From assembly GCF_004353825.1 (NCBI RefSeq), contig NZ_SMNA01000005.1, positions 186,001 to 250,000 of the forward strand: 64,000 bases of DNA. The letters run 5' to 3'. This document shows positions 1 to 64,000 of the stretch, in pieces. Each line of letters begins with the position of its first letter. Positions within the stretch are counted from its first letter, which is position 1. A program made the translations under genes and the position numbers. The notes under the pieces were generated by a model. The model had not been told where the DNA came from. It saw only the letters and a program-made list of their open reading frames with translations, and ran no database searches. Source of the stretch: Occultella glacieicola (GTDB lineage: Bacteria; Actinomycetota; Actinomycetes; Actinomycetales; Beutenbergiaceae).

Positions 1-262
<262 letters not shown>

Positions 263-297
263 TCAGTGCGGCGGGTGCGAGGTGACGCCGGGGGGGT

Positions 298-975
298 TCA
301 GCTCCGCGGGATCCAGCGACGACCCATCTCCTCGGACGTCGGCCCCGGCCCCGGGAGGTCGGCCGCGCCGCGGCCGGTCGCCCCCGGCGGGGCGCCATCG
401 CCGGCAACTCCGTCGAACCAGATGGTCAGGTACCGGTGCCGCAACTGCCGGGTGCGCTCGTCGTCCGGCCCGAGCACCGCGGTGACCTGGTCGAAGAGCA
501 GGGTGAGGTCCTCGGCCACGAGGCCCGCTCGGAGCACTCCGGCCGTGCGGGCTGCCTCGAAGATCCGCACGCCGAGCGCGGAGGCATCGCCGGCGAGCCG
601 CCCCAGGTCCTCCGAGGGTGTGAACGTGCCCGCCAGGTTCACGGTGAGCGCGTGCACGTCCGCATCGATGATGCCGGTGACGAACTCGGTGAGGGTGGTC
701 CACGGGTCCGCGCCGGCGTCGAGGCACTCCTGCGCGATCCGCGCGAAGCGTTCGAGACCGTCCGCACAGAGCCGGCGCACCAGGTCCTCCTTGCCCTCGT
801 AGCGGTGGTACAGGGCGCTGATCCCGACCCCCGCCTCCTTCGCGACCGCCGACATGGGAGCGGCCGCGTCCCTGAGGAACACCGTGCGCGCTGCGGCCAG
901 GATCAGGCGGTCGTTGCGGGCGGCCTGGGCACGCCGGCCGCTCAACGCGGGCGTGGGGGTCTCGATCGGATCCAT
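298..975 (-). CDS. TetR/AcrR family transcriptional regulator
   Basis: N-terminal HTH ILAAARTVF...MSAVAKEAGVGISALYHRYEGKEDL; divergent from the epoxide hydrolase. Confidence 0.9.
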   Translation of the reverse strand: MDPIETPTPALSGRRAQAARNDRLILAAARTVFLRDAAAPMSAVAKEAGVGISALYHRYEGKEDLVRRLCADGLERFARIAQECLDAGADPWTTLTEFVTGIIDADVHALTVNLAGTFTPSEDLGRLAGDASALGVRIFEAARTAGVLRAGLVAEDLTLLFDQVTAVLGPDDERTRQLRHRYLTIWFDGVAGDGAPPGATGRGAADLPGPGPTSEEMGRRWIPRS

Positions 976-998
976 GGTTGCCACCCTAACGCCTTGTG

Positions 999-1048
999 CG
1001 GAACGGATCATTCCGTTACACTCGATCTCAGCGGAACAAATCGTTCCG
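999..1048. promoter_or_regulatory. Tandem palindromic TetR-type operators
   Basis: CGGAAC-ggatc-ATTCCG (999-1015) and CGGAAC-aaatc-GTTCCG (1032-1048) between the divergent tetR and hydrolase genes. Confidence 0.7.
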
Positions 1049-1070
1049 TTCCAACTTTGAGGAGAGTCCG

Positions 1071-2180
1071 ATGACCGCATCCGAGATCACCCCCGCCACG
1101 ATCGACATCCCGCAGGCGGACCTCGACGATCTGGCGGACCGACTGGCCCGGACCCGCTGGGTGGACGAGATCGAGGGCTCCGGCTCCGAGTACGGCACCA
1201 GCCTGGCCCAGGTGCGCGAGTGGGCCGAGTACTGGCGCACCTCCTTCGACTGGCGTGCGGTCGAGGCGCGGCTGAACGCCTACCCGCAGTTCACCACCGA
1301 GATCGACGGGCAGCGCATCCACTTCCTGCACGTGCGCTCTCCCCGCCCGGACGCGACCGCGCTGATCCTGACGCACGGGTGGCCGGGCTCGGTCCTGGAA
1401 TACCTGGACGTGATCGATCCGCTCGTCGCCGCCGGGTTCGACCTGGTCATCCCGTCGCTGCCCGGATTCGGCTTCTCCGGGCCCACCACCGAGCGCGGCT
1501 GGGGCGTGCACCGCACCGCCGCCGCCTGGGTGGAGCTGATGCGCCGGCTCGGCTACGAGCGGTACGGGGCGGTGGGCAACGACGCCGGCTCGATGATCTC
1601 GCCCGAGGTGGGCCGGCTCGCCCCGGAATCCGTGATCGGGGTGCACGTCACCCAGTTGTTCTCGTTCCCCTCCGGCGACCCGGCCGAGCTGGCGGACCTG
1701 ACGGCGCAGGAGCAGGCCGGCATGGAACGGCTGAGCTGGTTCTGGGAGAACATGGGCGCCTTCAACCTGATCCAGACCCAGGCCCCACAGACGCTGGCGC
1801 ACGCCCTCGCCGACTCCCCGGTCGGCCTGCTCGGCTGGAACGGGCAGCTGCTCGTGGGGCTCGACCCGGAGTTCGTGGTCGCGAACGTGGCGCTGTACTG
1901 GCTCACCGGCACCAGCGGCTCCTCGATCCGGATGTACCGGGAGATGGCCGGCGACCCCAAGCCCGAGGGGCAGACCACCGCGCCGACGGCGCTGGCCGCG
2001 GGCGCGAAGGACTTCCTCGCGATCCGTCGGTTCGCCGAGCGCGATCACGCCACGATCACGCGCTGGAACGTGTTCGACGTGCCCGGTCACTACACGGCGT
2101 ACGAGGCGCCCCAGGTGATCGTCGACGACGTCACCGCGTTCTTCGCCGACCTCGCCTCGGGGGCGGGCGGGGCCGCCTGA
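1071..2180 (+). CDS. Epoxide hydrolase (alpha/beta hydrolase with EHN N-terminal domain)
   Basis: FDWRAVEARLN, HGWPGS and PSLPGFGFS motifs; GAGGAG RBS before ATG 1071. Confidence 0.9.
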   Translation: MTASEITPATIDIPQADLDDLADRLARTRWVDEIEGSGSEYGTSLAQVREWAEYWRTSFDWRAVEARLNAYPQFTTEIDGQRIHFLHVRSPRPDATALILTHGWPGSVLEYLDVIDPLVAAGFDLVIPSLPGFGFSGPTTERGWGVHRTAAAWVELMRRLGYERYGAVGNDAGSMISPEVGRLAPESVIGVHVTQLFSFPSGDPAELADLTAQEQAGMERLSWFWENMGAFNLIQTQAPQTLAHALADSPVGLLGWNGQLLVGLDPEFVVANVALYWLTGTSGSSIRMYREMAGDPKPEGQTTAPTALAAGAKDFLAIRRFAERDHATITRWNVFDVPGHYTAYEAPQVIVDDVTAFFADLASGAGGAA

Positions 2181-2196
2181 GAGCCCACCCGAAGCC

Positions 2197-2228
2197 CGGC
2201 GGCCGCTCCCACCTGCGGGCGGCCGCCG
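2197..2228. terminator. GC-rich hairpin between convergent genes
   Basis: CGGCGGCCGC (2197-2206) pairs with GCGGCCGCCG (2219-2228). Confidence 0.4.
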
Positions 2229-2252
2229 CGGCGTCGACCGGGCGGGCCGGTG

Positions 2253-3653
2253 TCAGCCGGCCGGCGAGACCGTCTGCGCCTCGTGCGGGTACCCGGCGGC
2301 CGCCCACAGCGGTTCGTGGGCGGCCAGCCGGGGCGCGAACGTCTCCCAGTCCCGGACGACCTGGGCGGACCAGGCCACCTCCGCGACCGCCGCCAGGCGC
2401 GGCAGCAGCATGGTGAACAGGTCCTCCTCGGTGGCAAGGGTCTCGGTCCACAGGGCCGCCTCGACGCCGACGATCGCACTCGGGTCCACGCCGGGCAGGT
2501 ACTGCTCGGGGTCCCAGTCGTAGCTGTCCCGCACGCCCACGGTGCCGGCCCAGGCCAGCCCGAGCGGGTAGTCGTCGTGGTACTTCATGTCCAGGTAGAC
2601 GTGCTTGGCGGGGCTGAGGATCACACCGATACCACGCTGGGCCGCGGCCACAATCGGCGCCGGGTCGGAGTTCGTGTCCCACAACTGCACCAGGGCGCCG
2701 GCGGGCAGGTCCGCGACGGCACCCTCGCCCCACACGATCGGGGTCTTGCCCGCGGCCACCGTGAGGGCCGTGGCCGCCTCGATGAACTCGTCGTACTCGG
2801 CGCGTTCCATGGTGTGCACCTCGTCGCCGCCGACGTGCAGGTACGGGCCCGGGGTGAGCGCGGCGAGGTCGCCGATCACGTCGGTGAGGAAGCCGGCCGT
2901 GGCGGGCAGGGCGAGGGTGAACTGGGAGAAGCCCACCTCGGTGCCGGTGTACACCTCGGGTGCGACACCGTCGCGGTTGAGCTCGGGCACGGCGTGCAGG
3001 GCCGCGTTGGAGTGGCCGGGCATGTCGATCTCGCCGACCACCTCGATGCCGCGCTGCGCCGCGTACTCCACGAGGGCGGTCAGGTCCTCGGCGCTCAGGT
3101 GACCGCCCTCGGCGCCGTCGACGGCGGTATCGCTGGAGAGGCCGGTCAGCTCCGGGCGGCTGGCCGAGTGGAACCGCCAGCCCTGGTCGTCGGTGAGGTG
3201 CAGGTGCAGCACGTTCAGCTTGTAGGCGGCCATCAGGTCGATCACCCGGCGCAGGGTCGCCGGCCCGTGGAAGTGCCGGACCACGTCGATCATCAGGCCG
3301 CGCCGGGTGAACCGGGGCGCGTCCTCGATCCGCAGCGCGGGGATCGCCCCGTCGGCGAGGTTGCGCAGCTGCACGAGCGTGGCCAGCCCGCGGACCAGGC
3401 CGGCGACGCTGCCTTCGATGACCACGCGGTCAGCGTCCACGGTGAGTGTGTACGCCTCACCGGGCTGGGCACCCAGGGCGAGTTCGACGGTGTCGGCGGC
3501 ATCGCCGTCGGCGTCCAGGCCGAGGCCGAGCAGCCGTGCGGCGTAGCGCGCCACCCCCGGCGGGGCGACCAGCGCCGTGTTCTCTGTGATGACGAACCCG
3601 TTGCCGGGACGGGTCTCGAGGTGGGTGGGGGCCGGGACGAGCGGAAGGCTCAC
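2253..3653 (-). CDS. Beta-N-acetylhexosaminidase (GH20)
   Basis: RGLMIDVVRH, HLHLTDDQGWR, EIDMPGH and catalytic HVGGDE motifs. Confidence 0.92.
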   Translation of the reverse strand: MSLPLVPAPTHLETRPGNGFVITENTALVAPPGVARYAARLLGLGLDADGDAADTVELALGAQPGEAYTLTVDADRVVIEGSVAGLVRGLATLVQLRNLADGAIPALRIEDAPRFTRRGLMIDVVRHFHGPATLRRVIDLMAAYKLNVLHLHLTDDQGWRFHSASRPELTGLSSDTAVDGAEGGHLSAEDLTALVEYAAQRGIEVVGEIDMPGHSNAALHAVPELNRDGVAPEVYTGTEVGFSQFTLALPATAGFLTDVIGDLAALTPGPYLHVGGDEVHTMERAEYDEFIEAATALTVAAGKTPIVWGEGAVADLPAGALVQLWDTNSDPAPIVAAAQRGIGVILSPAKHVYLDMKYHDDYPLGLAWAGTVGVRDSYDWDPEQYLPGVDPSAIVGVEAALWTETLATEEDLFTMLLPRLAAVAEVAWSAQVVRDWETFAPRLAAHEPLWAAAGYPHEAQTVSPAG

Positions 3654-3808
3654 GCGGAACTCCTAGGCGGAACGTGTGGGGGATATGGCCCACGCTACTA
3701 GCCCGCGTAGCAACTCCTCCGATGTTCAGTTCTGTGCAGATCCGTGCGCCGGCCGACGGGAGCCTGTCACTGTGGGGGCCCAGCCCGTCACCGGCAAGGA
3801 GGTCCGTG

Positions 3809-6800
3809 GTGAGGTCGAGGTCCCTGCGTTCGGCTGTGCGCTCCGTATTGGGCGGCGTGCTCGCCGCCGCTCTGATCGGTACCGCGGCGACGGCGGTGGT
3901 GGCGCCGGCCGCCCACGCTGCCGGAGTGCCCGTGATCACGAACCCGACCTTCGCCGAGGTCGGCGCGAACGGGGTCCCCACCGGGTGGGGCACCTGGGCT
4001 CCCGCGGGTACCGCGACCGTGACGGTCGAGGCGACCGCCGGCCCTTCCGGTGGCCCGGCGGTGGCGATCACGTCGGTCTCCGGCGCCAACGCCCGGCTCG
4101 CGCTGACCCAGCGGATCGACGTCGATGCCACGATCGGTCGCGAGCTGACCCTCACCGGATGGGTTCGGGGCGACGGGCTGACCGGCGGCTTCAGCATGCT
4201 CCGGATCCAGGCCTACAACGCCGCCGGGCAGGTTGTGCTCCCGGTCAGGGCGGGCCCTTACGTCACGGGCACCTTCGACTGGCGCACCTATTCGACCGAC
4301 ATCGTCCTTCCCGAGGACGCCGCCCGGATCTCCATCGAGCCGATGCTCGACCGCGCCGGCGGCACCGTGTGGTTCGCCGACCTCAGCATCTCCGAGACCG
4401 TCGGCGGCGGCGGCCTCACCGCCTCGCCCACCGCACGCGGGCCCGTCGAGCTGACGTGGAACTTCGACGACATCGACGCCGACCGTTACGCGATCTACCG
4501 CACCGAGGGGTCCGCGCCCCCGGTCGCGTCCGCGGACACCTTCCTCAAGCGCGCGCTCGCACCCACGACCGCGGACGCCACCGCCGCACCGGGCACGACC
4601 TACAGCTACCTCGTGCAGGCGCTCGCCGTCGACGGCTCGGTGCTGGGGATCAGCCCACCGACCACGACCACGACCACGGGCACGTTCGCCGACCGCACCG
4701 TCCTCAGCCTCGTCACGGGGCTGCAGCAGGGCGATGCGACGCACGTGAGCTGGGCGATCGGCGCCGACGACCCCACCGCCGACCTGACCGTCCAGGTCGG
4801 CGGGGCCGCACCGGTGCCGGTGACCGGATACCAGGGCAGCGTCGAGGCACCCGCCGGTGAGCCGGGCGAGGACGTCGTGCTGCGCTCCGGCGGGACCGAG
4901 CTCGCTCGCGCGGTGGTCGGCGCCGAGCAGCACCCGCGGACGCTGGTCGACCCCGGCACCCTCGCGCGGATCCGGTCCGATCTCGCCGCCGGCGAGCCGA
5001 CCGTCAGCGGTGCCTGGGATGCCGTGACCGCCCGCCTCGACGGCACCGGAGCGGCCTACCCGGGCTCGGCGACCGAGCTCTACCGGGCCCGCGACGCGGC
5101 GTTCGCCTACGCCGTCACCGGTGATCACGAATACGCAGAACTGGCCTACGAAGCCGTGATGGCGGGCGCCGACTGGATCGTGGCGCGCGAGACGAACATG
5201 GGCCTCGAACTCGGCCGTGGCGCCCTCAACCTGGCTCCCGCCTACGATCTCGCCTACGCCGGCTGGACCGAGGAGCAGCGCGCCGACGTCCGCGACGTCA
5301 TGACCCGGACCACCGACCTGCTCTCGACCTACCACCACGACACGCTCGACGGCGCCGACCGCGCCTCGAACTGGGTCGCCGTCACGAACGGCACCGAGCT
5401 GGCGCTGCTGCTGGCCGCCCGTGGCGACGGCGACTTCGGGACCCACGACGAACGGATCACCTACCTGATCAACCAGGTGGCGCGGCACCTGCAGGACGGT
5501 TACACCGGGACCGGGTGGACGCAGGAAGGCTGGGACTACTTCCACTACGCCCAGCTGTACCTGTTCCCGTCGCTGTTCATGGCCCGTGACGCCGGCGTGC
5601 TCGCGCTCGACGCCCCGTTGGCGGCGGTGGACTTCTGGAACCTCGCGCTGCACGCGGTCTCCTCACGGACCGCGGGCGACGTCGTCCAGTTCGGGGTGTC
5701 CGGCCCGAACAACCAGGTCAGCGGCACCTTCCCGCTGCTGTTCCCGACCGCGCCGGCGGAGGCGCTGCCGGGGCTGGTGCACCTGTACGACGAGCTGCAG
5801 GGCGTCGATGCCGCCGACCCGCGTTTCGACGACGTGCACAGCATGTTCGCGGTGCTGTACTACCCGGCGGGCGTCAGCGACGACCCGGCGGACCTGACCG
5901 CCGAGGCGGCGCGCACGGCACTGCTCGACGACGAGGCCGGCTTCTACGCCTTCCGCTCCGACTACGCCGATGCCGACGACACCCTGATCTCGACGTCCAA
6001 CCGCAACCTGCAGCACAAGGGCTGGTCGGCGGCCGAGACGTTCGCGTTGTCGTGGATCGGCGACGACAGCACGTGGGCGCTGCAGGGCGGCAAGGTCCAG
6101 GACCCGCTGCTGTGGAGCAAGCCGCTGGTGGACGGCGAGCTGGAGCCTTACGCGAACCAGTACGAGACCGTGCGCGGCGACGGCGTCAGCCTCGAGTCGC
6201 GGTCCTTCGACGGTCAGGGCGGCGGGTACGTCCACCTCGACGGGTCGGCCAACTTCGAGGTCACGACGGCGGAGCGTGAGCAGGTCGTCGACCTCGCCCC
6301 GGGCGGTGCCGCGGACGCGATCGTCGCGATCCACGACACCTTCGGCGACGCGACGTCCCACGACTGGGACTGGCAGCTGCGACCGGAGGCCTCGGTCACG
6401 ATCGCCACCTTCCCCGAGGGCGCACCGCACGAACCGTTGTTCACCTTCACCAGCACCGACGGCGCCACGCTGTCCGGCTTCGTACCCGACCGCGACGGCC
6501 TGACGGTGCAGGTGATCGACCACACGCTCCGGCTGACCCGCACCGGCACTGCGGCCGACTTCGGGATCGTGCTGGCCACCTCGAGCGCCGGGCCGCTGAC
6601 GGCCGAGATCGTCGACGGCGACCTGCTGCTCGACGGCCGCGTCATCGACCTCGCCGACCTCGGCTCGGTCGGGAACGGGTTCCCTGCCGAACCGGACGAC
6701 GGCGCGACGCAACCCCCCGCCGTCGGCATCCTGAGCAGCGACAACGGCTGGGACACCGGCCTGCACGACGGCGACTACACGATCACGATGAACCTGTGGT

Positions 6801-7285
6801 GGGGCAGCAACGCCAGCCGGGTGCATCTGTACGAGAACGGCGAGCTGATCGCGTCGGAGCGTGTGCAGCCCGGCTCCCCCGCCGCCCAGCGGGTCACGTT
6901 CCCGATCACCGGACGCACCGACGGCAGCTACGTCTACACGGCGGAACTCGTCAACAGCGCCGGGCGGACGACGACGGCACCACTGACCGTCAGGGTCACG
7001 GACGCCGCCCCCGGCGCCCCGGTGCTCAGCCACGACAACTGGGACGGGAACGGGACCTTCACCGTGACGGCCGATCTGTGGTGGGGCACCAACGCCACCC
7101 ACTACCGGCTCTACCAGGGCTCCGACGTGGTGGCGGAGGGCGAGCTGGTCGCGGCGACACCGGCGCACCAGCGCATGACCTACGGTGCGGAGTCGCTGGC
7201 GCCGGGCACGTACACCTACCGCGTCGAGTGGATCAACGAGGCCGGCTCAACCGAGTCGGCACCACTCACCGTGAGAGTCCGCTGA
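3809..7285 (+). CDS. Large secreted multidomain carbohydrate-active protein (CBM-like N-terminus, helical lyase/heparinase-like core, two C-terminal WWG repeat domains)
   Basis: AAGGAGG RBS; signal peptide ending AAHA; NPTFAE..GVPTGW CBM4/9-like start; SNW and EGWDY core motifs; duplicated LS.DN.....G.YT.T..LWWG.NA modules. Confidence 0.6.
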   Translation: MRSRSLRSAVRSVLGGVLAAALIGTAATAVVAPAAHAAGVPVITNPTFAEVGANGVPTGWGTWAPAGTATVTVEATAGPSGGPAVAITSVSGANARLALTQRIDVDATIGRELTLTGWVRGDGLTGGFSMLRIQAYNAAGQVVLPVRAGPYVTGTFDWRTYSTDIVLPEDAARISIEPMLDRAGGTVWFADLSISETVGGGGLTASPTARGPVELTWNFDDIDADRYAIYRTEGSAPPVASADTFLKRALAPTTADATAAPGTTYSYLVQALAVDGSVLGISPPTTTTTTGTFADRTVLSLVTGLQQGDATHVSWAIGADDPTADLTVQVGGAAPVPVTGYQGSVEAPAGEPGEDVVLRSGGTELARAVVGAEQHPRTLVDPGTLARIRSDLAAGEPTVSGAWDAVTARLDGTGAAYPGSATELYRARDAAFAYAVTGDHEYAELAYEAVMAGADWIVARETNMGLELGRGALNLAPAYDLAYAGWTEEQRADVRDVMTRTTDLLSTYHHDTLDGADRASNWVAVTNGTELALLLAARGDGDFGTHDERITYLINQVARHLQDGYTGTGWTQEGWDYFHYAQLYLFPSLFMARDAGVLALDAPLAAVDFWNLALHAVSSRTAGDVVQFGVSGPNNQVSGTFPLLFPTAPAEALPGLVHLYDELQGVDAADPRFDDVHSMFAVLYYPAGVSDDPADLTAEAARTALLDDEAGFYAFRSDYADADDTLISTSNRNLQHKGWSAAETFALSWIGDDSTWALQGGKVQDPLLWSKPLVDGELEPYANQYETVRGDGVSLESRSFDGQGGGYVHLDGSANFEVTTAEREQVVDLAPGGAADAIVAIHDTFGDATSHDWDWQLRPEASVTIATFPEGAPHEPLFTFTSTDGATLSGFVPDRDGLTVQVIDHTLRLTRTGTAADFGIVLATSSAGPLTAEIVDGDLLLDGRVIDLADLGSVGNGFPAEPDDGATQPPAVGILSSDNGWDTGLHDGDYTITMNLWWGSNASRVHLYENGELIASERVQPGSPAAQRVTFPITGRTDGSYVYTAELVNSAGRTTTAPLTVRVTDAAPGAPVLSHDNWDGNGTFTVTADLWWGTNATHYRLYQGSDVVAEGELVAATPAHQRMTYGAESLAPGTYTYRVEWINEAGSTESAPLTVRVR

Positions 7286-7344
7286 GGTTCGACTCGCAGG
7301 TCACACGGACGCGCCGGCGGACCCCCGGGGCGCAGAATGTGCGC

Positions 7345-8409
7345 ATGCTCCCGGCCGATCGACGCGCCCGACTCCTGCGCGAGCTGCGGATCCACGGCAC
7401 CGTCCGCACCGAGGAATTCGCGATGGGGGTCGGCGCCTCGGGGATGACGATCCGACGCGATCTCGTCGACCTCGAACGCGCCGGGCTCCTGCACCGGGTG
7501 CACGGCGGCGCGATCGCGGCGGGTGGGACCGACGAGATGTCACGATCCAGTGCCCCGGTCGCCACGATCGGGATGGTCGTACCGGCGGCGAACTACTATT
7601 TCCCCGACGTGATCAGCGGTGCGCGCACCGCCCTCGGCGCCGCGGGCGCGCGCCTGATCCTGGCCGTCTCGGACTACTCGGCGGAGCGCGAGCGTGAACA
7701 GATCACGCGTCTGCTCTCGCGCCGCGTGGACGGCCTCCTGGTCACGCCCACGGTCCATGCGGCCGACGACCCGGCCACCTATGAACTCCTCGCAACCGCA
7801 GCACCGGCGGTCGTGGTGCTGGAACGGAGCCTGGACGACTCGCCGTGGCACGGGACGCTGGACACCGTCCGGTGCGACCACGAAGTCGGCGGTGTGCTCG
7901 CGGCCGAGCACCTGCTCGCGACCGGGTGCACGCGCCTGCTCGTCGCGGCCCGGTCCAGCGCGACCGCACCGCTGGTCCGTGCCGGGGTCACCCGGGCACT
8001 CGCCTCGGCCGGCCTGCAGGCGGAGGTGCTCGTGCTGCCGCCGGCGCAGGCACCCGCCGCCGCGTTGCAGGACGCCCTGCAGGGCGTGGTCGATCGCTGC
8101 CGCACCGGGAGCGTCGACGGCGTGATCGTGATCCCCGACGAGGTCGCCATCGGGCTCGTCGACGCCGCCGAGGACGCGGGGCTCCGGGTCCCACAGGACC
8201 TCGCCGTGGTCGCCTACGACGACGAGGTCGCCGCCCTCTGCGCCACCCCGTTGACGGCGATCGCCCCACCGCGCCGCGAGGTCGGGGACTCGGGCGCGAG
8301 GTTGTGCCTGCACCGCGTGATGTCCCGGCTGCGCGCGAGCCGTCCGGGCGCCTGGTCCCGGATCGCACTCTCGCCCGAGCTGCGGATCCGCGCCACCACC
8401 AGAGGCTGA
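7345..8409 (+). CDS. DeoR-HTH / LacI-type sugar-binding domain transcriptional regulator
   Basis: SGMTIRRDLVDLE DeoR HTH followed by a periplasmic-binding-like domain (VPQDLAVVAYDD, PLTAI). Confidence 0.85.
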   Translation: MLPADRRARLLRELRIHGTVRTEEFAMGVGASGMTIRRDLVDLERAGLLHRVHGGAIAAGGTDEMSRSSAPVATIGMVVPAANYYFPDVISGARTALGAAGARLILAVSDYSAEREREQITRLLSRRVDGLLVTPTVHAADDPATYELLATAAPAVVVLERSLDDSPWHGTLDTVRCDHEVGGVLAAEHLLATGCTRLLVAARSSATAPLVRAGVTRALASAGLQAEVLVLPPAQAPAAALQDALQGVVDRCRTGSVDGVIVIPDEVAIGLVDAAEDAGLRVPQDLAVVAYDDEVAALCATPLTAIAPPRREVGDSGARLCLHRVMSRLRASRPGAWSRIALSPELRIRATTRG

Positions 8410-8485
8410 TCTCCGAGCCTGCCGCGGTCACACCTTCGCATCGCGGATCGACGTTGATATGACTATCCGATCAAGGAGGTGCGTG

Positions 8486-9064
8486 ATGGGACTTGCCGCA
8501 ACCACCCGGCGACTCGACGCTGAGCGCGCCCGTGCACACCGTGACCTGCGCACCGCCGTGGCGCAGGCACTCCGCGACGGCATGACCCAACGGACCGCTG
8601 CCGCGCAACTGGGCCGCACCCAGGCTGAGGTCAACCGCCTCGCACGCGAGTCCCCGGCCCGCACGCCGACCGGTGAGCGGCGCCGATGGATGACCGCCCG
8701 CGACGCCCGCGAGGCCGCGACCCGCGAGCTCCGCGACGGCGACGAGGACTTCGCCCTGCGAGTGATTCTGCAAGCCCGCGATGACCTGCGCCGTCTGTCC
8801 GACCCGGACGACATCGCCGAGTGGGCAGTCACCCCGCTCCCGATCCCCGACCCACGGTTCGACGCCTTCCTCGGGGCGATGGCTGCACGCGGGCTGGCCG
8901 AGCACGACCCCTCCGCGCCAGGCTGGGCACGAACAGAACCACTACCTGAGCCTTGGTACCCGGCAGAGCTCGCCTCGCTGCGCCGCCGAGCGGACCGCGA
9001 AGCGCCAGCTGACCTGCGCCGTCTGGGGATCATGCTCACCGAGAACGACCTCGTCACGGCATGA
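8486..9064 (+). CDS. Hypothetical HTH-containing protein (antitoxin-like)
   Basis: AAGGAGG RBS; MTQRTAAAQLGRTQAEVNRL HTH; C-terminal P.W..EPLPEPW...LRRLGI motif. Confidence 0.6.
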   Translation: MGLAATTRRLDAERARAHRDLRTAVAQALRDGMTQRTAAAQLGRTQAEVNRLARESPARTPTGERRRWMTARDAREAATRELRDGDEDFALRVILQARDDLRRLSDPDDIAEWAVTPLPIPDPRFDAFLGAMAARGLAEHDPSAPGWARTEPLPEPWYPAELASLRRRADREAPADLRRLGIMLTENDLVTA

Positions 9065-9135
9065 CACCGAGGGAAGTGTTCAGCACCGCCGGCTCACGTA
9101 GTTCCGCGCGCCTAGACGAGCCTAGAGTGACCACC

Positions 9136-10170
9136 ATGAGCGAGCATCAGCAGGGCTCCTATGTGCTGCCCGGCCAGGAGTACACGCGCGACACCACCTA
9201 CATCGAGACCCGGATCACCACTGACGGCCGCGACGGCTACCCGGTCGAGGCCGGGCGGTATCGGCTCGTGGTGGCCCGGGCCTGTCCGTGGGCGAACCGG
9301 GCGATCATCGTGCGCCGCCTGCTCGGCCTCGAGGACGCGCTGTCCATGGGCATGTGCGGGCCCACCCACGATGTCCGGTCCTGGACGTTCGACCTCGATC
9401 CCGGCGGGGTGGACCCGGTGCTCGGCATCGAGCGGTTGCAGGAGGCGTACTTCAGGCGCACCCCGGACTACCCGCGCGGCATCACCGTGCCCGCGATCGT
9501 GGACATCCCGACCGGCGCGGTGGTCACGAACGACTTCGCGCAGATGACCCTGGACCTTTCCACCGAATGGTCCGCGTTCCACCGCGAGGGCGCCCCGGAC
9601 CTCTACCCCGAGCAGCTGCGGGAGGAGATCGACGAGGTCGCCCTGGCCGTCTACAAGGACGTGAACAACGGGGTGTACCGGTGCGGGTTCGCCGGGTCGC
9701 AACGCTCCTACGAGTTCGCCTTCGACCGCCTGTTCGCACGGCTGGACTGGCTCAGCGAGCGGCTCGCCGGCCAGCGCTACTTGGTGGGCGACACGATCAC
9801 CGAGGCGGACGTGCGGCTGTTCACCACCCTGGCCCGGTTCGACCCCGTCTACCACGGTCACTTCAAGACGAACCGGTCCAAGCTGTCCGAGATGCCGGTG
9901 CTGTGGGCCTACGCCCGGGACCTGTTCCAGACCCCAGGGTTCGGCGACACCATCGACTTCGCCCAGATCAAGGAGCACTACTACGTGGTGCACAAGGACG
10001 TGAACCCGAGCCGGATCGTGCCCAAGGGCCCGGACCTGGCGAACTGGCTCACACCGCACCACCGCGAGGAGCTCGGTGGCCGGCCGTTCGGCGACGGCAC
10101 CCCGCCGCCGCCCCCGCGACCGGGCGAGGTCGTCCCGGAGGGCGCGACGCCGCTACGGGTCGGCCACTGA
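9136..10170 (+). CDS. Glutathionyl-hydroquinone reductase-like GST (YqjG/ECM4 family)
   Basis: GRYRL...ACPWA, TVPAIVD, VNNGVYRCGFA and TEADVRLF motifs. Confidence 0.9.
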   Translation: MSEHQQGSYVLPGQEYTRDTTYIETRITTDGRDGYPVEAGRYRLVVARACPWANRAIIVRRLLGLEDALSMGMCGPTHDVRSWTFDLDPGGVDPVLGIERLQEAYFRRTPDYPRGITVPAIVDIPTGAVVTNDFAQMTLDLSTEWSAFHREGAPDLYPEQLREEIDEVALAVYKDVNNGVYRCGFAGSQRSYEFAFDRLFARLDWLSERLAGQRYLVGDTITEADVRLFTTLARFDPVYHGHFKTNRSKLSEMPVLWAYARDLFQTPGFGDTIDFAQIKEHYYVVHKDVNPSRIVPKGPDLANWLTPHHREELGGRPFGDGTPPPPPRPGEVVPEGATPLRVGH

Positions 10171-10351
10171 ACGCACCCTGCACAATCAGCCACGATCGCG
10201 TACAAGAGTGAACGATCGTGTCTTCGTCGTAGTCGTAGGTGGTGGCTGGGCACTGGACCGACAGCCCTGTCCTGGCGTCCTGGGTCGACCGAGTGGCCAA
10301 CAGCAGATATCCGTTCGGCCGGTACCGTCCCGTCCGCATACCCTGGCGCTC

Positions 10352-12019
10352 ATGTCTGCCACGCTCCAGGTGCTCGGGTTCGGCGCCGCCCACGGCGCCC
10401 GCCAACTGTTCACCGACCTCACGTTCGCGATCGCACCCGGTGACGTGTGGGGGCTGGTCGGGGCGAACGGGGCGGGCAAGTCGACGCTGCTCGCCGCGCT
10501 CGCGGCCCGGTCCGAAGGAGCCGCCGACGGCGGTGCGGAGCTGACCGGGCGGGCCGTGCTCGCTCCCCCGCATGCGACCGTCGGGTACCTCGCGCAGGAA
10601 CCGGAGCGGCTGCCCGGTGAGGACGTGCTGGCCTTCCTGCGCCGGCGCACCGGCGTGGACCGGGCCGGGGTGGTCATGGACGCCGCGGCGCAGTCGATGG
10701 CGGACCGGCCCGACGACGGCGCCGCGGCCGAGGCCTATAGCCTCGCCCTGGAGCGGTGGCTGGGTCTGGGCGGCGCGGACCTGGACGAACGGGTGCCCGG
10801 CGTCGCCGCGGACATCGGTCTGGCGGTCGGCCTCGACGCGCCGATGACCTCGCTCTCCGGCGGCGAGGCGGCCCGGGTGGGCCTGGCCGCACTGCTGCTC
10901 CAGCGCTACGACATCCTGCTGCTGGACGAGCCGACCAACGACCTGGATCTGGCCGGCCTGGACCGGCTGGAGCAGTTCGTGCGGGGTGCCCGCGCGCCGA
11001 TGGTGATCGTCTCCCACGACCGTGAGTTCCTGGCCCGCACGGTGACCGGGATCATCGAGCTCGACCTGGCCCAGCGGCAGGTCAGCGTGTACGAGGGCGG
11101 CTACGAGGCGTTCCTGCACGAGCGGGAGGTGGCCCGGGTACGGGCGCGGGAGGCCTACGAGGAGTACGCCGACACCCTCGGCTCGCTCAGGTCCCGCGCC
11201 CAGACCCAGAAGACCTGGGTGGACAAGGGCGTCCGGAACGCCCGCAAGAAGGCCAAGGACGGGGACAAGCACATCATCAACGCAGCCGTCGCCCGGACGG
11301 AGAAGCAGGCCGCGAAGGTGAGTCAGACCGAGCGGGCGATCGAGCGTCTCGAAGCCGTCGAGGAACCCCGCAAGGAGTGGCAGCTGCAGATGTCCATCGC
11401 CGCGGCGACCCGCTCCGGGAGCGTCGTGGCCACCCTCGATGGGGCCGTCGTACGCCGGGGTGACTTCACCCTGGGCCCGGTCACCGCGCAGGTCGATGCC
11501 GGCGACCGGATCGTGATCACCGGCGCGAACGGCTCCGGCAAGACCACGCTGCTCGGCCTGCTGCTCGGGCGGATCCCGCCCGAGCAGGGGCGCGCGGCCC
11601 TGGGTTCCGGGGTGGAGATCGGCGAGGTGGACCAGGCCCGTGCCCTGTTCGACGAGCCCGACCCGGTGCCGGTGGTGTTCGGTCGGCTGGTGCCGGACTG
11701 GCCGGAGGCGGAGGTGCGCACCCTGCTCGCGAAGTTCGGCCTGGGCGGGGAGCACGTGCGACGCCCGGCCGCGTCCCTGTCCCCCGGTGAACGCACCCGG
11801 GCCGCGCTGGCGCTCCTGCAGGCGCGCGGGGTGAACCTGCTGGTCCTGGACGAACCGACGAACCACCTGGACCTGCCCGCGATCGAGCAGCTCGAGCAGG
11901 CCGTGGAGTCGTTCGGCGGGACCGTGCTGCTGGTCACCCACGACCGGCGGATGCTGGCCCAGGTGCGGGCGACCCGGCGCTGGCGGTTGGACGCGGGTCG
12001 GCTGACCGAGGTCGACTGA
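10352..12019 (+). CDS. ABC-F family ATP-binding protein
   Basis: Two ABC domains (GANGAGKST/LSGGE/LLDEPTND and GANGSGKTT/LSPGE/LDEPTNHLD) and no transmembrane segments. Confidence 0.9.
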   Translation: MSATLQVLGFGAAHGARQLFTDLTFAIAPGDVWGLVGANGAGKSTLLAALAARSEGAADGGAELTGRAVLAPPHATVGYLAQEPERLPGEDVLAFLRRRTGVDRAGVVMDAAAQSMADRPDDGAAAEAYSLALERWLGLGGADLDERVPGVAADIGLAVGLDAPMTSLSGGEAARVGLAALLLQRYDILLLDEPTNDLDLAGLDRLEQFVRGARAPMVIVSHDREFLARTVTGIIELDLAQRQVSVYEGGYEAFLHEREVARVRAREAYEEYADTLGSLRSRAQTQKTWVDKGVRNARKKAKDGDKHIINAAVARTEKQAAKVSQTERAIERLEAVEEPRKEWQLQMSIAAATRSGSVVATLDGAVVRRGDFTLGPVTAQVDAGDRIVITGANGSGKTTLLGLLLGRIPPEQGRAALGSGVEIGEVDQARALFDEPDPVPVVFGRLVPDWPEAEVRTLLAKFGLGGEHVRRPAASLSPGERTRAALALLQARGVNLLVLDEPTNHLDLPAIEQLEQAVESFGGTVLLVTHDRRMLAQVRATRRWRLDAGRLTEVD

Positions 12020-12252
12020 CCTGCCAGGATCGTGCGGTGACACGGTCACCGAGGCCGGTCCGGCGGCTGCCGTCGCCCCGACGGCGTCGGCGTGGGAGGC
12101 GCCATCGACGCGGCCGGTCGGCCTGTACGCGCGCCGTCTCGGCGCCGAGTACGAGTTCACGGCGAAAGCGGGGGCGGGGCTGCTCCGCGCCCACGGGCCC
12201 GTGCCACCGCGCCCGCAGTGGCGCCCGGACGGGTGAACATGGGTTCTCGACG

Positions 12253-13554
12253 TCACTCCCGCGCAGGTGGAGGTATTTCTGGTCCCTGAGCCGGCGGCAG
12301 CCACCGGGCGGCCACTACGGCCGTGATCACGCCGGGGATCGCCAGCAGGGCCATCACGGTCACGATCGACCACCACGCCGACCCGAGCGCCACGAGCGCG
12401 AACACGGCAAGCGAGAACACCTCGCTGCCGAGGCCGCTGACCGAGGTCACCGTGGCGCGAGCCGCACCTGAGATCGACTCCTGCAGGCGGGCCTCCCCGA
12501 TCAGGAACGCGTTGTTGACGGCGCCGATGCCGAGGGCGATCGCCACGAATCCGGCCGGGGCGCCGACGATGGCGCCGACCCCGACCAGGGCCGCGCCGAC
12601 CCCGTACAGCCAGGCTATCCGGCGTGGGCTCCACCGGGAGGTCCGCCCGGCGAGCGCGGTGCCGAGCGCCTGGCCGGCCACGATGACCGCGAGCAGCATC
12701 GGGATCCGGTCCGCGGCGACGCCGTGCTCGGCGAGCACCAGCGGGAAGTACTCGTCGTAGGCGGTCAGGCCGAGCATCGCGGCCGCGAGGATCGCGACCC
12801 GGCGCACCCGTGGCACCCCGGCGGCCTCCCGCAGCCCGGACCGGAGCATGCTCAGGTACTCGCCGAAGGCGGCGGTGCCCGACGGCGGTTGCTCGCTCGC
12901 GTGATCGGCGTCACCGTCGGCGTCGGCCGGGTCGGCGTCACCGCCCGCTGTGGCCGGGTCGGCCGCGGCCGCTCGCGAGGACGGCAGGGCCGCCGCCACG
13001 GCCGTGTGCAGGAGGGCCATCGCGACGCTCACGGTGCCGACCATCGGGAACCCGCCGGCCGTCATCAGGAGCCCGGCGGACGCCGTCGCCGCGAGCATGG
13101 CGAGCATGGCGACGGTCTGCGCCCGGCCCTTGACCGCGGCGTAGCGGTGCGCCGCCCCAGCCGTGCTCAGGTGGTCGAACAGCAGCGCCTCGAAGGTGCC
13201 GGACATCAGCGCCGAGGACACGCCCCAGCACACGAAGCCGATCAGGTAGCCCGGGTAGGCGGGCCAGAGCAACCACATACCGAACGCGAGCGCGTACAGC
13301 AGCCCGCTGAGCACCAGCAGGGCGCGTCGGTCGATCGTGTCCGCCCAGGCGCCGGAGGGCACCTCGGCGACGAACGCCGTCAGCGACCACACGACGAACA
13401 GCGACGAGATCTGCGCGGCCGACAGTCCGCCGTCGGACATCGCCAGGGCGTACACCGCGTAGAACGGGATCGCCTCCCGGGTGGCCAGGAAGGCGACCGC
13501 CCGGATCGTCAGGGAGCGGACGGTGAGTTACGGCTGGGCGGCGGGATAGCGCAT
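12253..13554 (-). pseudogene. MFS transporter with in-frame TAA at codon 9 (possible nonsense-disrupted gene)
   Basis: ATG 13554 gives MRYPAAQP, then TAA (13530-13528), then the same frame continues LTVRSLTIRAVAFLATREAIPFYAVYALAM into the MFS body (EVPSGAWADTIDRR). Confidence 0.55.
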
Positions 13555-13598
13555 CGTGCGACAGTACCCCGCCCCCGGTCGGGTACGGAAGGGCATTC

Positions 13599-14360
13599 TC
13601 ACAGGGCCAGCGACACCGCGGCCACCACCGCGTACGCCGCGACCGCACCGGTGATCACGGCCACCGAGCGCCACCCCTGCCGCCCTGTGGCCGCGATCGC
13701 GGCACCGGAGGCGAGTGTCAGCCCGAGGTTGGAGAAGCTGACCACGTCGTCCTCGAGGGGATTCTCGACGAGGCTGCCGGTGACCCTCCAGACGATCGCC
13801 CCGATCGCCAGCGCGGCGCCGGCGACGGCGAGCGCGAACAGCCCGGCCCGGAGCGCGCCGTGCGGCCACGAGTCCGGTGCGCCCGCATGGCCGCCGCGGA
13901 GCACGTCCCGGCGCTGCGGGTGCAGGAACACGAACGGGACCGCGGTGAGCGCGACGGTGAGCGCCCCCTGGAGCAGGGCGCCGCCGAACCCGGTGTGCTG
14001 CTGCAGCAGGACCGAGGCGATGCTGGAGACGCCGACGACGGTGAGCAGGACCCCGACCCAGGCGACCAGGGCGGAGCGCCGGAGCGGCTTCCACGCCGCG
14101 ACCAGGGCGCCGATGCCGATCGCGGCCAGGGTCGCCGCCGCCGCGGTGTCCGCCCAGGCGTGCAGCTCGGGGGTGCGGGTCCAGCCGTGATCGACGTCGT
14201 CGGGCAGCAGCAGCCACGGGGTGAGCAACCACCGGTAGGTGCCGAAGAGGACCAGGTAGGTCGCCGCGACGAGCACGGCGACGATCCGGAACGGGATCGC
14301 TCGGCTCGTCCTGGTCGTGGTCGGGGACGTGGGGGCGGTGGCGGACGAGGTCGCGGCCAT
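13599..14360 (-). CDS. Membrane protein, likely target of the adjacent two-component system
   Basis: RBS-like GAGAGGAG, several hydrophobic segments, divergent from the sensor kinase. Confidence 0.7.
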   Translation of the reverse strand: MAATSSATAPTSPTTTRTSRAIPFRIVAVLVAATYLVLFGTYRWLLTPWLLLPDDVDHGWTRTPELHAWADTAAAATLAAIGIGALVAAWKPLRRSALVAWVGVLLTVVGVSSIASVLLQQHTGFGGALLQGALTVALTAVPFVFLHPQRRDVLRGGHAGAPDSWPHGALRAGLFALAVAGAALAIGAIVWRVTGSLVENPLEDDVVSFSNLGLTLASGAAIAATGRQGWRSVAVITGAVAAYAVVAAVSLAL

Positions 14361-14455
14361 CGTGGTTCTCCTCTCGGTGGGCCCCGGGTCGGGACCGGTG
14401 CCGATACCCTCGGGCGCCCGCGTGGGCGCCGGGTAGGGCCCCCCGTCCCGCCGAC

Positions 14456-14527
14456 CCGGGCACATTGCCCGGCCACCCGGGACATCGAAACCTGGGCGGG
14501 CCCGCCGCCCCTTCGGGACAATGTCGC
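14456..14527. promoter_or_regulatory. Putative response-regulator binding sites
   Basis: CCGGGCA-cat-TGCCCGG inverted repeat (14456-14472) plus related CGGGACA half sites at about 14478 and 14514. Confidence 0.4.
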
Positions 14528-14528
14528 C

Positions 14529-16439
14529 ATGGTGGTGGGCAGGTGGGTCGAGCGCCGCCTCGGCGGACAGGTCGGCACTGGGTGGCACCGCGGCCTGGCG
14601 GGGGCACTGGTGGCCGCCGCGGTCGCCGCGTCGGTGCGGGCCGGCCTGGCTGAGTGGCGCTGGTACGCCGACGAGCCGACGGGCGTGGCGCTGGTGCTGA
14701 TGGCGCTGGCCGGACTGGCCTGGGCGCTGGCCGGAGCCGTGCTCGCGTGGCTGCGGCCCACGAATGTGGTCGGTTGGCTGATGCTCGTGGTCGGCACGCT
14801 CACCCAGGTCAGCGTCGGCAACAACGGCGAGGCGCGGCTGGCTCAGCAGATCGAGGACCCGACGCTGGCGGGGCGGCCGCTCGACCTCACGATCAGCGTG
14901 ATCGGCGGGCTGCTCATCCTGGCGATGCTCGGCCTGCTGCCGCTGCTGTATCCGTCCGGGCGGCTGGCGGGCCGGACCGACCGGGTGCTCGCCGCCCTCG
15001 TGGTCGCCGGTGCCGCGGCGTTCGAGGTGCAGGTGCTGGCCGCCGAGCTCGACCCGTCGCTGGCCCGGGCGTTCGGCGACGACGCCCCGAACGCGTCGGC
15101 CGGGTCGGCGCTCGTGGTCTGGGTCCCGCTGGTCGTGTTCGCCCTCGCGTGCGCGGCGGGCTGGGTCAGCGCCGTGGTGCGGCTGGTCCGCTCGCCGGCA
15201 CCGGAGCGCCAGCAACTGACCCTGCTGCTCACGGCGGTCGTGGTGGCGCTCGTGACCACGCCGTTCGCAGGCCCCTGGGGGCAGGTGGTCGGGCTGTACC
15301 TGCTGCCGGTCGCGGTGGCCGTCGGGATCCTGCGCTACCGGCTGCTGGACATCGAGGTGACGCGACCCGCGGACCCGGTTGCGGCGGTCTCGCACCTGGG
15401 CAGCGTGCTCGCGAACAGCGACCCCGCCCACCTGCTCGACGCCGCCGTCGGCAGCATCCACCGCTCGCTGCGGCCGAGCGAGCTGCGGCTCACCGACCGG
15501 GCGGGCACCGTCATCGCGAGCGTCGGTTCCCCGGCCGGGACCGCACCGGGCGCCGCCGATCCCACTGATGCCCCCGATCCCGCGTGGCTGGCGGTCCCGC
15601 TGGTCGTCAGCGGGGAGGACGTGGGGCACCTGCGCGTGGCCACCTACCCGGGCGGGTCCTGGTCCCGGCGCCGGCGCCGGCTGGCCGGCGCCCTGGCCCC
15701 GCAGCTCGCGGTGGCCGTGCGCGCCGTCGAACTCGGTGAGGACCTGCAGCACCAGCGCGACGCCGTCGTCGAGGCCCGTCGGGAGGAGCGGGAGCGGCTG
15801 CGGCACGACCTCCACGACGGCCTCGGGCCGGCGCTGACCGGGATCGGGCTGGGTCTGCAGGCGGTGCAGGGCGCGCTGGCCCGTGGCGACGTGACCCGCG
15901 CCGACGAGCTCACCGACGTGCTGCGCGGGCAGACGGCGAACACCGTGGTGGAGGTCCGGCGGATCATCGAGGACCTGCGCCCCGCGGCGCTGTCGACCGA
16001 CGGCCTCGCCGGTGCCCTCCCGGGCGCGGTCGCGGCGCTCGCCCGCACCGTGCCGATCCGGGTCGAGGTCGGCGACCTCCCAGCCCTGCCGGCGCCGGTC
16101 GAGGACGCCGTGTTCCGGGTCGCCCTCGAGGCCGTGACGAACCTGGAGCGACACTCCGCGGCCCGGTCGGCCTCGCTGGCGGTGTGGGCCGAGGCCGGGG
16201 ATGTGCACCTCATGGTCGGCGACGACGGTCGCGGCCTGGCCGCCGACGCCGCACCGGGCGTCGGGCTCGGCTCGATGCGCCGGCGCGCCGACGCCGTCGG
16301 CGCGCGGTTCGCGATCGAGTCCTCGACGGCGGGAACCACCGTCACGATGTCGGTGCCGCTCGGGCGTCGGGCGGGTTCGGGCACGGCGACGACCGCCGCC
16401 GAACTGGCGCCGACCGCCGTCGGGCCGGCGACGCCGTGA
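14529..16439 (+). CDS. Membrane sensor histidine kinase (HisKA_3 type)
   Basis: Multiple TM helices; ERERLRHDLHDGLGP H-box; EAVTN..RHS; DDGRG and GVGLGSM boxes. Confidence 0.92.
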   Translation: MVVGRWVERRLGGQVGTGWHRGLAGALVAAAVAASVRAGLAEWRWYADEPTGVALVLMALAGLAWALAGAVLAWLRPTNVVGWLMLVVGTLTQVSVGNNGEARLAQQIEDPTLAGRPLDLTISVIGGLLILAMLGLLPLLYPSGRLAGRTDRVLAALVVAGAAAFEVQVLAAELDPSLARAFGDDAPNASAGSALVVWVPLVVFALACAAGWVSAVVRLVRSPAPERQQLTLLLTAVVVALVTTPFAGPWGQVVGLYLLPVAVAVGILRYRLLDIEVTRPADPVAAVSHLGSVLANSDPAHLLDAAVGSIHRSLRPSELRLTDRAGTVIASVGSPAGTAPGAADPTDAPDPAWLAVPLVVSGEDVGHLRVATYPGGSWSRRRRRLAGALAPQLAVAVRAVELGEDLQHQRDAVVEARREERERLRHDLHDGLGPALTGIGLGLQAVQGALARGDVTRADELTDVLRGQTANTVVEVRRIIEDLRPAALSTDGLAGALPGAVAALARTVPIRVEVGDLPALPAPVEDAVFRVALEAVTNLERHSAARSASLAVWAEAGDVHLMVGDDGRGLAADAAPGVGLGSMRRRADAVGARFAIESSTAGTTVTMSVPLGRRAGSGTATTAAELAPTAVGPATP

Positions 16440-17107
16440 CCGCCGCCCCGGTGCGGGTGGTCCTCGCCGACGACCACCCGATGTTCCGGTTCGGCCTCAC
16501 CGCGGCCCTGACCGACGTCGCCGGGATCGACCTCCTCGAGCAGGCGAGCGACGCGGCCGAGCTGCTCTCCGCCGTCAGGCGGCTCCGACCGCAGGTGGCC
16601 CTGACCGACCTGAGCATGCCCGGCCCCGGCGGGCCCGCGATGATCGGGGCGCTGCGCGCCGCCGCGCCGGCCACGGCCGTGCTCGTGCTGACCATGCACG
16701 ATGATGACGACTCCGTGCTCGCCGCGCTGCGCGCCGGAGCCGCCGGGTACCTCCTCAAGGGCGCCGAGCGGGACGAGATCGTGCGGGCGATCCTGACCGT
16801 CGCCGACGGCGGGGCGGTCTACGGCGGCCGGGTGGCCCGGCGGGTCGCCGAACTCCTCGCCGCCGGCCCGGCCGACCCGGCGGACTCAGCCGCCCGGGCC
16901 TTCCCGGGCCTCACCCCACGCGAGGAGAGCGTCCTGACGCTCGTGGCCCAGGGACTCGGCAACCACGAGATCGCCCGCCGGCTCGGCCTGTCGGAGAAGA
17001 CCGTCCGCAACAACCTCGCCACCGTGCTGGCCAAGCTCCACCTGCGGGATCGGGCCGCCGCCGTGGCGCACGCGCGCGACGCGGGCCTGGGCGCCGGACC
17101 GAGGTGA
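16436..17107 (+). CDS. NarL/LuxR family response regulator
   Basis: VVLADDHPMFR receiver domain, GYLLK, LTPRE...GLGNHEIA HTH; GTGA overlap with the kinase stop. Confidence 0.92.
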   Translation: MTAAPVRVVLADDHPMFRFGLTAALTDVAGIDLLEQASDAAELLSAVRRLRPQVALTDLSMPGPGGPAMIGALRAAAPATAVLVLTMHDDDDSVLAALRAGAAGYLLKGAERDEIVRAILTVADGGAVYGGRVARRVAELLAAGPADPADSAARAFPGLTPREESVLTLVAQGLGNHEIARRLGLSEKTVRNNLATVLAKLHLRDRAAAVAHARDAGLGAGPR

Positions 17108-17127
17108 GAAGCAGGAGCACTGGAGGC

Positions 17128-17250
17128 TCAGCGTCGGGGGCAGGTGCACCTCTGGTCGTCGGGGACTCCGTTCAGGGCCTCCTCGACGTGGTCACCGCAC
17201 CCGGCCCAGGTGGTCTTCTGACAGGTGGCGCAGGGTACGCGGTAGCACAT
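17128..17250 (-). CDS. Small Cys-rich protein (40 aa)
   Basis: MCYRVPCATCQKTTWAGCGDHVEEALNGVPDDQRCTCPRR with GGAG RBS, directly downstream of the MFS gene. Confidence 0.7.
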   Translation of the reverse strand: MCYRVPCATCQKTTWAGCGDHVEEALNGVPDDQRCTCPRR

Positions 17251-17288
17251 CGGGTGAACTCCAGTTCGGGGACGAATCCGTGCCGATC

Positions 17289-18578
17289 CTACGCGGCGAG
17301 CCCGGGCAGCTCGTCCGGGCCAGCCGGCTCGGGGCTCGGGTCGGAGGGGTCGGTGGTCGCGTCCGTGGTGGCGATCTCGGTCGGGCCGGAGGTGCGCCCC
17401 AGCACCAGTACCGCTGCGCAGCCGAGCAGCACCACGCCGGCGCTGACCATCACGAGGCGGTAGTCCACCACGGTGATCAGCGCGGCCCCGGCCGCGATCG
17501 ACGCCAACTGCGGCAGCGTCATGGCCAGGTTGGTCGCGGCCGCGGTGCGGCCCTGCAGCCGCGGCGGGGTGAGCCGCTGCCGGGTGGTGATGAGCGCGAC
17601 GACCAGCCAGGGCACACAAATCCCGGAGATCGCGATCGCGACGACCGCGACCGGCAGCAGCGGGACCGGCAGCAGGTCCGCGGCGAGCCCGCAGGCGGCC
17701 AGGCCGAGCCCGAGCAGGGCCACGCCCACGGTGCGGGCCGGGCCGAGCCGGCGCAACGCCGTCGCCGAGGTCAGGCCACCCACGATCGCGGCGCCGCCCT
17801 GGATGCTCATCAGCACGCCGAAGAATGCGGCCTCCATGCCCAGGCCCTTCTCCACCACCTCGAACAGGGCGCTCTCGAACACGCCGAGCACCCCGAAGGC
17901 GACGGCGGTGACGAGCACGATCCGAGCGAGCAACGGGACGCTCGCCACATGCCGGAAGCCGGCGGCGGCCTCCGCCCAGAACCCGGCGCGGTCCTCGGCC
18001 GGTTCCGGCGTGGACTCGACGACGCGGACGGTGAGCAGGGCGAGCGCGGTCAGCACCAGGATCGCGGCCACCCCCAGTCCGAGCGCTCCGCCGCCCCAGA
18101 GGACATAGAGCCCGGCGCCGATCGCCGGGGTGATGATCCGCAGGCCCTGGTCGATCGTGGACAGCAGCGCGTTCGCGTTGTCGAGGTGTTCATCCGGGAG
18201 CAGGTCGCGCAGCAGCCCCGACTGGGCGGACCCGTTCAGGATCCCGAGCGCGCCGTACGCGAACGCGACCAGGTACAGCATCCAGAGGTCACCCGGACCG
18301 TTGACGAGCACGAGAGACGCGGCGACCACAGCACCGGCAAGGTTAGCCACGATCAGGAGCGAACGCCGTCGGACCCGGTCGGCGAGCAGGCCGAGCAGGG
18401 GCGCCGCGAGGGCCGGTGCCCCGAGCGCCAGGAACACCAGTCCGGCCGCTCCGGAGCTTCCCGAGATGTCCTTCGCCCAGACGGCGAGGGTGAGGAAGAG
18501 TGCACTGTCGGCGAGGTTGCCGATGGTCCAGGCTCCGAGCAGACGGCGGAACGTGGCGATGCGCAGAACGTCCTTCAT
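17289..18578 (-). CDS. MFS transporter
   Basis: About 12 TM segments; GLLADRVRRR motif A. Confidence 0.9.
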   Translation of the reverse strand: MKDVLRIATFRRLLGAWTIGNLADSALFLTLAVWAKDISGSSGAAGLVFLALGAPALAAPLLGLLADRVRRRSLLIVANLAGAVVAASLVLVNGPGDLWMLYLVAFAYGALGILNGSAQSGLLRDLLPDEHLDNANALLSTIDQGLRIITPAIGAGLYVLWGGGALGLGVAAILVLTALALLTVRVVESTPEPAEDRAGFWAEAAAGFRHVASVPLLARIVLVTAVAFGVLGVFESALFEVVEKGLGMEAAFFGVLMSIQGGAAIVGGLTSATALRRLGPARTVGVALLGLGLAACGLAADLLPVPLLPVAVVAIAISGICVPWLVVALITTRQRLTPPRLQGRTAAATNLAMTLPQLASIAAGAALITVVDYRLVMVSAGVVLLGCAAVLVLGRTSGPTEIATTDATTDPSDPSPEPAGPDELPGLAA

Positions 18579-19159
18579 GATGCTTCTCCGTCGTCGGTCT
18601 CGGTCGGCTGCCCGGGCTCGGGCACCAGGTAACTCGTGGCGAAGACCCGGACGAGTTCACCGCCCTCGGGGCGTGTCTCCGGGTTCTCCCAGCGGGGCAC
18701 GTAGCGCATGATGATCTCGCCGATCTCGTCACCGATCGCCCGGGCCTCCTCCGCGGTGACGTAGATGGTGGCGCCGGACTGGAAGAGCTTGCCGCGCCAG
18801 GCCTCCGGGGCGGTCGCGTGCTGCGCGGCCTTGATCCGGGAGGTCTCCCACTCCACGAACGTGGCCCCGAGGGCGCGGCTTGCGGCCTCGGCCTCCTCGT
18901 CCGGCCCGTAGTCGTCCCAGCTCTGCTCGATGTCGAGCACCCGCCACGGGCGGTTCCGGCCGGTGTGCCCCGGCGCCCGCTCGATATAGCCGAACTCCGC
19001 CAGGGTGCGCAGGTGGAACGAGCAGTTCGACGGCGTCGAGCCGGTGAACGCCGCGAGCTCGGTCGCGGTGGCCTCGCCCTCGATGGCGAGCCGTTCGAGC
19101 AGCGCGAAACGCAGCGGGTGCGCGAGGGCTCGCATCGCCCGGGGATCCTCGATCTTCAT
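18575..19159 (-). CDS. ArsR-like winged-helix regulator
   Basis: RALAHPLRFALL...TPSNCSFHLRTLAEFGYIE; TAGAGT -10 just upstream of ATG suggests a leaderless start. Confidence 0.85.
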   Translation of the reverse strand: MKIEDPRAMRALAHPLRFALLERLAIEGEATATELAAFTGSTPSNCSFHLRTLAEFGYIERAPGHTGRNRPWRVLDIEQSWDDYGPDEEAEAASRALGATFVEWETSRIKAAQHATAPEAWRGKLFQSGATIYVTAEEARAIGDEIGEIIMRYVPRWENPETRPEGGELVRVFATSYLVPEPGQPTETDDGEAS

Positions 19160-19177
19160 GCCGAGGACTCTAGACTT

Positions 19178-19205
19178 GAAAGTGTTCTTTCGCAAGAGTC
19201 CTTTC
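19178..19205. promoter_or_regulatory. Tandem operator upstream of the ArsR-like gene
   Basis: GAAAG-tgtt-CTTTC followed by the degenerate copy GCAAG-agtc-CTTTC. Confidence 0.45.
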
Positions 19206-19213
19206 AGATCGGA

Positions 19214-20116
19214 TCAGCGTCGTCCGAGAACGACGGCGAGAAGATCGTCGATCACGGCCGACGGGCGCCATCCTCGGCGCCAGACCGCGTGCAGCGTCCG
19301 GGTCAGGTCCACACCGACCACCGGGACCGAGACGAGTCGTCGGTCGCGCAACTCCGCGGCCACCGCGAGTTCACTGATCACGGCCGGGTACGCACCGGAT
19401 GCGACCATCACCTTGACCGCGGCGTTGGAGTCGAGTTCCACGCCGGGGTCGAGTTCGCGACCGAGCGCCCAGCCGAGTGCATCCCGCGTGCCTGAGCCGG
19501 CCTCGCGCGAGGCCAGGCGAAGCTCCGCCAGTTCCTCGGCGTCGACCGGCCGGCGTCGCCGTGTGAGCGGGTGGCCGGGCGCGACGACCAGCACCAGTCG
19601 GTCGGCACCCACTCGTCGTCGGACCAGGTCCGTCGGCACCGTAGGCCCCTCGACGAATCCGAGGTCGATCTCTCGCCCGCGGAGCGCCGCGATCACATCC
19701 CGGGAGTTCGCCACCCGCAGGCGCACCCGGGCGTCGGGCTCCAGCGCCCGGAACCGCGCCAACCAGGTCGGCACCAGGTATTCAGCGACGGTCTGGCTGG
19801 CCGCGATGCTCACGTCGCCCTCGGTCTCGGCCGCCAGCGCCCGCGCCCCGGTGATGAGCACACCCGCTGCCTCCACGACGCCTCGCGCCCAGCCGGTCAC
19901 CATCCGGCCGTGCTCGGTGAGCTCGGCTCCCCGGCTGCGCCGGTCGAGTAGTTCCAGGCCGAGCCGACGCTCGAGGTGCCTGATCCGGTTGCTCGCCGAG
20001 GGCTGGGAGATCCGCTCGACGCGGGCGGCAGCGGAGATGCTGCCGTGGTCGGCGACGAGCACCAGGAGCCGCAATGCATCGAGGGTGACGCCGACGGGCG
20101 CGGTCGCGAGCATCAT
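19214..20116 (-). CDS. LysR family regulator (YeiE/CysL-like)
   Basis: GSISAAARVERISQPSASNRIRHLE HTH; DLGFVEG; REAGSGTR. Confidence 0.9.
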   Translation of the reverse strand: MMLATAPVGVTLDALRLLVLVADHGSISAAARVERISQPSASNRIRHLERRLGLELLDRRSRGAELTEHGRMVTGWARGVVEAAGVLITGARALAAETEGDVSIAASQTVAEYLVPTWLARFRALEPDARVRLRVANSRDVIAALRGREIDLGFVEGPTVPTDLVRRRVGADRLVLVVAPGHPLTRRRRPVDAEELAELRLASREAGSGTRDALGWALGRELDPGVELDSNAAVKVMVASGAYPAVISELAVAAELRDRRLVSVPVVGVDLTRTLHAVWRRGWRPSAVIDDLLAVVLGRR

Positions 20117-20205
20117 GACTCCTTTCCTCGGCCATAGCCTATGACTATAGATATCTCCAGAGCCGGTAGCTACCGCATCACGGTGGAGCGCAGCAGGCTG
20201 GTGCG

Positions 20206-21264
20206 GTGCCGCCCTCCCCCACGTCGTCGCCTCCTCGCCGATGGCAACGCTCCCGTGTGCCGGGCCTGGTCCTGAGCGCGACGATCGCGACGGCCGCGAC
20301 CGCCGTCGGGCAGTTCGCGCCGCTGCTCGGCGGCCCTGTGGTCGCGGTTCTGATCGGCGGGTTCGTGGGCGCATGTGTACCGCGGGTCGCCCACCATCCG
20401 GCGGTCGGGCCGGGACTGACGACGGCGGGTCGAGTCCTCCTGCAGTGCGCGGTAGTGCTCCTCGGCGCACAACTCTCCATCCGACAGGTCCTCGAGGTCG
20501 GGGTGGAAGCGCTGCCGGTGATGATCGGTACCCTCGTCGCCGCGCTCGTCGGCGCGGCGTTCCTCGGCCGGCTACTGCGCGTCGATTCCGACCTGCGCAC
20601 CCTCATCGGAGTCGGCACCGCGATCTGCGGCGCGTCCGCGATCGCCGCGGTGACCCCGGTGCTGCGACCGGCAGGCACGAAGGTCGCCTATGCGCTGTCC
20701 ACCGTGTTCGTGTTCAACATCGCCGCGGTGCTGGTTCTCCCGCCGCTCGGGCACCTCCTGGGCATGAGTCCGGCGGACTTCGGGCTGCTCGCCGGCACTG
20801 CGGTGAACGACATGTCGTCGGTGGTAGCCGCGGCCACGAGCTTCGGCGACGACGCCGCGGACACCGCCGTGGTGGTCAAACTGACCCGAACCCTCGCGAT
20901 CATCCCCATCGTGGCGGGCGTGGCCGCGCTGGTCGCCAGACGGGACCGCCGTCACGCCGCTTCGAAAGACCCGCGCGATCCGGCGCCGCCTTCGCTGTGG
21001 CGCCTGGTGCCGTGGTTCCTGGTGGGCTTCCTGGCCATCGCAGGACTCAATGGACTGGGCGTGATCCCGGCGGCCGCGCAACCGCCGATCGCGACCATCG
21101 CCACCTTCCTGATCACGATGGCCATGGCGGCCATCGGCCTGGGAACCGACCTGCCTGCACTGCGCCGAGCCGGGGCCAGCCCGCTGCTCCTCGGCGGCCT
21201 CCTGTGGCTCATCGTGATGGGCACGAGCCTCGCCCTGCAGATTGCCCTGGTCGCGCCCGCCTGA
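20206..21264 (+). CDS. YeiH/UPF0324 family membrane protein (putative sulfate/sulfite exporter)
   Basis: GVGTAICGASAIAA, AGTAVNDMSSVVA and VVKLTR motifs; divergent from LysR. Confidence 0.88.
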   Translation: MPPSPTSSPPRRWQRSRVPGLVLSATIATAATAVGQFAPLLGGPVVAVLIGGFVGACVPRVAHHPAVGPGLTTAGRVLLQCAVVLLGAQLSIRQVLEVGVEALPVMIGTLVAALVGAAFLGRLLRVDSDLRTLIGVGTAICGASAIAAVTPVLRPAGTKVAYALSTVFVFNIAAVLVLPPLGHLLGMSPADFGLLAGTAVNDMSSVVAAATSFGDDAADTAVVVKLTRTLAIIPIVAGVAALVARRDRRHAASKDPRDPAPPSLWRLVPWFLVGFLAIAGLNGLGVIPAAAQPPIATIATFLITMAMAAIGLGTDLPALRRAGASPLLLGGLLWLIVMGTSLALQIALVAPA

Positions 21265-21333
21265 GCCGGAGCCAGTTGGAATCAGTGCCCGAACCACCCT
21301 CGCGGGGCCACCCCCGCCTCCATACTTGACCGG

Positions 21334-22617
21334 GTGAGGAGTCTACGAGTTGTCCTGGCCGGCGCCGCGATCGGTAATGGCAACCGGGGGGTCGAGGCAC
21401 TCGGCCGATCCGTTGCCGACGCCATCGAACGCGACGCGCCGGGAAGCCGGCTCACGATCCTCGATGACGGTTGGGGGATCCGCACCGATGCCACGAGCCG
21501 CTACCCGGGGGCGACCGTGGAGTACCTCGGCGTCCGGCTCTCGCGACGTTGGCATCGGCCCGAGAGCTGGGCACAGATCCGCCTCGCCCAACGCGTGGCG
21601 CCGCGGCTGAACCCAGCGGCCCGTCGATTCGCCGAGGCTGATGCGATCCTTGACATCTCGGCAGGCGACAGTTTCACCGACCTCTACGGTCCAACCAGGC
21701 TTGCCTCCGTCTCAGAACCCAAGGAGGCCGCGCTCCGAGCGGGCCGGCCACTCATCCTTTTGCCTCAGACGTACGGCCCGTTCACGACCACGGACGGGCG
21801 AAAGAAGGCCGAACGACTCGTCCGCGCGTCGACGCTCGCCTACGCGCGCGACGAGTGGAGCTACGCCCAACTGCTCGACCTCGCTGGACCGGACGCCGAC
21901 ACGTCCCGGCTCCGTCGGGGCGTCGACGTGGCATTCGCACTCGAACCGCGGGAACCCGGCGGTGAGACGGTGCGATCCTTAGCCGCCCTGGACGGCGAGG
22001 TCGTCGCCGGCGTCAACGTGAGCGGCCTCCTGCGCGACCGGGTCGGTCATGAACGCTTCGGTCTCGCCGGGGACTACATCGAGACGATGACGCGCTTGGT
22101 CCAGCGCCTCGTCGGCGACGGCGCGCGCGTGGTGTTCGTGCCGCATGTCCACCTGCCCGGTGGCGCCGGCGAGAGCGACGTCGCCGGCATTGAGGCGGTC
22201 CGCTCCCGACTCACCGAAGCAGAGGTTGCCCGCACGACCATGGTGCCGGCGGCCCTCGACGCGGCCGAACTGAAATGGTGCATCTCCCGGATGGACTGGT
22301 TCGTCGGCAGCCGGATGCACTCCACGATCGGTTCCCTCTCGACCGGAACCCCGACATTCGGCTACGCCTACAGCGACAAGACCCAGGGTGTCTTCGAGAG
22401 TTGCGGCATGGGGTCGCAGGTGGCCGATGCCCGCAGGATCGCGGGCGAGGAGGCCGTCGCCGAGATGACGGCATCCTTCGCCGCCCGCTCCCGGCTGCGG
22501 GACCAGTTGGCGCGGGACATGCCCGCGGTCGTCGAGGAGTCGCAGGGTCAACTGCGCGATGTCCTGACCGCCGTGGCGGGCTGGTCCAGGTCCGACGCCG
22601 TGAACGTGATCGCGTGA
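21334..22617 (+). CDS. Polysaccharide pyruvyl transferase (WcaK-like)
   Basis: NRGVEAL, GDSFTDLYG, PQTYGPF and GSRMHS motifs. Confidence 0.88.
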   Translation: MRSLRVVLAGAAIGNGNRGVEALGRSVADAIERDAPGSRLTILDDGWGIRTDATSRYPGATVEYLGVRLSRRWHRPESWAQIRLAQRVAPRLNPAARRFAEADAILDISAGDSFTDLYGPTRLASVSEPKEAALRAGRPLILLPQTYGPFTTTDGRKKAERLVRASTLAYARDEWSYAQLLDLAGPDADTSRLRRGVDVAFALEPREPGGETVRSLAALDGEVVAGVNVSGLLRDRVGHERFGLAGDYIETMTRLVQRLVGDGARVVFVPHVHLPGGAGESDVAGIEAVRSRLTEAEVARTTMVPAALDAAELKWCISRMDWFVGSRMHSTIGSLSTGTPTFGYAYSDKTQGVFESCGMGSQVADARRIAGEEAVAEMTASFAARSRLRDQLARDMPAVVEESQGQLRDVLTAVAGWSRSDAVNVIA

Positions 22618-23849
22618 ACTCCCGTCTCGACAGCATCGATGCCGTGGTCGACGCGCACCTGTGCACGGGGTGCGGCGTCTGTGCGTACCTGCGTCCGGAC
22701 GCCTTGCGGATGACGGACGTCGACGGCGTCGGGGTCCGCCCGCTGCCGATCGTCGGCATCACGTCCGGGGTTGCAGGAGACGCGCTCGCCGCCTGCCCTG
22801 GGCGCGCACTCCAGCACGACGAGGAGGCCCTCGCGGACGCCCCGTTCGGCGGCGAATGGGGGCCGATCCTCGACCTATACGAGTGCTGGGCAACGGATCC
22901 TGAGGTCCGGCACCGAGGGTCCTCCGGTGGCGTCGTCAGCGCTCTGGCGGCCCACGCCGTGACATCGGGTGCCGCCGTCGGGGCTCTGCAGGTGCAGGCA
23001 CGAGCGGATGCGCCACTGTTGAACGAGACCCGTCTGAACCGCACCTACGCCGATATCGTCTCGGCCGCAGGGTCCCGATACTCGCCGGCGAACCCGTGCG
23101 AGCGCCTCGATCTGGTCGAATCCGCCGAGGGCCCCAGTGTGGTGGTCGGCAAGCCATGCGACATCGCAGCGACCCGCGCAGCGGCACAGCGACGCCCGGA
23201 ACTGGCCGAGAAGGTGGGCCTGACCATCGGGATCTTCTGCGCCGGGACCCCTTCGACGGCCGGCACGGCTGACCTCGTCCGTGGCCTCGGCATCGACCCG
23301 ACGGAGGTCGAGCGACTCGACTACCGAGGTGAGGGTTGGCCCGGCGAGTTCCGGCTCCGGACCCGCTCGGGCGAGACCCGTTCGCTCAGTTACGCGGAGT
23401 CATGGGGATCGCTGACCAAACGGCGCCAGTGGCGATGCATGATCTGCCCCGATCACACCGGCGAGTTCGCCGACCTCTCTGTTGGTGACCCCTGGTACCG
23501 GCGAACCGAGGGTCAGGACGGCCGTTCGCTCGTCGTCGTGCGGACCGAGCGCGGCCGGGCGGCGCTGCTGCGAGCGCTCGCCGATGGAGCAGTCGAGGGC
23601 GGCCCCCTCCCGCTCGAGAAGTTGCCGGCGTCACAGCCGAGCCTCGAGACGACCCGAGGAGCCTTGTGGGGACGGCTGCTCACCTTACGGCTGGCCCGAG
23701 TGGGCACTCCCCGCTATCGCGGGCTCCCGACCTTCCGCCTGTGGCTCAAGCTCGGTCTGAGCGAGAAGTTCTCGTCGTTCGCGGGCACCGTGCGCCGGAT
23801 CAAGGTCCGCGGCCTGCGCCGCCCCGAGTTCATGCGAGAGGAGCGCTGA
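22614..23849 (+). CDS. Coenzyme F420 hydrogenase/dehydrogenase beta-subunit-like Fe-S protein
   Basis: CTGCGVCAYL, SSGGVVS, VGKPCD, CMICPD and ADLSVGDPW motifs; GTGA coupling to the upstream gene. Confidence 0.88.
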   Translation: MNSRLDSIDAVVDAHLCTGCGVCAYLRPDALRMTDVDGVGVRPLPIVGITSGVAGDALAACPGRALQHDEEALADAPFGGEWGPILDLYECWATDPEVRHRGSSGGVVSALAAHAVTSGAAVGALQVQARADAPLLNETRLNRTYADIVSAAGSRYSPANPCERLDLVESAEGPSVVVGKPCDIAATRAAAQRRPELAEKVGLTIGIFCAGTPSTAGTADLVRGLGIDPTEVERLDYRGEGWPGEFRLRTRSGETRSLSYAESWGSLTKRRQWRCMICPDHTGEFADLSVGDPWYRRTEGQDGRSLVVVRTERGRAALLRALADGAVEGGPLPLEKLPASQPSLETTRGALWGRLLTLRLARVGTPRYRGLPTFRLWLKLGLSEKFSSFAGTVRRIKVRGLRRPEFMREER

Positions 23850-23850
23850 C

Positions 23851-24696
23851 GTGTCACATCGGGCAGACATCCTGATGATCACCTACAAGAGCGCGGGCTA
23901 CCTGCACCTCAGCCTGCCGAGACTGCTGGAGACGCTCGGTGAGCGGGACCGGGTCTGGCTCTGGCACAACGGCGACGACGAGGCCACGATCGAGGCACTG
24001 CGGCCGTTCACCACAGACTCCCGCGTGCACCGCTACCATCACAGCCGCGAGAACGTGAAGCTCCGCGAGCCCACGACGTGGTTGTGGCAGGAGTCGTCCG
24101 CCCGGTTCGTGTCGAAGGTGGACGACGACTGCCGCGTGGCTCCGGGCTGGATCGACACATTCGCGGACGCGCACGAGGCCAACCCGCAGTTCGGCGTCGT
24201 CGGGAGCTGGCGACACCCGGATGAGGACTTCCGTCCCGAACTGGCCGAGAAGAAGATCGAGACCTTCCATGGTGGCCATCGGTTGATGCGCAACCTGTGG
24301 GTGCAGGGCAGTGGCTATCTCCTGTCGCGAGATCTGGTCGACACGCACGGTTACCTCGGCCCGCAGGAGTCGTTCACCGGCTACTGCATCCGGCTGGCCC
24401 GCGGGGGCGCCGTGAATGGCTTCTACTACCCGTTCGTCCCCGAGGATCACATGGACGACCCGCGGTCCGAGCACACGCTCATCCACACCGACGAAGACCT
24501 TCGGCAACGAATGCCCCTCTCCGCTCAGGCCAACGGCGTCAACACCGTCGCCGACTGGACGGCGCAGCTCGTGCAGAGCGCCGCCGTGTTGCAGAGCGCC
24601 TCGCTCGATCCGAGGGTCTACGGCGGCTGGCGGAAGAAGGTGAAGTCGGCGCAGAAGCGGTTACGGACGATGACGGGCAGGCCGGCCCAGTGGTGA
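23851..24696 (+). CDS. Glycosyltransferase family 2-like
   Basis: ILMITY, HNG, SRENV and KVDDD (DxD) motifs. Confidence 0.8.
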   Translation: MSHRADILMITYKSAGYLHLSLPRLLETLGERDRVWLWHNGDDEATIEALRPFTTDSRVHRYHHSRENVKLREPTTWLWQESSARFVSKVDDDCRVAPGWIDTFADAHEANPQFGVVGSWRHPDEDFRPELAEKKIETFHGGHRLMRNLWVQGSGYLLSRDLVDTHGYLGPQESFTGYCIRLARGGAVNGFYYPFVPEDHMDDPRSEHTLIHTDEDLRQRMPLSAQANGVNTVADWTAQLVQSAAVLQSASLDPRVYGGWRKKVKSAQKRLRTMTGRPAQW

Positions 24697-25685
24697 CCCC
24701 GGAGCGGGTGCCCGCGCCGCCGTCGAACGAGCCCGGCGGGGATGGCTCTGAACCTGACGTTGTCGTCATCGCGGTGACCTACAACGCAGCGGACATCATC
24801 GAGGCCTTCCTCCGCGCACTTCCCGACGCCCTCCGTGGCATCGACTCCACGGCCGTCACCATCGTCGACAACGCCTCGATCGACGGCACGGCCGAGCTGG
24901 TGGAGGCGATCGCTCCCTGGGTCCGGCTGGTCAGGTCGGATGCCAACCTGGGTTACGCGGGTGGGATCAACCTCGGCTACGCCCGAGGACTTGGCACGCG
25001 AGGCACGTACATCCTGAATCCTGACGCGGTCCCCGCGGTGGGCAGTGTTCGGGTCCTGCTCGATGTGATCGAGGCCGACCCCACCGTCGGCGTCGTCGTC
25101 CCGAGGATTCAGAACGCCCAAGGAGGACTCAAGTTCTCACTCCGGCGCGAACCCACCCTGCTGCGCGCCGTGGGCGAGACCGTTCTGGGCGGACATCGCG
25201 CGGCCCGCTTCGCTCCCCTGGGCGACATGATCCGCGACCCGGCCGCCTACCACGAAGGCGCCACGGCCGATTGGGCGACCGGCGCCGCCATGTTCCTCTC
25301 CCGGCGGGCCATCGACGAGGTCGGGCTCTGGGACGAGCAGTTCTTCCTCTATTCGGAGGAGACCGACTACGCGCTCCGGATGCGGGATCTCGGCTACCAC
25401 CTCCACTTCACACCGAGAGCAACAGTCCAGCACCCCGGCGGGGACATGAGTAGATCCCCCTACCTGTGGAGCCTCGTTGCGACCAGCAGGATGCGCCTGT
25501 ACCGGAAGAGACATGATCCGCTCCGGTCAGCGAGTTACTGGCTAGTTCAGGTCATCAACGAAGGAGCACGCGCCTCTCTCGGCAGGCCTACCCATCGCGC
25601 GGCGTTCCGCGCGCTGATGGGGATTGGCGGAGACCCGCGTGAGGACCGGCCGGACCCTCGGGTTCAGACCGTGAGCGACGCCTAG
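24693..25685 (+). CDS. Glycosyltransferase family 2 (rhamnosyltransferase-like)
   Basis: VTYN, VDNAS.DGT, NLGYAGGIN, LNPD and DEQFFLYSEETD motifs. Confidence 0.9.
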   Translation: MTPERVPAPPSNEPGGDGSEPDVVVIAVTYNAADIIEAFLRALPDALRGIDSTAVTIVDNASIDGTAELVEAIAPWVRLVRSDANLGYAGGINLGYARGLGTRGTYILNPDAVPAVGSVRVLLDVIEADPTVGVVVPRIQNAQGGLKFSLRREPTLLRAVGETVLGGHRAARFAPLGDMIRDPAAYHEGATADWATGAAMFLSRRAIDEVGLWDEQFFLYSEETDYALRMRDLGYHLHFTPRATVQHPGGDMSRSPYLWSLVATSRMRLYRKRHDPLRSASYWLVQVINEGARASLGRPTHRAAFRALMGIGGDPREDRPDPRVQTVSDA

Positions 25686-27565
25686 GAGCGAGCCGCTGCG
25701 CGGTCCCCGTAATCGACCGACCAGGCGTGTGCCGTCGCGATCTTGGCAAGAGTCAGCGCGCCTACTTCGGGTCGTCCATGCTGGACACTCCTGATCGCCG
25801 ATTCCAGAGCGGGTGCCGAGAAGATCGGATTCGCCGCCGCTCCCTCAAGGATCGCCAGAAGTCTCTCGGAGTAGGCCGGGCGGGTCCGCAGCCAGAGATC
25901 CGCCGGGAATACCGAGCGGCGCACCTCGACGGCACGTGCGGGGGCGTCGAAAGGCGTTCGACTGCTCACCCATTCGGCTCCTACCTGTTGGGCTCGCCTC
26001 AGCGCCCGACGAGCACCGGAAACCGGATGAGTGCGGGTCAAGCCGGCCAACTGGCTGAGGAAGGAACTGTCTCCGGACCAATAGACGTGATCGAGTCCAT
26101 TCGGGGAGTTTCCGTCGTCGCTGCGAGGGATGCCAGCCGCCCTTGAAAATAGTTCGCGATGCGCGCGGAGATACAGGTTTCCATTGCGGCGCTGATCCAT
26201 GCTCAAGCGAGCCGCGAACTTCAGGAACCGTGCATCGAGGAATGGCGCCTCGGTTCGGATTCCGATACGCCGGAGTGAGTTGATCAGCATCCCTCCCCAT
26301 CTGGTCTGCCGGTTGGCGAACTTCCAGAAGATCACCATGTCGCCACGCGCATCCATATCCCAGGCCGACATCGAGTCCGCCAGACCCGATCTCACCATCG
26401 TCGGCAGATCCGTACCGAAACCCGGATCCAGTAGCCGTCCGATCACGCGGGCTTCTCCCGCGTATCGATGCCACTGTCGGTCGAGAGCCTGGTCTGCGCC
26501 TCGCACGCCCAAGCCCTTGTCGTCACCCCAAAGCGGACCACCGGCGAGTCCGTTGATGACGGTGCTTGTGAGGTTGGTCAGCCGGTTCCGGAACCAGAGC
26601 TCGTACATCTCAGCCGGGCTATGGGCGCCGTCGAGGAGAAAGAACGCGTCGGGGGCATCGCGGAGCACATCGGTGTCGGAAACTGGAATCATCGTGTGCG
26701 GCAGTTCCAGGTCAGCGGCCAGTCGTGCCGCGACTCGACCCTCGTAGGTGACGGTCGACCCGTAGGTGTACGACATCGGTCGGAAGCCCAGGTCGGCCGC
26801 CTGGACCGCGATCGCCCGGCTGTCCAGACCGCCGCTGAGCCCGAGTAGAGGCCGTTCATCCGTCGTGCGCGTGGCGATGTCTCCGATGACCGCTCGCCAG
26901 ACGCGGCCGAACTCCTCGATCGCTTCAGAGTCATTCAGTGCATCGTCGCTTGGAGCGAAGAGCGGATCGGTGGTCACCCGCGTTCCCGATCCGAGGTGCC
27001 ATCGGACAACCGCGCCGGCACCGAGGATCCGAGCGTTCCTGAGCAGTGTGCGCTCGCCGAATGGGTGAAGCGCCACCAAGTACTCGGCCAAGCCCTGTTC
27101 ATCCATATCCGCAGGGAGCCCAAGGCTGACGAGAGAGGCAAGGTGGGTTGAGAAGAGGAAGCTCGCACCAATCTCCGCCCAATAGCCCGGCAGGTATGCG
27201 GCGCCGTCAGCACTGATCGTAGCTGCGCCGGCCGGAGCAAGATCAACGACGATGCGCCCCGCTTCCGAACCGGCGCCGGAGACCTTCTCACTATGCGCGG
27301 CGCCGACGCCCGAACGGGCCGTGCCGATGTCGAGCGTGGCTGCACCTCCCGGCAGTTCCTGCAGACGAGCAAACGTGCCGCCGACCGGATCGGTTTCGGC
27401 AAGGGCTACGCAATAGGTGTCGGACTCGAGTACTCGGAATGTGCCCGCTCCCGGCAGTCTGCCAGCGGCGGCGGTCACCAACGCACGCCGACGATCTGCC
27501 TCTGCCTGGCCGGGCGGGCCGGCTACGAGCAGCGCCTCATGCGACACTGCTTGTCCCCTCTGCAT
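25682..27565 (-). CDS. Asparagine synthetase-related ATP pyrophosphatase / amide ligase
   Basis: LSGGLDSR PP-loop and APFLD motif; no N-terminal catalytic Cys. Confidence 0.75.
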   Translation of the reverse strand: MQRGQAVSHEALLVAGPPGQAEADRRRALVTAAAGRLPGAGTFRVLESDTYCVALAETDPVGGTFARLQELPGGAATLDIGTARSGVGAAHSEKVSGAGSEAGRIVVDLAPAGAATISADGAAYLPGYWAEIGASFLFSTHLASLVSLGLPADMDEQGLAEYLVALHPFGERTLLRNARILGAGAVVRWHLGSGTRVTTDPLFAPSDDALNDSEAIEEFGRVWRAVIGDIATRTTDERPLLGLSGGLDSRAIAVQAADLGFRPMSYTYGSTVTYEGRVAARLAADLELPHTMIPVSDTDVLRDAPDAFFLLDGAHSPAEMYELWFRNRLTNLTSTVINGLAGGPLWGDDKGLGVRGADQALDRQWHRYAGEARVIGRLLDPGFGTDLPTMVRSGLADSMSAWDMDARGDMVIFWKFANRQTRWGGMLINSLRRIGIRTEAPFLDARFLKFAARLSMDQRRNGNLYLRAHRELFSRAAGIPRSDDGNSPNGLDHVYWSGDSSFLSQLAGLTRTHPVSGARRALRRAQQVGAEWVSSRTPFDAPARAVEVRRSVFPADLWLRTRPAYSERLLAILEGAAANPIFSAPALESAIRSVQHGRPEVGALTLAKIATAHAWSVDYGDRAAARS

Positions 27566-28268
27566 CCTGAAGTAGTGCCACCGACGTCAGGCTCCTTGCT
27601 CTTGAGAGCGTGGCGGCAACCAGGACACCCAGAGCGTCGATGACGGGAAACCGCCGCGCCAGTTCATCGGCCACGAGCGAGATCTCCGTGCACCCCAGCA
27701 CCAACGCCGTCGCACCTTGCGCGAGCAACTGGTCGGCGACAGCAATGAAGTGATCTCGCACTGCAAGATCACCCGCCTTGATCCGTGCGATCCCGTGGCT
27801 CACAACGGACTGATCATCGACGTGTGGATGCACCAGGTTGAGGCCGGCCGCACTGAATGCCGATCCGTAGACGTTCGTCCGACAGGTTCCGGCGGTGGCA
27901 AGCAGCCCAAATGAACTCGGACCCGATGCGGACGCGACCCGGACCGTCTCAGCGATCATGTTGACGATCGGCACAGGCACGCGAGCCTGTAGCCAGTCGT
28001 AGTACGCATGAGCCGTATTGCAGGGCATGCAGATCACGTCGGCACCGGCCACGACAAGCCGATCCGCGCTCCGCAGGAGGTGCGGACGTGGATCCTGTCC
28101 ACCTTCGAGTAGAGCGCGAGTGCGGTCAGGGACGGACGGGTCGGAGTCGACGATGACGTGGAAGTGCTCCTGATCCGTGTCGGCTCGGGTCTCCACGGTG
28201 ATGCGACGGAAGGTCTCCACCGTCGCCATCGGGCCCATGCCCCCGAGGATTCCAATCGTCGCGCTCAT
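27537..28268 (-). CDS. Aspartate/amino-acid racemase
   Basis: IGILGGMGPMAT, PCNTAH and LGCTE catalytic Cys motifs. Confidence 0.92.
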   Translation of the reverse strand: MSATIGILGGMGPMATVETFRRITVETRADTDQEHFHVIVDSDPSVPDRTRALLEGGQDPRPHLLRSADRLVVAGADVICMPCNTAHAYYDWLQARVPVPIVNMIAETVRVASASGPSSFGLLATAGTCRTNVYGSAFSAAGLNLVHPHVDDQSVVSHGIARIKAGDLAVRDHFIAVADQLLAQGATALVLGCTEISLVADELARRFPVIDALGVLVAATLSRARSLTSVALLQDAEGTSSVA

Positions 28269-28295
28269 GGGAGCACCTCTAGGTCTAGTCCGTCC

Positions 28296-29252
28296 TCACG
28301 AGATCGGTACATCTTCACCAGTCCCCTCCCAGGTGTTGCCGTCCCAGACGAACCCTGGGCCACCGTTGCTGTCACGACCCGCGACTGGACCGTACCTGCC
28401 GCACGTATCGAAGAACATTCGTCCGAACGTGTTGTCGATGTATCGGACGTCGCTCGCGACCGGAAACTCCTTCGAATCCAACGATCCTGCATAGGTGCAG
28501 TACGAGCCTGTGCTGTTGAACAGGTTCCCCGTGACCAGAATGTCGCTGATCTGCTGGAAGTCTCCATACATCACGAGAGCGCCCGAACACCCCGGACCAC
28601 TACAGATCACCGTGTTCCCCTCGATCACATTGCCAGATCCTCCATTGATCCCGATGGCCGACCGATGTGTGTCAGACCCTTCCGTGCTGAAGTCAGCGCG
28701 GACGAAGTTCCCCCGAATCACGGAGTCCGAAGTCAGCCGGATACCCGTGCCCACGCCGATGATTCGTGAGCCTTCCAGCGTGAACGGGCACGATCCGTAG
28801 ACGGCCTTCGCATCATCGACGAGGACCGCAGGATCTCCTACGATCTCGATGCTCTCGATAACGACACCGGTCGGGCAGGTGCCGTCCGGACCCTCCTCGA
28901 TGAGCAAGGCATACTGCCCGGGTCCTGTGGCGATGTGGTTGATTCGCACGTTCCGCACGGTGACGCCGTCGTGCTGAACCCGCACGCGCCCATCCACTTC
29001 CAGGCCCTCGATGACTTGCCCGCTCTCCTCCGATGAGACCGAGCCGGAAGGCACCAGTAAAGACTCAGGAATAAGTGGTCCGGTGCTCTCCGCCGTGGGA
29101 AAGGCCGACACCGTAGGGACGCCGATGTCTGAGGAGGTTGGTGCATCCTTGCTCACCTCTCCAGGGCTACATGAGCCGAGGAACGCCGCACAGGCGACGA
29201 GCAGCACTGCGCTCCGAACGCTGACCCGCTGGTGCGGACTCCGGGAACTCAT
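28296..29252 (-). CDS. Lipoprotein with beta-helix-like domain
   Basis: Lipobox LGSC after a hydrophobic stretch; domain homologous to the C-terminus of 31319-32824; ATGA coupling to the flippase. Confidence 0.7.
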   Translation of the reverse strand: MSSRSPHQRVSVRSAVLLVACAAFLGSCSPGEVSKDAPTSSDIGVPTVSAFPTAESTGPLIPESLLVPSGSVSSEESGQVIEGLEVDGRVRVQHDGVTVRNVRINHIATGPGQYALLIEEGPDGTCPTGVVIESIEIVGDPAVLVDDAKAVYGSCPFTLEGSRIIGVGTGIRLTSDSVIRGNFVRADFSTEGSDTHRSAIGINGGSGNVIEGNTVICSGPGCSGALVMYGDFQQISDILVTGNLFNSTGSYCTYAGSLDSKEFPVASDVRYIDNTFGRMFFDTCGRYGPVAGRDSNGGPGFVWDGNTWEGTGEDVPIS

Positions 29253-30784
29253 GCCCGCTCCGACACCGGTCCGTGCGCAGCCGCGTCCGATACAGACTTC
29301 TGAGCGATGGCGACCTTCGGCCCGCGAACTGACCGCGCCCGCAGAGTCCCAACCATGCTCCTGAACTCGGGTGCCGACGCCCACAGGCACAGGCCCGCCC
29401 CGATGGCGCCGGCCACCCCCGCCAGGAGCAATTCAAACAGGGCGGGAAGCACGGCGAATCGCACTATTCCACCGGAGATCGAAACGGCGACGAATCCCGC
29501 AATCGCTCCTGGTGCCCAAGCTCGCAGCATTTCCCTGACACGCAGATGCAAGACCCTGGACGAGACCCACACTATAACGACCGTACTGACTCCGGTGGCG
29601 ACGATCATTGCGAGACAGAGCAGAACCAATGCCATCGAATCATCCGGCGTAGCCCAAGCTGCTAGGACGAGCGCGGCGATCTTCAGCGCACTGCTGGCCC
29701 AAATGACGATCGACAGCGTGCCGGGTCGATTCCAGGCCTGTAATGCCGGCCCCAGGAGAAGCGAGATGGCCGCGAAAGCCTGCATGATGGCGAGCAGTCT
29801 GATCGCTGTGGCTGTGCCATCCCACTCGGGGCCCAGGATCTTTTCGATCGGCCCGGCTGCACCGGCGAGGAGGCCAAGCAACGGGAGTGCCAGCGCCGCC
29901 GTTATCCGTTGCATACGCACCAGCCGACTACCGAAGGCGATCGAGTCGCCTTGAACTCCAGCGAGCCCTGGCAATGCCACCGCCTGCATCCCGCGCGCTG
30001 TGACGTCAACGGCTGTCGAAGCCAATCTCTGACCGAGCCTATATAGGCCCACAACTACGGGCCCGAATAGGAGACCGGTGAGCAGTACGTCCACTCGGCC
30101 ACCGATGAATAATCCGAGACTTGAACTCGCCGCGCGCGTCGAGTAGGACCAGAGTTCCCGTGCTGCCTTACGGTCGACCCTGAACTTCGGGCGCCAAGGC
30201 GACACCGTCCAGAGCACGACGACGGCCACGGTCGCCGTCACGACCTGCTGGAGCACCAATGCCCATACTCCCAGCCCAAGGAGAGCGCCCAACAGACCCG
30301 CTACTCCACCGGAAACGAGCGACACCCAGGTTCGGATTGTCAACTGCTTGAAGGCGAGCTGACGACGAAGAAGAGCTTCGTGAATCACCACGGTGGAGGT
30401 CAGCGGCACTGTGAGCGCCAGAACCCGGATGACCGGGGCCAACTCGGGGAGTCCGTTGACTTCCGCCCACCAGGACGCCGAGGCGATGCCGGCGATCGTG
30501 CACACGGCGCCGACGGCGATCACGATCCAGAATGCGGTGTCGGCATGCCGGTCGGTCAGAGTCTTCCGGGACACGATTGCCGGCATGAGTCCCTGCTGCT
30601 GCAGCATCTCAATGAAGTTGACGAACACGAGCGCCATGGCGATCACGCCGAATGCCCGCGGTCCCAGCATCGCGGCCAACACGAAGGCCAGCCCCAGGCT
30701 GATTCCCATCTTTCCCAAGGACAGCGCGTATGACCAACTGGTTGCCGTGCGCAGCGACGCAGCAGGTGCTGACTTGCCTGTCAT
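29249..30784 (-). CDS. Polysaccharide flippase (Wzx, PST family)
   Basis: LAAMLGPRAFGVIAMA, LLRRQLAFK and GVWALV motifs; many TM helices. Confidence 0.9.
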   Translation of the reverse strand: MTGKSAPAASLRTATSWSYALSLGKMGISLGLAFVLAAMLGPRAFGVIAMALVFVNFIEMLQQQGLMPAIVSRKTLTDRHADTAFWIVIAVGAVCTIAGIASASWWAEVNGLPELAPVIRVLALTVPLTSTVVIHEALLRRQLAFKQLTIRTWVSLVSGGVAGLLGALLGLGVWALVLQQVVTATVAVVVLWTVSPWRPKFRVDRKAARELWSYSTRAASSSLGLFIGGRVDVLLTGLLFGPVVVGLYRLGQRLASTAVDVTARGMQAVALPGLAGVQGDSIAFGSRLVRMQRITAALALPLLGLLAGAAGPIEKILGPEWDGTATAIRLLAIMQAFAAISLLLGPALQAWNRPGTLSIVIWASSALKIAALVLAAWATPDDSMALVLLCLAMIVATGVSTVVIVWVSSRVLHLRVREMLRAWAPGAIAGFVAVSISGGIVRFAVLPALFELLLAGVAGAIGAGLCLWASAPEFRSMVGTLRARSVRGPKVAIAQKSVSDAAAHGPVSERA

Positions 30785-31318
30785 CGGCGACCCTCCCGAC
30801 AACGCGTGCGGGGCATCGGGGCGCCATCGAAGGCAAGGACATTGGCATCGGAACGAAACGAAAAGTCCGCTCTCATCACGTCCTGCTTCATCACTCCCCG
30901 TCCCTGCCAGCCGCCACCAGATCGTCCAGTGCCTCAATCTCTCGATGGAAGTAGGGATGCGGTGCAACTCCAGAGAGTGCGGGGCACCCCACCTCCGGAG
31001 GCGGGCCTTGGCTTCCTCGAAAGTAGGCCACGGCGCTAGGCAGCGTCTGGTGAACGGAGGGTGATTCGCAGTTGGCACCAGGGGTCACCCCGGGGTGATC
31101 CGAAGGAGGCCGGTACGATGCGACGACCGACCCAGCTGGGGCTGTGTGAACACGATCGTCCAACCGTGCGGTGCTTGACGGACCCACCAGGGCGGTGGTG
31201 CCCCCGGGTCGACCCCTCACCTCTTCTGGTGAGCGGTCCGGACACGAACGACACAGATCCGTGGCCCGAGTCGGGCCACGGATCTGTGGTCTACTTCTCT
31301 GCGCTACGGTCGAGGCAC

Positions 31319-32824
31319 CTAGAGCGGCCGGCCTGTCTCATGCCAGACGTTGCCGCTCCAGACGTTTCCGCGGACTCCGCTCTCAAAGCCACTGATCGGT
31401 CCATACCGCCCGCAGTTCGGTCCGTAGGTCGTCGAGAAGTGGTTATCGATGAAACGGATATTGGAACCGTCCGGGAAGGGCTTGCTGTCGAGGCTCCCAC
31501 CGTAGGCGCAGTACGAGCCCGTCGTAGCGAGCAGGTTGTGCTGGATCAGGTAGTCCGTCACTGGCGCGAAGTCGCCGTACATCGGCAGTGCCGCCGAGCA
31601 GCCGCCCCCCTCACACATGATCACGTTGTTGATCAAGGCGTTGCCGGAGCCTCCGTTGTTTCCGATACCGCCACGATGGGCGCCGGAGTCCCCAGTGCGG
31701 TTCGAAAAGATGAAGGAGTTGCTGATCGTCGTGTCGTGAACCACCCTCGACGCTCGGCCCACGTTGTGCACGTGGCCGTGATCGAAGGTGTAGCCACACT
31801 CAGGTGAGTAGAGCGGAATGTCGTTCTCGGCCGCGTTCGCACCGTTGACCTCCACGTATTCGAACCGAACGTTGGTCGGGCACGAGCCGTCGTCTGTCGG
31901 CAGAACCTGGACCATATAGGTGCCGCTGCCGTTGACAAGGACATCGCGCACCACCACGTTGTCATGGCGAACAGTCAATCGGCCGTTGACGGTGAGTCGC
32001 TCAATCACCTGTCCGTCACTTGAGGACGCGAGGGACCCGGTCGTGGATTGCGACGCGTACCGTGGCCCGGTCGTCTCGGGCGTGGGCCAGTCACCATCGA
32101 TCACAGGCGGTGTGGTGGGCTCCGGGTCAGGAGTGGGCTCCGGGTCAGGAGTGGGCTCCGGGTCAGGAGTGGGCTCCGGGTCAGGAGTCGGCTCCGGGTC
32201 AGGAGTCGGCTCCGGCTCAGGAGTCGGCTCCGGGTCAGGAGTCGGCTCCGGGTCAGGAGTCGGCTCCGGGTCAGGAGTGGGCTCCGGATCGGGCGTGGGC
32301 TCCGGATCGACCGGGCCGGCGCCGCCATCACCGGGTGCCAGCTCGAATGGCACGCCATCGACCGTGCTGTCGATCACCGTCGCTGGGTTCCGCTCGGAAC
32401 TCATGAAACCGTTCCGGCAGCCCTCCAGGGCGACGCGCTCGGCGGTGTAGCCGCCGAACACGATCCCGTTCGTCTGGTCACCGTTGAGACAATCGACAGT
32501 GGAGTCTTCAATGACGGTCCCCGTCGCTCCCGGATAGATCCGGATGCTGTGATACCCGCCGTAGGTCACGGTCGTATTCCGAATCGTGACATTGTCGGCT
32601 TGGATCGCGATGGAGCCGCGAACGTGCAGCGCGTCGATCACGGCCCCGTCCTCACGCACCGTGATGCTCCCGGACTCCGTAAGGTCGTCCGGCCGGTCGC
32701 GGAGAGCGGTGTCGACCGTGTTGGCGTTAGCGGAGGCCATCCCTCCGACTGCGGTGAGCAGGACGGCTGCCATCGCGATACGAGCGCCGCTCTTGCGGCG
32801 CTCCCTGGTTCTACTGCTGATCAC
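31319..32824 (-). CDS. Secreted protein with two beta-helix-like domains joined by a Pro/Glu/Thr/Asp linker
   Basis: Signal peptide ending ASA-NA; repeated I.ADNVTIRN / HDNVVVRD strands; (DPEPTP)x11 linker. Confidence 0.7.
   Translation of the reverse strand: MISSRTRERRKSGARIAMAAVLLTAVGGMASANANTVDTALRDRPDDLTESGSITVREDGAVIDALHVRGSIAIQADNVTIRNTTVTYGGYHSIRIYPGATGTVIEDSTVDCLNGDQTNGIVFGGYTAERVALEGCRNGFMSSERNPATVIDSTVDGVPFELAPGDGGAGPVDPEPTPDPEPTPDPEPTPDPEPTPDPEPTPEPEPTPDPEPTPDPEPTPDPEPTPDPEPTPDPEPTTPPVIDGDWPTPETTGPRYASQSTTGSLASSSDGQVIERLTVNGRLTVRHDNVVVRDVLVNGSGTYMVQVLPTDDGSCPTNVRFEYVEVNGANAAENDIPLYSPECGYTFDHGHVHNVGRASRVVHDTTISNSFIFSNRTGDSGAHRGGIGNNGGSGNALINNVIMCEGGGCSAALPMYGDFAPVTDYLIQHNLLATTGSYCAYGGSLDSKPFPDGSNIRFIDNHFSTTYGPNCGRYGPISGFESGVRGNVWSGNVWHETGRPL
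32112..32309. repeat. 18-bp tandem repeat, about 11 copies (DPEPTP linker)
   Basis: GGCTCCGGGTCAGGAGT(G/C) units visible on the + strand. Confidence 0.95.
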
Positions 32825-33171
32825 AGTTAGGGCTCTCCCTCGGTGTTCAGACCGATCTCCATTGAGACCGACCTCGGACGTCGAGGTCCTGCCAACCCTC
32901 GTGGCCGGACCTTTCCGCACCACGACTCGGCATCGTCACCGCCCGAACACCTTGGATCCTGGGACCGGCTGCACACCTTGCCGTGGAGCAGGTGGGTCCC
33001 CCGACCCCGAGCATCCTCAGCATCGCAAGGCTCTGCGATGCGGGTGACACCCGTACCCATGGCGATGCCGAGAGCCGAAGCCATCCAACTACCGGATCAC
33101 CATTTGATAACAGCAACGTAACAGGGCCAGCCCGATGGCGAAAGTGGAGCCTCACCCTCCAACGGACCACA

Positions 33172-33206
33172 CGCTCAGGATCGGGGAGCCGAAACGATCC
33201 TGAGCG
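33172..33206. terminator. Perfect 12-bp inverted repeat downstream of the fdhF-like gene
   Basis: CGCTCAGGATCG (33172-33183) and CGATCCTGAGCG (33195-33206). Confidence 0.55.
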
Positions 33207-33316
33207 GAATCAACCGTGGCGAACCGGGACGTTCCGCACCGTGACCAGGTTCACTCGAGCCCTCACCCTCAGCAGGTGAAAACCGCCTGGCCCGCTCACC
33301 CGGCCCTCCGACGGCA

Positions 33317-35809
33317 TCACCCGGTGGATCCGGTCTCGAGCTGACCTGCGCGGCGACCCGCCCGCTCAATCCGGATGATCACCGACTTGGATGTCGGCGT
33401 CCGCGACGTCTCGGCGAACGACCCGAGCGGCACCAGCACATTCGTCTCCGGGAAGTACGCCGCTGCGCACCCGCGCGCGGTCGGATACGCGACCGCGCGG
33501 AATGCCTCCGCCCGCCGCTCGACGCCCTCGAACTCGGAGATCAGGTCGACCAGGTCGCCGTCGGAGACACCGGCCGCGGCCAGGTCGTCGGTGTGCACGA
33601 ACACCACCCGGCGGCCTCCGTGCACGCCCCGGTAGCGGTCGTCCTTGCCGTAGATGGTGGTGTTGAACTGGTCATGGGAACGGATCGTCTGCAGGATGAG
33701 GCGGCCGGGCGGCACCCGCGGGTAGTCGAGTCTGTTCGCCGTCATCTCGGCACGGCCCGACGGGGTCGAGAAGGTTCGCGAGTCCCGCGGCGGATGGGGC
33801 AGGGCGAACCCGCCCGGCTCGTCGATCCGGGCCTCGTATTCGGTGAAGCCGGGCACGACGGCCTCGATGTGGCGTCGGATCAGCCGGTAGTCACCCTCCA
33901 GCGCGGCCCAATCCACTCGAGGCGCGTGCGGCCGCGCGCTGCCACCGGTGCTCGGGGTGGCGGCGGAGTCGGGGCGCCACGCGTCCGGAGCGGCGCCGCC
34001 AACCGGGCCCGTTGCTTCGCCGTCGACCCCGGACCGGTGCTCGCCGGTGGCCAAGGGCGAACGGGCCGCACCCGTTTCTCCCGTCGTAGCGGCGAACAGC
34101 CGTTGCGCCAGGCGGCAGATGATCGAGACCTCCGACAGCACGTGCCGGCTCGGTGGGCCCAGCCGTCCCCGGGAGGCGTGCACCATGCCCATCGAGTCCT
34201 CGACGGTGAGCCGCTGGTCACCGCCGGTTTGGGTGTCCCGATCGGTACGCCCGAGGGCTGGCAGGATCAGGGCCCGGCGGCCCGTTACCGTGTGCGAGCG
34301 GTTCAGTTTCGTCGAGACCTGAACCGTGAGCCGCATCCGGGACATCGCCGCCTCCGTCACGATGGAGTCGGGTGTGGCCCGGATGAAGTTGCCGCCCATT
34401 GCCATGAACACCTTGGCGTGGTCGTCACGCATCGCCTCGATCGCGGCAACCGTGTCCGTGCCGGGCTCGCGCGGCGAAGCGAAGTCGAACTCCCTGTCCA
34501 GTGCGTCATGGAACGTGGCCGGCATCCGCTCGAAGATGCCCATCGTGCGATCGCCCTGCACATTCGAGTGGCCACGCACCGGGCACACGCCGGCCCCGGG
34601 CCGGCCGATGTTGCCCTGCAGCAGCAGCACGTTCACGATGTCGCGCAGCATCGCCACCGAATGCCGATGCTGCGTCAGGCCCATTGCCCAGCAGACCACC
34701 GTTGCCGGAGAGTCGAGCAGCCGCCGCGCCAGGCCGTCGATCTGGGCGCGGGCGAGCCCGGTCGCGGTCTCCACCTCGGCCCACTCGAGCGCGCCGACAT
34801 GGGCGGCGTACTCCTCGAACCCACGCACACTCGTGCGCAGGAAGTCATGGTCGAGCACGCTATCCCGGCCGGCGGTGGCGAGCCCAGCCGCCTCGGCCTC
34901 GAGTAGCAACTTGCCGAGCGCCTGGAACAGCGCCTGGTCCCCACCCAGCCGGATCTGCAGGAAGTCGTCGGCGAGCTCGATCCCTTTCGTCAAACCCAGG
35001 GCGGTCTGCGGGTTGTGGAAGCCGAGCAGCCCCGCCTCGGGCAGCGGGTTGACCGCGACGATGATCGCCCCGTTGCGCTTCGCCCGTTCCAGCGAACTGA
35101 GCATCCGAGGGTGGTTCGTGCCAGGGTTCTGGCCGGCGATGATCAGCAGCGACGCCCGCTCCACATCCGCAAGGGAGACCGACCCCTTACCGATCCCGAT
35201 CGTCTCCCCCAGGGCGGACCCGGAGGACTCGTGGCACATGTTCGAGCAGTCCGGGAGATTGTTGGTGCCGTAGCCCCGGACCATCAGTTGGTAGAGGAAC
35301 GCCGCCTCGTTGGAGGTGCGCCCGGACGTGTAGAAGATCGCCTCGTCCGGTTCGCAGGCGTTCAACTCCTCGACGATCACACCGAACGCGTCGTCCCAGC
35401 TGACAGGGCGGTAGTGGGTACCACCCGCGTCAAGGATCATCGGGTGCGCAAGCCGGCCCTGCTGCCCGAGCCAGTAGTCGTCCTTCCTGCGCAGGTCGGC
35501 GACGGAGTGCTCGACGAAGAACGTCGGCGGGATCCGGCGCCGGGTGGCCTCCTCGGCCACCGCCTTGGCCCCGTTCTCGCAGAACTCGGCGGCGTGCCGT
35601 TCCTTCTTCTCCGGCCAGGCGCAACCGGGACAGTCGAAGCCGTCGGTCTGATTGACCCGGAGCAGCGTCTGCGCGGATCGGACCGGACCCATCTGGTCCA
35701 GGGCCATGCCGATCGCGTGCGTGATACCCGGTAGACCTGCGGAGGTCTCCTTCGGCTCTCGTACCCGCAACTGCGTCTCGTCGATCCCCGTGGTCGGCGC
35801 CTTCGCCAT
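33317..35809 (-). CDS. FdhF/YdeP family molybdopterin oxidoreductase
   Basis: GFDCPGCAWP, FCENGAKA, NNLPDCSNMCHE, RGHSNVQGDRTMG and RSHDQFNTTIY motifs. Confidence 0.93.
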   Translation of the reverse strand: MAKAPTTGIDETQLRVREPKETSAGLPGITHAIGMALDQMGPVRSAQTLLRVNQTDGFDCPGCAWPEKKERHAAEFCENGAKAVAEEATRRRIPPTFFVEHSVADLRRKDDYWLGQQGRLAHPMILDAGGTHYRPVSWDDAFGVIVEELNACEPDEAIFYTSGRTSNEAAFLYQLMVRGYGTNNLPDCSNMCHESSGSALGETIGIGKGSVSLADVERASLLIIAGQNPGTNHPRMLSSLERAKRNGAIIVAVNPLPEAGLLGFHNPQTALGLTKGIELADDFLQIRLGGDQALFQALGKLLLEAEAAGLATAGRDSVLDHDFLRTSVRGFEEYAAHVGALEWAEVETATGLARAQIDGLARRLLDSPATVVCWAMGLTQHRHSVAMLRDIVNVLLLQGNIGRPGAGVCPVRGHSNVQGDRTMGIFERMPATFHDALDREFDFASPREPGTDTVAAIEAMRDDHAKVFMAMGGNFIRATPDSIVTEAAMSRMRLTVQVSTKLNRSHTVTGRRALILPALGRTDRDTQTGGDQRLTVEDSMGMVHASRGRLGPPSRHVLSEVSIICRLAQRLFAATTGETGAARSPLATGEHRSGVDGEATGPVGGAAPDAWRPDSAATPSTGGSARPHAPRVDWAALEGDYRLIRRHIEAVVPGFTEYEARIDEPGGFALPHPPRDSRTFSTPSGRAEMTANRLDYPRVPPGRLILQTIRSHDQFNTTIYGKDDRYRGVHGGRRVVFVHTDDLAAAGVSDGDLVDLISEFEGVERRAEAFRAVAYPTARGCAAAYFPETNVLVPLGSFAETSRTPTSKSVIIRIERAGRRAGQLETGSTG

Positions 35810-35918
35810 CGGCTTCCACCTCCTGGATATCCAACGATGGTAGCCATGAGTCACGGCGGGCGCCGCGGTCGACGCGGCGTACGGTGGAGGTCGTGACGGC
35901 GGCACTGCGGAGACGGCG

Positions 35919-36782
35919 ATGACCCGGGCAACCAAGCGCTCGCGGGTGCGCACCCTGCTCGCCGACGGCACGACGCGTGTCCGCACCGACACCCTCGCCG
36001 GCGAGGAGCCGATGGAGTTGCGGGTGGATGGCCACTCGCTGTCCGTGACGATGCGCACCCCCGGCCACGACTTCGACCTGGCCGCGGGATTCCTGGTCTC
36101 CGAAGGGGTGCTTCACCATCCTCAGCAGGTGACCCGGATCGGGTACGGCCCCGGCGTGGACGCCGGTGGCGCCGCGACCTACAACATCGTCGATGTCACC
36201 CTCGCGCCGGGCGTGCCTCGTCCCGCCGCCAGGGCCGAACGCCGGGTGTACACCTCGTCGTCCTGCGGCATCTGCGGCACGAACTCCATCGAGGCTCTTG
36301 GGCGGGTGTCGCATTTCGAGGGCGCCGCGCATGCGAGCGCGGTCTTCGACCTGACCGTGCTGCTCGACCTTCCGGCTCGGCTGCGCGCCGAGCAGGCGAT
36401 GTTCGCGAGGACCGGTGGCACGCACGCGGCCGGTCTGTTCAGCGTCTCAGGTGACCTGCTCTGCCTGCGCGAGGATGTCGGCCGGCACAATGCCGTGGAC
36501 AAGGTGGTCGGGTGGGCCTGGCGTGAGAACCGGCTGCCGCTTCGCAACACGATCCTGCAGGTCTCCGGGCGGGCTTCCTTCGAACTGGTCCAGAAGGCGC
36601 AGATGGCCGGCATCCCGGCGCTGGCTGCCGTCAGTGCCCCGTCCTCGCTCGCGGTCGAACTGGCCGAAGAAGCCGGTCTGACCCTGATCGGTTTCTCCCG
36701 GACGGACCGGCTCAACGTCTACAGCCACGCCGAGCGGATCCGTTCGTCGACAGAGCAGAGGACTCAGCCGACATCCGCCTGA
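35919..36782 (+). CDS. fdhD: Formate dehydrogenase accessory sulfurtransferase FdhD
   Basis: MRTPGHD, SSCGICG, TGGTHAA and EDVGRHNAVDK motifs. Confidence 0.95.
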   Translation: MTRATKRSRVRTLLADGTTRVRTDTLAGEEPMELRVDGHSLSVTMRTPGHDFDLAAGFLVSEGVLHHPQQVTRIGYGPGVDAGGAATYNIVDVTLAPGVPRPAARAERRVYTSSSCGICGTNSIEALGRVSHFEGAAHASAVFDLTVLLDLPARLRAEQAMFARTGGTHAAGLFSVSGDLLCLREDVGRHNAVDKVVGWAWRENRLPLRNTILQVSGRASFELVQKAQMAGIPALAAVSAPSSLAVELAEEAGLTLIGFSRTDRLNVYSHAERIRSSTEQRTQPTSA

Positions 36783-36863
36783 CTCCGGTCACCCATACGT
36801 CGCACGTGCCACAGGTTCTGTTGATTCAATGAGAGTCGGTGGAATCGGGCGAGGAGAACGTGG

Positions 36864-38729
36864 ATGGCGGCTGCCGAGGGTGAGGACTACGTCGACCCGG
36901 TGACGTTGCGGGCGCAGGCGCGCTCGCAGCGAAAGTCGCTCGGCCGTCTGTCGATCCTGATCCGCCAGAGTGTGCGCCTGGTGTGGGCCTCCGGGCGCGG
37001 GCTCTTCGTCGGGTTGCTCGCGCTCCAGATCGCCGCGGCACTGGCCCTCGCTGGTCAGGTGCTCGCGGTCCAGGCGGTCCTGGCTGCCATCCTCGACCTG
37101 GACGGGTCGGGCGCCACCGCTGCGCTCTGGACCTCTGTCCTGGTGCTGGCGGGGCTGACTGCGGTGACCTCGATCATCGGCGCCGTGCAGGGGCACATGC
37201 AACGGTTGCTGGGCGAGTTGGTCGCCCGATCCATGTGGGACCAGGTGCTCGACGTTTCGACCGGTGTCGGACTCAGCAGCTTCGAGTCGCCCGACTTCTT
37301 CAATCGTCTGCAGCGGGTGCAGTCGAACGCTCTCTCCCGTCCGTATCAGGTGACGCAGGGTCTGATCGCCATGGGCGGCGCTCTCGCCGCCAGTATTGGG
37401 GTCGGGGCCGCGCTGGTAAGCATCAGTCCCCTGCTGCTCCCGCTCCTCGTGGTGGGCGGACTGCCGGTGCTCCTGACCAGCCGGCGAGAGAGCCGGCTCG
37501 AGTTCGACTTCTCGGTTGCGCAGACCCCGGTGCTACGGATGCGCCAGTACTTGACGCTCGTTCAGACGGGACGCGATGAGGCCAAGGAGATCCGCGCGTT
37601 CAACCTGGCGGACTGGCTTCACGGCCGGTTCGACACCGCCTACGGGACTTACCTGGGAGCCCTCGCCCACCACCTGCGGCGCCGCGCGACCCTCTCCGCC
37701 ATCGGCAACCTGGGTAGCGCTGTCGTTCTCGTGCTCACCCTCGGCGCACTGGTCTGGCTGATCCTTGACGGCCAGGTCACGGTCGCCGGCGCGGGCGCGG
37801 CCATCGTCGCGATCCGGATGCTCGCGAGCCAGGTCCAGACCTTGTTCGCCGGCGTCCAGCGGATCTTCGAGTCCGGGTTGTTCCTCGAGGACCTGCAGGG
37901 ATTCCTTCGGCTGGCAGAGCCCGCGAAGGAGGACGCGCACGGTCCCGAGGCCCCCACTGGGTTCGGTGCGGTGACCGCCGACGATGTCCACTTCACCTAC
38001 CCGGGCTCGGAGTTGCCCGCGGTACGCGGTGCGACCGTGGAACTCCGGGCGGGGGAAGTCGTCGCCATCGTCGGCGAGAACGGCTCCGGCAAGACCACCC
38101 TCGCCAAGATCCTCGCCGGCCTGTACACCCCGGACGAGGGCGCGGTGCGTTGGGACGGTACCGACATCCGCGCCTGGTCCCTCGCCAGCGTGCGCAGCCG
38201 GATCGCCGTCATCTTCCAGGACTTCGTGCGATACGCGCTCAGCGCCGAGGACAACATCGCGATCGGTGACGTGTCCCGGCCGCCCGACCCGGCGAGGCTG
38301 CGCGCCTCGACACGGGCGGCCGGTGCCACCGGCGCCATCGAGTCCCTGCCCGACGGGTACGCGACCCCGCTCTCCCGGTTGTTCGCGGGCGGGCGCGACC
38401 TCTCCGGCGGACAATGGCAGCGGGTGGCGATCGCCCGCGGGTACTACCGCGACGCACCGTTCGTGATCCTGGACGAGCCGTCGGCGGCCCTCGACCCACG
38501 AGCCGAGTACGACCTGTTCGCGAGCCTTCGACACACGCTCGAGGGCCGAACCGCCTTGTTCATCTCACACCGGTTCTCGACGGTGCGCAGCGCCGACCGG
38601 ATCTACGTGATGGCCGAAGGGCGGGTGGTCGAGCACGGCACCCACGACGAACTGATGGCGGCCGACGGGCAGTACGCCGAACTCTTCAGCCTCCAGGCCG
38701 CCGCGTACCTCAACGCCGAGCAGGCCTGA
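36864..38729 (+). CDS. ABC exporter, fused permease/ATPase
   Basis: N-terminal TM domain; GENGSGKTT, LSGGQWQR, LDEPSAALD and SHR motifs. Confidence 0.92.
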   Translation: MAAAEGEDYVDPVTLRAQARSQRKSLGRLSILIRQSVRLVWASGRGLFVGLLALQIAAALALAGQVLAVQAVLAAILDLDGSGATAALWTSVLVLAGLTAVTSIIGAVQGHMQRLLGELVARSMWDQVLDVSTGVGLSSFESPDFFNRLQRVQSNALSRPYQVTQGLIAMGGALAASIGVGAALVSISPLLLPLLVVGGLPVLLTSRRESRLEFDFSVAQTPVLRMRQYLTLVQTGRDEAKEIRAFNLADWLHGRFDTAYGTYLGALAHHLRRRATLSAIGNLGSAVVLVLTLGALVWLILDGQVTVAGAGAAIVAIRMLASQVQTLFAGVQRIFESGLFLEDLQGFLRLAEPAKEDAHGPEAPTGFGAVTADDVHFTYPGSELPAVRGATVELRAGEVVAIVGENGSGKTTLAKILAGLYTPDEGAVRWDGTDIRAWSLASVRSRIAVIFQDFVRYALSAEDNIAIGDVSRPPDPARLRASTRAAGATGAIESLPDGYATPLSRLFAGGRDLSGGQWQRVAIARGYYRDAPFVILDEPSAALDPRAEYDLFASLRHTLEGRTALFISHRFSTVRSADRIYVMAEGRVVEHGTHDELMAADGQYAELFSLQAAAYLNAEQA

Positions 38730-38786
38730 ACCAGGCCGCGGCGGGCCAAGGCGCTCGGCCGCCGCAAGCACTGGTCACGTTCGGTG

Positions 38787-39809
38787 TCAGCGCCAGCGCA
38801 GCTCCCCATCGAGACGCCCGGCCTCCTTGTGGTTGAGAACCGTCCGGATGCGTAGGTACTTGGCCGACGTGAACTCCTCGGCGGTGAGCCCGTGGTCCCG
38901 GTAGGCGCGGTAGAGCTCCTCGACCCCCGCCGGCACCGTCCACTTCGCCTGGAAGGCCGGCAACTCGGCTGCGATCCTGGAGAAGTCCACCCGGTAGTTA
39001 CGGGCATCGGGGCTGGCCCCGGGGGCGTACTCCACCTCGGACCCGGGCACCACCTGCGCGACGATCTCGGCGACCTCCTTGACCCGGTAGTTCTCCGACG
39101 TGACACCCACGTTGAAGGCGCGGTCGTGCACCACATCACGAGGTGCCTCGAGGGCCGCGAGGAACGCGCGGGAGATGTCCTCGATGTGGATCAGCGGCCG
39201 CCACGGCATGCCGTCGGACTTGATGAGGACCTTGCCCGTCGTGATCGCGTAGCCGACGAGGTTGTTCACCATCAGGTCCGCCCGCAGGCTCGGCGACACC
39301 CCGTACGCCGTCGCATTGCGGAGGTAGACCGGGCTGAACGTCTCGTCCGCCAGGTGCGTCAGGTCCTGCTCCACCTTGATCTTCGAATCACCGTACGGGG
39401 TCAGGGGGTTGAACCCCGCCTCCTCGGTGAGGTGCTCGTCGCCGGCGGCGCCGTACAGGCTGCACGAGGAGGAGAACAGGAACCTTCCGACGCCGGCCTG
39501 CTTCGCGGACTCGGCAAGCTGCACGGTCCCCAGGTGGTTGATGTCGTAGGTCAGCTGCGGCCGCAGGTCGCCGAGCGCGTCGTTGGACAACGCGGCCAGG
39601 GCGATCACCGCCTCGAAGCTCTCGAGATCAGTCGGCTTGACGTCTCGAAGGTCCTTGCGGATGACCTCGGTCGGGCGCACCTCGTCGTCGAACTGGCAGC
39701 CTTCGTAGTAGAAGGTGTCGAGCCCGACGACCTCGTGACCGGCCGCGCGCAGCAGCGGCACCATCACCTGCCCGATGTAGCCGTTGTGGCCGGTGACCAG
39801 GACCTTCAC
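38787..39809 (-). CDS. NAD-dependent epimerase/dehydratase
   Basis: VLVTGHNGYIG, SSCSLYG and YGDSK (YxxxK) motifs. Confidence 0.92.
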   Translation of the reverse strand: MKVLVTGHNGYIGQVMVPLLRAAGHEVVGLDTFYYEGCQFDDEVRPTEVIRKDLRDVKPTDLESFEAVIALAALSNDALGDLRPQLTYDINHLGTVQLAESAKQAGVGRFLFSSSCSLYGAAGDEHLTEEAGFNPLTPYGDSKIKVEQDLTHLADETFSPVYLRNATAYGVSPSLRADLMVNNLVGYAITTGKVLIKSDGMPWRPLIHIEDISRAFLAALEAPRDVVHDRAFNVGVTSENYRVKEVAEIVAQVVPGSEVEYAPGASPDARNYRVDFSRIAAELPAFQAKWTVPAGVEELYRAYRDHGLTAEEFTSAKYLRIRTVLNHKEAGRLDGELRWR

Positions 39810-40477
39810 GATGCGTCTCCTCCGAGTAGTACCGCCTTGCGGCTGTAGAACGCCTCCGCATGACGGCCGGGGGCGTGGCATTCCATCCCACGCAGGCGCA
39901 TGAGCCCGCGGAAGGTGTCGTCGTCGTACCAGGGCTTCGCGAACTGCGAGGCATAGTGCTCGCCGAGTACTCGCAGCTTGGTGGCCACGTCCTCCTCCGA
40001 GAGCGGCACGAACACGTTGGGCGTGCCCATGTCGCCGTCCCACTTCGGGATCTCGTACTCCAGGACCAGGTGGTCCCGGAACGTGTTCCAGGTCAGGTCG
40101 GAGATGGTCCGGTGGTCCTGGTGCCGGTCGTGACGCTGGTGCGTCAGGACGAGATGCGGGTCGAACTCGGATCTGATGAGCTCGAAACGGTCTTTGATCG
40201 CGTCCCCGATGTAGGGGAAGTAGGACTCGCGGTACTCCCCGACCCAGATGCTGAAGTGCCGGGCGTCGTGCAGAAGGTCCGTTGCGGCCGCCCGGGCTTC
40301 GGCGGCGCGCTGGGCGTTGGACGAGAACACCTCATACCGGACCTCAAGCCCTCCCGGTCGCTTGGCCAGTCGACCGAGGGTCCCGCCGCAGCCGATCTCG
40401 ATGTCGTCGCAATGGGCACCGAGTGCGAGCACCCGGAGGGGGTCTTCTTCGCTCACGCCGAGGTTGAGCGCAATCAT
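39806..40477 (-). CDS. PIG-L/LmbE family deacetylase
   Basis: GAHCDDIEIGCGG and HQDH motifs. Confidence 0.9.
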   Translation of the reverse strand: MIALNLGVSEEDPLRVLALGAHCDDIEIGCGGTLGRLAKRPGGLEVRYEVFSSNAQRAAEARAAATDLLHDARHFSIWVGEYRESYFPYIGDAIKDRFELIRSEFDPHLVLTHQRHDRHQDHRTISDLTWNTFRDHLVLEYEIPKWDGDMGTPNVFVPLSEEDVATKLRVLGEHYASQFAKPWYDDDTFRGLMRLRGMECHAPGRHAEAFYSRKAVLLGGDAS

Positions 40478-41268
40478 GCCGGCGCCACCGGGTCCTGTTC
40501 CCAGACCTTCCACGGCGCCTGGCCGCGTGCGTTCATCTCGTCCATGACCTGGCGGTCCTTGAACGTGTCCATCCCGGCCCAGAACCCGTCGTATCTGTAG
40601 CCGACCAGCTTGCCGGCCTCGAGGAGTCTTCCGAACGGCTCATAGACGAGTTCCTCGCCGGGCTGGATGTAGTCGAACACCTCGCGCCGCAGCACGAAGA
40701 ACCCGGCGTTGACCCACATCCCGGCGCCGCTGGACTCGGTGATCCCGGTGACGTGCGAGTTGTCGTCGAGGTTGACGATGTGGAAGGTCTGGCTCGGCTT
40801 CGTGCAGAGGAACGTCGCGATCGCATCATGTTCGTGCGCGTGGTCGATCAGGGTGGTGAGCGGGACACTGGACAGGCCGTCGCTGTAGTTGGCGAGGAAC
40901 TCCTCGTCGTCGCCGAGGAAGTCCTTGACCTTCACCATCCGCTGACCGATGTTCGTCGCCAGCCCGGTGTCCACGAACGTGATCTTCCAGTCCTGGGCGT
41001 CCGTGTGCAGCATCGTGATCTCACGGCCACCGCCGGAGAGCACGAAGTCGTTGCTGAGCCACTCCTTGTAGTTGAGGAAGTACTCCTTGATGACCTCGCC
41101 CTTGTACCCGAGGCACACGATGAACTCCGTGTGCCCGTAGTGGGCGTAGTACTTCATGAGATGCCAGATGATCGGGCGGGAGCCGATCGGCACCATCGGC
41201 TTGGGCACCGACTCGGAGAACTCGCGCATGCGCATACCCATGCCGCCGGCGAACAACACGACCTTCAT
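40474..41268 (-). CDS. rfbF: Glucose-1-phosphate cytidylyltransferase-like sugar nucleotidyltransferase
   Basis: FAGGMGMR...PKPMVPIG, LGYKGEVIKEYF, VDTG and FWAGMDT motifs. Confidence 0.8.
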   Translation of the reverse strand: MKVVLFAGGMGMRMREFSESVPKPMVPIGSRPIIWHLMKYYAHYGHTEFIVCLGYKGEVIKEYFLNYKEWLSNDFVLSGGGREITMLHTDAQDWKITFVDTGLATNIGQRMVKVKDFLGDDEEFLANYSDGLSSVPLTTLIDHAHEHDAIATFLCTKPSQTFHIVNLDDNSHVTGITESSGAGMWVNAGFFVLRREVFDYIQPGEELVYEPFGRLLEAGKLVGYRYDGFWAGMDTFKDRQVMDEMNARGQAPWKVWEQDPVAPA

Positions 41269-41278
41269 CGCAGACCTC

Positions 41279-42538
41279 TCACTCCGACCAGTCGACGATC
41301 GCTGCCTGCGGGATCGGCACGACGCATTTGCCGCCCCACTCCTTGATGTAGGCCAGTTGGGCCACGATCTCGTCCTTGAGGTTCCACGGCAGGATCAGGA
41401 CGTAATCGGGCTTCGTCTCGGCGATCCGGCCCGGCTCGTGGATCGGGATGTGCGTACCCGGCGTGTAGCGGCCGTGCTTGTAGGGGTTGCGGTCGACTGT
41501 GTAATCGAGGAAGTCCGGGCCGATCCCGCAGTAGTTGAGCAGGGTGTTCCCCTTGCCGGGGGCGCCGTAGCCGACCACCTGTGCCCCCTGGCGCTTGACG
41601 CCGATGAGGAACTCGAGGAGTTTGCGCTTGGTCTCGCGGACCTGCTCGGCGAACAGTTCGTAGGTCTCGGGCCGCTCCAGCCCGGCATCCAGTTCACGTT
41701 GCCGCAGGTCGAGGAGACGCTCGCTCAGCGCGGGCGCGTCGGGTCCGGCGTGGGTGGCGTGGATCCGCAGCGATCCGCCGTGGGTCCAGAGCTCTTCGAC
41801 GTCGTGGATCACCAGGCCGTGCGCGGCGAAGATCCGCTCGGAGGTCACCAACGAGAAGTAGGAGAAGTGCTCGTGGTAGATGGTGTCGAACTGGTTCTCC
41901 TCGATCAGCCGCAGCAGGTGCGGGAACTCGATGGTGATCAGCCCGCCGGGGGCGAGGAGGAGCTTCATTCCCGCCACGAACGTGTTGAGATCCGGCACCT
42001 GCGCGAGGACGTTGTTGCCCGCGATCAGGTCCGCCCTGGTGCCCTCAGCCACCAGACGCCGGGCCAGTTCTTCGTCGAAGAACTCCACCAGGGTCGGCAC
42101 GTTGCGTTCGTCCACCGCGACCTTGGCGACGTTCGCGGCCGGCTCGATGCCGAGGACCGGCACGTCCGCCTGCACGAAGTACTGGAGGAGATATCCGTCG
42201 TTGCTGGCGAGTTCGACGACCAGACTGTCCGCGCCCAGGTTCCGCTCGGCGATCATGGCCTCGACGTAGGTACGCGCGTGCTCCAGCCAGGCATCGGAGT
42301 AGGAGGAGAAGTACGCGTACTCGGTGAAGATGTCCTCCCGGGACACGTACTCCTGGAGCTGGACCAGGAAGCACTCGTCGCACACCCACGTGTGCAGCGG
42401 GTAGAACGGCTCCATCGCGTTCACCTGGTCAGCCGGTACGAAACTCTCGCACAGCGGGGACATGCCCAGGTCGGCGAAGGTGCGGGTCAGCGTGGCCCCG
42501 CAGAAGCGGCACGGGCCGCCGGTCAGTTCATCGGACAT
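41279..42538 (-). CDS. NDP-sugar C-methyltransferase (Zn-binding, Methyltransf_13/14 type)
   Basis: CRFC...C..C, ELASNDG, FDTIYHEH and GYGAPGKGNTLLN motifs. Confidence 0.9.
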   Translation of the reverse strand: MSDELTGGPCRFCGATLTRTFADLGMSPLCESFVPADQVNAMEPFYPLHTWVCDECFLVQLQEYVSREDIFTEYAYFSSYSDAWLEHARTYVEAMIAERNLGADSLVVELASNDGYLLQYFVQADVPVLGIEPAANVAKVAVDERNVPTLVEFFDEELARRLVAEGTRADLIAGNNVLAQVPDLNTFVAGMKLLLAPGGLITIEFPHLLRLIEENQFDTIYHEHFSYFSLVTSERIFAAHGLVIHDVEELWTHGGSLRIHATHAGPDAPALSERLLDLRQRELDAGLERPETYELFAEQVRETKRKLLEFLIGVKRQGAQVVGYGAPGKGNTLLNYCGIGPDFLDYTVDRNPYKHGRYTPGTHIPIHEPGRIAETKPDYVLILPWNLKDEIVAQLAYIKEWGGKCVVPIPQAAIVDWSE

Positions 42539-42551
42539 TCGTGGCTCCGGA

Positions 42552-43736
42552 TCAGACGGTCTGGACGTTGGCGTCGACACCGAGGTCTATGAGCGTCTGC
42601 CCGATCTCGGTGGCGTAGTACGGGTTCATGACCAGGACGGTTCCCGGCGGGTCGGACACGAGGGCGTCCGGCGCCACCACGGCCTGCCCGGTCCCGGCGA
42701 GGTAGGTGCCCTGCTTGCGGGGGTTGACGTCGACCACCCGATCGACGGCGGTGGTCACCTCGAGCACGTTGAAGAACCCGACGGCTTTGGCGCCGGCTCC
42801 CCACGCGACCACCGGTTCTTCGGCTGCGGCGAGGCGCTCCAACAACTCGGTCCACGCCGTCACCCGTTCCCGGGCGCGGTCGGCGAAGGCTTGGATGTCC
42901 GCCAGGACCTCTGGCGCGGGCCGCGCCGGCGACGGCCGCGCCGGCACCGACGTCGGCCGCGCCTCGACGGAGAGGAATTGGCCGTCGTAGGACTCCCGCA
43001 GATCCAGGATCTCGAAGCCTGCGGACTCCACCGCCGTGCGCAGCGAGGACGCGAGGAAGTAGGACACGTGCTCGTAGATGAGGTCGCCGATGGACAGCCG
43101 CCGAAGCGCGAGGAGACCGTTCGGGACCTCGAGGTAGAGCACCGTGTCCGGCCGGTCGCCGATACCCTCGCGCAAGGAGCGCAGCATCCCAGCCGGGTCG
43201 TCGACGTGTTCCAGCACGTGACGGCAGATCACCAAGTCCGCCTTAGTATCGACGTGCTCACGTGAGAAGTACTCGTTCACCACGCGCACCCGCTCCGGCA
43301 GGGGCTCTGCGTGCTCCGCGTCGTAACTCGGGTCGAAGCCCATGCCCCGGTTCTCACCCAGGTCACAGATGAGGCCGAGGAAGTGACCGCTTCCGCTGCC
43401 GATCTCGACCACGTCGGCGTCCCGGACGTCGTAGGTGTCGATGAGCCGCCGCGCAAGGTCGCGCTCGTAGCTCTGGAACACCGCCGAGAAGTGCAGGGCG
43501 TTGTCGTAACTGTGCCCGTAGGCGTTCAGGCTCGCATCGAAGCCGGTGTTGTAGACGAAGGCGCACTCCGGGCAGTAGCCGAGGTCCAGGTCCCCACGGG
43601 GGCAGTCGACCGCCTCCTGGCGGCTGGGCCAGAGGATCCCGACGTGGGTCGGGACGCCCGCCTGCGCATAGAACGGGCGGAGTTCCGCCGTGTCGCACAC
43701 CGGGCAGCGCGCGCCCGAGTTCCCCGTTGCTGTCAC
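42552..43736 (-). CDS. C-methyltransferase-like SAM-dependent methyltransferase
   Basis: CPVC..CPEC, EIGSGSG, RHVLEH, YEHVSYF, WGAGAK and VDVNPRKQG motifs. Confidence 0.85.
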   Translation of the reverse strand: MTATGNSGARCPVCDTAELRPFYAQAGVPTHVGILWPSRQEAVDCPRGDLDLGYCPECAFVYNTGFDASLNAYGHSYDNALHFSAVFQSYERDLARRLIDTYDVRDADVVEIGSGSGHFLGLICDLGENRGMGFDPSYDAEHAEPLPERVRVVNEYFSREHVDTKADLVICRHVLEHVDDPAGMLRSLREGIGDRPDTVLYLEVPNGLLALRRLSIGDLIYEHVSYFLASSLRTAVESAGFEILDLRESYDGQFLSVEARPTSVPARPSPARPAPEVLADIQAFADRARERVTAWTELLERLAAAEEPVVAWGAGAKAVGFFNVLEVTTAVDRVVDVNPRKQGTYLAGTGQAVVAPDALVSDPPGTVLVMNPYYATEIGQTLIDLGVDANVQTV

Positions 43737-43875
43737 TCTGGAGACACTAGTGAAGGAGCCCTTCGGCCGTTGGGCAAATGACGGGCCCCTCTGGGTGAAC
43801 TGCCGCCGTCATCGGGTGTCACCTTGATCTCACCCCGGGTGAGGTAGGGCGTACCTTTGGCCGTCGCGGTTTCTC

Positions 43876-45513
43876 TCATCGGACGTGCCGCCCACGGCTT
43901 TCCACGGGGATCTCCTCGGACTCGATCCCCGAATCAGGCTGACGTCCTTTCCCACTGCCGTCATGGGTGCTCTGCGCGCGGCCGTCCGCGTCCGCGCCCG
44001 CCCGGACGAAGTGCTGGGGACGAGCAGCGACCCATGCCGCCGCGATCCGCTTCCGGAAGTTCGCGCCCACTGGCGTCGAGACAAACTTGTCCCCGGGAAC
44101 GGCAAGTTGTATTGCATTGGTTGGAGAGGTGCCGTCGAGACGCCACAGGGCACCGATGGCACCCATGAAGATGCAGACGACACCGACGAACGTCGCGAAA
44201 GAGAACGAGTCAAAGGTCCCGCTCGCCATCAGGGCCGCGGGCATCGTCACGGCAAGTGCCTGGCCCAGGTGCCGGGTCTCCTGATTCTTGCCGCGGAGCC
44301 GAATGCTTCGCCCCATCAGATACGGCACCAAGAAGAACAGAACCAACCCGATCACTCCTATGACTCCACCTGCGAGGAGGGTCATGTAGATCTGGTTGTC
44401 CAGCAGGATGTACTCCTCTGGCGTCACCATCCCCGCGCCGCGGCCGAACACCGGACGCAACGACCAGAGGTCCATGACGTAACCGGTGCGAGCAATCCGG
44501 TCCGTCACGCTCGTGTCGTTCTCAGCGTTGGTGAAGAGGGACTTGATCGTGCCGAGGACGCCGCGGTTCACCAGGTGGAAGACTGCGGTCGCCATGATGC
44601 CAATGACGAGGGCGTTGTAGCGCTGTCGCCACGGCCAGATCAGGGCAAGCAAACCCATGGTGACGAGCACCGTAAGGATCGCCGATCGCGAGATTGAGAG
44701 CGGGATCCCCATCGCGACCAGCCCAGCCCCGATCCAGCGCCATACGCGCGTTCGGCCAGGTGGCGAGAATAGGGCGAAATGGAGCGCTACCGGAAGAACC
44801 AGTGCGAGAACGACCCCGAACTCGATGTAGTGGTTGGCCGTCGAGGCCACCCTCGGGAAGCCACCGTCGCCGCGTGCACTGATCCCGATCAGTTCGGCAT
44901 TAGCGTGCAGGCCCGGGATCTTGATGTACTGCGTGATATCGATCACGCCAGCGAACTGCAAGGCGCCGATGACGGACATAACCGCTGCCAATGCGATGAC
45001 CACTTGGAGGAGTCTGTCGAGTTCGCGGCGCGTGCGGACGCCGTCCGCGGTGACGAGGGCGACACCCGCGATGGACGCGGTGAAGATCAGCCACCGGTCT
45101 GCGCTACTCGCCTCGCCCGCAGTGGGGAGCCGGTCGAATCCGATCACGTTGCCCAGCAATTGCAGCCCGACGTACATACCGATCACCCAACGAATCGGTT
45201 GCCGACCGTCCGGGAGGTGATGAGATCGGATCGCGGAAAGGACCCAGAGGAATGCCAACATGATCCCGATTGCGACGGATGGTCGTCCGACGGCGCCGAG
45301 ACCACCGATCACGAGACGGGCCGGGATCAGGAACTGCAGACACAGGAACAGCACCAGGAGCCCGAGGGTGGTCAGCGTCCAGCGATGGATCAGTGCAGGA
45401 ATCCATTCCTCCCGGACTCGCTTGTACCCATCCGGAACTCTGAGAAGGATGGGTCGCCATGCCTCTTGCTCTGATGAGTTCGCCCGTACCGCCGCACCGC
45501 GGTGGAAGGTCAT
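43876..45513 (-). CDS. O-antigen ligase / Wzy polymerase family membrane protein
   Basis: Many TM helices; RVAST..H.IEFG, SISRSA, FGRGAG and LDNQIY motifs. Confidence 0.8.
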   Translation of the reverse strand: MTFHRGAAVRANSSEQEAWRPILLRVPDGYKRVREEWIPALIHRWTLTTLGLLVLFLCLQFLIPARLVIGGLGAVGRPSVAIGIMLAFLWVLSAIRSHHLPDGRQPIRWVIGMYVGLQLLGNVIGFDRLPTAGEASSADRWLIFTASIAGVALVTADGVRTRRELDRLLQVVIALAAVMSVIGALQFAGVIDITQYIKIPGLHANAELIGISARGDGGFPRVASTANHYIEFGVVLALVLPVALHFALFSPPGRTRVWRWIGAGLVAMGIPLSISRSAILTVLVTMGLLALIWPWRQRYNALVIGIMATAVFHLVNRGVLGTIKSLFTNAENDTSVTDRIARTGYVMDLWSLRPVFGRGAGMVTPEEYILLDNQIYMTLLAGGVIGVIGLVLFFLVPYLMGRSIRLRGKNQETRHLGQALAVTMPAALMASGTFDSFSFATFVGVVCIFMGAIGALWRLDGTSPTNAIQLAVPGDKFVSTPVGANFRKRIAAAWVAARPQHFVRAGADADGRAQSTHDGSGKGRQPDSGIESEEIPVESRGRHVR

Positions 45514-45525
45514 CGCCGTGAGCCG

Positions 45526-46362
45526 TCAGCGAGGTCTGGACGAGCCGGCGACCATCTCGGCTCGCCTACCGGAACTATTGATCATGGGTGACTCACTTTG
45601 GTTCGCGTCATCCTGAACCGGCGGCGTCCCGTCGTTCCGGCTCCCGAACAGCATGTCCACGTGCTCGCCTCGACCCTCGTCCGGGGCGAGGTCATCGGGC
45701 CGACCATCGTCCGGATCGAGCCCGGGCTCGACAGCCTCCGATTCCGACGCCGCGCGACGCTCCTGACGATGCGCTCGTGCCCGCTTGATGAGTCCGATGA
45801 GGTCGTCGAACAGGACCGCGATGAGCAACGAGAGTGCGGCTCCGAGGACACCGACGATCGCCATGTTCCGGGTCTTTCCATCAGCGACGACGGCCGTCAC
45901 AGCTGGTTCCTGGAGCACATCGAGTCCGTACTGGGTGGCGGGTGGCAGTCCCGCGTTCGTCTGCCGTGTAGTGAGTTCTTCACGCGCGAGCTCGAAGACC
46001 ATCTCGCCCGTGGCGACTCCAGCCTCTGGCGTGTCCGCGCGCACTTCGAAGTTCAAGACAGTACTGCGAGTCGTCGGAGCAACGGTGTACGTGGGAACGA
46101 GGCCCGCCGCTGCAACCTCAGCTTGCGTCTCCGTGCCGTTCAGGACGATTCCGAGGACCGAGTTCGCGTCGTCCAATCCGCCGTAGGGATTCGCAATCTC
46201 CGCGACGGCCCGGCCCGGCACGACGATCGCCGAAGCTGCAATGTTGTACTCGGGCTGAACCCGCTCTCCGACCGCATACGCGGCCGCGCCACTGAGGGCG
46301 AGCAAGGGCAGCAAGATGTACCAGCGGCGCAGTGCCGCAACTGTGATTGACCAGACGTCCAT
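45526..46362 (-). CDS. Chain-length determinant (Wzz-like) protein
   Basis: MDVWSITVAALRRWY N-terminal TM plus a C-terminal TM flanking an extracellular loop. Confidence 0.65.
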   Translation of the reverse strand: MDVWSITVAALRRWYILLPLLALSGAAAYAVGERVQPEYNIAASAIVVPGRAVAEIANPYGGLDDANSVLGIVLNGTETQAEVAAAGLVPTYTVAPTTRSTVLNFEVRADTPEAGVATGEMVFELAREELTTRQTNAGLPPATQYGLDVLQEPAVTAVVADGKTRNMAIVGVLGAALSLLIAVLFDDLIGLIKRARAHRQERRAASESEAVEPGLDPDDGRPDDLAPDEGRGEHVDMLFGSRNDGTPPVQDDANQSESPMINSSGRRAEMVAGSSRPR

Positions 46363-46508
46363 GACGAGGACTCCCTCCGAGGCTCCACCTGTTGCGAGCC
46401 GTGTCCTTCATGCTATGAGTGGCGTGTCGGGGCCGCAGGCAGACCACAAGCCCAACACATTCCCTACTGCACTTCGCCTCACACTCTCGCGAAGTGTTCA
46501 TATGTCAA

Positions 46509-49487
46509 TTACGGCAACGGCGTCACCGTGACGTTTCCGAACGTTGCGTCTACATGGTGTGCGATGAGAACGACAGATCCGTTCGACACCGTGTCGACAT
46601 CAGTGATGGTCCCTGACCAAGTGGTCGGCTCGGAGGTGCCCTGTTCCCACATCCGCATCGAGTAGGTGGCACCGCCCGAAGGCAGGCCTTCCACGCGTAC
46701 GCGCATCATGTAGGTGTCACCCGGGCTGAAGTCAATCGCGTTGCGCGCACCCCGGACTACCGGGCTGTTGTGGTTGCCGAAGAGTTCCCATCGCGGGCCG
46801 TTCTCGTAGAAGCGGTACCAGGAGTAGGCACCCGCTGGATACCAGCCGTAGGCGAGCGGCTCTCCCTGGACCTGCGTGTGGCCCTGCCATCTGAGCCCGA
46901 TGCCGATCATGGGGTCACCCGAGAGGTACTGCCCTGCGCCTGGCCCGAAGCTGTGCAACGTCATCGGCACCGTCACCTCGTAGTCGGTCCAGGCGGAGTC
47001 ACCGACCGCGAGTATCCGGTCGTAGCCGACCTGCACGGTGCTCACCGAACCGTTGTCGACCCGCCACAGCCCATCGACCGATTGCGCCTGGGTCTGGAGT
47101 GCGGCACTGCCTGACCAGGCGGTCGTGTAGGGCAGGCTCAACGAGCCGTTCTGGATCGTCACATTCACCGTCTCGGTCACCGAGGAACCATTGGTACCGA
47201 GCGCCGTGATCGTGACCACGTTCGACCCCGTGTTGAGATCGGCGTAGGGAATATCGGCGTTGAAATCACCCGGCATAGCGAGGCGACGGTTGTCAGGGCC
47301 GAGGGAGAGAGCCCTCGCCGTTCCGCCGTTGACGCGATAGGTCAGCGAACTCACTCCGTCCGGGTTCGACACGGAACCGACGATGTTGATCCGCGGTTGA
47401 GTCCGGGCTGGGGCTCCGAAGCTCTGGTCCGAGCCGTACCAGATGTCGATCGCGGGGCCAGCCGTCTGCTCCAGCGTCGTGAATGTCCGGTCCTGGGTGA
47501 CAGTGGCGTTGCCGCTGGTGTCGGTGGCGGTGATCCGGTAGTGATACGTCGTCGCGGGCGCCAACCCGGTCAGCGTCGCGGCGTGGGACGTCCCCGACCC
47601 GGACGAACTCGCGGTACTGCCGTAGGACGTGGTCGTCCCGAACGCGACCGCACCCGTGGCCGCCTCGTTCGTCGTCCACGAGACGACCGCAGAGGACGCC
47701 GTCGGTGTCGCACTCACACCACTGACCGCCGGCGCCGTCACATCCGGCTCCGGTTCCGGATCGGGATCGGGATCGGGACCCGGGTCAGCACCGCCGTCCT
47801 CGGGCACGATCGGGTTCGCCCGGTCGAACACGTAGTCCACCAGAGCCGTGTAGGCAGCGGGGTTCGAGCCCGCATTAGCCGCGAACGGCCCCACCGAACC
47901 AACCGTCAACGCCTGCGAGAACGTGCCGATCACCTGCGGCGAGCCACCATCAACGGCCACCGTCATCGTCCACGAGTTGCCGACCCGGCCGACCCCGACC
48001 ACCACCGAATCCGTCGGCTGCACCGCTAACACCTTGTTGAACTTGGTCTTCGACGAACCACTGGTCGTCGCGGCAGCAAACGCCCGGACCACCCCACCGC
48101 TGGCGAACACATCGAACCGCAACCAGTTCGACGCATCCTGCTCCACGATCAAACCCTGATCGTGGTTCGTCGTCACCGGCACCGAATCGAAACCAGCGTC
48201 CACCGCGAAGTCCGTGTTCGAGACCGCCTGCATCACCCGCAGCGACCGGTTCACACCCCACGCATCGTGAGACTCCCCCGCACCCACCGTCAGCGACAGC
48301 TGCGCATCCCCGGTCCCCTCACCGACCAACTCAACCGAACCATCACCCACATGATCCGTCACAGACCACCCAGACCCGAGCACAGAACCCGAGAAATCAT
48401 CAGACGAGAACACAGCGTTCGGGGTGCTGCTCGCGGTCGTGGTGAAGGTGAGATCGGCTGAGCTGCCGGCGTTGCCGCTGGTGTCGGTGGCGGTGATCCG
48501 GTAGTGATACGTCGTCGCGGGCGCCAACCCGGTCAGCGTCGCGGCGTGGGACGTCCCCGACCCGGACGAACTCGCGGTACTGCCGTAGGACGTGGTCGTC
48601 CCGAACGCGACCGCACCCGTGGCCGCCTCGTTCGTCGTCCACGAGACGACCGCAGAGGACGCCGTCGGTGTCGCACTCACACCACTGACCGCCGGCGCCG
48701 TCACATCCGGCTCCGGTTCCGGATCGGGATCGGGATCGGGACCCGGGTCAGCACCGCCGTCCTCGGGCACGATCGGGTTCGCCCGGTCGAACACGTAGTC
48801 CACCAGAGCCGTGTAGGCAGCGGGGTTCGAGCCCGCATTAGCCGCGAACGGCCCCACCGAACCAACCGTCAACGCCTGCGAGAACGTGCCGATCACCTGC
48901 GGCGAGCCACCATCAACGGCCACCGTCATCGTCCACGAGTTGCCGACCCGGCCGACCCCGACCACCACCGAATCCGTCGGCTGCACCGCTAACACCTTGT
49001 TGAACTTGGTCTTCGACGAACCACTGGTCGTCGCGGCAGCAAACGCCCGGACCACCCCACCGCTGGCGAACACATCGAACCGCAACCAGTTCGACGCATC
49101 CTGCTCCACGATCAAACCCTGATCGTGGTTCGTCGTCACCGGCACCGAATCGAAACCAGCGTCCACCGCGAAGTCCGTGTTCGAGACCGCCTGCATCACC
49201 CGCAGCGACCGGTTCACACCCCACGCATCGTGAGACTCCCCCGCACCCACCGTCAGCGACAGCTGCGCATCCCCGGTCCCCTCACCGACCAACTCAACCG
49301 AACCATCACCCACATGATCCGTCACAGACCACCCAGACCCGAGCACAGAACCCGAGAAATCATCAGAGACCAGCACGGAAGCGGCCGTGGCCGGTGGTGC
49401 CATACCGGCGAGCGCCACTGCTGCGGCACCGGCGATCGCCAACGCCATCCGGATTGGGTGGATCGCAGTTGCGTTCTTCGCGTTCAT
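46509..49487 (-). CDS. Secreted protein with duplicated concanavalin-like + FN3-like module
   Basis: Signal peptide; two identical ~300-aa modules (SDDFSG...; WTTNEAATG...GLAPATTYHYRITATD FN3-like). Confidence 0.75.
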   Translation of the reverse strand: MNAKNATAIHPIRMALAIAGAAAVALAGMAPPATAASVLVSDDFSGSVLGSGWSVTDHVGDGSVELVGEGTGDAQLSLTVGAGESHDAWGVNRSLRVMQAVSNTDFAVDAGFDSVPVTTNHDQGLIVEQDASNWLRFDVFASGGVVRAFAAATTSGSSKTKFNKVLAVQPTDSVVVGVGRVGNSWTMTVAVDGGSPQVIGTFSQALTVGSVGPFAANAGSNPAAYTALVDYVFDRANPIVPEDGGADPGPDPDPDPEPEPDVTAPAVSGVSATPTASSAVVSWTTNEAATGAVAFGTTTSYGSTASSSGSGTSHAATLTGLAPATTYHYRITATDTSGNAGSSADLTFTTTASSTPNAVFSSDDFSGSVLGSGWSVTDHVGDGSVELVGEGTGDAQLSLTVGAGESHDAWGVNRSLRVMQAVSNTDFAVDAGFDSVPVTTNHDQGLIVEQDASNWLRFDVFASGGVVRAFAAATTSGSSKTKFNKVLAVQPTDSVVVGVGRVGNSWTMTVAVDGGSPQVIGTFSQALTVGSVGPFAANAGSNPAAYTALVDYVFDRANPIVPEDGGADPGPDPDPDPEPEPDVTAPAVSGVSATPTASSAVVSWTTNEAATGAVAFGTTTSYGSTASSSGSGTSHAATLTGLAPATTYHYRITATDTSGNATVTQDRTFTTLEQTAGPAIDIWYGSDQSFGAPARTQPRINIVGSVSNPDGVSSLTYRVNGGTARALSLGPDNRRLAMPGDFNADIPYADLNTGSNVVTITALGTNGSSVTETVNVTIQNGSLSLPYTTAWSGSAALQTQAQSVDGLWRVDNGSVSTVQVGYDRILAVGDSAWTDYEVTVPMTLHSFGPGAGQYLSGDPMIGIGLRWQGHTQVQGEPLAYGWYPAGAYSWYRFYENGPRWELFGNHNSPVVRGARNAIDFSPGDTYMMRVRVEGLPSGGATYSMRMWEQGTSEPTTWSGTITDVDTVSNGSVVLIAHHVDATFGNVTVTPLP
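47505..49367. repeat. Intragenic 900-bp direct repeat (47505-48404 = 48468-49367, offset 963)
   Basis: Boundaries read from the sequence; alternative-frame ORFs recur identically at +963. Confidence 0.93.
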
Positions 49488-50410
49488 GAGGAGCTTCCGT
49501 CGACTTGGTGGATGAGTTCGGGAGGTGCGAGTAGCCGGCCTCTGACGCGTGCCCTGAGGCGGCCCGCACTGATGCGAGCCCTACGGGTGGAGTAGGCAAC
49601 GGCGAACGCAGCCCCGGAGGCCAGGTCGTCTGGCGTCGACCCCGTGGTGCGTGCGAGAGCTCCCGTCGTTCGACCGAGGAGTCTCAGGCGCACAAACGTC
49701 GGCGCTCTCGTTGCTGCGGGATCGAACCAGCTGGCGATCTCCGAAGCTGTGGTTCGGCCCTGCCGTGATGAACTCTCGTGAATCCGGCGCCGGAACAGTC
49801 GACGATCGACCAGATCAAATCCACCGAGGGCAGCCATCTGGGCCAGGAAAGTAACGTCGGAAGAGATGTAGGAACGAATCAAGTCGGTCCTGGCCATCGG
49901 CTCGCGACGCATCACCCCGAACGCGGCGTTGCACAGGTTGAATCGCCAGGCGAACGCCGCGACTCGGCGCCAGGGCGTTGGGGCCGTGACATCGAGCTTC
50001 TCGTCATAGGCGCGTACGTCTTGGCCGGTGCCATCGATGATGGTCGCCTGCGTGAATGCGAGCACCGCGTCTCGATTGGCGTCGAGGGCGGCAACGCAGG
50101 AACTCACGTACGAGGGGTCGAGGAGATCGTCGTAACCGGCCCACTTGAACAGTTCGGCTCGGGAGTCCCTCACGAGGCGGTTGTAGTTGAACGCCGCCCC
50201 CATGTTCCGGTCGTTCCGGACAAGGCGCACCCGCGAGTCCCGCTCAGCGACCGACTCGACGATGTCGACCGTGCGATCCGTCGAGGCGTTGTCCGAGATC
50301 ACCAGCTCGAAATCGCTGAAGTCCTGAGCCAGCAGGCTCTCCAGCGTCTCCGCGAGGTACACCTCTCCGTTGTAGACGGGCAGGCCGATCGTCAGCCTCG
50401 GGGTACTCAC
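49484..50410 (-). CDS. Glycosyltransferase family 2
   Basis: IGLPVYNGE, ISDNASTD, NMGAAFNYN and WAGYDD motifs. Confidence 0.92.
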   Translation of the reverse strand: MSTPRLTIGLPVYNGEVYLAETLESLLAQDFSDFELVISDNASTDRTVDIVESVAERDSRVRLVRNDRNMGAAFNYNRLVRDSRAELFKWAGYDDLLDPSYVSSCVAALDANRDAVLAFTQATIIDGTGQDVRAYDEKLDVTAPTPWRRVAAFAWRFNLCNAAFGVMRREPMARTDLIRSYISSDVTFLAQMAALGGFDLVDRRLFRRRIHESSSRQGRTTASEIASWFDPAATRAPTFVRLRLLGRTTGALARTTGSTPDDLASGAAFAVAYSTRRARISAGRLRARVRGRLLAPPELIHQVDGSSS

Positions 50411-51585
50411 AGCGCCTCCACGGTCGGGGTGAGGCCGAGGTCGGTCAGTTCCGCACCGATCTCGGTGCGGTAGGCACCGTTCATCACGATCACCAGGGCC
50501 GGCTCGGCGTCGGTCAAGTCCTTCGGTGCGAGCACCCGGTGTCCGGTGCCGGCCATGTACTGGTTCTGCTTGAACGGGTTGATGTCCACGACCCCGTCCA
50601 CCAAGCGGGAGTCCGCGCCGAGTGCGGCGAGGAAGGCCACGCCCTTGGACCCGCCACCCCAGATGACGGTCCGGCCACCGCCGGCGTGCACAGTCCGGAT
50701 CCGGTCGCGCCAGTGATCGACCATCGCCTGGTGTCCGCGGGCGAACCGGGCGGCCGCCTCCGCGAGTTCCGCCGGATCTTCCTCGATCGGGATCGCTGCG
50801 GTCGCGACGCCGCCGACCGCGGGGCGGGCTTCGACGAGCAGGGTCTGGTCGGAGTAGGCACGTTCGATGGCGAGCACGTCGAATCCGGCAGCGCGGAACA
50901 GCCTGCCGACCGAACCGGCGGAGAAGTAGGAACTGTGCTCGTAGTACACGTCCCAGAACGCGACCTCGTCGAGGACGCGCCGCACGTCCGGAACCTCGAA
51001 CAGCAGGACGGTGCGTTCGGGTTCGGTGATCGCGGACCGGATGGCGGCGAGGAACTCACGGACGGGGGCGATGTGCTCGAGGGTGTGCCGACAGACGATG
51101 GCGTCCGCCCGCAGGTCCGGAAGGTCCTGCGGAAAGAGTCCTTGGATCCAGGTCAGGGGTAGGCCTGCCGGGATCCGCGCGGGCTGCACGCCTGGGTCGA
51201 TGCCGATGCCGCTGCCGATGCCGGCTCGCGCCAGCTCGACCAGGAACTCGCCCTTGCCGCAGCCGATCTCGACGACGGTGCCGCCACCCAAGGAGTAGCG
51301 CTCGACCCAGTCGGCGGCGAGGTGGTGGATGAAGGCTTGGAAGGTCGGCGAGAAGCCCTGGGTCTCCTCGTAGTCCTGCGAGTAGGTCATCAGCTCCGGG
51401 TCGTAGCGGCAGTTCCAGATGAGCCCGCAGGCGGGACACAGGGCGAGGGCCAGGGCTCCCTTGGGGAAGTCGACGGCGGCGTCTCGGTCCCCGAGGAGCA
51501 GGCAGCTGTTGACCGGGACGGGTTCACCCACGTGGAAGGGTTCCGGTGCAGCGGCACCGCAGGCGGGGCAGGTGCCGGCGGTCAC
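50407..51585 (-). CDS. C-methyltransferase-like SAM-dependent methyltransferase (paralog of 42552-43736)
   Basis: CPAC..CPAC, EIGCGKG, RHTLEH, YYEHSSYF and WGGGSKG motifs. Confidence 0.85.
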   Translation of the reverse strand: MTAGTCPACGAAAPEPFHVGEPVPVNSCLLLGDRDAAVDFPKGALALALCPACGLIWNCRYDPELMTYSQDYEETQGFSPTFQAFIHHLAADWVERYSLGGGTVVEIGCGKGEFLVELARAGIGSGIGIDPGVQPARIPAGLPLTWIQGLFPQDLPDLRADAIVCRHTLEHIAPVREFLAAIRSAITEPERTVLLFEVPDVRRVLDEVAFWDVYYEHSSYFSAGSVGRLFRAAGFDVLAIERAYSDQTLLVEARPAVGGVATAAIPIEEDPAELAEAAARFARGHQAMVDHWRDRIRTVHAGGGRTVIWGGGSKGVAFLAALGADSRLVDGVVDINPFKQNQYMAGTGHRVLAPKDLTDAEPALVIVMNGAYRTEIGAELTDLGLTPTVEAL

Positions 51586-52889
51586 GGAGCAACCCGTTCG
51601 GCGATGTTATGACTCGGGGTGTCGGCGCCGTGGGCACGTTCCGCGGGTCGCGCACGACCGACGAGACTGTCGAAGACACCCACGTAGGCGCGGGCCTGGA
51701 TCGACCAGGACAACTCGTTCTCGATGCGGCTCCGCCCGAGCCGACCCATCACCACGCGACGCTGTGGGTCGTCGAGCAGCGCCGCGATCTCCGTCGCGGC
51801 ATGTGCCGGGTCGTCACCGGAGACGTACACGGCGGCGTCCTGTGCGCAGCGCCTGGTCTCGCGCAGGTTCGTGGCGACGACCGGGATCTCGTGGGCCATG
51901 TACTCGAGGGTCTTGTTCATCGTGGACCGATGGTTGAACTCGTTCTCGGGGTCGGGTGTGACGCCGAGGTCCGCGGTGGACAGCCAGCGACCCAGTTCCT
52001 CATGGTCCACCCTCCCGGTGAAGGTGACCCAGGGGTCGAGACCGCGGGCGGTCGCGTCCGCCTTCAAGGCCTCGAGGCTGTCGCCGAATCCCAGGAGTGC
52101 GAAGCGGGTGTCCTCGCGGCCGAGGTCGTGGACGTAGTGATCGATGGTCGCGAGAAGTCCGTCGACGCCGTCCTGCGGGCCCATGATGCCCACGTAGCAG
52201 ACCAGGTGTTCCCGTCCGCCGCGAAGTTCGGGATGCGCCCGGCCGCGGCGCATCCGGTCCGCGTCGGGGGTGCTCATCACCACCGCCGTCCGGCGGGCGG
52301 GTACCCGGCCCCGTTGGAGCGCGATGTCGCGGTAGGCGGGGTTCGGTGAGATCACGCGGTCTGCGACCCGGTAGGTCATCGACTCGAGGAACAGCAGCGC
52401 CCGGTGAACGAGTCCACGCTTGCCGAAGCGGGCCTCGTAGACCTCGGGACAGAGATCGTGCTGATCGAAGACGTAGCGACGACTACGGAGCTTCCAGAGG
52501 GCACCTAGCAGCCAATAGGTGTCCGGTGGATTGCAGGCTTGGAGCACGTCGAAGCCGCGGTCCCGGTTCACCTTGAAGGACAGCCTCGCGGTCTGGAGCC
52601 AGCACAGCGCGAACTCGCGGACGTAGCTGACCAGCCCGGAGCTCTCCGGCGGCGCCGCGTAGGAGTACACGTGGATGTCGTCGAGGATGTGACGATCCGG
52701 CTCGCCGGCGGTCTCCTTCGGGCAGATGACGCTCACGTCATAGCCCGCGCGCACCAAGGCGGCGCATTCGGTACGGACCCGGCGGTCGATGCGCAGCGGC
52801 AGGTTCTGAATCACGATGAGCGCACGTGGCCTACGCCCGGCGGCCGCCTCGGCCGTGGCCGGCGTCCGTCCGTTCCGGCGATTCCACAT
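51582..52889 (-). CDS. Glycosyltransferase family 4
   Basis: DRRV..E, ACNPPD, FDQHDLCPE, YVGIMGPQDG and NKTLEYMA motifs. Confidence 0.92.
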   Translation of the reverse strand: MWNRRNGRTPATAEAAAGRRPRALIVIQNLPLRIDRRVRTECAALVRAGYDVSVICPKETAGEPDRHILDDIHVYSYAAPPESSGLVSYVREFALCWLQTARLSFKVNRDRGFDVLQACNPPDTYWLLGALWKLRSRRYVFDQHDLCPEVYEARFGKRGLVHRALLFLESMTYRVADRVISPNPAYRDIALQRGRVPARRTAVVMSTPDADRMRRGRAHPELRGGREHLVCYVGIMGPQDGVDGLLATIDHYVHDLGREDTRFALLGFGDSLEALKADATARGLDPWVTFTGRVDHEELGRWLSTADLGVTPDPENEFNHRSTMNKTLEYMAHEIPVVATNLRETRRCAQDAAVYVSGDDPAHAATEIAALLDDPQRRVVMGRLGRSRIENELSWSIQARAYVGVFDSLVGRARPAERAHGADTPSHNIAERVAP

Positions 52890-53150
52890 CTGTCCGCTCT
52901 CCCGTCGTCGTTGCAGGTGGCGGGGAACTCGCCGATGCGGGTGGTTGCGACCTGACGGTCCGCAACGCCACCTCGCTCGAGCCCCCCGAACGCTGTGCTA
53001 CTCCTGGCAACGTACTGAGGACACCCGGCACCCGGTAGCGGAAGCACGGGTGAGATAGGTGAGGCAAGGGTGAAAACACCCGGCTCTTCTTCCTCACCCC
53101 GGGGTGAGGAGGATGGGAGCCACATCCCACTGACAGCGACCCCATCGGGC

Positions 53151-53993
53151 GTGGATACTCGCGGCGTGGTCTCCATCATCGTTCCGGCGCACAACGAGGA
53201 GCGGTCCTTGCCTCGGCTGTTGGACGCGCTCGACGACCCGCGGTGGGCTCCGGAGGAGGTCATTGTGGTCGCGAACGGCTGCTCGGACCGGACGGCGCAG
53301 GTCGCCCGGGCGCGCGGGGTCACCGTGATCGAGACGCCGATCCCGTCGAAGATCAAGGCGCTCGCGCTCGGGGACGCCAGGGCCACCTCCTTCCCGCGCA
53401 TCTACGTCGACGGTGACGTGGTTCTCGGAGCCGACTCCGCACGAGCGCTGTGTGGCGCTCTCACCGATGGCGTGCAGGCCGCCGGGCCGATCAGGAGCTT
53501 CCCGATGGCCAGGGTGTCGGCACCGGTGCGCTGGTACTACGACGTCTGGCAGCGTCTGGACGGCGTGCGGACCGAACTGTACGGACGCGGGGTGGTCGCG
53601 GTGAGCGAGGTCGGCCACGCCCGGATCCGGGACTGGCCGGAGACCATGTCCGACGACCTGCACCTGGCGATGAGTTTCGCCCCGGACGAGCGCACCGTGG
53701 TAGCGGCCGCCCGCGTCACGATCATGCCGCCGAAGACCTACCGCGACCTGCTGCGCCGGCGGGTTCGCGCCATGACCGGAAACGCGCGGATGGCGGGCAC
53801 ACCCGAGGCACCGGCTGTGCGCAGTGCCGGGGCAAGTCCGGCCGCCATCGGACGGATGGTGGCCGCCGAGCCCCGGCTGCTGCCCGGCGCCGCGGTCTTC
53901 GTCGTCACGGCCGCCATCTCGAAACTCCTCGGCCGCAGAGCCGCCCGACGCGGGGACACCACCTGGCTCCGAGACGAGAGCAGCCGTCGCTGA
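53151..53993 (+). CDS. Glycosyltransferase family 2
   Basis: IVPAHNEE, ANGCSDRTA and YVDGD motifs; start uncertain (53070 or 53151). Confidence 0.85.
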   Translation: MDTRGVVSIIVPAHNEERSLPRLLDALDDPRWAPEEVIVVANGCSDRTAQVARARGVTVIETPIPSKIKALALGDARATSFPRIYVDGDVVLGADSARALCGALTDGVQAAGPIRSFPMARVSAPVRWYYDVWQRLDGVRTELYGRGVVAVSEVGHARIRDWPETMSDDLHLAMSFAPDERTVVAAARVTIMPPKTYRDLLRRRVRAMTGNARMAGTPEAPAVRSAGASPAAIGRMVAAEPRLLPGAAVFVVTAAISKLLGRRAARRGDTTWLRDESSRR

Positions 53994-54275
53994 GAACCGG
54001 TGCAGCTGCGCGAAGCGGTGTGCCACCACGTTTGTCATGACGCCACTCGGATCGGGACGGCACCGCAGGTGGCACACACCGGCACGATCTGATGCCCAGC
54101 GACAGGTCCGTGAACCCACCGCGGGACACCCTCACACCCCTCACCCTCTGGTGAGCCGAAATCCGAACCAAGGTCACCCCCCAGTCACCCAACGCTCCCT
54201 CACGGGCTGTCCTAGATTCCGGAGTGTTCGAGCGGCACCGAGCAGCGGCAGTCCGCGGTCGAGGGGAGAGACGAC

Positions 54276-54539
54276 GTGCAGTTGCGTAAAGACGGGGTCA
54301 CCTGGCGCGAGATCGACGGCGAGATGGTCCTCCTCGATCTGAAGACGTCCAAGTACCTCACCACGAACCGGGCGGGCACGACGCTGGTCAAGCTGCTCGC
54401 CGAGGACCGAACCGCCGACGACCTCACCAGTGCCTTGGTCACCGAGTTCGGTATCAGTGCCGACCGAGCGGCCGGCGATGTCGCCGCCTTCGTGGGCTCG
54501 CTCGAGCAGCGAGGGCTGCTTCAGGTCGCTGCTCGCTGA
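54276..54539 (+). CDS. PqqD-family RiPP recognition element (lasso B1/E protein)
   Basis: 87 aa; WREIDGEMVLLDL..SKYLTTN..G..L..LL...L...F...DVAAFV..L...GLL PqqD pattern; GAGGGGAG RBS. Confidence 0.92.
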   Translation: MQLRKDGVTWREIDGEMVLLDLKTSKYLTTNRAGTTLVKLLAEDRTADDLTSALVTEFGISADRAAGDVAAFVGSLEQRGLLQVAAR

Positions 54540-54607
54540 GGCGTTCCAAGTTTCCGGCACATCAGGCCGGGGCCAACCAACGACACCACGTGAGGGGGTG
54601 ACACCAC

Positions 54608-54733
54608 ATGTACGAATCTCCGATGATCCAGGAGGTCGGCTCCGTCCGCGACCTCACCCTGGGCGAAGGCTGGGCCGGGAGTGACGACACGTTCCTGTAC
54701 TTCATCCGGTACGGGACCGACCCGTCCTCCTGA
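54608..54733 (+). CDS. Lasso peptide precursor (41 aa; leader MYESPMIQEVGSVRDLTL, core GEGWAGSDDTFLYFIRYGTDPSS)
   Basis: Manual translation; GAGGGGGTGA RBS; YxxP and GxxxxxT(-2) leader motifs; Gly1 core with Asp8/Asp9; lies between the RRE and cyclase genes. Confidence 0.93.
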   Translation: MYESPMIQEVGSVRDLTLGEGWAGSDDTFLYFIRYGTDPSS

Positions 54734-54741
54734 CCTCGATG

Positions 54742-54783
54742 GGAGCGGGCCCGCTGGCCGATGCCGGTCAGCGGGCCCGCTCC
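54742..54783 (+). terminator. 19-bp stem-loop after the precursor gene
   Basis: GGAGCGGGCCCGCTGGCCG-atgc-CGGTCAGCGGGCCCGCTCC (one G-U pair) followed by TTGCTT. Confidence 0.8.
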
Positions 54784-54837
54784 TTGCTTCAACGCGTCCG
54801 GCGCAGGCACTCAGCATCGATCTGATTGGAATCCGAC

Positions 54838-56004
54838 ATGGCGGAAGCACCCCCGATGGAGGGGTACGTCCGATCCGACCCCTTCGAGGTGGCGACGTGC
54901 TGGAAGTACGGCCTGAGCAGGCCGACGCCATTGCCACCGCAGCAACTGTCTCCCCGAGGTGCGTTGGAAGCGGCGATCATGCCTGCGCTGGTCGAGGGTG
55001 CGTGTTATGTCACGTTCTCCGGGGGCCGCGACTCCTCGGCGATCCTCGCGACTGCGACCCACCTGGCTCGGCGGGAGGGCCTACCCGACCCGGTTCCCGT
55101 GACGCGCCTCTACCCGAATGTCCCGGACTCGGACGAGTCCGAGTGGCAACACCTTGTCATCGACCACCTCGGCCTCAGCGAGTGGCTCCGACTGGAGTTC
55201 ACCGACGACGAGACCGATCTGCTCGGCCCCGCGGCCCAGGCGAGCGTGCGACGTCATGGACTGCTCTGGCCACCTGCGGTTCACAGTCACGGCCTCGTCT
55301 ATCAGCACCTCACCGGCGGGGCGATGTTGACCGGAGAGGGTGGCGACGAGGTCCTCGGCGCTCGTAGGGTCACGCCACTCACCTTGCTTCGCCGGCGTCG
55401 CCGCCCGACTCGCGCTCTCCTGCGCGGAGCGGCTCATGCGCTCTCGCCCTCCTCGGTTCGCCGACGTCAGATACGCCGGGAACTGGAGTCGGCGCGGCTC
55501 CAACACTGGCTCCGCCCCGATGCCAAGAACCAACACTTGCGACTGATGGCCGCCGACGAAGCCACCGAGCCGCTGAGTTACGAAGCCGCCACCTGGTGGA
55601 TCACCAGACGTCGCAGCTGGGCGACGATGGCCGCCAATCAGGCCCTGATCGCCGGGACTTACCAGGTCCGCGCATCGAACCCGCTCCTCGACGACGATTT
55701 CATCGCGGCGCTGGCACATGCCGGGGCCACCTGGGGATACAACGGCCGCACCGCGACGATGAAGGCGCTCTTCTCGGACGTGCTGCCGTCGGCGTTGCTC
55801 TCCCGTCGGACCAAGGCCAGCTTCAATCGGGCCTACGCCGGGAGATACACCCGTGAGTTCGCACGGCATTGGGACGGCTCGGGCGTCGACGGTGAGCTCG
55901 TGGACCCGGAGATCCTGCGGGACGTCTGGCTGTCGGATGAACCGACGATGTCGACCGCGATGCTTCTCCACCAGGCCTGGCTCGCTGCCCCGGTGACACA
56001 GTGA
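54838..56004 (+). CDS. Lasso peptide cyclase (Asn-synthetase-like C protein), short form
   Basis: FSGGRDSS PP-loop, TGEGGDE, NPLLD and RRTKASF motifs; operon context; start uncertain (54826-54856). Confidence 0.85.
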   Translation: MAEAPPMEGYVRSDPFEVATCWKYGLSRPTPLPPQQLSPRGALEAAIMPALVEGACYVTFSGGRDSSAILATATHLARREGLPDPVPVTRLYPNVPDSDESEWQHLVIDHLGLSEWLRLEFTDDETDLLGPAAQASVRRHGLLWPPAVHSHGLVYQHLTGGAMLTGEGGDEVLGARRVTPLTLLRRRRRPTRALLRGAAHALSPSSVRRRQIRRELESARLQHWLRPDAKNQHLRLMAADEATEPLSYEAATWWITRRRSWATMAANQALIAGTYQVRASNPLLDDDFIAALAHAGATWGYNGRTATMKALFSDVLPSALLSRRTKASFNRAYAGRYTREFARHWDGSGVDGELVDPEILRDVWLSDEPTMSTAMLLHQAWLAAPVTQ

Positions 56005-56453
56005 GCGTCCGTCGGCCCCCGTTCGGCGAATGGCCGTGGATCGTCGCGGCTCTCGCCCTCGCAGTCGTGGCCGAACTTGGGCTGCGCACCGCGGGCCTGC
56101 CGCGCCTTGCCCGCATGTTCGGGACCCCGCTTCGGACCGACGACTCCACGCCCGCGCAGCCGGATCACCCGTCCGGCGCGCCGGTCCTGGATGACCGGGC
56201 ACGACGCCAGGTGCGGTCGAGTCGCAGGGTGATGCGCCACTGGCCATTCGGTGACACGTGTCTGCGTCAGGCACTTATCAGCGGTGCTCTTCTGCGTCGG
56301 CTCGGGCCCGAGTTGCTCGTCGGAGTCGCCAAGATCGACGGCCAGGTCCGCGCGCACGCCTGGCTCGAGATCAATGGCGGCATCCTCGACCCGCTGGGCG
56401 CGGCAGCGTCCTACACACCGCTGCTCTCACCCGATGCCTTGGACGTGAAATGA
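56001..56453 (+). CDS. Lasso peptide leader peptidase (B2, transglutaminase-like)
   Basis: TCLRQAL (catalytic Cys), LLVGV and AHAWLE motifs; GTGA coupling to the cyclase. Confidence 0.92.
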   Translation: MSVRRPPFGEWPWIVAALALAVVAELGLRTAGLPRLARMFGTPLRTDDSTPAQPDHPSGAPVLDDRARRQVRSSRRVMRHWPFGDTCLRQALISGALLRRLGPELLVGVAKIDGQVRAHAWLEINGGILDPLGAAASYTPLLSPDALDVK

Positions 56454-57415
56454 ACACGACCAAGCTGTACGGCCTGAACCTCGACTCCGAGATCGCTCTG
56501 CACCAGACGCGGCCTGCCGACGGTCCGACCGACGTGACGATCCGGGTCGGGGCACCCATGGGGACCACCGAGGCCGCACCCCCTGGTCGGATGCTCCTGC
56601 ATCTGGACGGCGACAAGCAGTACTACTCCGCGACCGAGACCGACTCCGGTTACCTGCTCCGGTTCTACCGGACCTGCGACTTCGTGATCGATCCCGGACT
56701 CACCACCGTGACCGCCCATCTGGTGCATGGCGCCGACCCCGAACGGGTGGGGGTTCTCGCCGCCGGAACCATGCTCTCCTTCCTGCTGGCCCTGCGTCGA
56801 CGTCCGGTGCTGCACGCCAGCGCGGTGCAGGTCGGGGAGGCCGCCCTCGCGTTCGTGGGCCGTTCCGGCATGGGCAAGTCGACGATGGCGACGTTGATGG
56901 CCGCTGACGGCGCCCGGCTGATCACCGACGACGTGCTCCACCTCGATCTGGACACGGTGCCGCCGCGGTGTCATCTCGGGGCGACGGAACTGCGTCTGCG
57001 CAAGGCGGCCGGCGACCTCGCGGCACGGTTCGCCGTCGCCCCCGGGCGTCGCCTGACCGGCGACGACCGGGACGCGCTCGCGATCCGGTCGGCCGACACG
57101 GATCTGTTGCCTCTGCACGCGATCGTGATCCCCGCCCCGGACCACTCGGAGCAGGATCGCGAGCCGGAGTTCCTTCGGCTCTCCCCGCGGGACGCCCTGC
57201 TGCACCTGCTGATGTTTCCCCGGATCGTCGGCTGGCAGGATCCCGCCGCCGTCGACCTCCAGTTCCAGCACCTCAGCGACGTCGTCGAGAAGGTTCCGGT
57301 GTACGTCGCGCGCCTTCCGTGGGGACCGCCGTTCCCGCCGGCCATCGCGGCGCAGGTGCTGACCGCCGTCGGCCTGGATCAGGCGGTCACGGCCGATTCC
57401 ACCGCATCGAGGTAG
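56450..57415 (+). CDS. HPr kinase-like lasso peptide kinase
   Basis: YGLNLDSEIAL start; LHASAV, GRSGMGKST Walker A and LITDD motifs; ATGA coupling to B2. Confidence 0.85.
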   Translation: MNTTKLYGLNLDSEIALHQTRPADGPTDVTIRVGAPMGTTEAAPPGRMLLHLDGDKQYYSATETDSGYLLRFYRTCDFVIDPGLTTVTAHLVHGADPERVGVLAAGTMLSFLLALRRRPVLHASAVQVGEAALAFVGRSGMGKSTMATLMAADGARLITDDVLHLDLDTVPPRCHLGATELRLRKAAGDLAARFAVAPGRRLTGDDRDALAIRSADTDLLPLHAIVIPAPDHSEQDREPEFLRLSPRDALLHLLMFPRIVGWQDPAAVDLQFQHLSDVVEKVPVYVARLPWGPPFPPAIAAQVLTAVGLDQAVTADSTASR

Positions 57416-58581
57416 ACATTGAGGGCGTCCTCGCCCGCCTTCACCCGAGCGGACCGTGCGATCGGAGGAGTCCGGCGAGTCCGTTCCCGCACGCCGACCG
57501 CGGCGTTGCGCCCAGCCGCGACGAGGGTCCGTGCCGCGCCCGGCTGCGCGGCCCGAGCCACCAACCGTGCCAGGCCCGGCTCCTGACGCGCCCGCGGAAC
57601 CGGCGCGAACCGGTCGACCGTCGCCGTCAGGACGCCGAAGGGCGCGGACAGCCCCAGCCGGTGGTCCAGGTCCTGCGGTAGCGGCGTGCCGAGCACCCGC
57701 TTCGCCCGGGCGAGGACCAGGGCGACGTGCGGCTCTGCGCGCCAGGCCCGGGCGCGAGTGGCCACTTCGTCCCAGTCCTCGATCTGGGCGGCCAGCCGGT
57801 CGGCATCCACGAGCAGGAGGAGTCTGTTCGCACCGGTCAGCGCCGCGTGCAGGCAGACGTGCACCAGGGCATCCGCCGGCGACAGCGCCCAGGCGCGGTT
57901 CAGACCCAGCATCACCGGGGTGCGACGGCCGAGGAGCTCAGGGGTCGGCACCGCGAACCGCGCACGCCGGACCGCCATGTTGATCATGGACCAGTGCAGG
58001 TCCATCAGCAGCCCTGACGGGCCGACCCAGTGCATCTCCCCCGGGGTCTGCGGGTTGCGGAGCATGTCATCGAAGTCGGCGATCTTCCAGCCGGCGTCCA
58101 GGAGTCGGTGCGCGACCTCCCGCAGGTCCGTGGGATCGACGAGCGTATCGATGTCGTGGTACGTGCGCAGCCCTTGCGCCGGATGAGCCGTCTCGGACAG
58201 GAACGGGCCCTTGAACGTCACCCAAGGGATGTCGTCGAGGACGGCGCCGAACTGCTCGAGCATGATGGTGGCTCGGATGTGGATGCCCATGGCGTGGTCC
58301 CGGTCGACGCGCAGGAGCGCCGCGTCCTCCGGAGACCGATCCCGGAGCGCGAGGTGCACGAGCGGTGCGACCCGGTGGTATCGGGCGGCCTGGACCAGGT
58401 CCGACCGCGCTTCCGACCCCGGCGCGGTCAGGTTGCGTTCCCCTCGGGCACTGTGGACGAGCAGTTCGGAGACCGCTTGCTGCGTCCGTGAAGCCCTTCC
58501 CGGGATGGCACGAACCACTGGAACTCCCGGACGTCGTTGGGCGATCCCCTCAGGGACAGCGATCGGTGTCACTGCGCGCAT
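57379..58581 (-). CDS. Nucleotidyltransferase (NTP_transf_5-like)
   Basis: FKGPFL...R.YHDIDTLV, DLHW and LVHVCLHA motifs; converges on and overlaps the kinase gene; start uncertain. Confidence 0.82.
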   Translation of the reverse strand: MRAVTPIAVPEGIAQRRPGVPVVRAIPGRASRTQQAVSELLVHSARGERNLTAPGSEARSDLVQAARYHRVAPLVHLALRDRSPEDAALLRVDRDHAMGIHIRATIMLEQFGAVLDDIPWVTFKGPFLSETAHPAQGLRTYHDIDTLVDPTDLREVAHRLLDAGWKIADFDDMLRNPQTPGEMHWVGPSGLLMDLHWSMINMAVRRARFAVPTPELLGRRTPVMLGLNRAWALSPADALVHVCLHAALTGANRLLLLVDADRLAAQIEDWDEVATRARAWRAEPHVALVLARAKRVLGTPLPQDLDHRLGLSAPFGVLTATVDRFAPVPRARQEPGLARLVARAAQPGAARTLVAAGRNAAVGVRERTRRTPPIARSARVKAGEDALNVYLDAVESAVTA

Positions 58582-58684
58582 CGGCAGGTGACAGCAGGCT
58601 AGCGGCGGCCAATCCGGCACGCGGCGAAATGGCCTGCGAAGTCAGGTCCGGTCCGAGACCGGCGTGGCACCGGTCGCGGGCGGA

Positions 58685-59542
58685 TCAGGCCGTCTTGATC
58701 ACATGGACGAAGCAGCCGGGTACCTCCCGGTCACGGCGCCGGTCCGCCTCCGGAGTTGCCCCAACGAACCGGTCCACCTCCTCCTGCACCGGTAGCAGGT
58801 GCGGAAGTTGGGCCCGCCCGTCCCGGAAGACGGCGTGTCCACCGACGGCGATCGCCGGCCACCAGTTCTCGATCTCGGCGCGGATCCCGTCGCCCGAGAC
58901 CGAGGCGTCGAAGAAGACCAGGTCGTAGGGGTCGGGGCCCGGCTCGTGCAGCCGGGTGTCCCCGACCACCAGGTCCACCTGCTCGCGCAGCCCCATCCGG
59001 TCGAGCACGCGCTCCAGTTCCGGACCCCAGACGTCCTGCTTGGGGTTGCCGTCGATGGAGGTCACCCGGGCACCGCTCGCGGCGTAGAACACGGTCGAGC
59101 CACCGCGGAAGCGGCCGAGTTCGGCCATGCGCGGTCGATCGATCGCGGCCAGGATCCGGTAGAGGTAGGCGGCCTCGTCGAAGTCGAGGCGGGTGAACCG
59201 GTGGTTCAACCAGTTCGAGGAGAACAGCCAGACCAGGTCCTCGAAGCGCTCCGCCGGCACCCGGAACGCGGGCTCCGCCTGCGCCGTGTCCCAGTCCGCG
59301 GTGCGCGCCATCTTGTCCGAGAGGGAGAGCAGGAGTTCGGCGCGCACGTGTGGGTTGCGCATCGCCGAGCGGACGATGGCGAGCCCCACACGGCTACCCA
59401 CCACGGCGGAGGCCGTGCGACGTCCCACGGAACGCACACCCGAGCCGGCGGCTCTCTGCGGGCCGAGCCAGATGCGGTCGGACACCGGTGAGCCGGCCGA
59501 ACGCGACGGTGGAAACGAGCGCTTGAGCGTAGACAACACCAC
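58685..59542 (-). CDS. Class I SAM-dependent methyltransferase (Methyltransf_24-like)
   Basis: ELGRFRGGST, SID, DLVFFDA and GGHAVFRD motifs; start uncertain. Confidence 0.75.
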   Translation of the reverse strand: MVLSTLKRSFPPSRSAGSPVSDRIWLGPQRAAGSGVRSVGRRTASAVVGSRVGLAIVRSAMRNPHVRAELLLSLSDKMARTADWDTAQAEPAFRVPAERFEDLVWLFSSNWLNHRFTRLDFDEAAYLYRILAAIDRPRMAELGRFRGGSTVFYAASGARVTSIDGNPKQDVWGPELERVLDRMGLREQVDLVVGDTRLHEPGPDPYDLVFFDASVSGDGIRAEIENWWPAIAVGGHAVFRDGRAQLPHLLPVQEEVDRFVGATPEADRRRDREVPGCFVHVIKTA

Positions 59543-59731
59543 GAGAACTCCCCGGAAAACGTCGGTCGTGCCGCTTCGCGGACAGGCCGAAACGATGGCA
59601 CCCCGCGATGAACTCCAGACGTGACGAAGGCTATTACTCGAGGTCGCCGTCCGTGGCCGAATGATGAGCCCCGGAGATTTGGATCCTGTCGCGCGGATCC
59701 GCCGCCCGGCGCGCACCGTGTGAGAGAACGC

Positions 59732-60727
59732 TCAGAAGATCCGGTTCGACACCTCCGCGGGCGCCAGCAGCAACTCCTTCAATTCGTCGTCGACCTTGAG
59801 CAGGGTCAGCGAGGCGCCGGCCATGTCCAGGGAGGTGCAGTACTCGCCCACGTAGCTGCGGAACACCGAGATGCCCTGGTCCGCGAGCTTGCGGTGGGCG
59901 ATCCCGTAGAGCAGGTACTGCTCGCTGATCGGGGTGCCCCCGAGTCCGTTGATCATCAGGGCGACCTCGTCGCCGGAGGAGTACGGCAGGTCCGGCACCA
60001 CCGCGTCGAGCAGGATGTCGACGATCTCGTCGGCCGTCGCGAGCTTGACCCGTTCCCGGCCCGGTTCGCCGTGGATGCCGATGCCGACCTCCATCTCGTC
60101 GTCACCGATCTCGAACAGGGGGGTGCCGCGCTCGGGCGGCGTGCAGGAGGTGAGCGCGATGCCCATGCTGCGCACGGACGCGATCACCTTCTCCCCGATC
60201 CGGACCAGTTCCTCCAGCTCGGCGCCGTTCTCCGACGCGGCCCCGGTGGCCTTGATGACGAAGAAGTTGCCGGCCACCCCGCGACGCCCGACGGTCCAGG
60301 TGGAGTCCTTGACCGCGACGTCATCGTCGACGAGCAGGGCACCGACCTTCATGCCGTCGGCCTCGCACATCTCCTTGGCCATCTCCCAGGCGGTGCGGTC
60401 GCCGGTGTAGTTGTTGACCAGGTGCAGGATGCCCTTGGGCGAGTAGAGCAACTTGGACGTCTCGTAGACGAACTCCACGGGAGGTCCCGCGAACACGTCA
60501 CCGGGGCACGCGCCGTCGAGCATTCCCTTCCCGACGATCATGGTGTGCGCGGGCTCGTGACCCGAGCCGGATCCCTGGATGATGCTGACCTTGTTCTCGA
60601 AGGGTGCGTCGGCCCGGTAGATGAGGTTGTAGCGGGAGTCGTAGCTGAGCCCTCCCCCGCTGGCGAGCTGGATGCCGGTCAGCATCTCGGGGACGAACTG
60701 ACGTGGGTCGTTGACGAACTTCTTCAC
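59732..60727 (-). CDS. dhaK: Dihydroxyacetone kinase subunit K
   Basis: KKFVNDP, GSGHEP, NYTGD, GRRGVAG and GIHGEPG motifs. Confidence 0.93.
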   Translation of the reverse strand: MKKFVNDPRQFVPEMLTGIQLASGGGLSYDSRYNLIYRADAPFENKVSIIQGSGSGHEPAHTMIVGKGMLDGACPGDVFAGPPVEFVYETSKLLYSPKGILHLVNNYTGDRTAWEMAKEMCEADGMKVGALLVDDDVAVKDSTWTVGRRGVAGNFFVIKATGAASENGAELEELVRIGEKVIASVRSMGIALTSCTPPERGTPLFEIGDDEMEVGIGIHGEPGRERVKLATADEIVDILLDAVVPDLPYSSGDEVALMINGLGGTPISEQYLLYGIAHRKLADQGISVFRSYVGEYCTSLDMAGASLTLLKVDDELKELLLAPAEVSNRIF

Positions 60728-61383
60728 TGTCCGGCTCCTTGCCGTGAGTCGCGCCACGCGGCGCTGATGTCCTGCAGGATCACCCCGATGGCGGTCGCCC
60801 CCGCGTCCACCGATGCGCGGCTGCGTTCGCCCGTGTAGGCGGCACGGCCACGTTTCGCGAGCATGCCCAGCGTCGCCTCCGCGGCCGTGACCGCGACGTC
60901 GGCTGCCTTCTGCACGGCGGCGACACCGCCGTCGTCGAACCCCTCGGCGATGCTGGCCTCCAGCGAGTCCACCGCCGGCACCAGCGCGTCGAGCAGGGTC
61001 TTGTCCCCCAGTTCCGCCTGTCCCCGCTGGGAGATGCCGGTGACGGCGGCCCGCAGGACCTCGATCAGTTCGGGCCCGGTGAGGCTGGTGCGGTCCCCCG
61101 CGGCGGCTGCGGCCCGCATGAACGCCGTGCCCCAGATCGGGCCGCTGACCCCGCCGACCTTGCCGGCGATCACGAAGCCGACCTTCTTCAGCACCGCGCC
61201 CACACTCGAGTGGTCGAAGGAGTCGTAGTCGGCCTGGACCACCTCGAAGCCGTTGCGCAAGGAGAACCCGAAATCGCCGTCACCGGCCACGGCGTCCAAC
61301 TGCGCGAACTCCTCCGCGTTGTCCACGATGGTCCGCGCCATCGTGCGCAGGACGAGGTCGACGTCGCCGTTCGTCTCAGTCAT
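60724..61383 (-). CDS. dhaL: Dihydroxyacetone kinase subunit L
   Basis: LDAVAGDGDFG, GGVSGP, GDKTLLDAL and KRGRAAY.GERS motifs. Confidence 0.92.
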   Translation of the reverse strand: MTETNGDVDLVLRTMARTIVDNAEEFAQLDAVAGDGDFGFSLRNGFEVVQADYDSFDHSSVGAVLKKVGFVIAGKVGGVSGPIWGTAFMRAAAAAGDRTSLTGPELIEVLRAAVTGISQRGQAELGDKTLLDALVPAVDSLEASIAEGFDDGGVAAVQKAADVAVTAAEATLGMLAKRGRAAYTGERSRASVDAGATAIGVILQDISAAWRDSRQGAGQ

Positions 61384-61418
61384 GCCTACCTCCTGGAACC
61401 CTTCGGTCGTTGTGCGGT

Positions 61419-62192
61419 TCACTCCAAGCAGTTGCGCAGGTCGGCGAGGGTGACGAAGGCGTCCGGCCGGGCCTGGCCCCGGTTCGCCAGGACGAGGGTG
61501 GTCTCCCCACCGGGGTCACCGAGCGAGGTGACCACCAGCACGGCTTCGTCGTTCGGCTCGTCCCGGGTGTAGCCGTTCACGGTGAGCACGCAGCGCAGAC
61601 CGGCGGCCGTGGCGGCGAGCAGTCCGTTGCGGGAGTCCTCGATCACCAGGGTCCGGCTCCGGTCCGCGCCGAGCCGTTCGAGCGCGAGCTGGTAGATGTC
61701 CGGGGCCGGTTTCTTCGCGGGCACCACGTCCCCGGCGAGGACGGCGTCGAAGGCCTCCGCCCGGCGTGGCCCGACCGCCTGGGTCAGGATGGCCCGCACG
61801 GAGGGTTCTGCGGAGGTGGAGGCGACGGCGAGTTGCCACCCGGCGTCCTGGGCGGCGGTGATGATCCGGGTGATGCCGGGCCTCGGCGGCAACGCGCCGT
61901 CGGCCACCATCTGCGTGTACCGGGCGGTCTTGTACCGGTGCCAGTCGGCGATCATCTCGGCCTGCGCGCCGGGGTCGGTGGGCAGATGGTTCTCCGCCAC
62001 GAACTCCGGGGTGAGGACGCTGGCCATCCGTTCCTTGCCTCCGGCGATCTGCAGCTTGGTGGCGTAGTCGGCCTCGCTCCAATGCAGGTCGACCCCGACG
62101 TGTTCGAACGTGGCGTTGAACGCGACCCGATGCCCGTCCCGTTCGGTGTCCGCGAGCACACCGTCGCAGTCGAAGATCAGCGTGGCGCTCAC
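61419..62192 (-). CDS. HAD-superfamily sugar-phosphate phosphatase (CbbY-like)
   Basis: FDCDGVLADTERDGHRVAFN, KKPAPDIY and IEDS motifs. Confidence 0.9.
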   Translation of the reverse strand: MSATLIFDCDGVLADTERDGHRVAFNATFEHVGVDLHWSEADYATKLQIAGGKERMASVLTPEFVAENHLPTDPGAQAEMIADWHRYKTARYTQMVADGALPPRPGITRIITAAQDAGWQLAVASTSAEPSVRAILTQAVGPRRAEAFDAVLAGDVVPAKKPAPDIYQLALERLGADRSRTLVIEDSRNGLLAATAAGLRCVLTVNGYTRDEPNDEAVLVVTSLGDPGGETTLVLANRGQARPDAFVTLADLRNCLE

Positions 62193-63052
62193 AAGACCTC
62201 CCAGGCCTTCCCGGCGCTGCCGAACATCCGGATGTGCTCGGCGGCCATCTCCTGCACCGCCGCGTGCTGCGCCCGGAACAACGAGGGCGGGTCGTAGGTG
62301 CCGGGGTTGGCGCTCATGTAGTCGTAGCCGGAGGACATGAACCGGATCTTCAGCGCCGTGGAGATGTTCACCTTCGCGCAGCCGCGGGCGATCAGGTCGG
62401 CGAACTGGTCCTCGCTCATCCCGGTGCCGCCGTGCAGGGCCACCGGGATCCCGGCCCGCTCGACGATGTCGGTCACCCGCTGGTTGTCCAGCGTGGGGGT
62501 GGCGCGGTACATGCCGTGGGCGTTGCCGATGGCGGGGGCGAACACGTCCACGCCGGTGGCCTCGATGAACGCCAGCGCGGTCTCCAGGCTGAGCTCGGGC
62601 GGCGGGGCGTTCCCGGTCAGGTCCTCCACCCGGGCGAACGGCTCGATCTCACCCTCGACCAGGGCGCCGTAGTCGCGAGCCTGAGCGACCACCTCGACGC
62701 ACTGGCGCTGGTTCTCCTCGACGCTCAACTTCGAACCGTCGAAGAGCACCGAGTTCCACCCCGCCCGCAGGCACGCGGTGATCAGGTCCCGGTCCGGGCA
62801 GTGGTCCAGGTGCAGCGCCACGGGCACGCTCACCGCCTCGGCCAGCTCGGCCCAGAGCACGTAGAGCACGTTCACGCCCATCGCCTCGACCGTCTTCACC
62901 GACGTCTGCACGATCAGCGGCGCCTGCAGCTCCTGAGCCGCGGCGAGCACGGCCGCCATGGTCAGGTCGTTGACCACGTTGATCGCGGCGACCCCGTAGC
63001 GCTCCTCGAACGCCCGGTCCACGATGTCCTGCGTTCGCACGATCGGCATCAT
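62189..63052 (-). CDS. Class II fructose/tagatose-bisphosphate aldolase
   Basis: LHLDH, SVLFDGS, VEGE, IGNAHG, LHGGTG and KVNIST motifs. Confidence 0.92.
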   Translation of the reverse strand: MMPIVRTQDIVDRAFEERYGVAAINVVNDLTMAAVLAAAQELQAPLIVQTSVKTVEAMGVNVLYVLWAELAEAVSVPVALHLDHCPDRDLITACLRAGWNSVLFDGSKLSVEENQRQCVEVVAQARDYGALVEGEIEPFARVEDLTGNAPPPELSLETALAFIEATGVDVFAPAIGNAHGMYRATPTLDNQRVTDIVERAGIPVALHGGTGMSEDQFADLIARGCAKVNISTALKIRFMSSGYDYMSANPGTYDPPSLFRAQHAAVQEMAAEHIRMFGSAGKAWEVL

Positions 63053-63065
63053 CCACCTCCGGCTC

Positions 63066-64000
63066 TCATGACTCCTGCGCCCGGTCCGCCCGCGCCCCCG
63101 ACTGCAGGTTGAGGACGGCCCGGGCGTTGGGCTCGTCCACCACGAGCGCGTCGACGATGCCGGCGCGCAACACCCCGAGGATCGCCAGCGGCTTCTCCGG
63201 TCCGCACGCGACGGCCACGACGGCGGGGATGTTCCGCAGTTCAGTCAGCGACAACCCCATCACCCGTTCCGAGTGAGGCGCGGTGATCGCAGCACCCGCG
63301 GCGTCGAGGTAGGTCCCGAGCACGTCCCCGACCGCACCGCGCGCCCGCAGCCGCGCGATCTCGGCGGCGGACAGGCAGCCGGACCGCACCATGGTGCACT
63401 CGTCGTCGGTCCCGCCGATCCCCACGAGGGCCAGCGCCGCCGTCGCGGCGAGATCGAAGACGCCCCCGACGGCGTCCTGCCGGCGCAGTTGGTCCCGCAC
63501 CTGGCCGTCGGCCACGTAGGCGGGCGCATAGAGACTGTGCGCGGTGCCGTCGGCGGCGTCCGCGAGCACCCGGGCGATCTCGTTCGGGTTGGTCGGAGCG
63601 TCGACCGACGGCGATCCGCCCATCGCGCTGACGAACACGCACCCGGTGGCGGTGGGCTCCCGGAACGCGGCGGCCAGCGCGGCCAGGTCTCGCCCGTGCC
63701 CGACAGCCACCCGCTGCCCGTCCGCCAGGCGCCGCTCCAGGTACCGGGCCGCGCTGCGGCCCACCAGCGCGCGCTGCTCGGCCGGCTCCGCGGCGGCGGG
63801 CGCCACGATCGCGTGGCGGAGCCCGAAGACCTCGGCGAGGCGGTCCTCGAGGCCGAGGTCGAGCCCGCGCGGGGTGTCGATGTGGATGTCGACGACGCCG
63901 GTGGCCCGGGCCCGCTCGAGCAGCCGGCCGACCTTGGGCCGGGACAGCGCGAACTCCTCGGCGATCTGCTCCTGGGTGCGGGCGTCCACATAGGACCGGT
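63066..64000 (-). CDS. SorC/DeoR-type sugar-binding transcriptional regulator (5' end off window)
   Basis: Y....TQEQIA..F.LSRPKVGRLL..AR HTH; ALVGIG, GAVGD and K..AILG motifs. Confidence 0.88.
   Translation of the reverse strand, partial: RSYVDARTQEQIAEEFALSRPKVGRLLERARATGVVDIHIDTPRGLDLGLEDRLAEVFGLRHAIVAPAAAEPAEQRALVGRSAARYLERRLADGQRVAVGHGRDLAALAAAFREPTATGCVFVSAMGGSPSVDAPTNPNEIARVLADAADGTAHSLYAPAYVADGQVRDQLRRQDAVGGVFDLAATAALALVGIGGTDDECTMVRSGCLSAAEIARLRARGAVGDVLGTYLDAAGAAITAPHSERVMGLSLTELRNIPAVVAVACGPEKPLAILGVLRAGIVDALVVDEPNARAVLNLQSGARADRAQES

Follow-up and report, generated by a model that had tools for sequence, protein, structure and literature searches.

A probable phospho-lasso peptide cluster of the paeninodin/pseudomycoidin kind beside polysaccharide genes in Occultella glacieicola

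Described systems and the Occultella cluster

The pseudomycoidin cluster psmCAKB1B2ND of Bacillus pseudomycoides DSM 12442 encodes the same seven functions as the cluster of Occultella glacieicola analysed here. The two have in common a ring between residue 1 and Asp9 (predicted in Occultella), a C-terminal Ser, an Asp-Asp pair in the kinase and an Asp-x-Asp motif in the nucleotidyltransferase, and both PsmK and PsmN require those Asp pairs (PMC6993621). PsmN was termed an uncharacterised nucleotidyltransferase with an ANT(2'')-like fold, hexose addition in E. coli depends on it, and phosphorylated lasso peptides were without antibacterial activity in the reported tests (PMC6993621). Wild-type pseudomycoidin was isolated in the unthreaded form. 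The Occultella cluster differs in being actinobacterial, in its gene order, its one-domain cyclase and its unrelated core, the Psm proteins being compared by their description.

Paeninodin (pade) and the ThcoK and SyanK systems likewise have a split B protein and an HPr-type kinase whose target is the Ser at the C-terminus of the precursor, and an A-B1-B2-C-K-D order is described for proteobacterial phosphorylated lasso clusters (PMC9266682, PMC5067487); pade, unlike the Occultella cluster, comes without a nucleotidyltransferase. The actinobacterial split-B clusters of lariatin, sviceucin and streptomonomicin are described without a kinase, whereas Occultella has one. The bsf cluster of Bradymonas sediminis comprises A, B1, B2, C, D, K and N with identical spacing of the kinase motifs, but BsfK targets Ser3 in the ring and the bsf leader has Ile at -2, in contrast to Thr at -2 and the terminal Ser in Occultella (PMC10368454). 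Davasins from Streptomyces davaonensis are actinobacterial lasso peptides glycosylated at Ser; there a deacetylase/GT2 fusion acts on the mature lasso, and the cluster is described without kinase or nucleotidyltransferase (PMC11912497).

Two further groups are of special relevance. In Bacillota, paeninodin-like/LPP clusters with RRE, HprK-like kinase, NTP transferase and MsbA-like exporter likewise lie in polysaccharide loci; the co-localisation of lasso/LPP clusters with capsule loci is thus already published, and Paenibacillus alginolyticus up-regulates one of these clusters together with an exopolysaccharide gene (PMC13381572). Apart from belonging to another phylum, the Occultella cluster differs from these in having B2 and a cyclase and no signal-peptidase-type protease; a signal-peptidase-I-type leader peptidase and the lack of a macrolactam cyclase are what characterise an LPP cluster. 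A lasso family from Jiangella belongs to the same family as ours, as its 47- and 44-residue precursors, the leader end GSVRELTL and the Ala1-Asp9 ring match our locus L052 (PMC13608877). Its members were described in silico only and the RODEO classifier rated their precursors negative, and the available part of the description does not mention the kinase, the terminal Ser, the cyclase size or a polysaccharide link (PMC13608877). The cluster family is widespread in actinobacteria, and its kind is already known from paeninodin and pseudomycoidin.

Core genes, precursor and tailoring enzymes

The window, a stretch of 64,000 nucleotides of contig NZ_SMNA01000005.1, contains within 54276-58581 all seven features named by the earlier note: B1 (RRE), precursor A, hairpin, cyclase C, B2, the HPr-like kinase K and the convergent NTP_transf_5-like gene N. 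Profile matches and fold comparisons bear these assignments out. The genes form a genuine lasso peptide set, the product of which is probably phosphorylated and sugar-decorated. The core genes follow the order B1-A-C-B2-K, with N convergent and the exporter gene D distant. The translational overlaps that had been proposed exist between C and B2 and between B2 and K (4 nt each), but not between B1 and A or A and C, where gaps of 68 and 104 nt intervene; the convergent K and N share 37 nt at the 3' ends. The interval had also been called a complete cluster, which it is not, because D is located 15.5 kb upstream at 36864-38729 (+).

A search for the cluster family found 429 related stretches, and all counts per 80 loci refer to the best 80 of these, many of which are akin to one another. 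B1 was matched in 77, K in 67 and N in 54 of them, leaving 26 without an N match. The cluster was found in eight of 400 sampled Actinomycetota genomes and, with one weak partial match included, in seven of 24 family-level relatives. Carriage on plasmids was rejected, as the plasmid collection contained no match to the kinase. A promoter and terminator scan of the cluster gave nothing telling.

B1 (54276-54539, +) is a RiPP recognition element of 87 aa with a PqqD profile (PF05402, E 4.5e-15, 56 bits, cutoff 23); against the model lasso_PqqD_Strm it reaches 57 bits, below the cutoff of 70. The precursor gene A (54608-54733, +) is preceded by a GAGGGGG site, matches the lasso leader model NF033521 (31.1 bits, cutoff 19) and encodes an 18-residue leader and a 23-residue core. 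The leader (YESPMI...DLTL) shows the pattern YxxPxI...G...T with Thr at -2, and the core has Gly1, Asp8, Asp9 and a C-terminal Ser23 but no Cys, with a predicted ring between Gly1 and Asp9. Of the features of a class II lasso cluster, the YxxPxL-type leader motif with Thr at -2, the Asp or Glu acceptor at 7-9 (here Asp), the small first residue, B1 and B2 are present. From 68 of the 80 loci we obtained 78 precursor candidates with a filter that permitted Asp or Glu at positions 7-9 and ignored the last residue; Asp9 is found in all 78, the C-terminal Ser in 71, and Gly or Ala as first core residue in 64. The tails of these candidates often consist of a flexible Gly/Pro-rich spacer followed by the terminal Ser.

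The peptide is encoded, identically or almost so, in named type strains (L010, L011, L012); the precursor protein is identical in L010 and L011, each with three synonymous and no non-synonymous codon changes. In the literature we found no paper containing either of two precursor motifs and none combining 'lasso peptide' and 'Occultella', and the only PDB chain matched by the precursor was that of the MS-271 precursor, weakly and in the leader. That the core might be an already known peptide was rejected, as no identical characterised peptide was found in the literature searched or in the PDB, which agrees with what had been assumed before.

Downstream of the precursor stop codon a 19-bp hairpin (54742-54783, +) was recognised by its folding energy. 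The surrounding 110 nt fold with -61.6 kcal/mol (z -5.66), none of 200 shuffles being as good, and segments following the precursor fold below -30 kcal/mol in 62 of 79 cases, compared with 68 of 300 random segments. The hairpin likely acts as a transcript stabiliser or attenuator. The leader peptidase B2 (56001-56453, +; 150 aa; NF033537, 64.6 bits, cutoff 33) is a transglutaminase-like cysteine peptidase with its Cys in TCLRQAL and its His in AHAWLE.

The kinase K (56450-57415, +; 321 aa) matches PF07475 with E 5e-05, which is under the Pfam cutoff, and HprK structures are among the matches of its profile (E 2e-05). In 30 sequences H122, G137, G140, G142, K143, D160 and D161 are invariant or nearly so, and the spacing of His, P-loop and Asp-Asp equals that of BsfK (H148...D186-D187). 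An HPr-type kinase with these three motifs and a precursor ending in Ser are the features of a paeninodin-type cluster. Kinase and terminal Ser also go together: both are present in 58 of the 68 loci and both missing in four, while Ser occurs without the kinase in five (three of them contigs below 8 kb) and the kinase without Ser in one. In three Gaiellaceae loci without a kinase match the precursors end in Pro. By homology, it is thus well supported that K phosphorylates the C-terminal Ser, as had been proposed.

The nucleotidyltransferase N (57379-58518, -; 379 aa; PF14907, E 6.8e-33, 114.7 bits, cutoff 31) begins more probably at GTG 58518, preceded by a GGGAG site, than at the alternative ATG 58581, where the interval had been taken to end. 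We take PsmN to be a member of the PF14907 family, and an NTP_transf_5 gene with Asp-x-Asp inside the cluster is the mark of the pseudomycoidin type. D122-x-D124 is invariant in 44 sequences, and the predicted fold is of the polymerase-beta type, resembling ANT(2'') (Z 10.1), LnuA (Z 8.5) and FKRP (Z 6.2); a PDB sequence search with the N profile gave no match. The sugar that had been suggested for the product has one precedent in PsmN with its hexose in E. coli, but deletion of the homologue lppN caused no change in B. subtilis (PMC13381572). Because K and N retain the residues that serve catalysis in BsfK/PsmK and PsmN, the cluster would resemble paeninodin and pseudomycoidin in its working.

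Exporter and polysaccharide locus

D is an MsbA-like ABC exporter set apart from the core by a block of polysaccharide genes and was recognised by its identity to family exporters. It shares 67% identity over 610 aa with the exporter next to the cluster L016 of Tessaracoccus, and it is the top match in the genome for five of six family exporter queries (486-625 bits; next at most 166). Among the 54 loci containing a family exporter, 45 have it no more than 3.5 kb from the cyclase.

The block between D and the core (38787-52889, -; Pfam, NCBIfam) holds sugar-synthesis, Wzy-like, Wzz-like and glycosyltransferase genes, namely those for an NDP-sugar epimerase, a deacetylase, a Glc-1-P cytidylyltransferase-like protein, three C-methyltransferases, a Wzy_C protein, the Wzz-like protein, a secreted FN3 protein, a GT2 and a GT4. 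The label Wzz-like is derived from protein size and hydrophobic ends, as Pfam and NCBIfam gave no family match. A second part of the locus (21334-32923; Pfam) encodes a pyruvyltransferase, an FrhB-like protein, two GT2, an Asn-synthase-like protein, a racemase, a flippase and secreted proteins; homologues of most of these genes sit between exporter and core in two related genomes (G001, G002). With Pfam matches between about 21.3 and 54.0 kb, the polysaccharide island postulated earlier is thus confirmed. An unrelated formate dehydrogenase pair lies inside it at 33317-36782.

Directly 5' of B1 and in the same orientation lies a GT2 gene (53166-53993, +; PF00535), which has the same place in G001, G002, L010 and L012. 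Orthologues with at least 40% identity occur in only five of 80 loci, which does not support it as a core member, although it is a possible member of the cluster. A methyltransferase gene (58685-59716) is equally unsupported as a core member, with orthologues in two of 80 loci.

At least two polysaccharide marker genes were found in 45 of the 55 family loci of at least 19 kb, compared with nine of 240 tiles from the own genomes and one of ten kinase-less lasso loci with a long cyclase; the marker profiles were derived from family loci and are therefore biased in their favour. A Pfam check of the controls concerned 110 of 152 called genes (E 1e-12). The link is seen in 16 of the 17 taxon groups possessing a locus of at least 19 kb, and four of four short-cyclase loci picked by the B2 gene alone carry an assembly marker. 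It is weakly tied to N (36 of 42 loci with N, nine of 13 without). Orthologues of the island genes recur beside the cluster: GT4 in ten, the epimerase in nine, and the Wzy-like protein and a C-methyltransferase in eight each of the 80 loci. The full B1-A-C-B2-K-N-D set occurs in three Tessaracoccus loci that lack polysaccharide genes within 10 kb, and the link is therefore not obligatory.

Genes, motifs, folds, conservation and neighbourhood are here observed directly. From the homologues we infer the chemistry of the pathway, the threading, the product of N and the biological role as follows. B1 would bind the leader of the precursor, K would phosphorylate its C-terminal Ser, B2 would cleave after Thr-Leu, and C would adenylate Asp9 and join it to Gly1 in a macrolactam that encloses the aromatic tail. 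N may then add a further group to the phosphoserine, most likely a sugar or sugar-phosphate from an NDP-sugar, and D would export the product. The cluster would be inherited with the Wzx/Wzy surface-polysaccharide locus, the most likely common process being the building of surface or matrix, or the signalling for it, and not antibiosis. We consider it rather probable that Occultella has such a paeninodin/pseudomycoidin-type pathway which shares a process with the surface-polysaccharide locus.

The neighbourhood could also arise if an ordinary secreted phospho-lasso cassette had settled, functionally unlinked, in recombination hot spots of surface glycan loci. The shuffled island gene order among congeners, the formate dehydrogenase pair, complete clusters devoid of polysaccharide genes and the patchy distribution would all suit this. 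Nevertheless we regard it as unlikely, since kinase-less lasso clusters are not so placed (none of ten with an assembly marker) and the link spans 16 taxon groups as well as, in print, Bacillota.

The second alternative makes the phosphoserine tail an attachment point, with the lasso as carrier or anchor of the surface polysaccharide. Either N might produce a primer or linker of the form Ser-P(-P)-sugar, or the peptide, once exported, might receive the repeat unit from the Wzy_C protein. That sugar, Wzy-like and GT genes (in G001 and G002 the flippase block too) have the exporter gene on one side and the core on the other, and that the same genes of the island turn up in different orders, is consistent with such a conjugate, as is the common tail spacer. 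The fold of N is that of enzymes moving NMP or sugar-phosphate onto hydroxyls (ANT(2''), LnuA, FKRP), but the Z of FKRP is within the range of common arrangements. The native Paenibacillus host gave no detectable product, and the authors of that work suspect outside partners. On the other hand, 25 of 80 loci have a priming sugar transferase of the ordinary undecaprenyl route as a neighbour, and the glycan therefore needs no peptide primer; D bears no glycan-specific mark, the Tessaracoccus loci manage without polysaccharide genes, and Wzz-like proteins (45-66%) and flippases (29-72%) have diverged where the peptide is identical or nearly so. Either route is thus improbable, and a protease-proof knot made by the one-domain cyclase and linked by its phosphoserine, via N, to the glycan of the Wzx/Wzy locus is equally doubtful.

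The single-domain cyclase

C (54838-56004, +; 388 aa from ATG 54838, with an open frame extending from TTG 54826; Asn_synthase PF00733, E 9e-17) is present as the earlier note had stated, but it is far shorter than the two-domain control cyclases, a point that had been missed. Its PP-loop is intact, and SGGRDSS and TGEGGD are invariant in 32 of 32 aligned sequences. The predicted model (pLDDT 92) resembles the synthetase domains of TsnB9, asparagine synthetase and beta-lactam synthetase (Z 14.7-18.4). C consists of this domain alone; the N-terminal Ntn-like domain is absent. The 81 family cyclases called have the PP-loop at a median residue of 62 and a maximal length of 439 aa, while the control lasso cyclases have 521-655 aa and the N-terminal domain in nine of nine cases. 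We also take PsmC to be a two-domain cyclase, an architecture that is typical of lasso cyclases but not formally defining, and no NCBIfam cyclase model attained its cutoff with C.

In the family loci no separate gene for the missing domain was found. A profile of the N-terminal domains matched only long proteins there, namely asparagine-synthetase-like genes of full length and one fragment at a contig edge, and it gave zero matches in the window. A frameshifted or split cyclase was rejected, as more than 1300 proteins share the short length and the search for a separate gene for the domain found none. A search for longer relatives gave one partial match, which is weak evidence. In a quick tree the short cyclases form one branch of their own (SH-aLRT 100) with an unresolved sister group. 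In the part of the literature that was searched we found no description of single-domain lasso cyclases; according to a 2026 review no lasso cyclase has a crystal structure (PMC13352647).

That the one-domain enzyme yields no stable threaded lasso but a branched-cyclic or linear phosphopeptide, comparable to linear polyphosphorylated peptides, would fit the missing domain, the unthreading of pseudomycoidin without tailoring and the common loci with B1, B2, K and N but no cyclase match (20 of 60 picked by B2, within the retrieved stretch), yet it is very improbable given the invariant PP-loop and second motif, the retention of the short form, Asp9 in every candidate, a conservation that ring closure alone accounts for, and the bulky core residues F11, Y13, F14, R16 and Y17, which could plug a nine-residue ring.

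If active, the natural 388-aa cyclase would mean that the N-terminal domain is dispensable, and it would give structural work and engineering a smaller enzyme. The polysaccharide link, printed for Bacillota, extends here across Actinomycetota with controls, and the purpose of phosphorylated lasso peptides becomes testable in cultured strains.

Gene set, precursor and family

The cluster is real and intact. Gene calls and curated models recover every element of the earlier note: on the forward strand the RRE gene B1 (54276-54539; PF05402 above cutoff), the precursor gene A of 41 codons (54608-54733; leader model NF033521 above cutoff), a 19-bp hairpin (54742-54783), the cyclase gene C (54838-56004, 388 aa; synthetase domain PF00733 above cutoff), the leader peptidase gene B2 (56001-56453; NF033537 above cutoff) and the HPr-type kinase gene K (56450-57415; HPr-kinase match below cutoff only), and on the reverse strand the convergent nucleotidyltransferase gene N, ending at 57379 (NTP_transf_5, PF14907, above cutoff). 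The translational overlaps it described exist for C/B2 and B2/K, 4 bases each, and are missing among B1, A and C. A profile search of the own genome gave one match for each of B1, A, C, B2, K and N.

The nearest named cyclase relatives among the matches listed are from Occultella species (85-86%), and 1313 relatives were found among 8000 scored candidates. A scan of the genome collection gave at least 429 related stretches, the best 80 of which, used as family loci, come from Micrococcales, Propionibacteriales, Jiangellales, Pseudonocardiaceae, Acidimicrobiia, Gaiellaceae, Solirubrobacteraceae and Nitriliruptoraceae. At E 1e-30 the cyclase is matched in 8 of 400 other genomes sampled evenly from the phylum. 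Profiles built from the loci detect B1 in 77 of these 80, B2 in 73, the kinase in 67 and N and the exporter in 54 each, short contigs included. In the Gaiellaceae/Solirubrobacteraceae loci L068, L070-L072, L077, L078 and L084 two or three tandem B1-cluster genes are present, one matching NTP_transf_5, ABC2 and PqqD. These loci also have additional B2-like genes, and some of them a second short cyclase.

A motif scan yielded 78 precursor candidates from 68 of the 80 loci. Because core position 9 is Asp in all 78, under a filter that admitted Asp or Glu anywhere from position 7 to 9 (position 8 is Asp in 29), the predicted ring is read as Gly1-Asp9, like that of pseudomycoidin, which joins residue 1 to Asp9 (PMC6993621). 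The candidates end in Ser in 71 of 78 cases. In the type-strain loci L010 and L011 the precursor protein is identical to that of the window, with three synonymous codon changes each, while the cyclase diverges by 15%. The earlier note could match the product to no peptide, and no record of the core was found in the literature covered or the PDB.

A one-domain cyclase

The PP-loop SGGRDSS lies near residue 60 of the 388-aa cyclase. Its median position in 81 called family cyclases is 62, the longest protein having 439 aa; nine cyclases of kinase-less control loci have 521-655 aa, with a synthetase domain starting at residue 134-235. The family profile aligns with E. coli AsnB from residue 206, and the structure model (pLDDT 92) matches TsnB9, asparagine synthetases, carbapenam synthetase and beta-lactam synthetase with Z 14.7-18.4, mostly beginning at residue 155-190 of these proteins. 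Profile searches of the family loci and the window found no gene coding for the N-terminal domain by itself, and a search among longer proteins, which is weak evidence, found no fused form. When 60 synthetase domains are placed in a quick tree, a branch with SH-aLRT 100 separates the 29 short ones from the rest, partly by construction, as "short" was assigned by profile score; the sister group is not resolved. No published description of one-domain lasso cyclases was found in the literature covered.

At L060 (7932-9884) genes for a YcaO and a ThcOx/nitroreductase protein are followed by two tandem single-domain cyclases; profile and motif scans around them found no B2, kinase or precursor, and this is possibly another RiPP type with a short cyclase. 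B1/B2 with a kinase or nucleotidyltransferase, and no cyclase match in the fetched stretch, occur in 20 of 60 B2-picked actinobacterial loci (among them L119, L121, L123, L124, L127, L128, L130, L132 and L133).

Kinase, nucleotidyltransferase and known relatives

The K residues H122, G137, G140, G142, K143, S144, D160 and D161 have the same offsets as H148-G163-G166-G168-K169-S170-D186-D187 of BsfK (PMC10368454); PsmK requires D158/D159 (PMC6993621). Kinase and terminal Ser co-occur in 58 of 68 loci, and three related Gaiellaceae loci have no kinase match and a precursor ending in Pro. The pattern is broken in six of the 68, three being short contigs.

An invariant D-x-D in the N alignment resembles the essential D134/D136 of PsmN (PMC6993621). 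The structure model (pLDDT 94) has a polymerase-beta-type nucleotidyltransferase fold, matching MenT1 (Z 13.0), ANT(2'') (Z 10.1), LnuA (Z 8.5) and FKRP (Z 6.2). As modelled, N is not a classical glycosyltransferase, and the fold suggests that it transfers either NMP to the phosphoserine or a sugar-phosphate taken from an NDP-sugar. In E. coli the addition of one or two hexoses to the phosphate needs PsmN, possibly with help of the host (PMC6993621), and lppN deletion is silent in B. subtilis (PMC13381572). Upstream of N and co-oriented lies a Methyltransf_24 gene (58685-59716), present in the comparison genome G002 and in L010 and not found at the corresponding place in G001.

Pseudomycoidin (PMC6993621) and bsf (PMC10368454) have the same set of genes. 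Capsule-locus co-localisation and co-induction of Bacillota paeninodin-like clusters, with role unknown, are already published (PMC13381572), Jiangella members of this same family appear in silico, as uncharacterised, in PMC13608877, and a glycosylated actinobacterial lasso made by another route is known (PMC11912497); reviews and related papers are PMC9266682, PMC13352647, PMC5067487 and PMC11705953. No characterised actinobacterial phospho-lasso peptide was found in the main texts covered; supplements may list similar actinobacterial clusters. The one-domain cyclase and an exporter split off by glycan genes set this cluster apart from the known kind.

Exporter and surface polysaccharide

Pfam and NCBIfam assign a Wzx/Wzy-type pathway to about 21.3-54.0 kb of the window; the sole priming sugar transferase match of the genome is on another contig, followed by an inositol-monophosphatase-family gene. 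With marker profiles derived from these same family loci, at least two markers occur in 45 of 55 family loci of at least 19 kb and an assembly marker (priming transferase, Wzy-like, flippase or Wzz-like) in 34, compared with 9 and 3 of 240 own-genome 21-kb tiles; these are raw counts including kin. The control set comprised lasso loci chosen by the B2 model alone in 400 genomes, 60 of 72 matches being fetched (omitted were the own genome, an unpublished one and ten matches that were weak or at a contig edge). Among B2-picked stretches of at least 14 kb, an assembly marker is present in 4/4 with a short cyclase, in 3/5 with a long cyclase and kinase or N, and in 0/9 with a long cyclase and neither kinase nor N, or 0/10 with L091, whose cyclase is detected by Pfam only and where an epimerase and a GT2 also occur. 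A Pfam scan at E 1e-12 of 110 of the 152 genes called in the ten control loci detected neither a priming transferase nor a flippase nor a Wzy_C domain; at this threshold Wzy_C could be missed. The evidence is against an obligatory link, since polysaccharide genes are absent from three Tessaracoccus, one Jiangella and one Solirubrobacteraceae locus (55 of 72 flanking genes scanned) and N presence does not track the markers.

Directly upstream of B1 in Jiangella/Phytoactinopolyspora loci (L052:6137-9053) and at L158:9176-11830 are inositol-monophosphatase-, PAPS-reductase- and GTPase-family sulfate-activation genes, read as cysQ-cysD-cysN and often preceded by a priming sugar transferase. The island itself encodes a secreted protein (46509-49487) in which a long DUF1349 + FN3 unit is duplicated internally, apparently exactly. 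Two further secreted proteins (31319-32923 and 28296-29390) are related to each other and possibly polysaccharide lyases or binders; one weakly matches a beta-helix, and the other has a long linker of Pro-Glu-Pro-Thr-Pro-Asp repeats. Directly before the exporter lies a molybdopterin oxidoreductase/FdhD pair (33317-36782), also present in the comparison genomes G001, G002 and G003.

A second asparagine-synthase-like gene, degenerate and coding for 627 aa, stands with an Asp/Glu racemase gene (25682-28268), suggesting polysaccharide amidation with a D-amino acid; it recurs in G003, and no copy was found in the G001 and G002 stretches retrieved. Orthologues of the island's GT4, epimerase, Wzy-like and C-methyltransferase genes adjoin the cluster in other orders, and 16 of the 17 taxon groups having a long locus show the polysaccharide link. 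That the cluster is cargo in a variable island is unlikely.

The earlier note's "complete" cluster at 54276..58581 overlooked the ABC exporter D (36864-38729; the family protein has 620 aa), 15.5 kb from B1. It is an orthologue of the family exporter, 67% identical to that adjoining a Tessaracoccus cluster, and the best own-genome match for five of six family queries; the remaining query is another kind of ABC protein that clustering had grouped with the rest. Of the 54 loci holding the family exporter, 45 have it no more than 3.5 kb from the cyclase; its distance upstream of the cyclase is 23.7 kb in G001 and 26.0 kb in G002, where pyruvyltransferase, GT2 and flippase homologues also sit between exporter and core. 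Because of this arrangement in all three genomes, the polysaccharide genes are bracketed by exporter and core in this genus. We consider a covalent peptide-glycan conjugate quite improbable, and an unthreaded or linear product very improbable.

We favour, as somewhat probable, a pathway whose chemical steps are all inferred from homologues: the last Ser of the precursor would be phosphorylated and the leader removed, the one-domain cyclase would close the Gly1-Asp9 ring, an addition onto the phosphate would depend on N, and D would export the product, with a role that would be tied to the surface polysaccharide.

Follow-up and report, generated by a model that had tools for sequence, protein, structure and literature searches.

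The window analysed here, a stretch of 64,000 nucleotides of the actinomycete Occultella glacieicola (NCBI RefSeq assembly GCF_004353825.1, contig NZ_SMNA01000005.1, positions 186,001 to 250,000 of the forward strand), contains a lasso peptide cluster of six intact genes, with B1-A-C-B2-K in this order on one strand and N on the other (Table 1). The sole precursor of this cluster, A, is a short open reading frame between the RRE gene and the cyclase gene. Second copies of the six genes were not found in the genome by tblastn. Among other genomes of the family, 9 of 35 carry the kinase; among 25 genomes belonging to the order's other families, it was found in none. Of 401 genomes of the phylum searched with the cyclase profile, 9 gave a match, the genome under study included.

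Table 1. Features of the lasso peptide locus and its surroundings, numbered from the first nucleotide of the window.
Feature	Position	Strand	Size and evidence
ABC transporter, candidate exporter D	36864..38729	+	621 aa; co-location of orthologues
Polysaccharide and sugar-nucleotide block	38787..53993		context between exporter and core cluster
B1, RRE/PqqD leader-binding protein	54276..54539	+	87 aa; PF05402 56.2 bits > 23.4
Shine-Dalgarno-like purine run	54592-54598	+	9 nt before ATG; read from sequence
A, lasso precursor	54608..54733	+	41 codons; translation and NF033521 match
Leader of precursor A	54608-54661	+	18 aa
Core of precursor A	54662-54730	+	23 aa; Gly1, Asp8, Asp9, Ser23
Perfect 20-bp hairpin	54741-54784	+	3' of precursor stop; -48.8 kcal/mol
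C, compact lasso-type cyclase	54838..56004	+	388 aa; PF00733; PP-loop SGGRDS at 61-66
B2, leader peptidase	56001..56453	+	150 aa; NF033537 64.6 bits > 33
K, HPr-kinase-like peptide kinase	56450..57415	+	321 aa; PF07475 weak, E 5e-5
N, PF14907 nucleotidyltransferase, PsmN-like	57379..58620	-	PF14907 114.7 bits > 31.2

The leader-binding protein B1 stays below the cut-offs of two further models, with 57.3 bits against NF033530 (Streptomyces-type, cut-off 70) and 38.9 bits against the Bacillus-type model. The motif residues of the peptidase B2 (Cys87, His119, Asp130) are intact. In K the residues His122, Lys143, Asp160 and Asp161 are invariant among six aligned sequences, and the corresponding motifs were found in 36, 39 and 37 of 40 full-length homologues; a His-Lys-Asp-Asp set is described as catalytic for PadeK and ThcoK (PMC9266682, accessible part). 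N is convergent with K, its true start may lie downstream of 58620, and it carries a D-x-D pair common to all 19 full-length homologues. Directly upstream of N and on the same strand lies a PF13578 methyltransferase gene (58685-59716, minus strand), which is probably not a core lasso gene, because it occurs in this place only in two relatives (loci L012 and L013). The minus-strand genes that follow the cluster (59732-64000) we take to encode dihydroxyacetone-kinase-like subunits, a HAD hydrolase, a class II aldolase and a sugar-binding regulator. Other arrangements were seen among the relatives: L020 (6441-9338) has tandem precursor-cyclase pairs with one common B1/B2/K/N set, and in genome G220 (L106, L114) two cyclases lie 5.6 kb apart.

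An earlier note, made from the letters of the window, had proposed a 41-aa lasso precursor at this place, with a YxxP motif and Thr at -2, cleavage after Leu18 and a Cys-free core of class II, and these proposals are supported. Translation gives an 18-residue leader with Y-x-x-P at residues 2-5 and Thr at -2, and the peptide scores 31.1 bits against the NCBIfam model NF033521 (lasso_leader_L3), over its cut-off of 19. The core has no Cys, contains F11, Y13, F14, R16 and Y17, ends in D-P-S-S and offers, besides Ser23, the hydroxyl residues Ser7, Thr10, Thr19 and Ser22. By its leader, acid, partner genes and Cys-free core, the precursor is predicted to belong to the class II lasso peptides, and both this class and a cleavage after Leu18 would fit the cluster and the homologues. 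A pattern covering the leader only had six matches in the 5.34-Mb genome, and solely precursor A has Asp or Glu at core positions 7-9. In the relatives L012 and L013 the precursor peptide is identical; the 3 base differences in 126 are all synonymous, DNA identity across the surrounding 1.9 kb is 84-85%, and the ORF is, judging by these substitutions, under purifying selection. A conserved small ORF near the cyclase, which the note had expected in related loci, was indeed present: in 57 of 72 cases the distance between precursor and cyclase is at most 600 bp, and a precursor was found in the locus in all nine kinase-bearing genomes of the family. What did not last is the label "unannotated", which is true of the ORF track only, as the databases NCBI, UniRef and nr contain the exact peptide and NCBI names two of its homologues "lasso RiPP family leader peptide-containing protein". 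Among named records, those of Occultella gossypii and O. aeris are the closest (cyclase identity 85-86%). That the 41-codon ORF is a real lasso precursor is virtually certain.

Many homologous precursors are also preceded by purine runs similar to the one before A. The hairpin after the stop codon (z -6.15) was matched by none of 200 shuffles, and 38 of 62 homologous precursors have a z of -3 or lower within the next 70 nt (mononucleotide shuffles). The hairpin probably protects the message of the precursor and dampens read-through; it lacks a T run and is not counted as a terminator.

For a comparison of cores, the leader-only pattern was run on 101 loci (L012 to L115 minus three duplicates). 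It gave 73 matches, one of which was not leader-like and was dropped, leaving 72 matches with 62 distinct cores. Because the pattern covers the leader only, neither the ring acceptor nor the tail was selected for; the cores are mutually related and non-independent, and for this reason counts are given without P values. An acid occurs at position 9 in 44 of the 62 cores, at position 8 in 26, at position 7 in 8 and at position 10 in 14; at least one of positions 7-9 is acidic in 51 cores and none is in 11. Both 8 and 9 are acidic in 23 cores, 9 without 8 in 21, and 8 without 9 in 3. Between Asp8 and Asp9, which the earlier note had put forward side by side, these counts favour Asp9 and make Asp8 less likely, and a Gly1-Asp9 ring is, on this comparison, quite likely. 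Asp9 is favoured and not proven, because Asp8 and Asp9 are both invariant in the closest set (22 cores sharing the ring motif x-x-G-x-x-G-x-D-D, Asp8 thus by definition), so that the case rests on the distant relatives.

Two further kinds of core were observed in this collection. Asp10 occurs in 12 of the 62 cores, several of which have no Asp at 8 or 9 (L016:3634, L017:14284, L018:14313 and L019:14338, these four also with Asp7, and those of L065, L075, L077, L093, L103 and L104); a 10-residue ring on Asp10 would exceed the known 7-9. Cys is found in 11 of the 62 cores; some of these have two Cys residues, lack an acid at 7-9 and end in Ser-Ser. The loci concerned (L072, L074, L075, L076, L093, L098, L103, L104, L106, L107) often hold a second, different precursor, and it is possible that the Cys-bearing cores give products of the disulfide class or with a non-standard ring.

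At the other end of the core, Ser is the last residue in 49 of the 62 cores (another residue in 13), and its frequency elsewhere in the cores is 6.7%. Terminal Ser was found in 19 of 19 cores with cyclases of 50% identity or more, and in all of the closest 22, which range from 18 to 28 residues in length. It also ends 28 of 32 cores with a kinase seen and 21 of 30 without, a contrast that tells little, many loci being truncated. In this closest set the penultimate residue is Ser in two cores and position 7 in five. A kinase acting on the tail, as earlier suggested, would fit the cluster and the homologues, with the His-Lys-Asp-Asp set kept. Of the one or two acceptor serines then considered, the terminal one is preferred and Ser22 becomes unlikely: the Ser-Ser end is taken as incidental because a penultimate Ser is so rare, Ser23 alone is likely the kinase site, and we hold with high confidence that it is phosphorylated. 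Among the bulky residues that had been listed as candidate plugs, those around Y17-G18 seem the likely ones, since an aromatic-Gly pair is present in the tail of all 22 closest cores (by eye) and the shortest cores stop two residues after it; F11 is probably too near a 9-residue ring for this role.

The unusual part of the cluster is its predicted cyclase, which consists of the synthetase domain only (no PF13537 or PF13522 at E <= 0.01) and is about 200 residues shorter than a standard cyclase. It scores 11.8 bits against NF033535 (cut-off 525), which places it outside that family, and 28.6 bits against TIGR01536 (cut-off 267), matching only model positions 257-517, with the glutaminase domain absent. 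Standard cyclases (NF033535, a model of 668 positions, and NF033561, of 561 positions) have the Asn-synthetase domain and PP-loop in common with it, and their N-terminal domain is missing here. As reference we used a 618-aa standard cyclase (G085), which passes NF033535 and has PF13537/PF13522 at residues 10-143; it came from a survey of 401 genomes with NF033535, used only for model length and this reference, as two candidates were scored per genome and most were ordinary asparagine synthases. In an hhalign comparison of the cyclase family with this reference (probability 91, 308 columns, 22% identity), residue 39 of the cyclase pairs with residue 218, leaving about 180 N-terminal residues of the standard enzyme without counterpart. 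The AlphaFold2 model of the cyclase (pLDDT 94.5, pTM 0.92) matches the synthetase domains of AsnB, beta-lactam and carbapenam synthetases with Z 12-18, rmsd 3.9-4.8 and 245-333 aligned residues. The top fold match is TsnB9 (Z 18.1, rmsd 4.8, 333 aligned), and the synthetase half of E. coli AsnB (residues 192-503) gives Z 13.0, rmsd 3.9 and 256 aligned; no lasso cyclase was among the matches listed in the searches of solved structures. A complex prediction of cyclase, precursor, ATP and Mg scored 0.02 and weighs in neither direction.

The short form is shared by a large family. In a search that covered 214-679 aa, the best 120 of 1191 homologues range from 341 to 416 aa; as only these best 120 were listed, longer relatives may rank lower. 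A profile search of 1.84 billion representatives gave 935 clusters at E <= 1e-30; the best 150 of these are 236-442 aa long, none reaching 450 aa, and S-G-G-x-D-S is kept in 148 of them. A screen of 8000 candidates between 729 and 2080 aa for longer or fused forms gave one partial match, which is weak evidence. The ATP-binding motifs and the ring Asp are kept across hundreds of family members. The idea of a split cyclase was set aside, as the space that separates A from C is too small for another gene. A stand-alone PF13537 gene was found neither in the cluster nor in the genome, whose two PF13537 matches we take, from their motifs, to resemble PurF and GlmS. A separate gene for the missing domain was likewise not found among the 93 of 131 flanking ORFs scanned in 20 long loci, where the sole match was of GlmS type. 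The loss of an N-terminal domain is not unprecedented in kind, because McjC is reported to have no glutaminase domain and to work so (a review, PMC4979651, accessible part); beyond this remark no description of the compact family was found in the literature searched, although the major cyclase surveys may include it. That C cyclises the precursor is very likely, and it is probable that the 388-aa enzyme does so as a stand-alone compact cyclase.

No transporter gene adjoins the core genes, and the candidate exporter, an ABC protein, lies 15.5 kb upstream. In 18 of the 29 loci that are 10 kb or longer, an orthologue of it (36-63% identity) is found no more than 4 kb from the cyclase, and of the 11 loci without a nearby orthologue, 8 are from the window's own family. 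All eight cluster-bearing genomes of the family have the gene (76-93% identity): in seven it is separated from the kinase by 11-47 kb, and in the eighth it is on a different contig. In 2 of 2 family genomes without the kinase it was not found at E <= 1e-100. From this co-location, the ABC protein is likely the displaced exporter of the cluster. Exporter and core genes bracket a polysaccharide block of about 15 kb with genes for GT2 and GT4 glycosyltransferases, a Wzy-type protein, C-methyltransferases, an epimerase, an NTP transferase and a deacetylase. In 20 long loci hand-chosen from the 29 (L028 by tblastn), a glycosyltransferase, Wzy or priming sugar transferase is nearby in 13, other sugar-pathway genes only in 3 and none in 4; these are raw counts that come from the 93 of 131 flanking ORFs scanned. 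The block also encodes a secreted-looking protein of 992 aa (46509-49487, minus strand) in which a segment of about 320 aa (DUF1349 and Fn3 units) is duplicated almost exactly. Between a flippase gene (29249-31078) and the ABC transporter, an FdhD-family gene lies within 33317-36782. The long ORF of this interval, presumably molybdopterin-oxidoreductase-like, interrupts the polysaccharide locus together with the FdhD gene.

Compared by description, the cluster has seven gene types in common with the pseudomycoidin cluster of Bacillus pseudomycoides, psmC-A-K-B1-B2-N-D (PMC6993621), and the likeness extends to Asp at position 9, the terminal Ser, the lack of Cys, the N-type D-x-D pair and the split B1/B2. 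The Occultella cluster differs in its actinomycete host, gene order, opposite strand of N and remote exporter, and also in its Tyr leader, Gly1, aromatic-rich core and short cyclase. In the paeninodin group, PadeK, ThcoK and SyanK likewise belong to systems with a terminal-Ser precursor beside a His-Lys-Asp-Asp kinase (PMC9266682, available sections), and the pade cluster, unlike that of Occultella, has no N gene (PMC6993621). Paeninodins are described as restricted to Bacillota, with an RRE clade of their own that favours Trp (accessible part of PMC13381572), whereas here the neighbours are actinomycetes and the leader has Tyr. By analogy, the cluster would work like the pseudomycoidin system and stand outside the strict paeninodin clade. 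The bsf cluster of Bradymonas sediminis likewise has A, B1, B2, C, D, K and N, but BsfK acts on the ring serine Ser3 and its precursor BsfA has a C-terminal Asp and an Ile at -2, in place of the terminal Ser and Thr found here (PMC10368454, accessible part). The LPP systems also combine K, N, an RRE and an MsbA-like transporter in capsular polysaccharide loci; they differ in having no cyclase, a signal-peptidase-type protease and a modified Ser3 (available text of PMC13381572), whereas the Occultella cluster has a cyclase and a cysteine-type B2. With an HPr-kinase-like gene, a conserved terminal Ser, a PsmN-like N and, by co-location, an ABC exporter, it agrees with the lasso peptides phosphorylated on a terminal Ser.

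Taken together, we favour with moderate confidence a lasso peptide of class II bearing a Gly1-Asp9 ring, phosphorylated on Ser23 and possibly with a sugar on the phosphate. The order of steps is drawn by analogy with paeninodin and pseudomycoidin, and we infer the chemical steps, threading, export and role alike. B1 would bind the Y-x-x-P leader, K would put one or more phosphates on Ser23 of the linear precursor and B2 would cut after Leu18. C would then adenylate Asp9 with ATP and join it to the amine of Gly1 around a pre-folded tail, for which the aromatic and bulky residues around Y17-G18 are the likely lock. Attachment of another group to the phosphate would require N, and export of the product would fall to the ABC transporter. 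On this scheme the calculated neutral monoisotopic mass would be 2540.11 for the linear core, 2522.10 once cyclised, 2602.07 with a phosphate, 2764.12 with phosphate and one hexose, and 2926.17 with phosphate and two hexoses. Phosphorylation, and possibly glycosylation, are expected because the gene set matches that of pseudomycoidin, in which PsmK and PsmN yield phospho- and hexose-phospho-Ser with one or two hexoses (PMC6993621). This analogy has its limits, as in vitro activity of PsmN is not on record and the related LppN had no effect in a heterologous host (PMC13381572, accessible part). A further decoration by N is considered somewhat likely. The product likely acts at the cell surface or in the matrix, with the polysaccharide of the flanking genes, a role suggested by the conserved polysaccharide context; it is likely no antibiotic, and neither pseudomycoidin nor paeninodin showed antibacterial activity (PMC6993621).

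Several other readings start from the same genes. The pathway might be the same with an 8-residue ring on Asp8, Asp9 serving as a recognition residue. Rings of 7, 8 and 9 residues are all known (PMC13352647), and Asp8 is as constant as Asp9 in the closest cores; the excess of cores with an acid at 9 and not 8 over the reverse, and the use of position 9 in paeninodin and pseudomycoidin (PMC6993621), make this reading unlikely. The site of the phosphate could also be another one, namely the ring residue Ser7, Ser22 or two serines at once. Here the five and two occurrences of Ser7 and a penultimate Ser, against a terminal Ser in every one of the 22 closest cores, weigh against the alternative, as does the fact that multiple phosphates stack on one Ser in known cases (PMC9266682, available sections). 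BsfK and LppK each modify Ser3 of their cores (PMC10368454 and PMC13381572, accessible parts) and the core of A does offer further hydroxyl residues, yet we consider phosphorylation at these sites very unlikely.

A different doubt concerns the ring itself: the short enzyme might close it without threading, or might need a missing partner, so that the product would be a branched-cyclic or linear phosphopeptide. The N-terminal residues without counterpart point in this direction, wild-type pseudomycoidin was isolated unthreaded, as a branched cycle (PMC6993621), and linear phosphopeptides with K and N and without a cyclase exist (PMC13381572, available text). This is nevertheless improbable, given the conservation of ATP motifs and ring Asp in hundreds of relatives, the several large residues in the tail, the lack of a stand-alone amidotransferase-like gene in the cluster and the example of McjC (PMC4979651, accessible part). 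Finally, the ORF could be fortuitous, or a relic without function, next to polysaccharide genes, and a consensus promoter scan gave one weak match only, which overlaps the start codon and is not credible. The synonymous-only divergence, the intact partner genes and the presence of the precursor in every kinase-bearing relative render this hardly conceivable, and the threaded, Ser23-phosphorylated peptide remains the preferred reading.

Lasso peptides phosphorylated on a terminal Ser are an already described kind, and the peptide would be one more member, an uncharacterised actinobacterial variant. According to a paper of 2023 (PMC10368454, accessible part), the phosphorylated lasso peptides then known have B2 proteins from Bacillota and one alphaproteobacterium, to which it adds its own deltaproteobacterial case. 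A phosphorylated lasso peptide from an actinomycete was not found in the literature searched, mostly without subscription papers, and neither were publications joining lasso peptides and Occultella; the names Occultella, Nocardioides and Jiangella are absent from the text of six supplementary files of PMC13381572. The glycosylated davasins of Streptomyces rely on a different enzyme (PMC11912497, accessible part). The link with polysaccharide loci has been published, its role stated as unknown, for paeninodin and LPP clusters in Bacilli (PMC13381572, available text); the present cluster extends it to a second phylum. It also provides a test case in a cultured, soil-type actinomycete group for the PsmN-type reaction and the role of phosphorylated lasso peptides, both of which are stated to be unknown in the literature.

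According to a review of 2026, lasso cyclases are without a crystal structure (PMC13352647). A confidently modelled single-domain cyclase of 388 aa with hundreds of variants would be a good target for the mechanism of knot-tying, and lets one ask what the usual N-terminal domain does. A bolder proposal, which we regard as rather improbable, is that the compact cyclases are the smallest self-sufficient lasso enzymes, with about 900 clusters missed by the standard model, and that N links the phosphoserine to sugars of the locus, the lasso being exported in glycan-linked form. If true, the glycan-linked reading would mean that phosphorylated lasso peptides have a structural function at the cell surface or in the matrix and would explain their polysaccharide-locus setting in both Bacillota and Actinomycetota.

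Two minor observations concern other short enzymes. The compact cyclase gene of locus L109 (G402:C16:80980-82119) contains a single TAG in frame and may be decaying. Feature scores of 0.96-0.97 were reached by clusters from archaea, mostly Nitrososphaerota, that are 380-408 aa long and have no domains other than those of PF00733 type; they may represent either compact cyclases or stand-alone synthetases unrelated to these.
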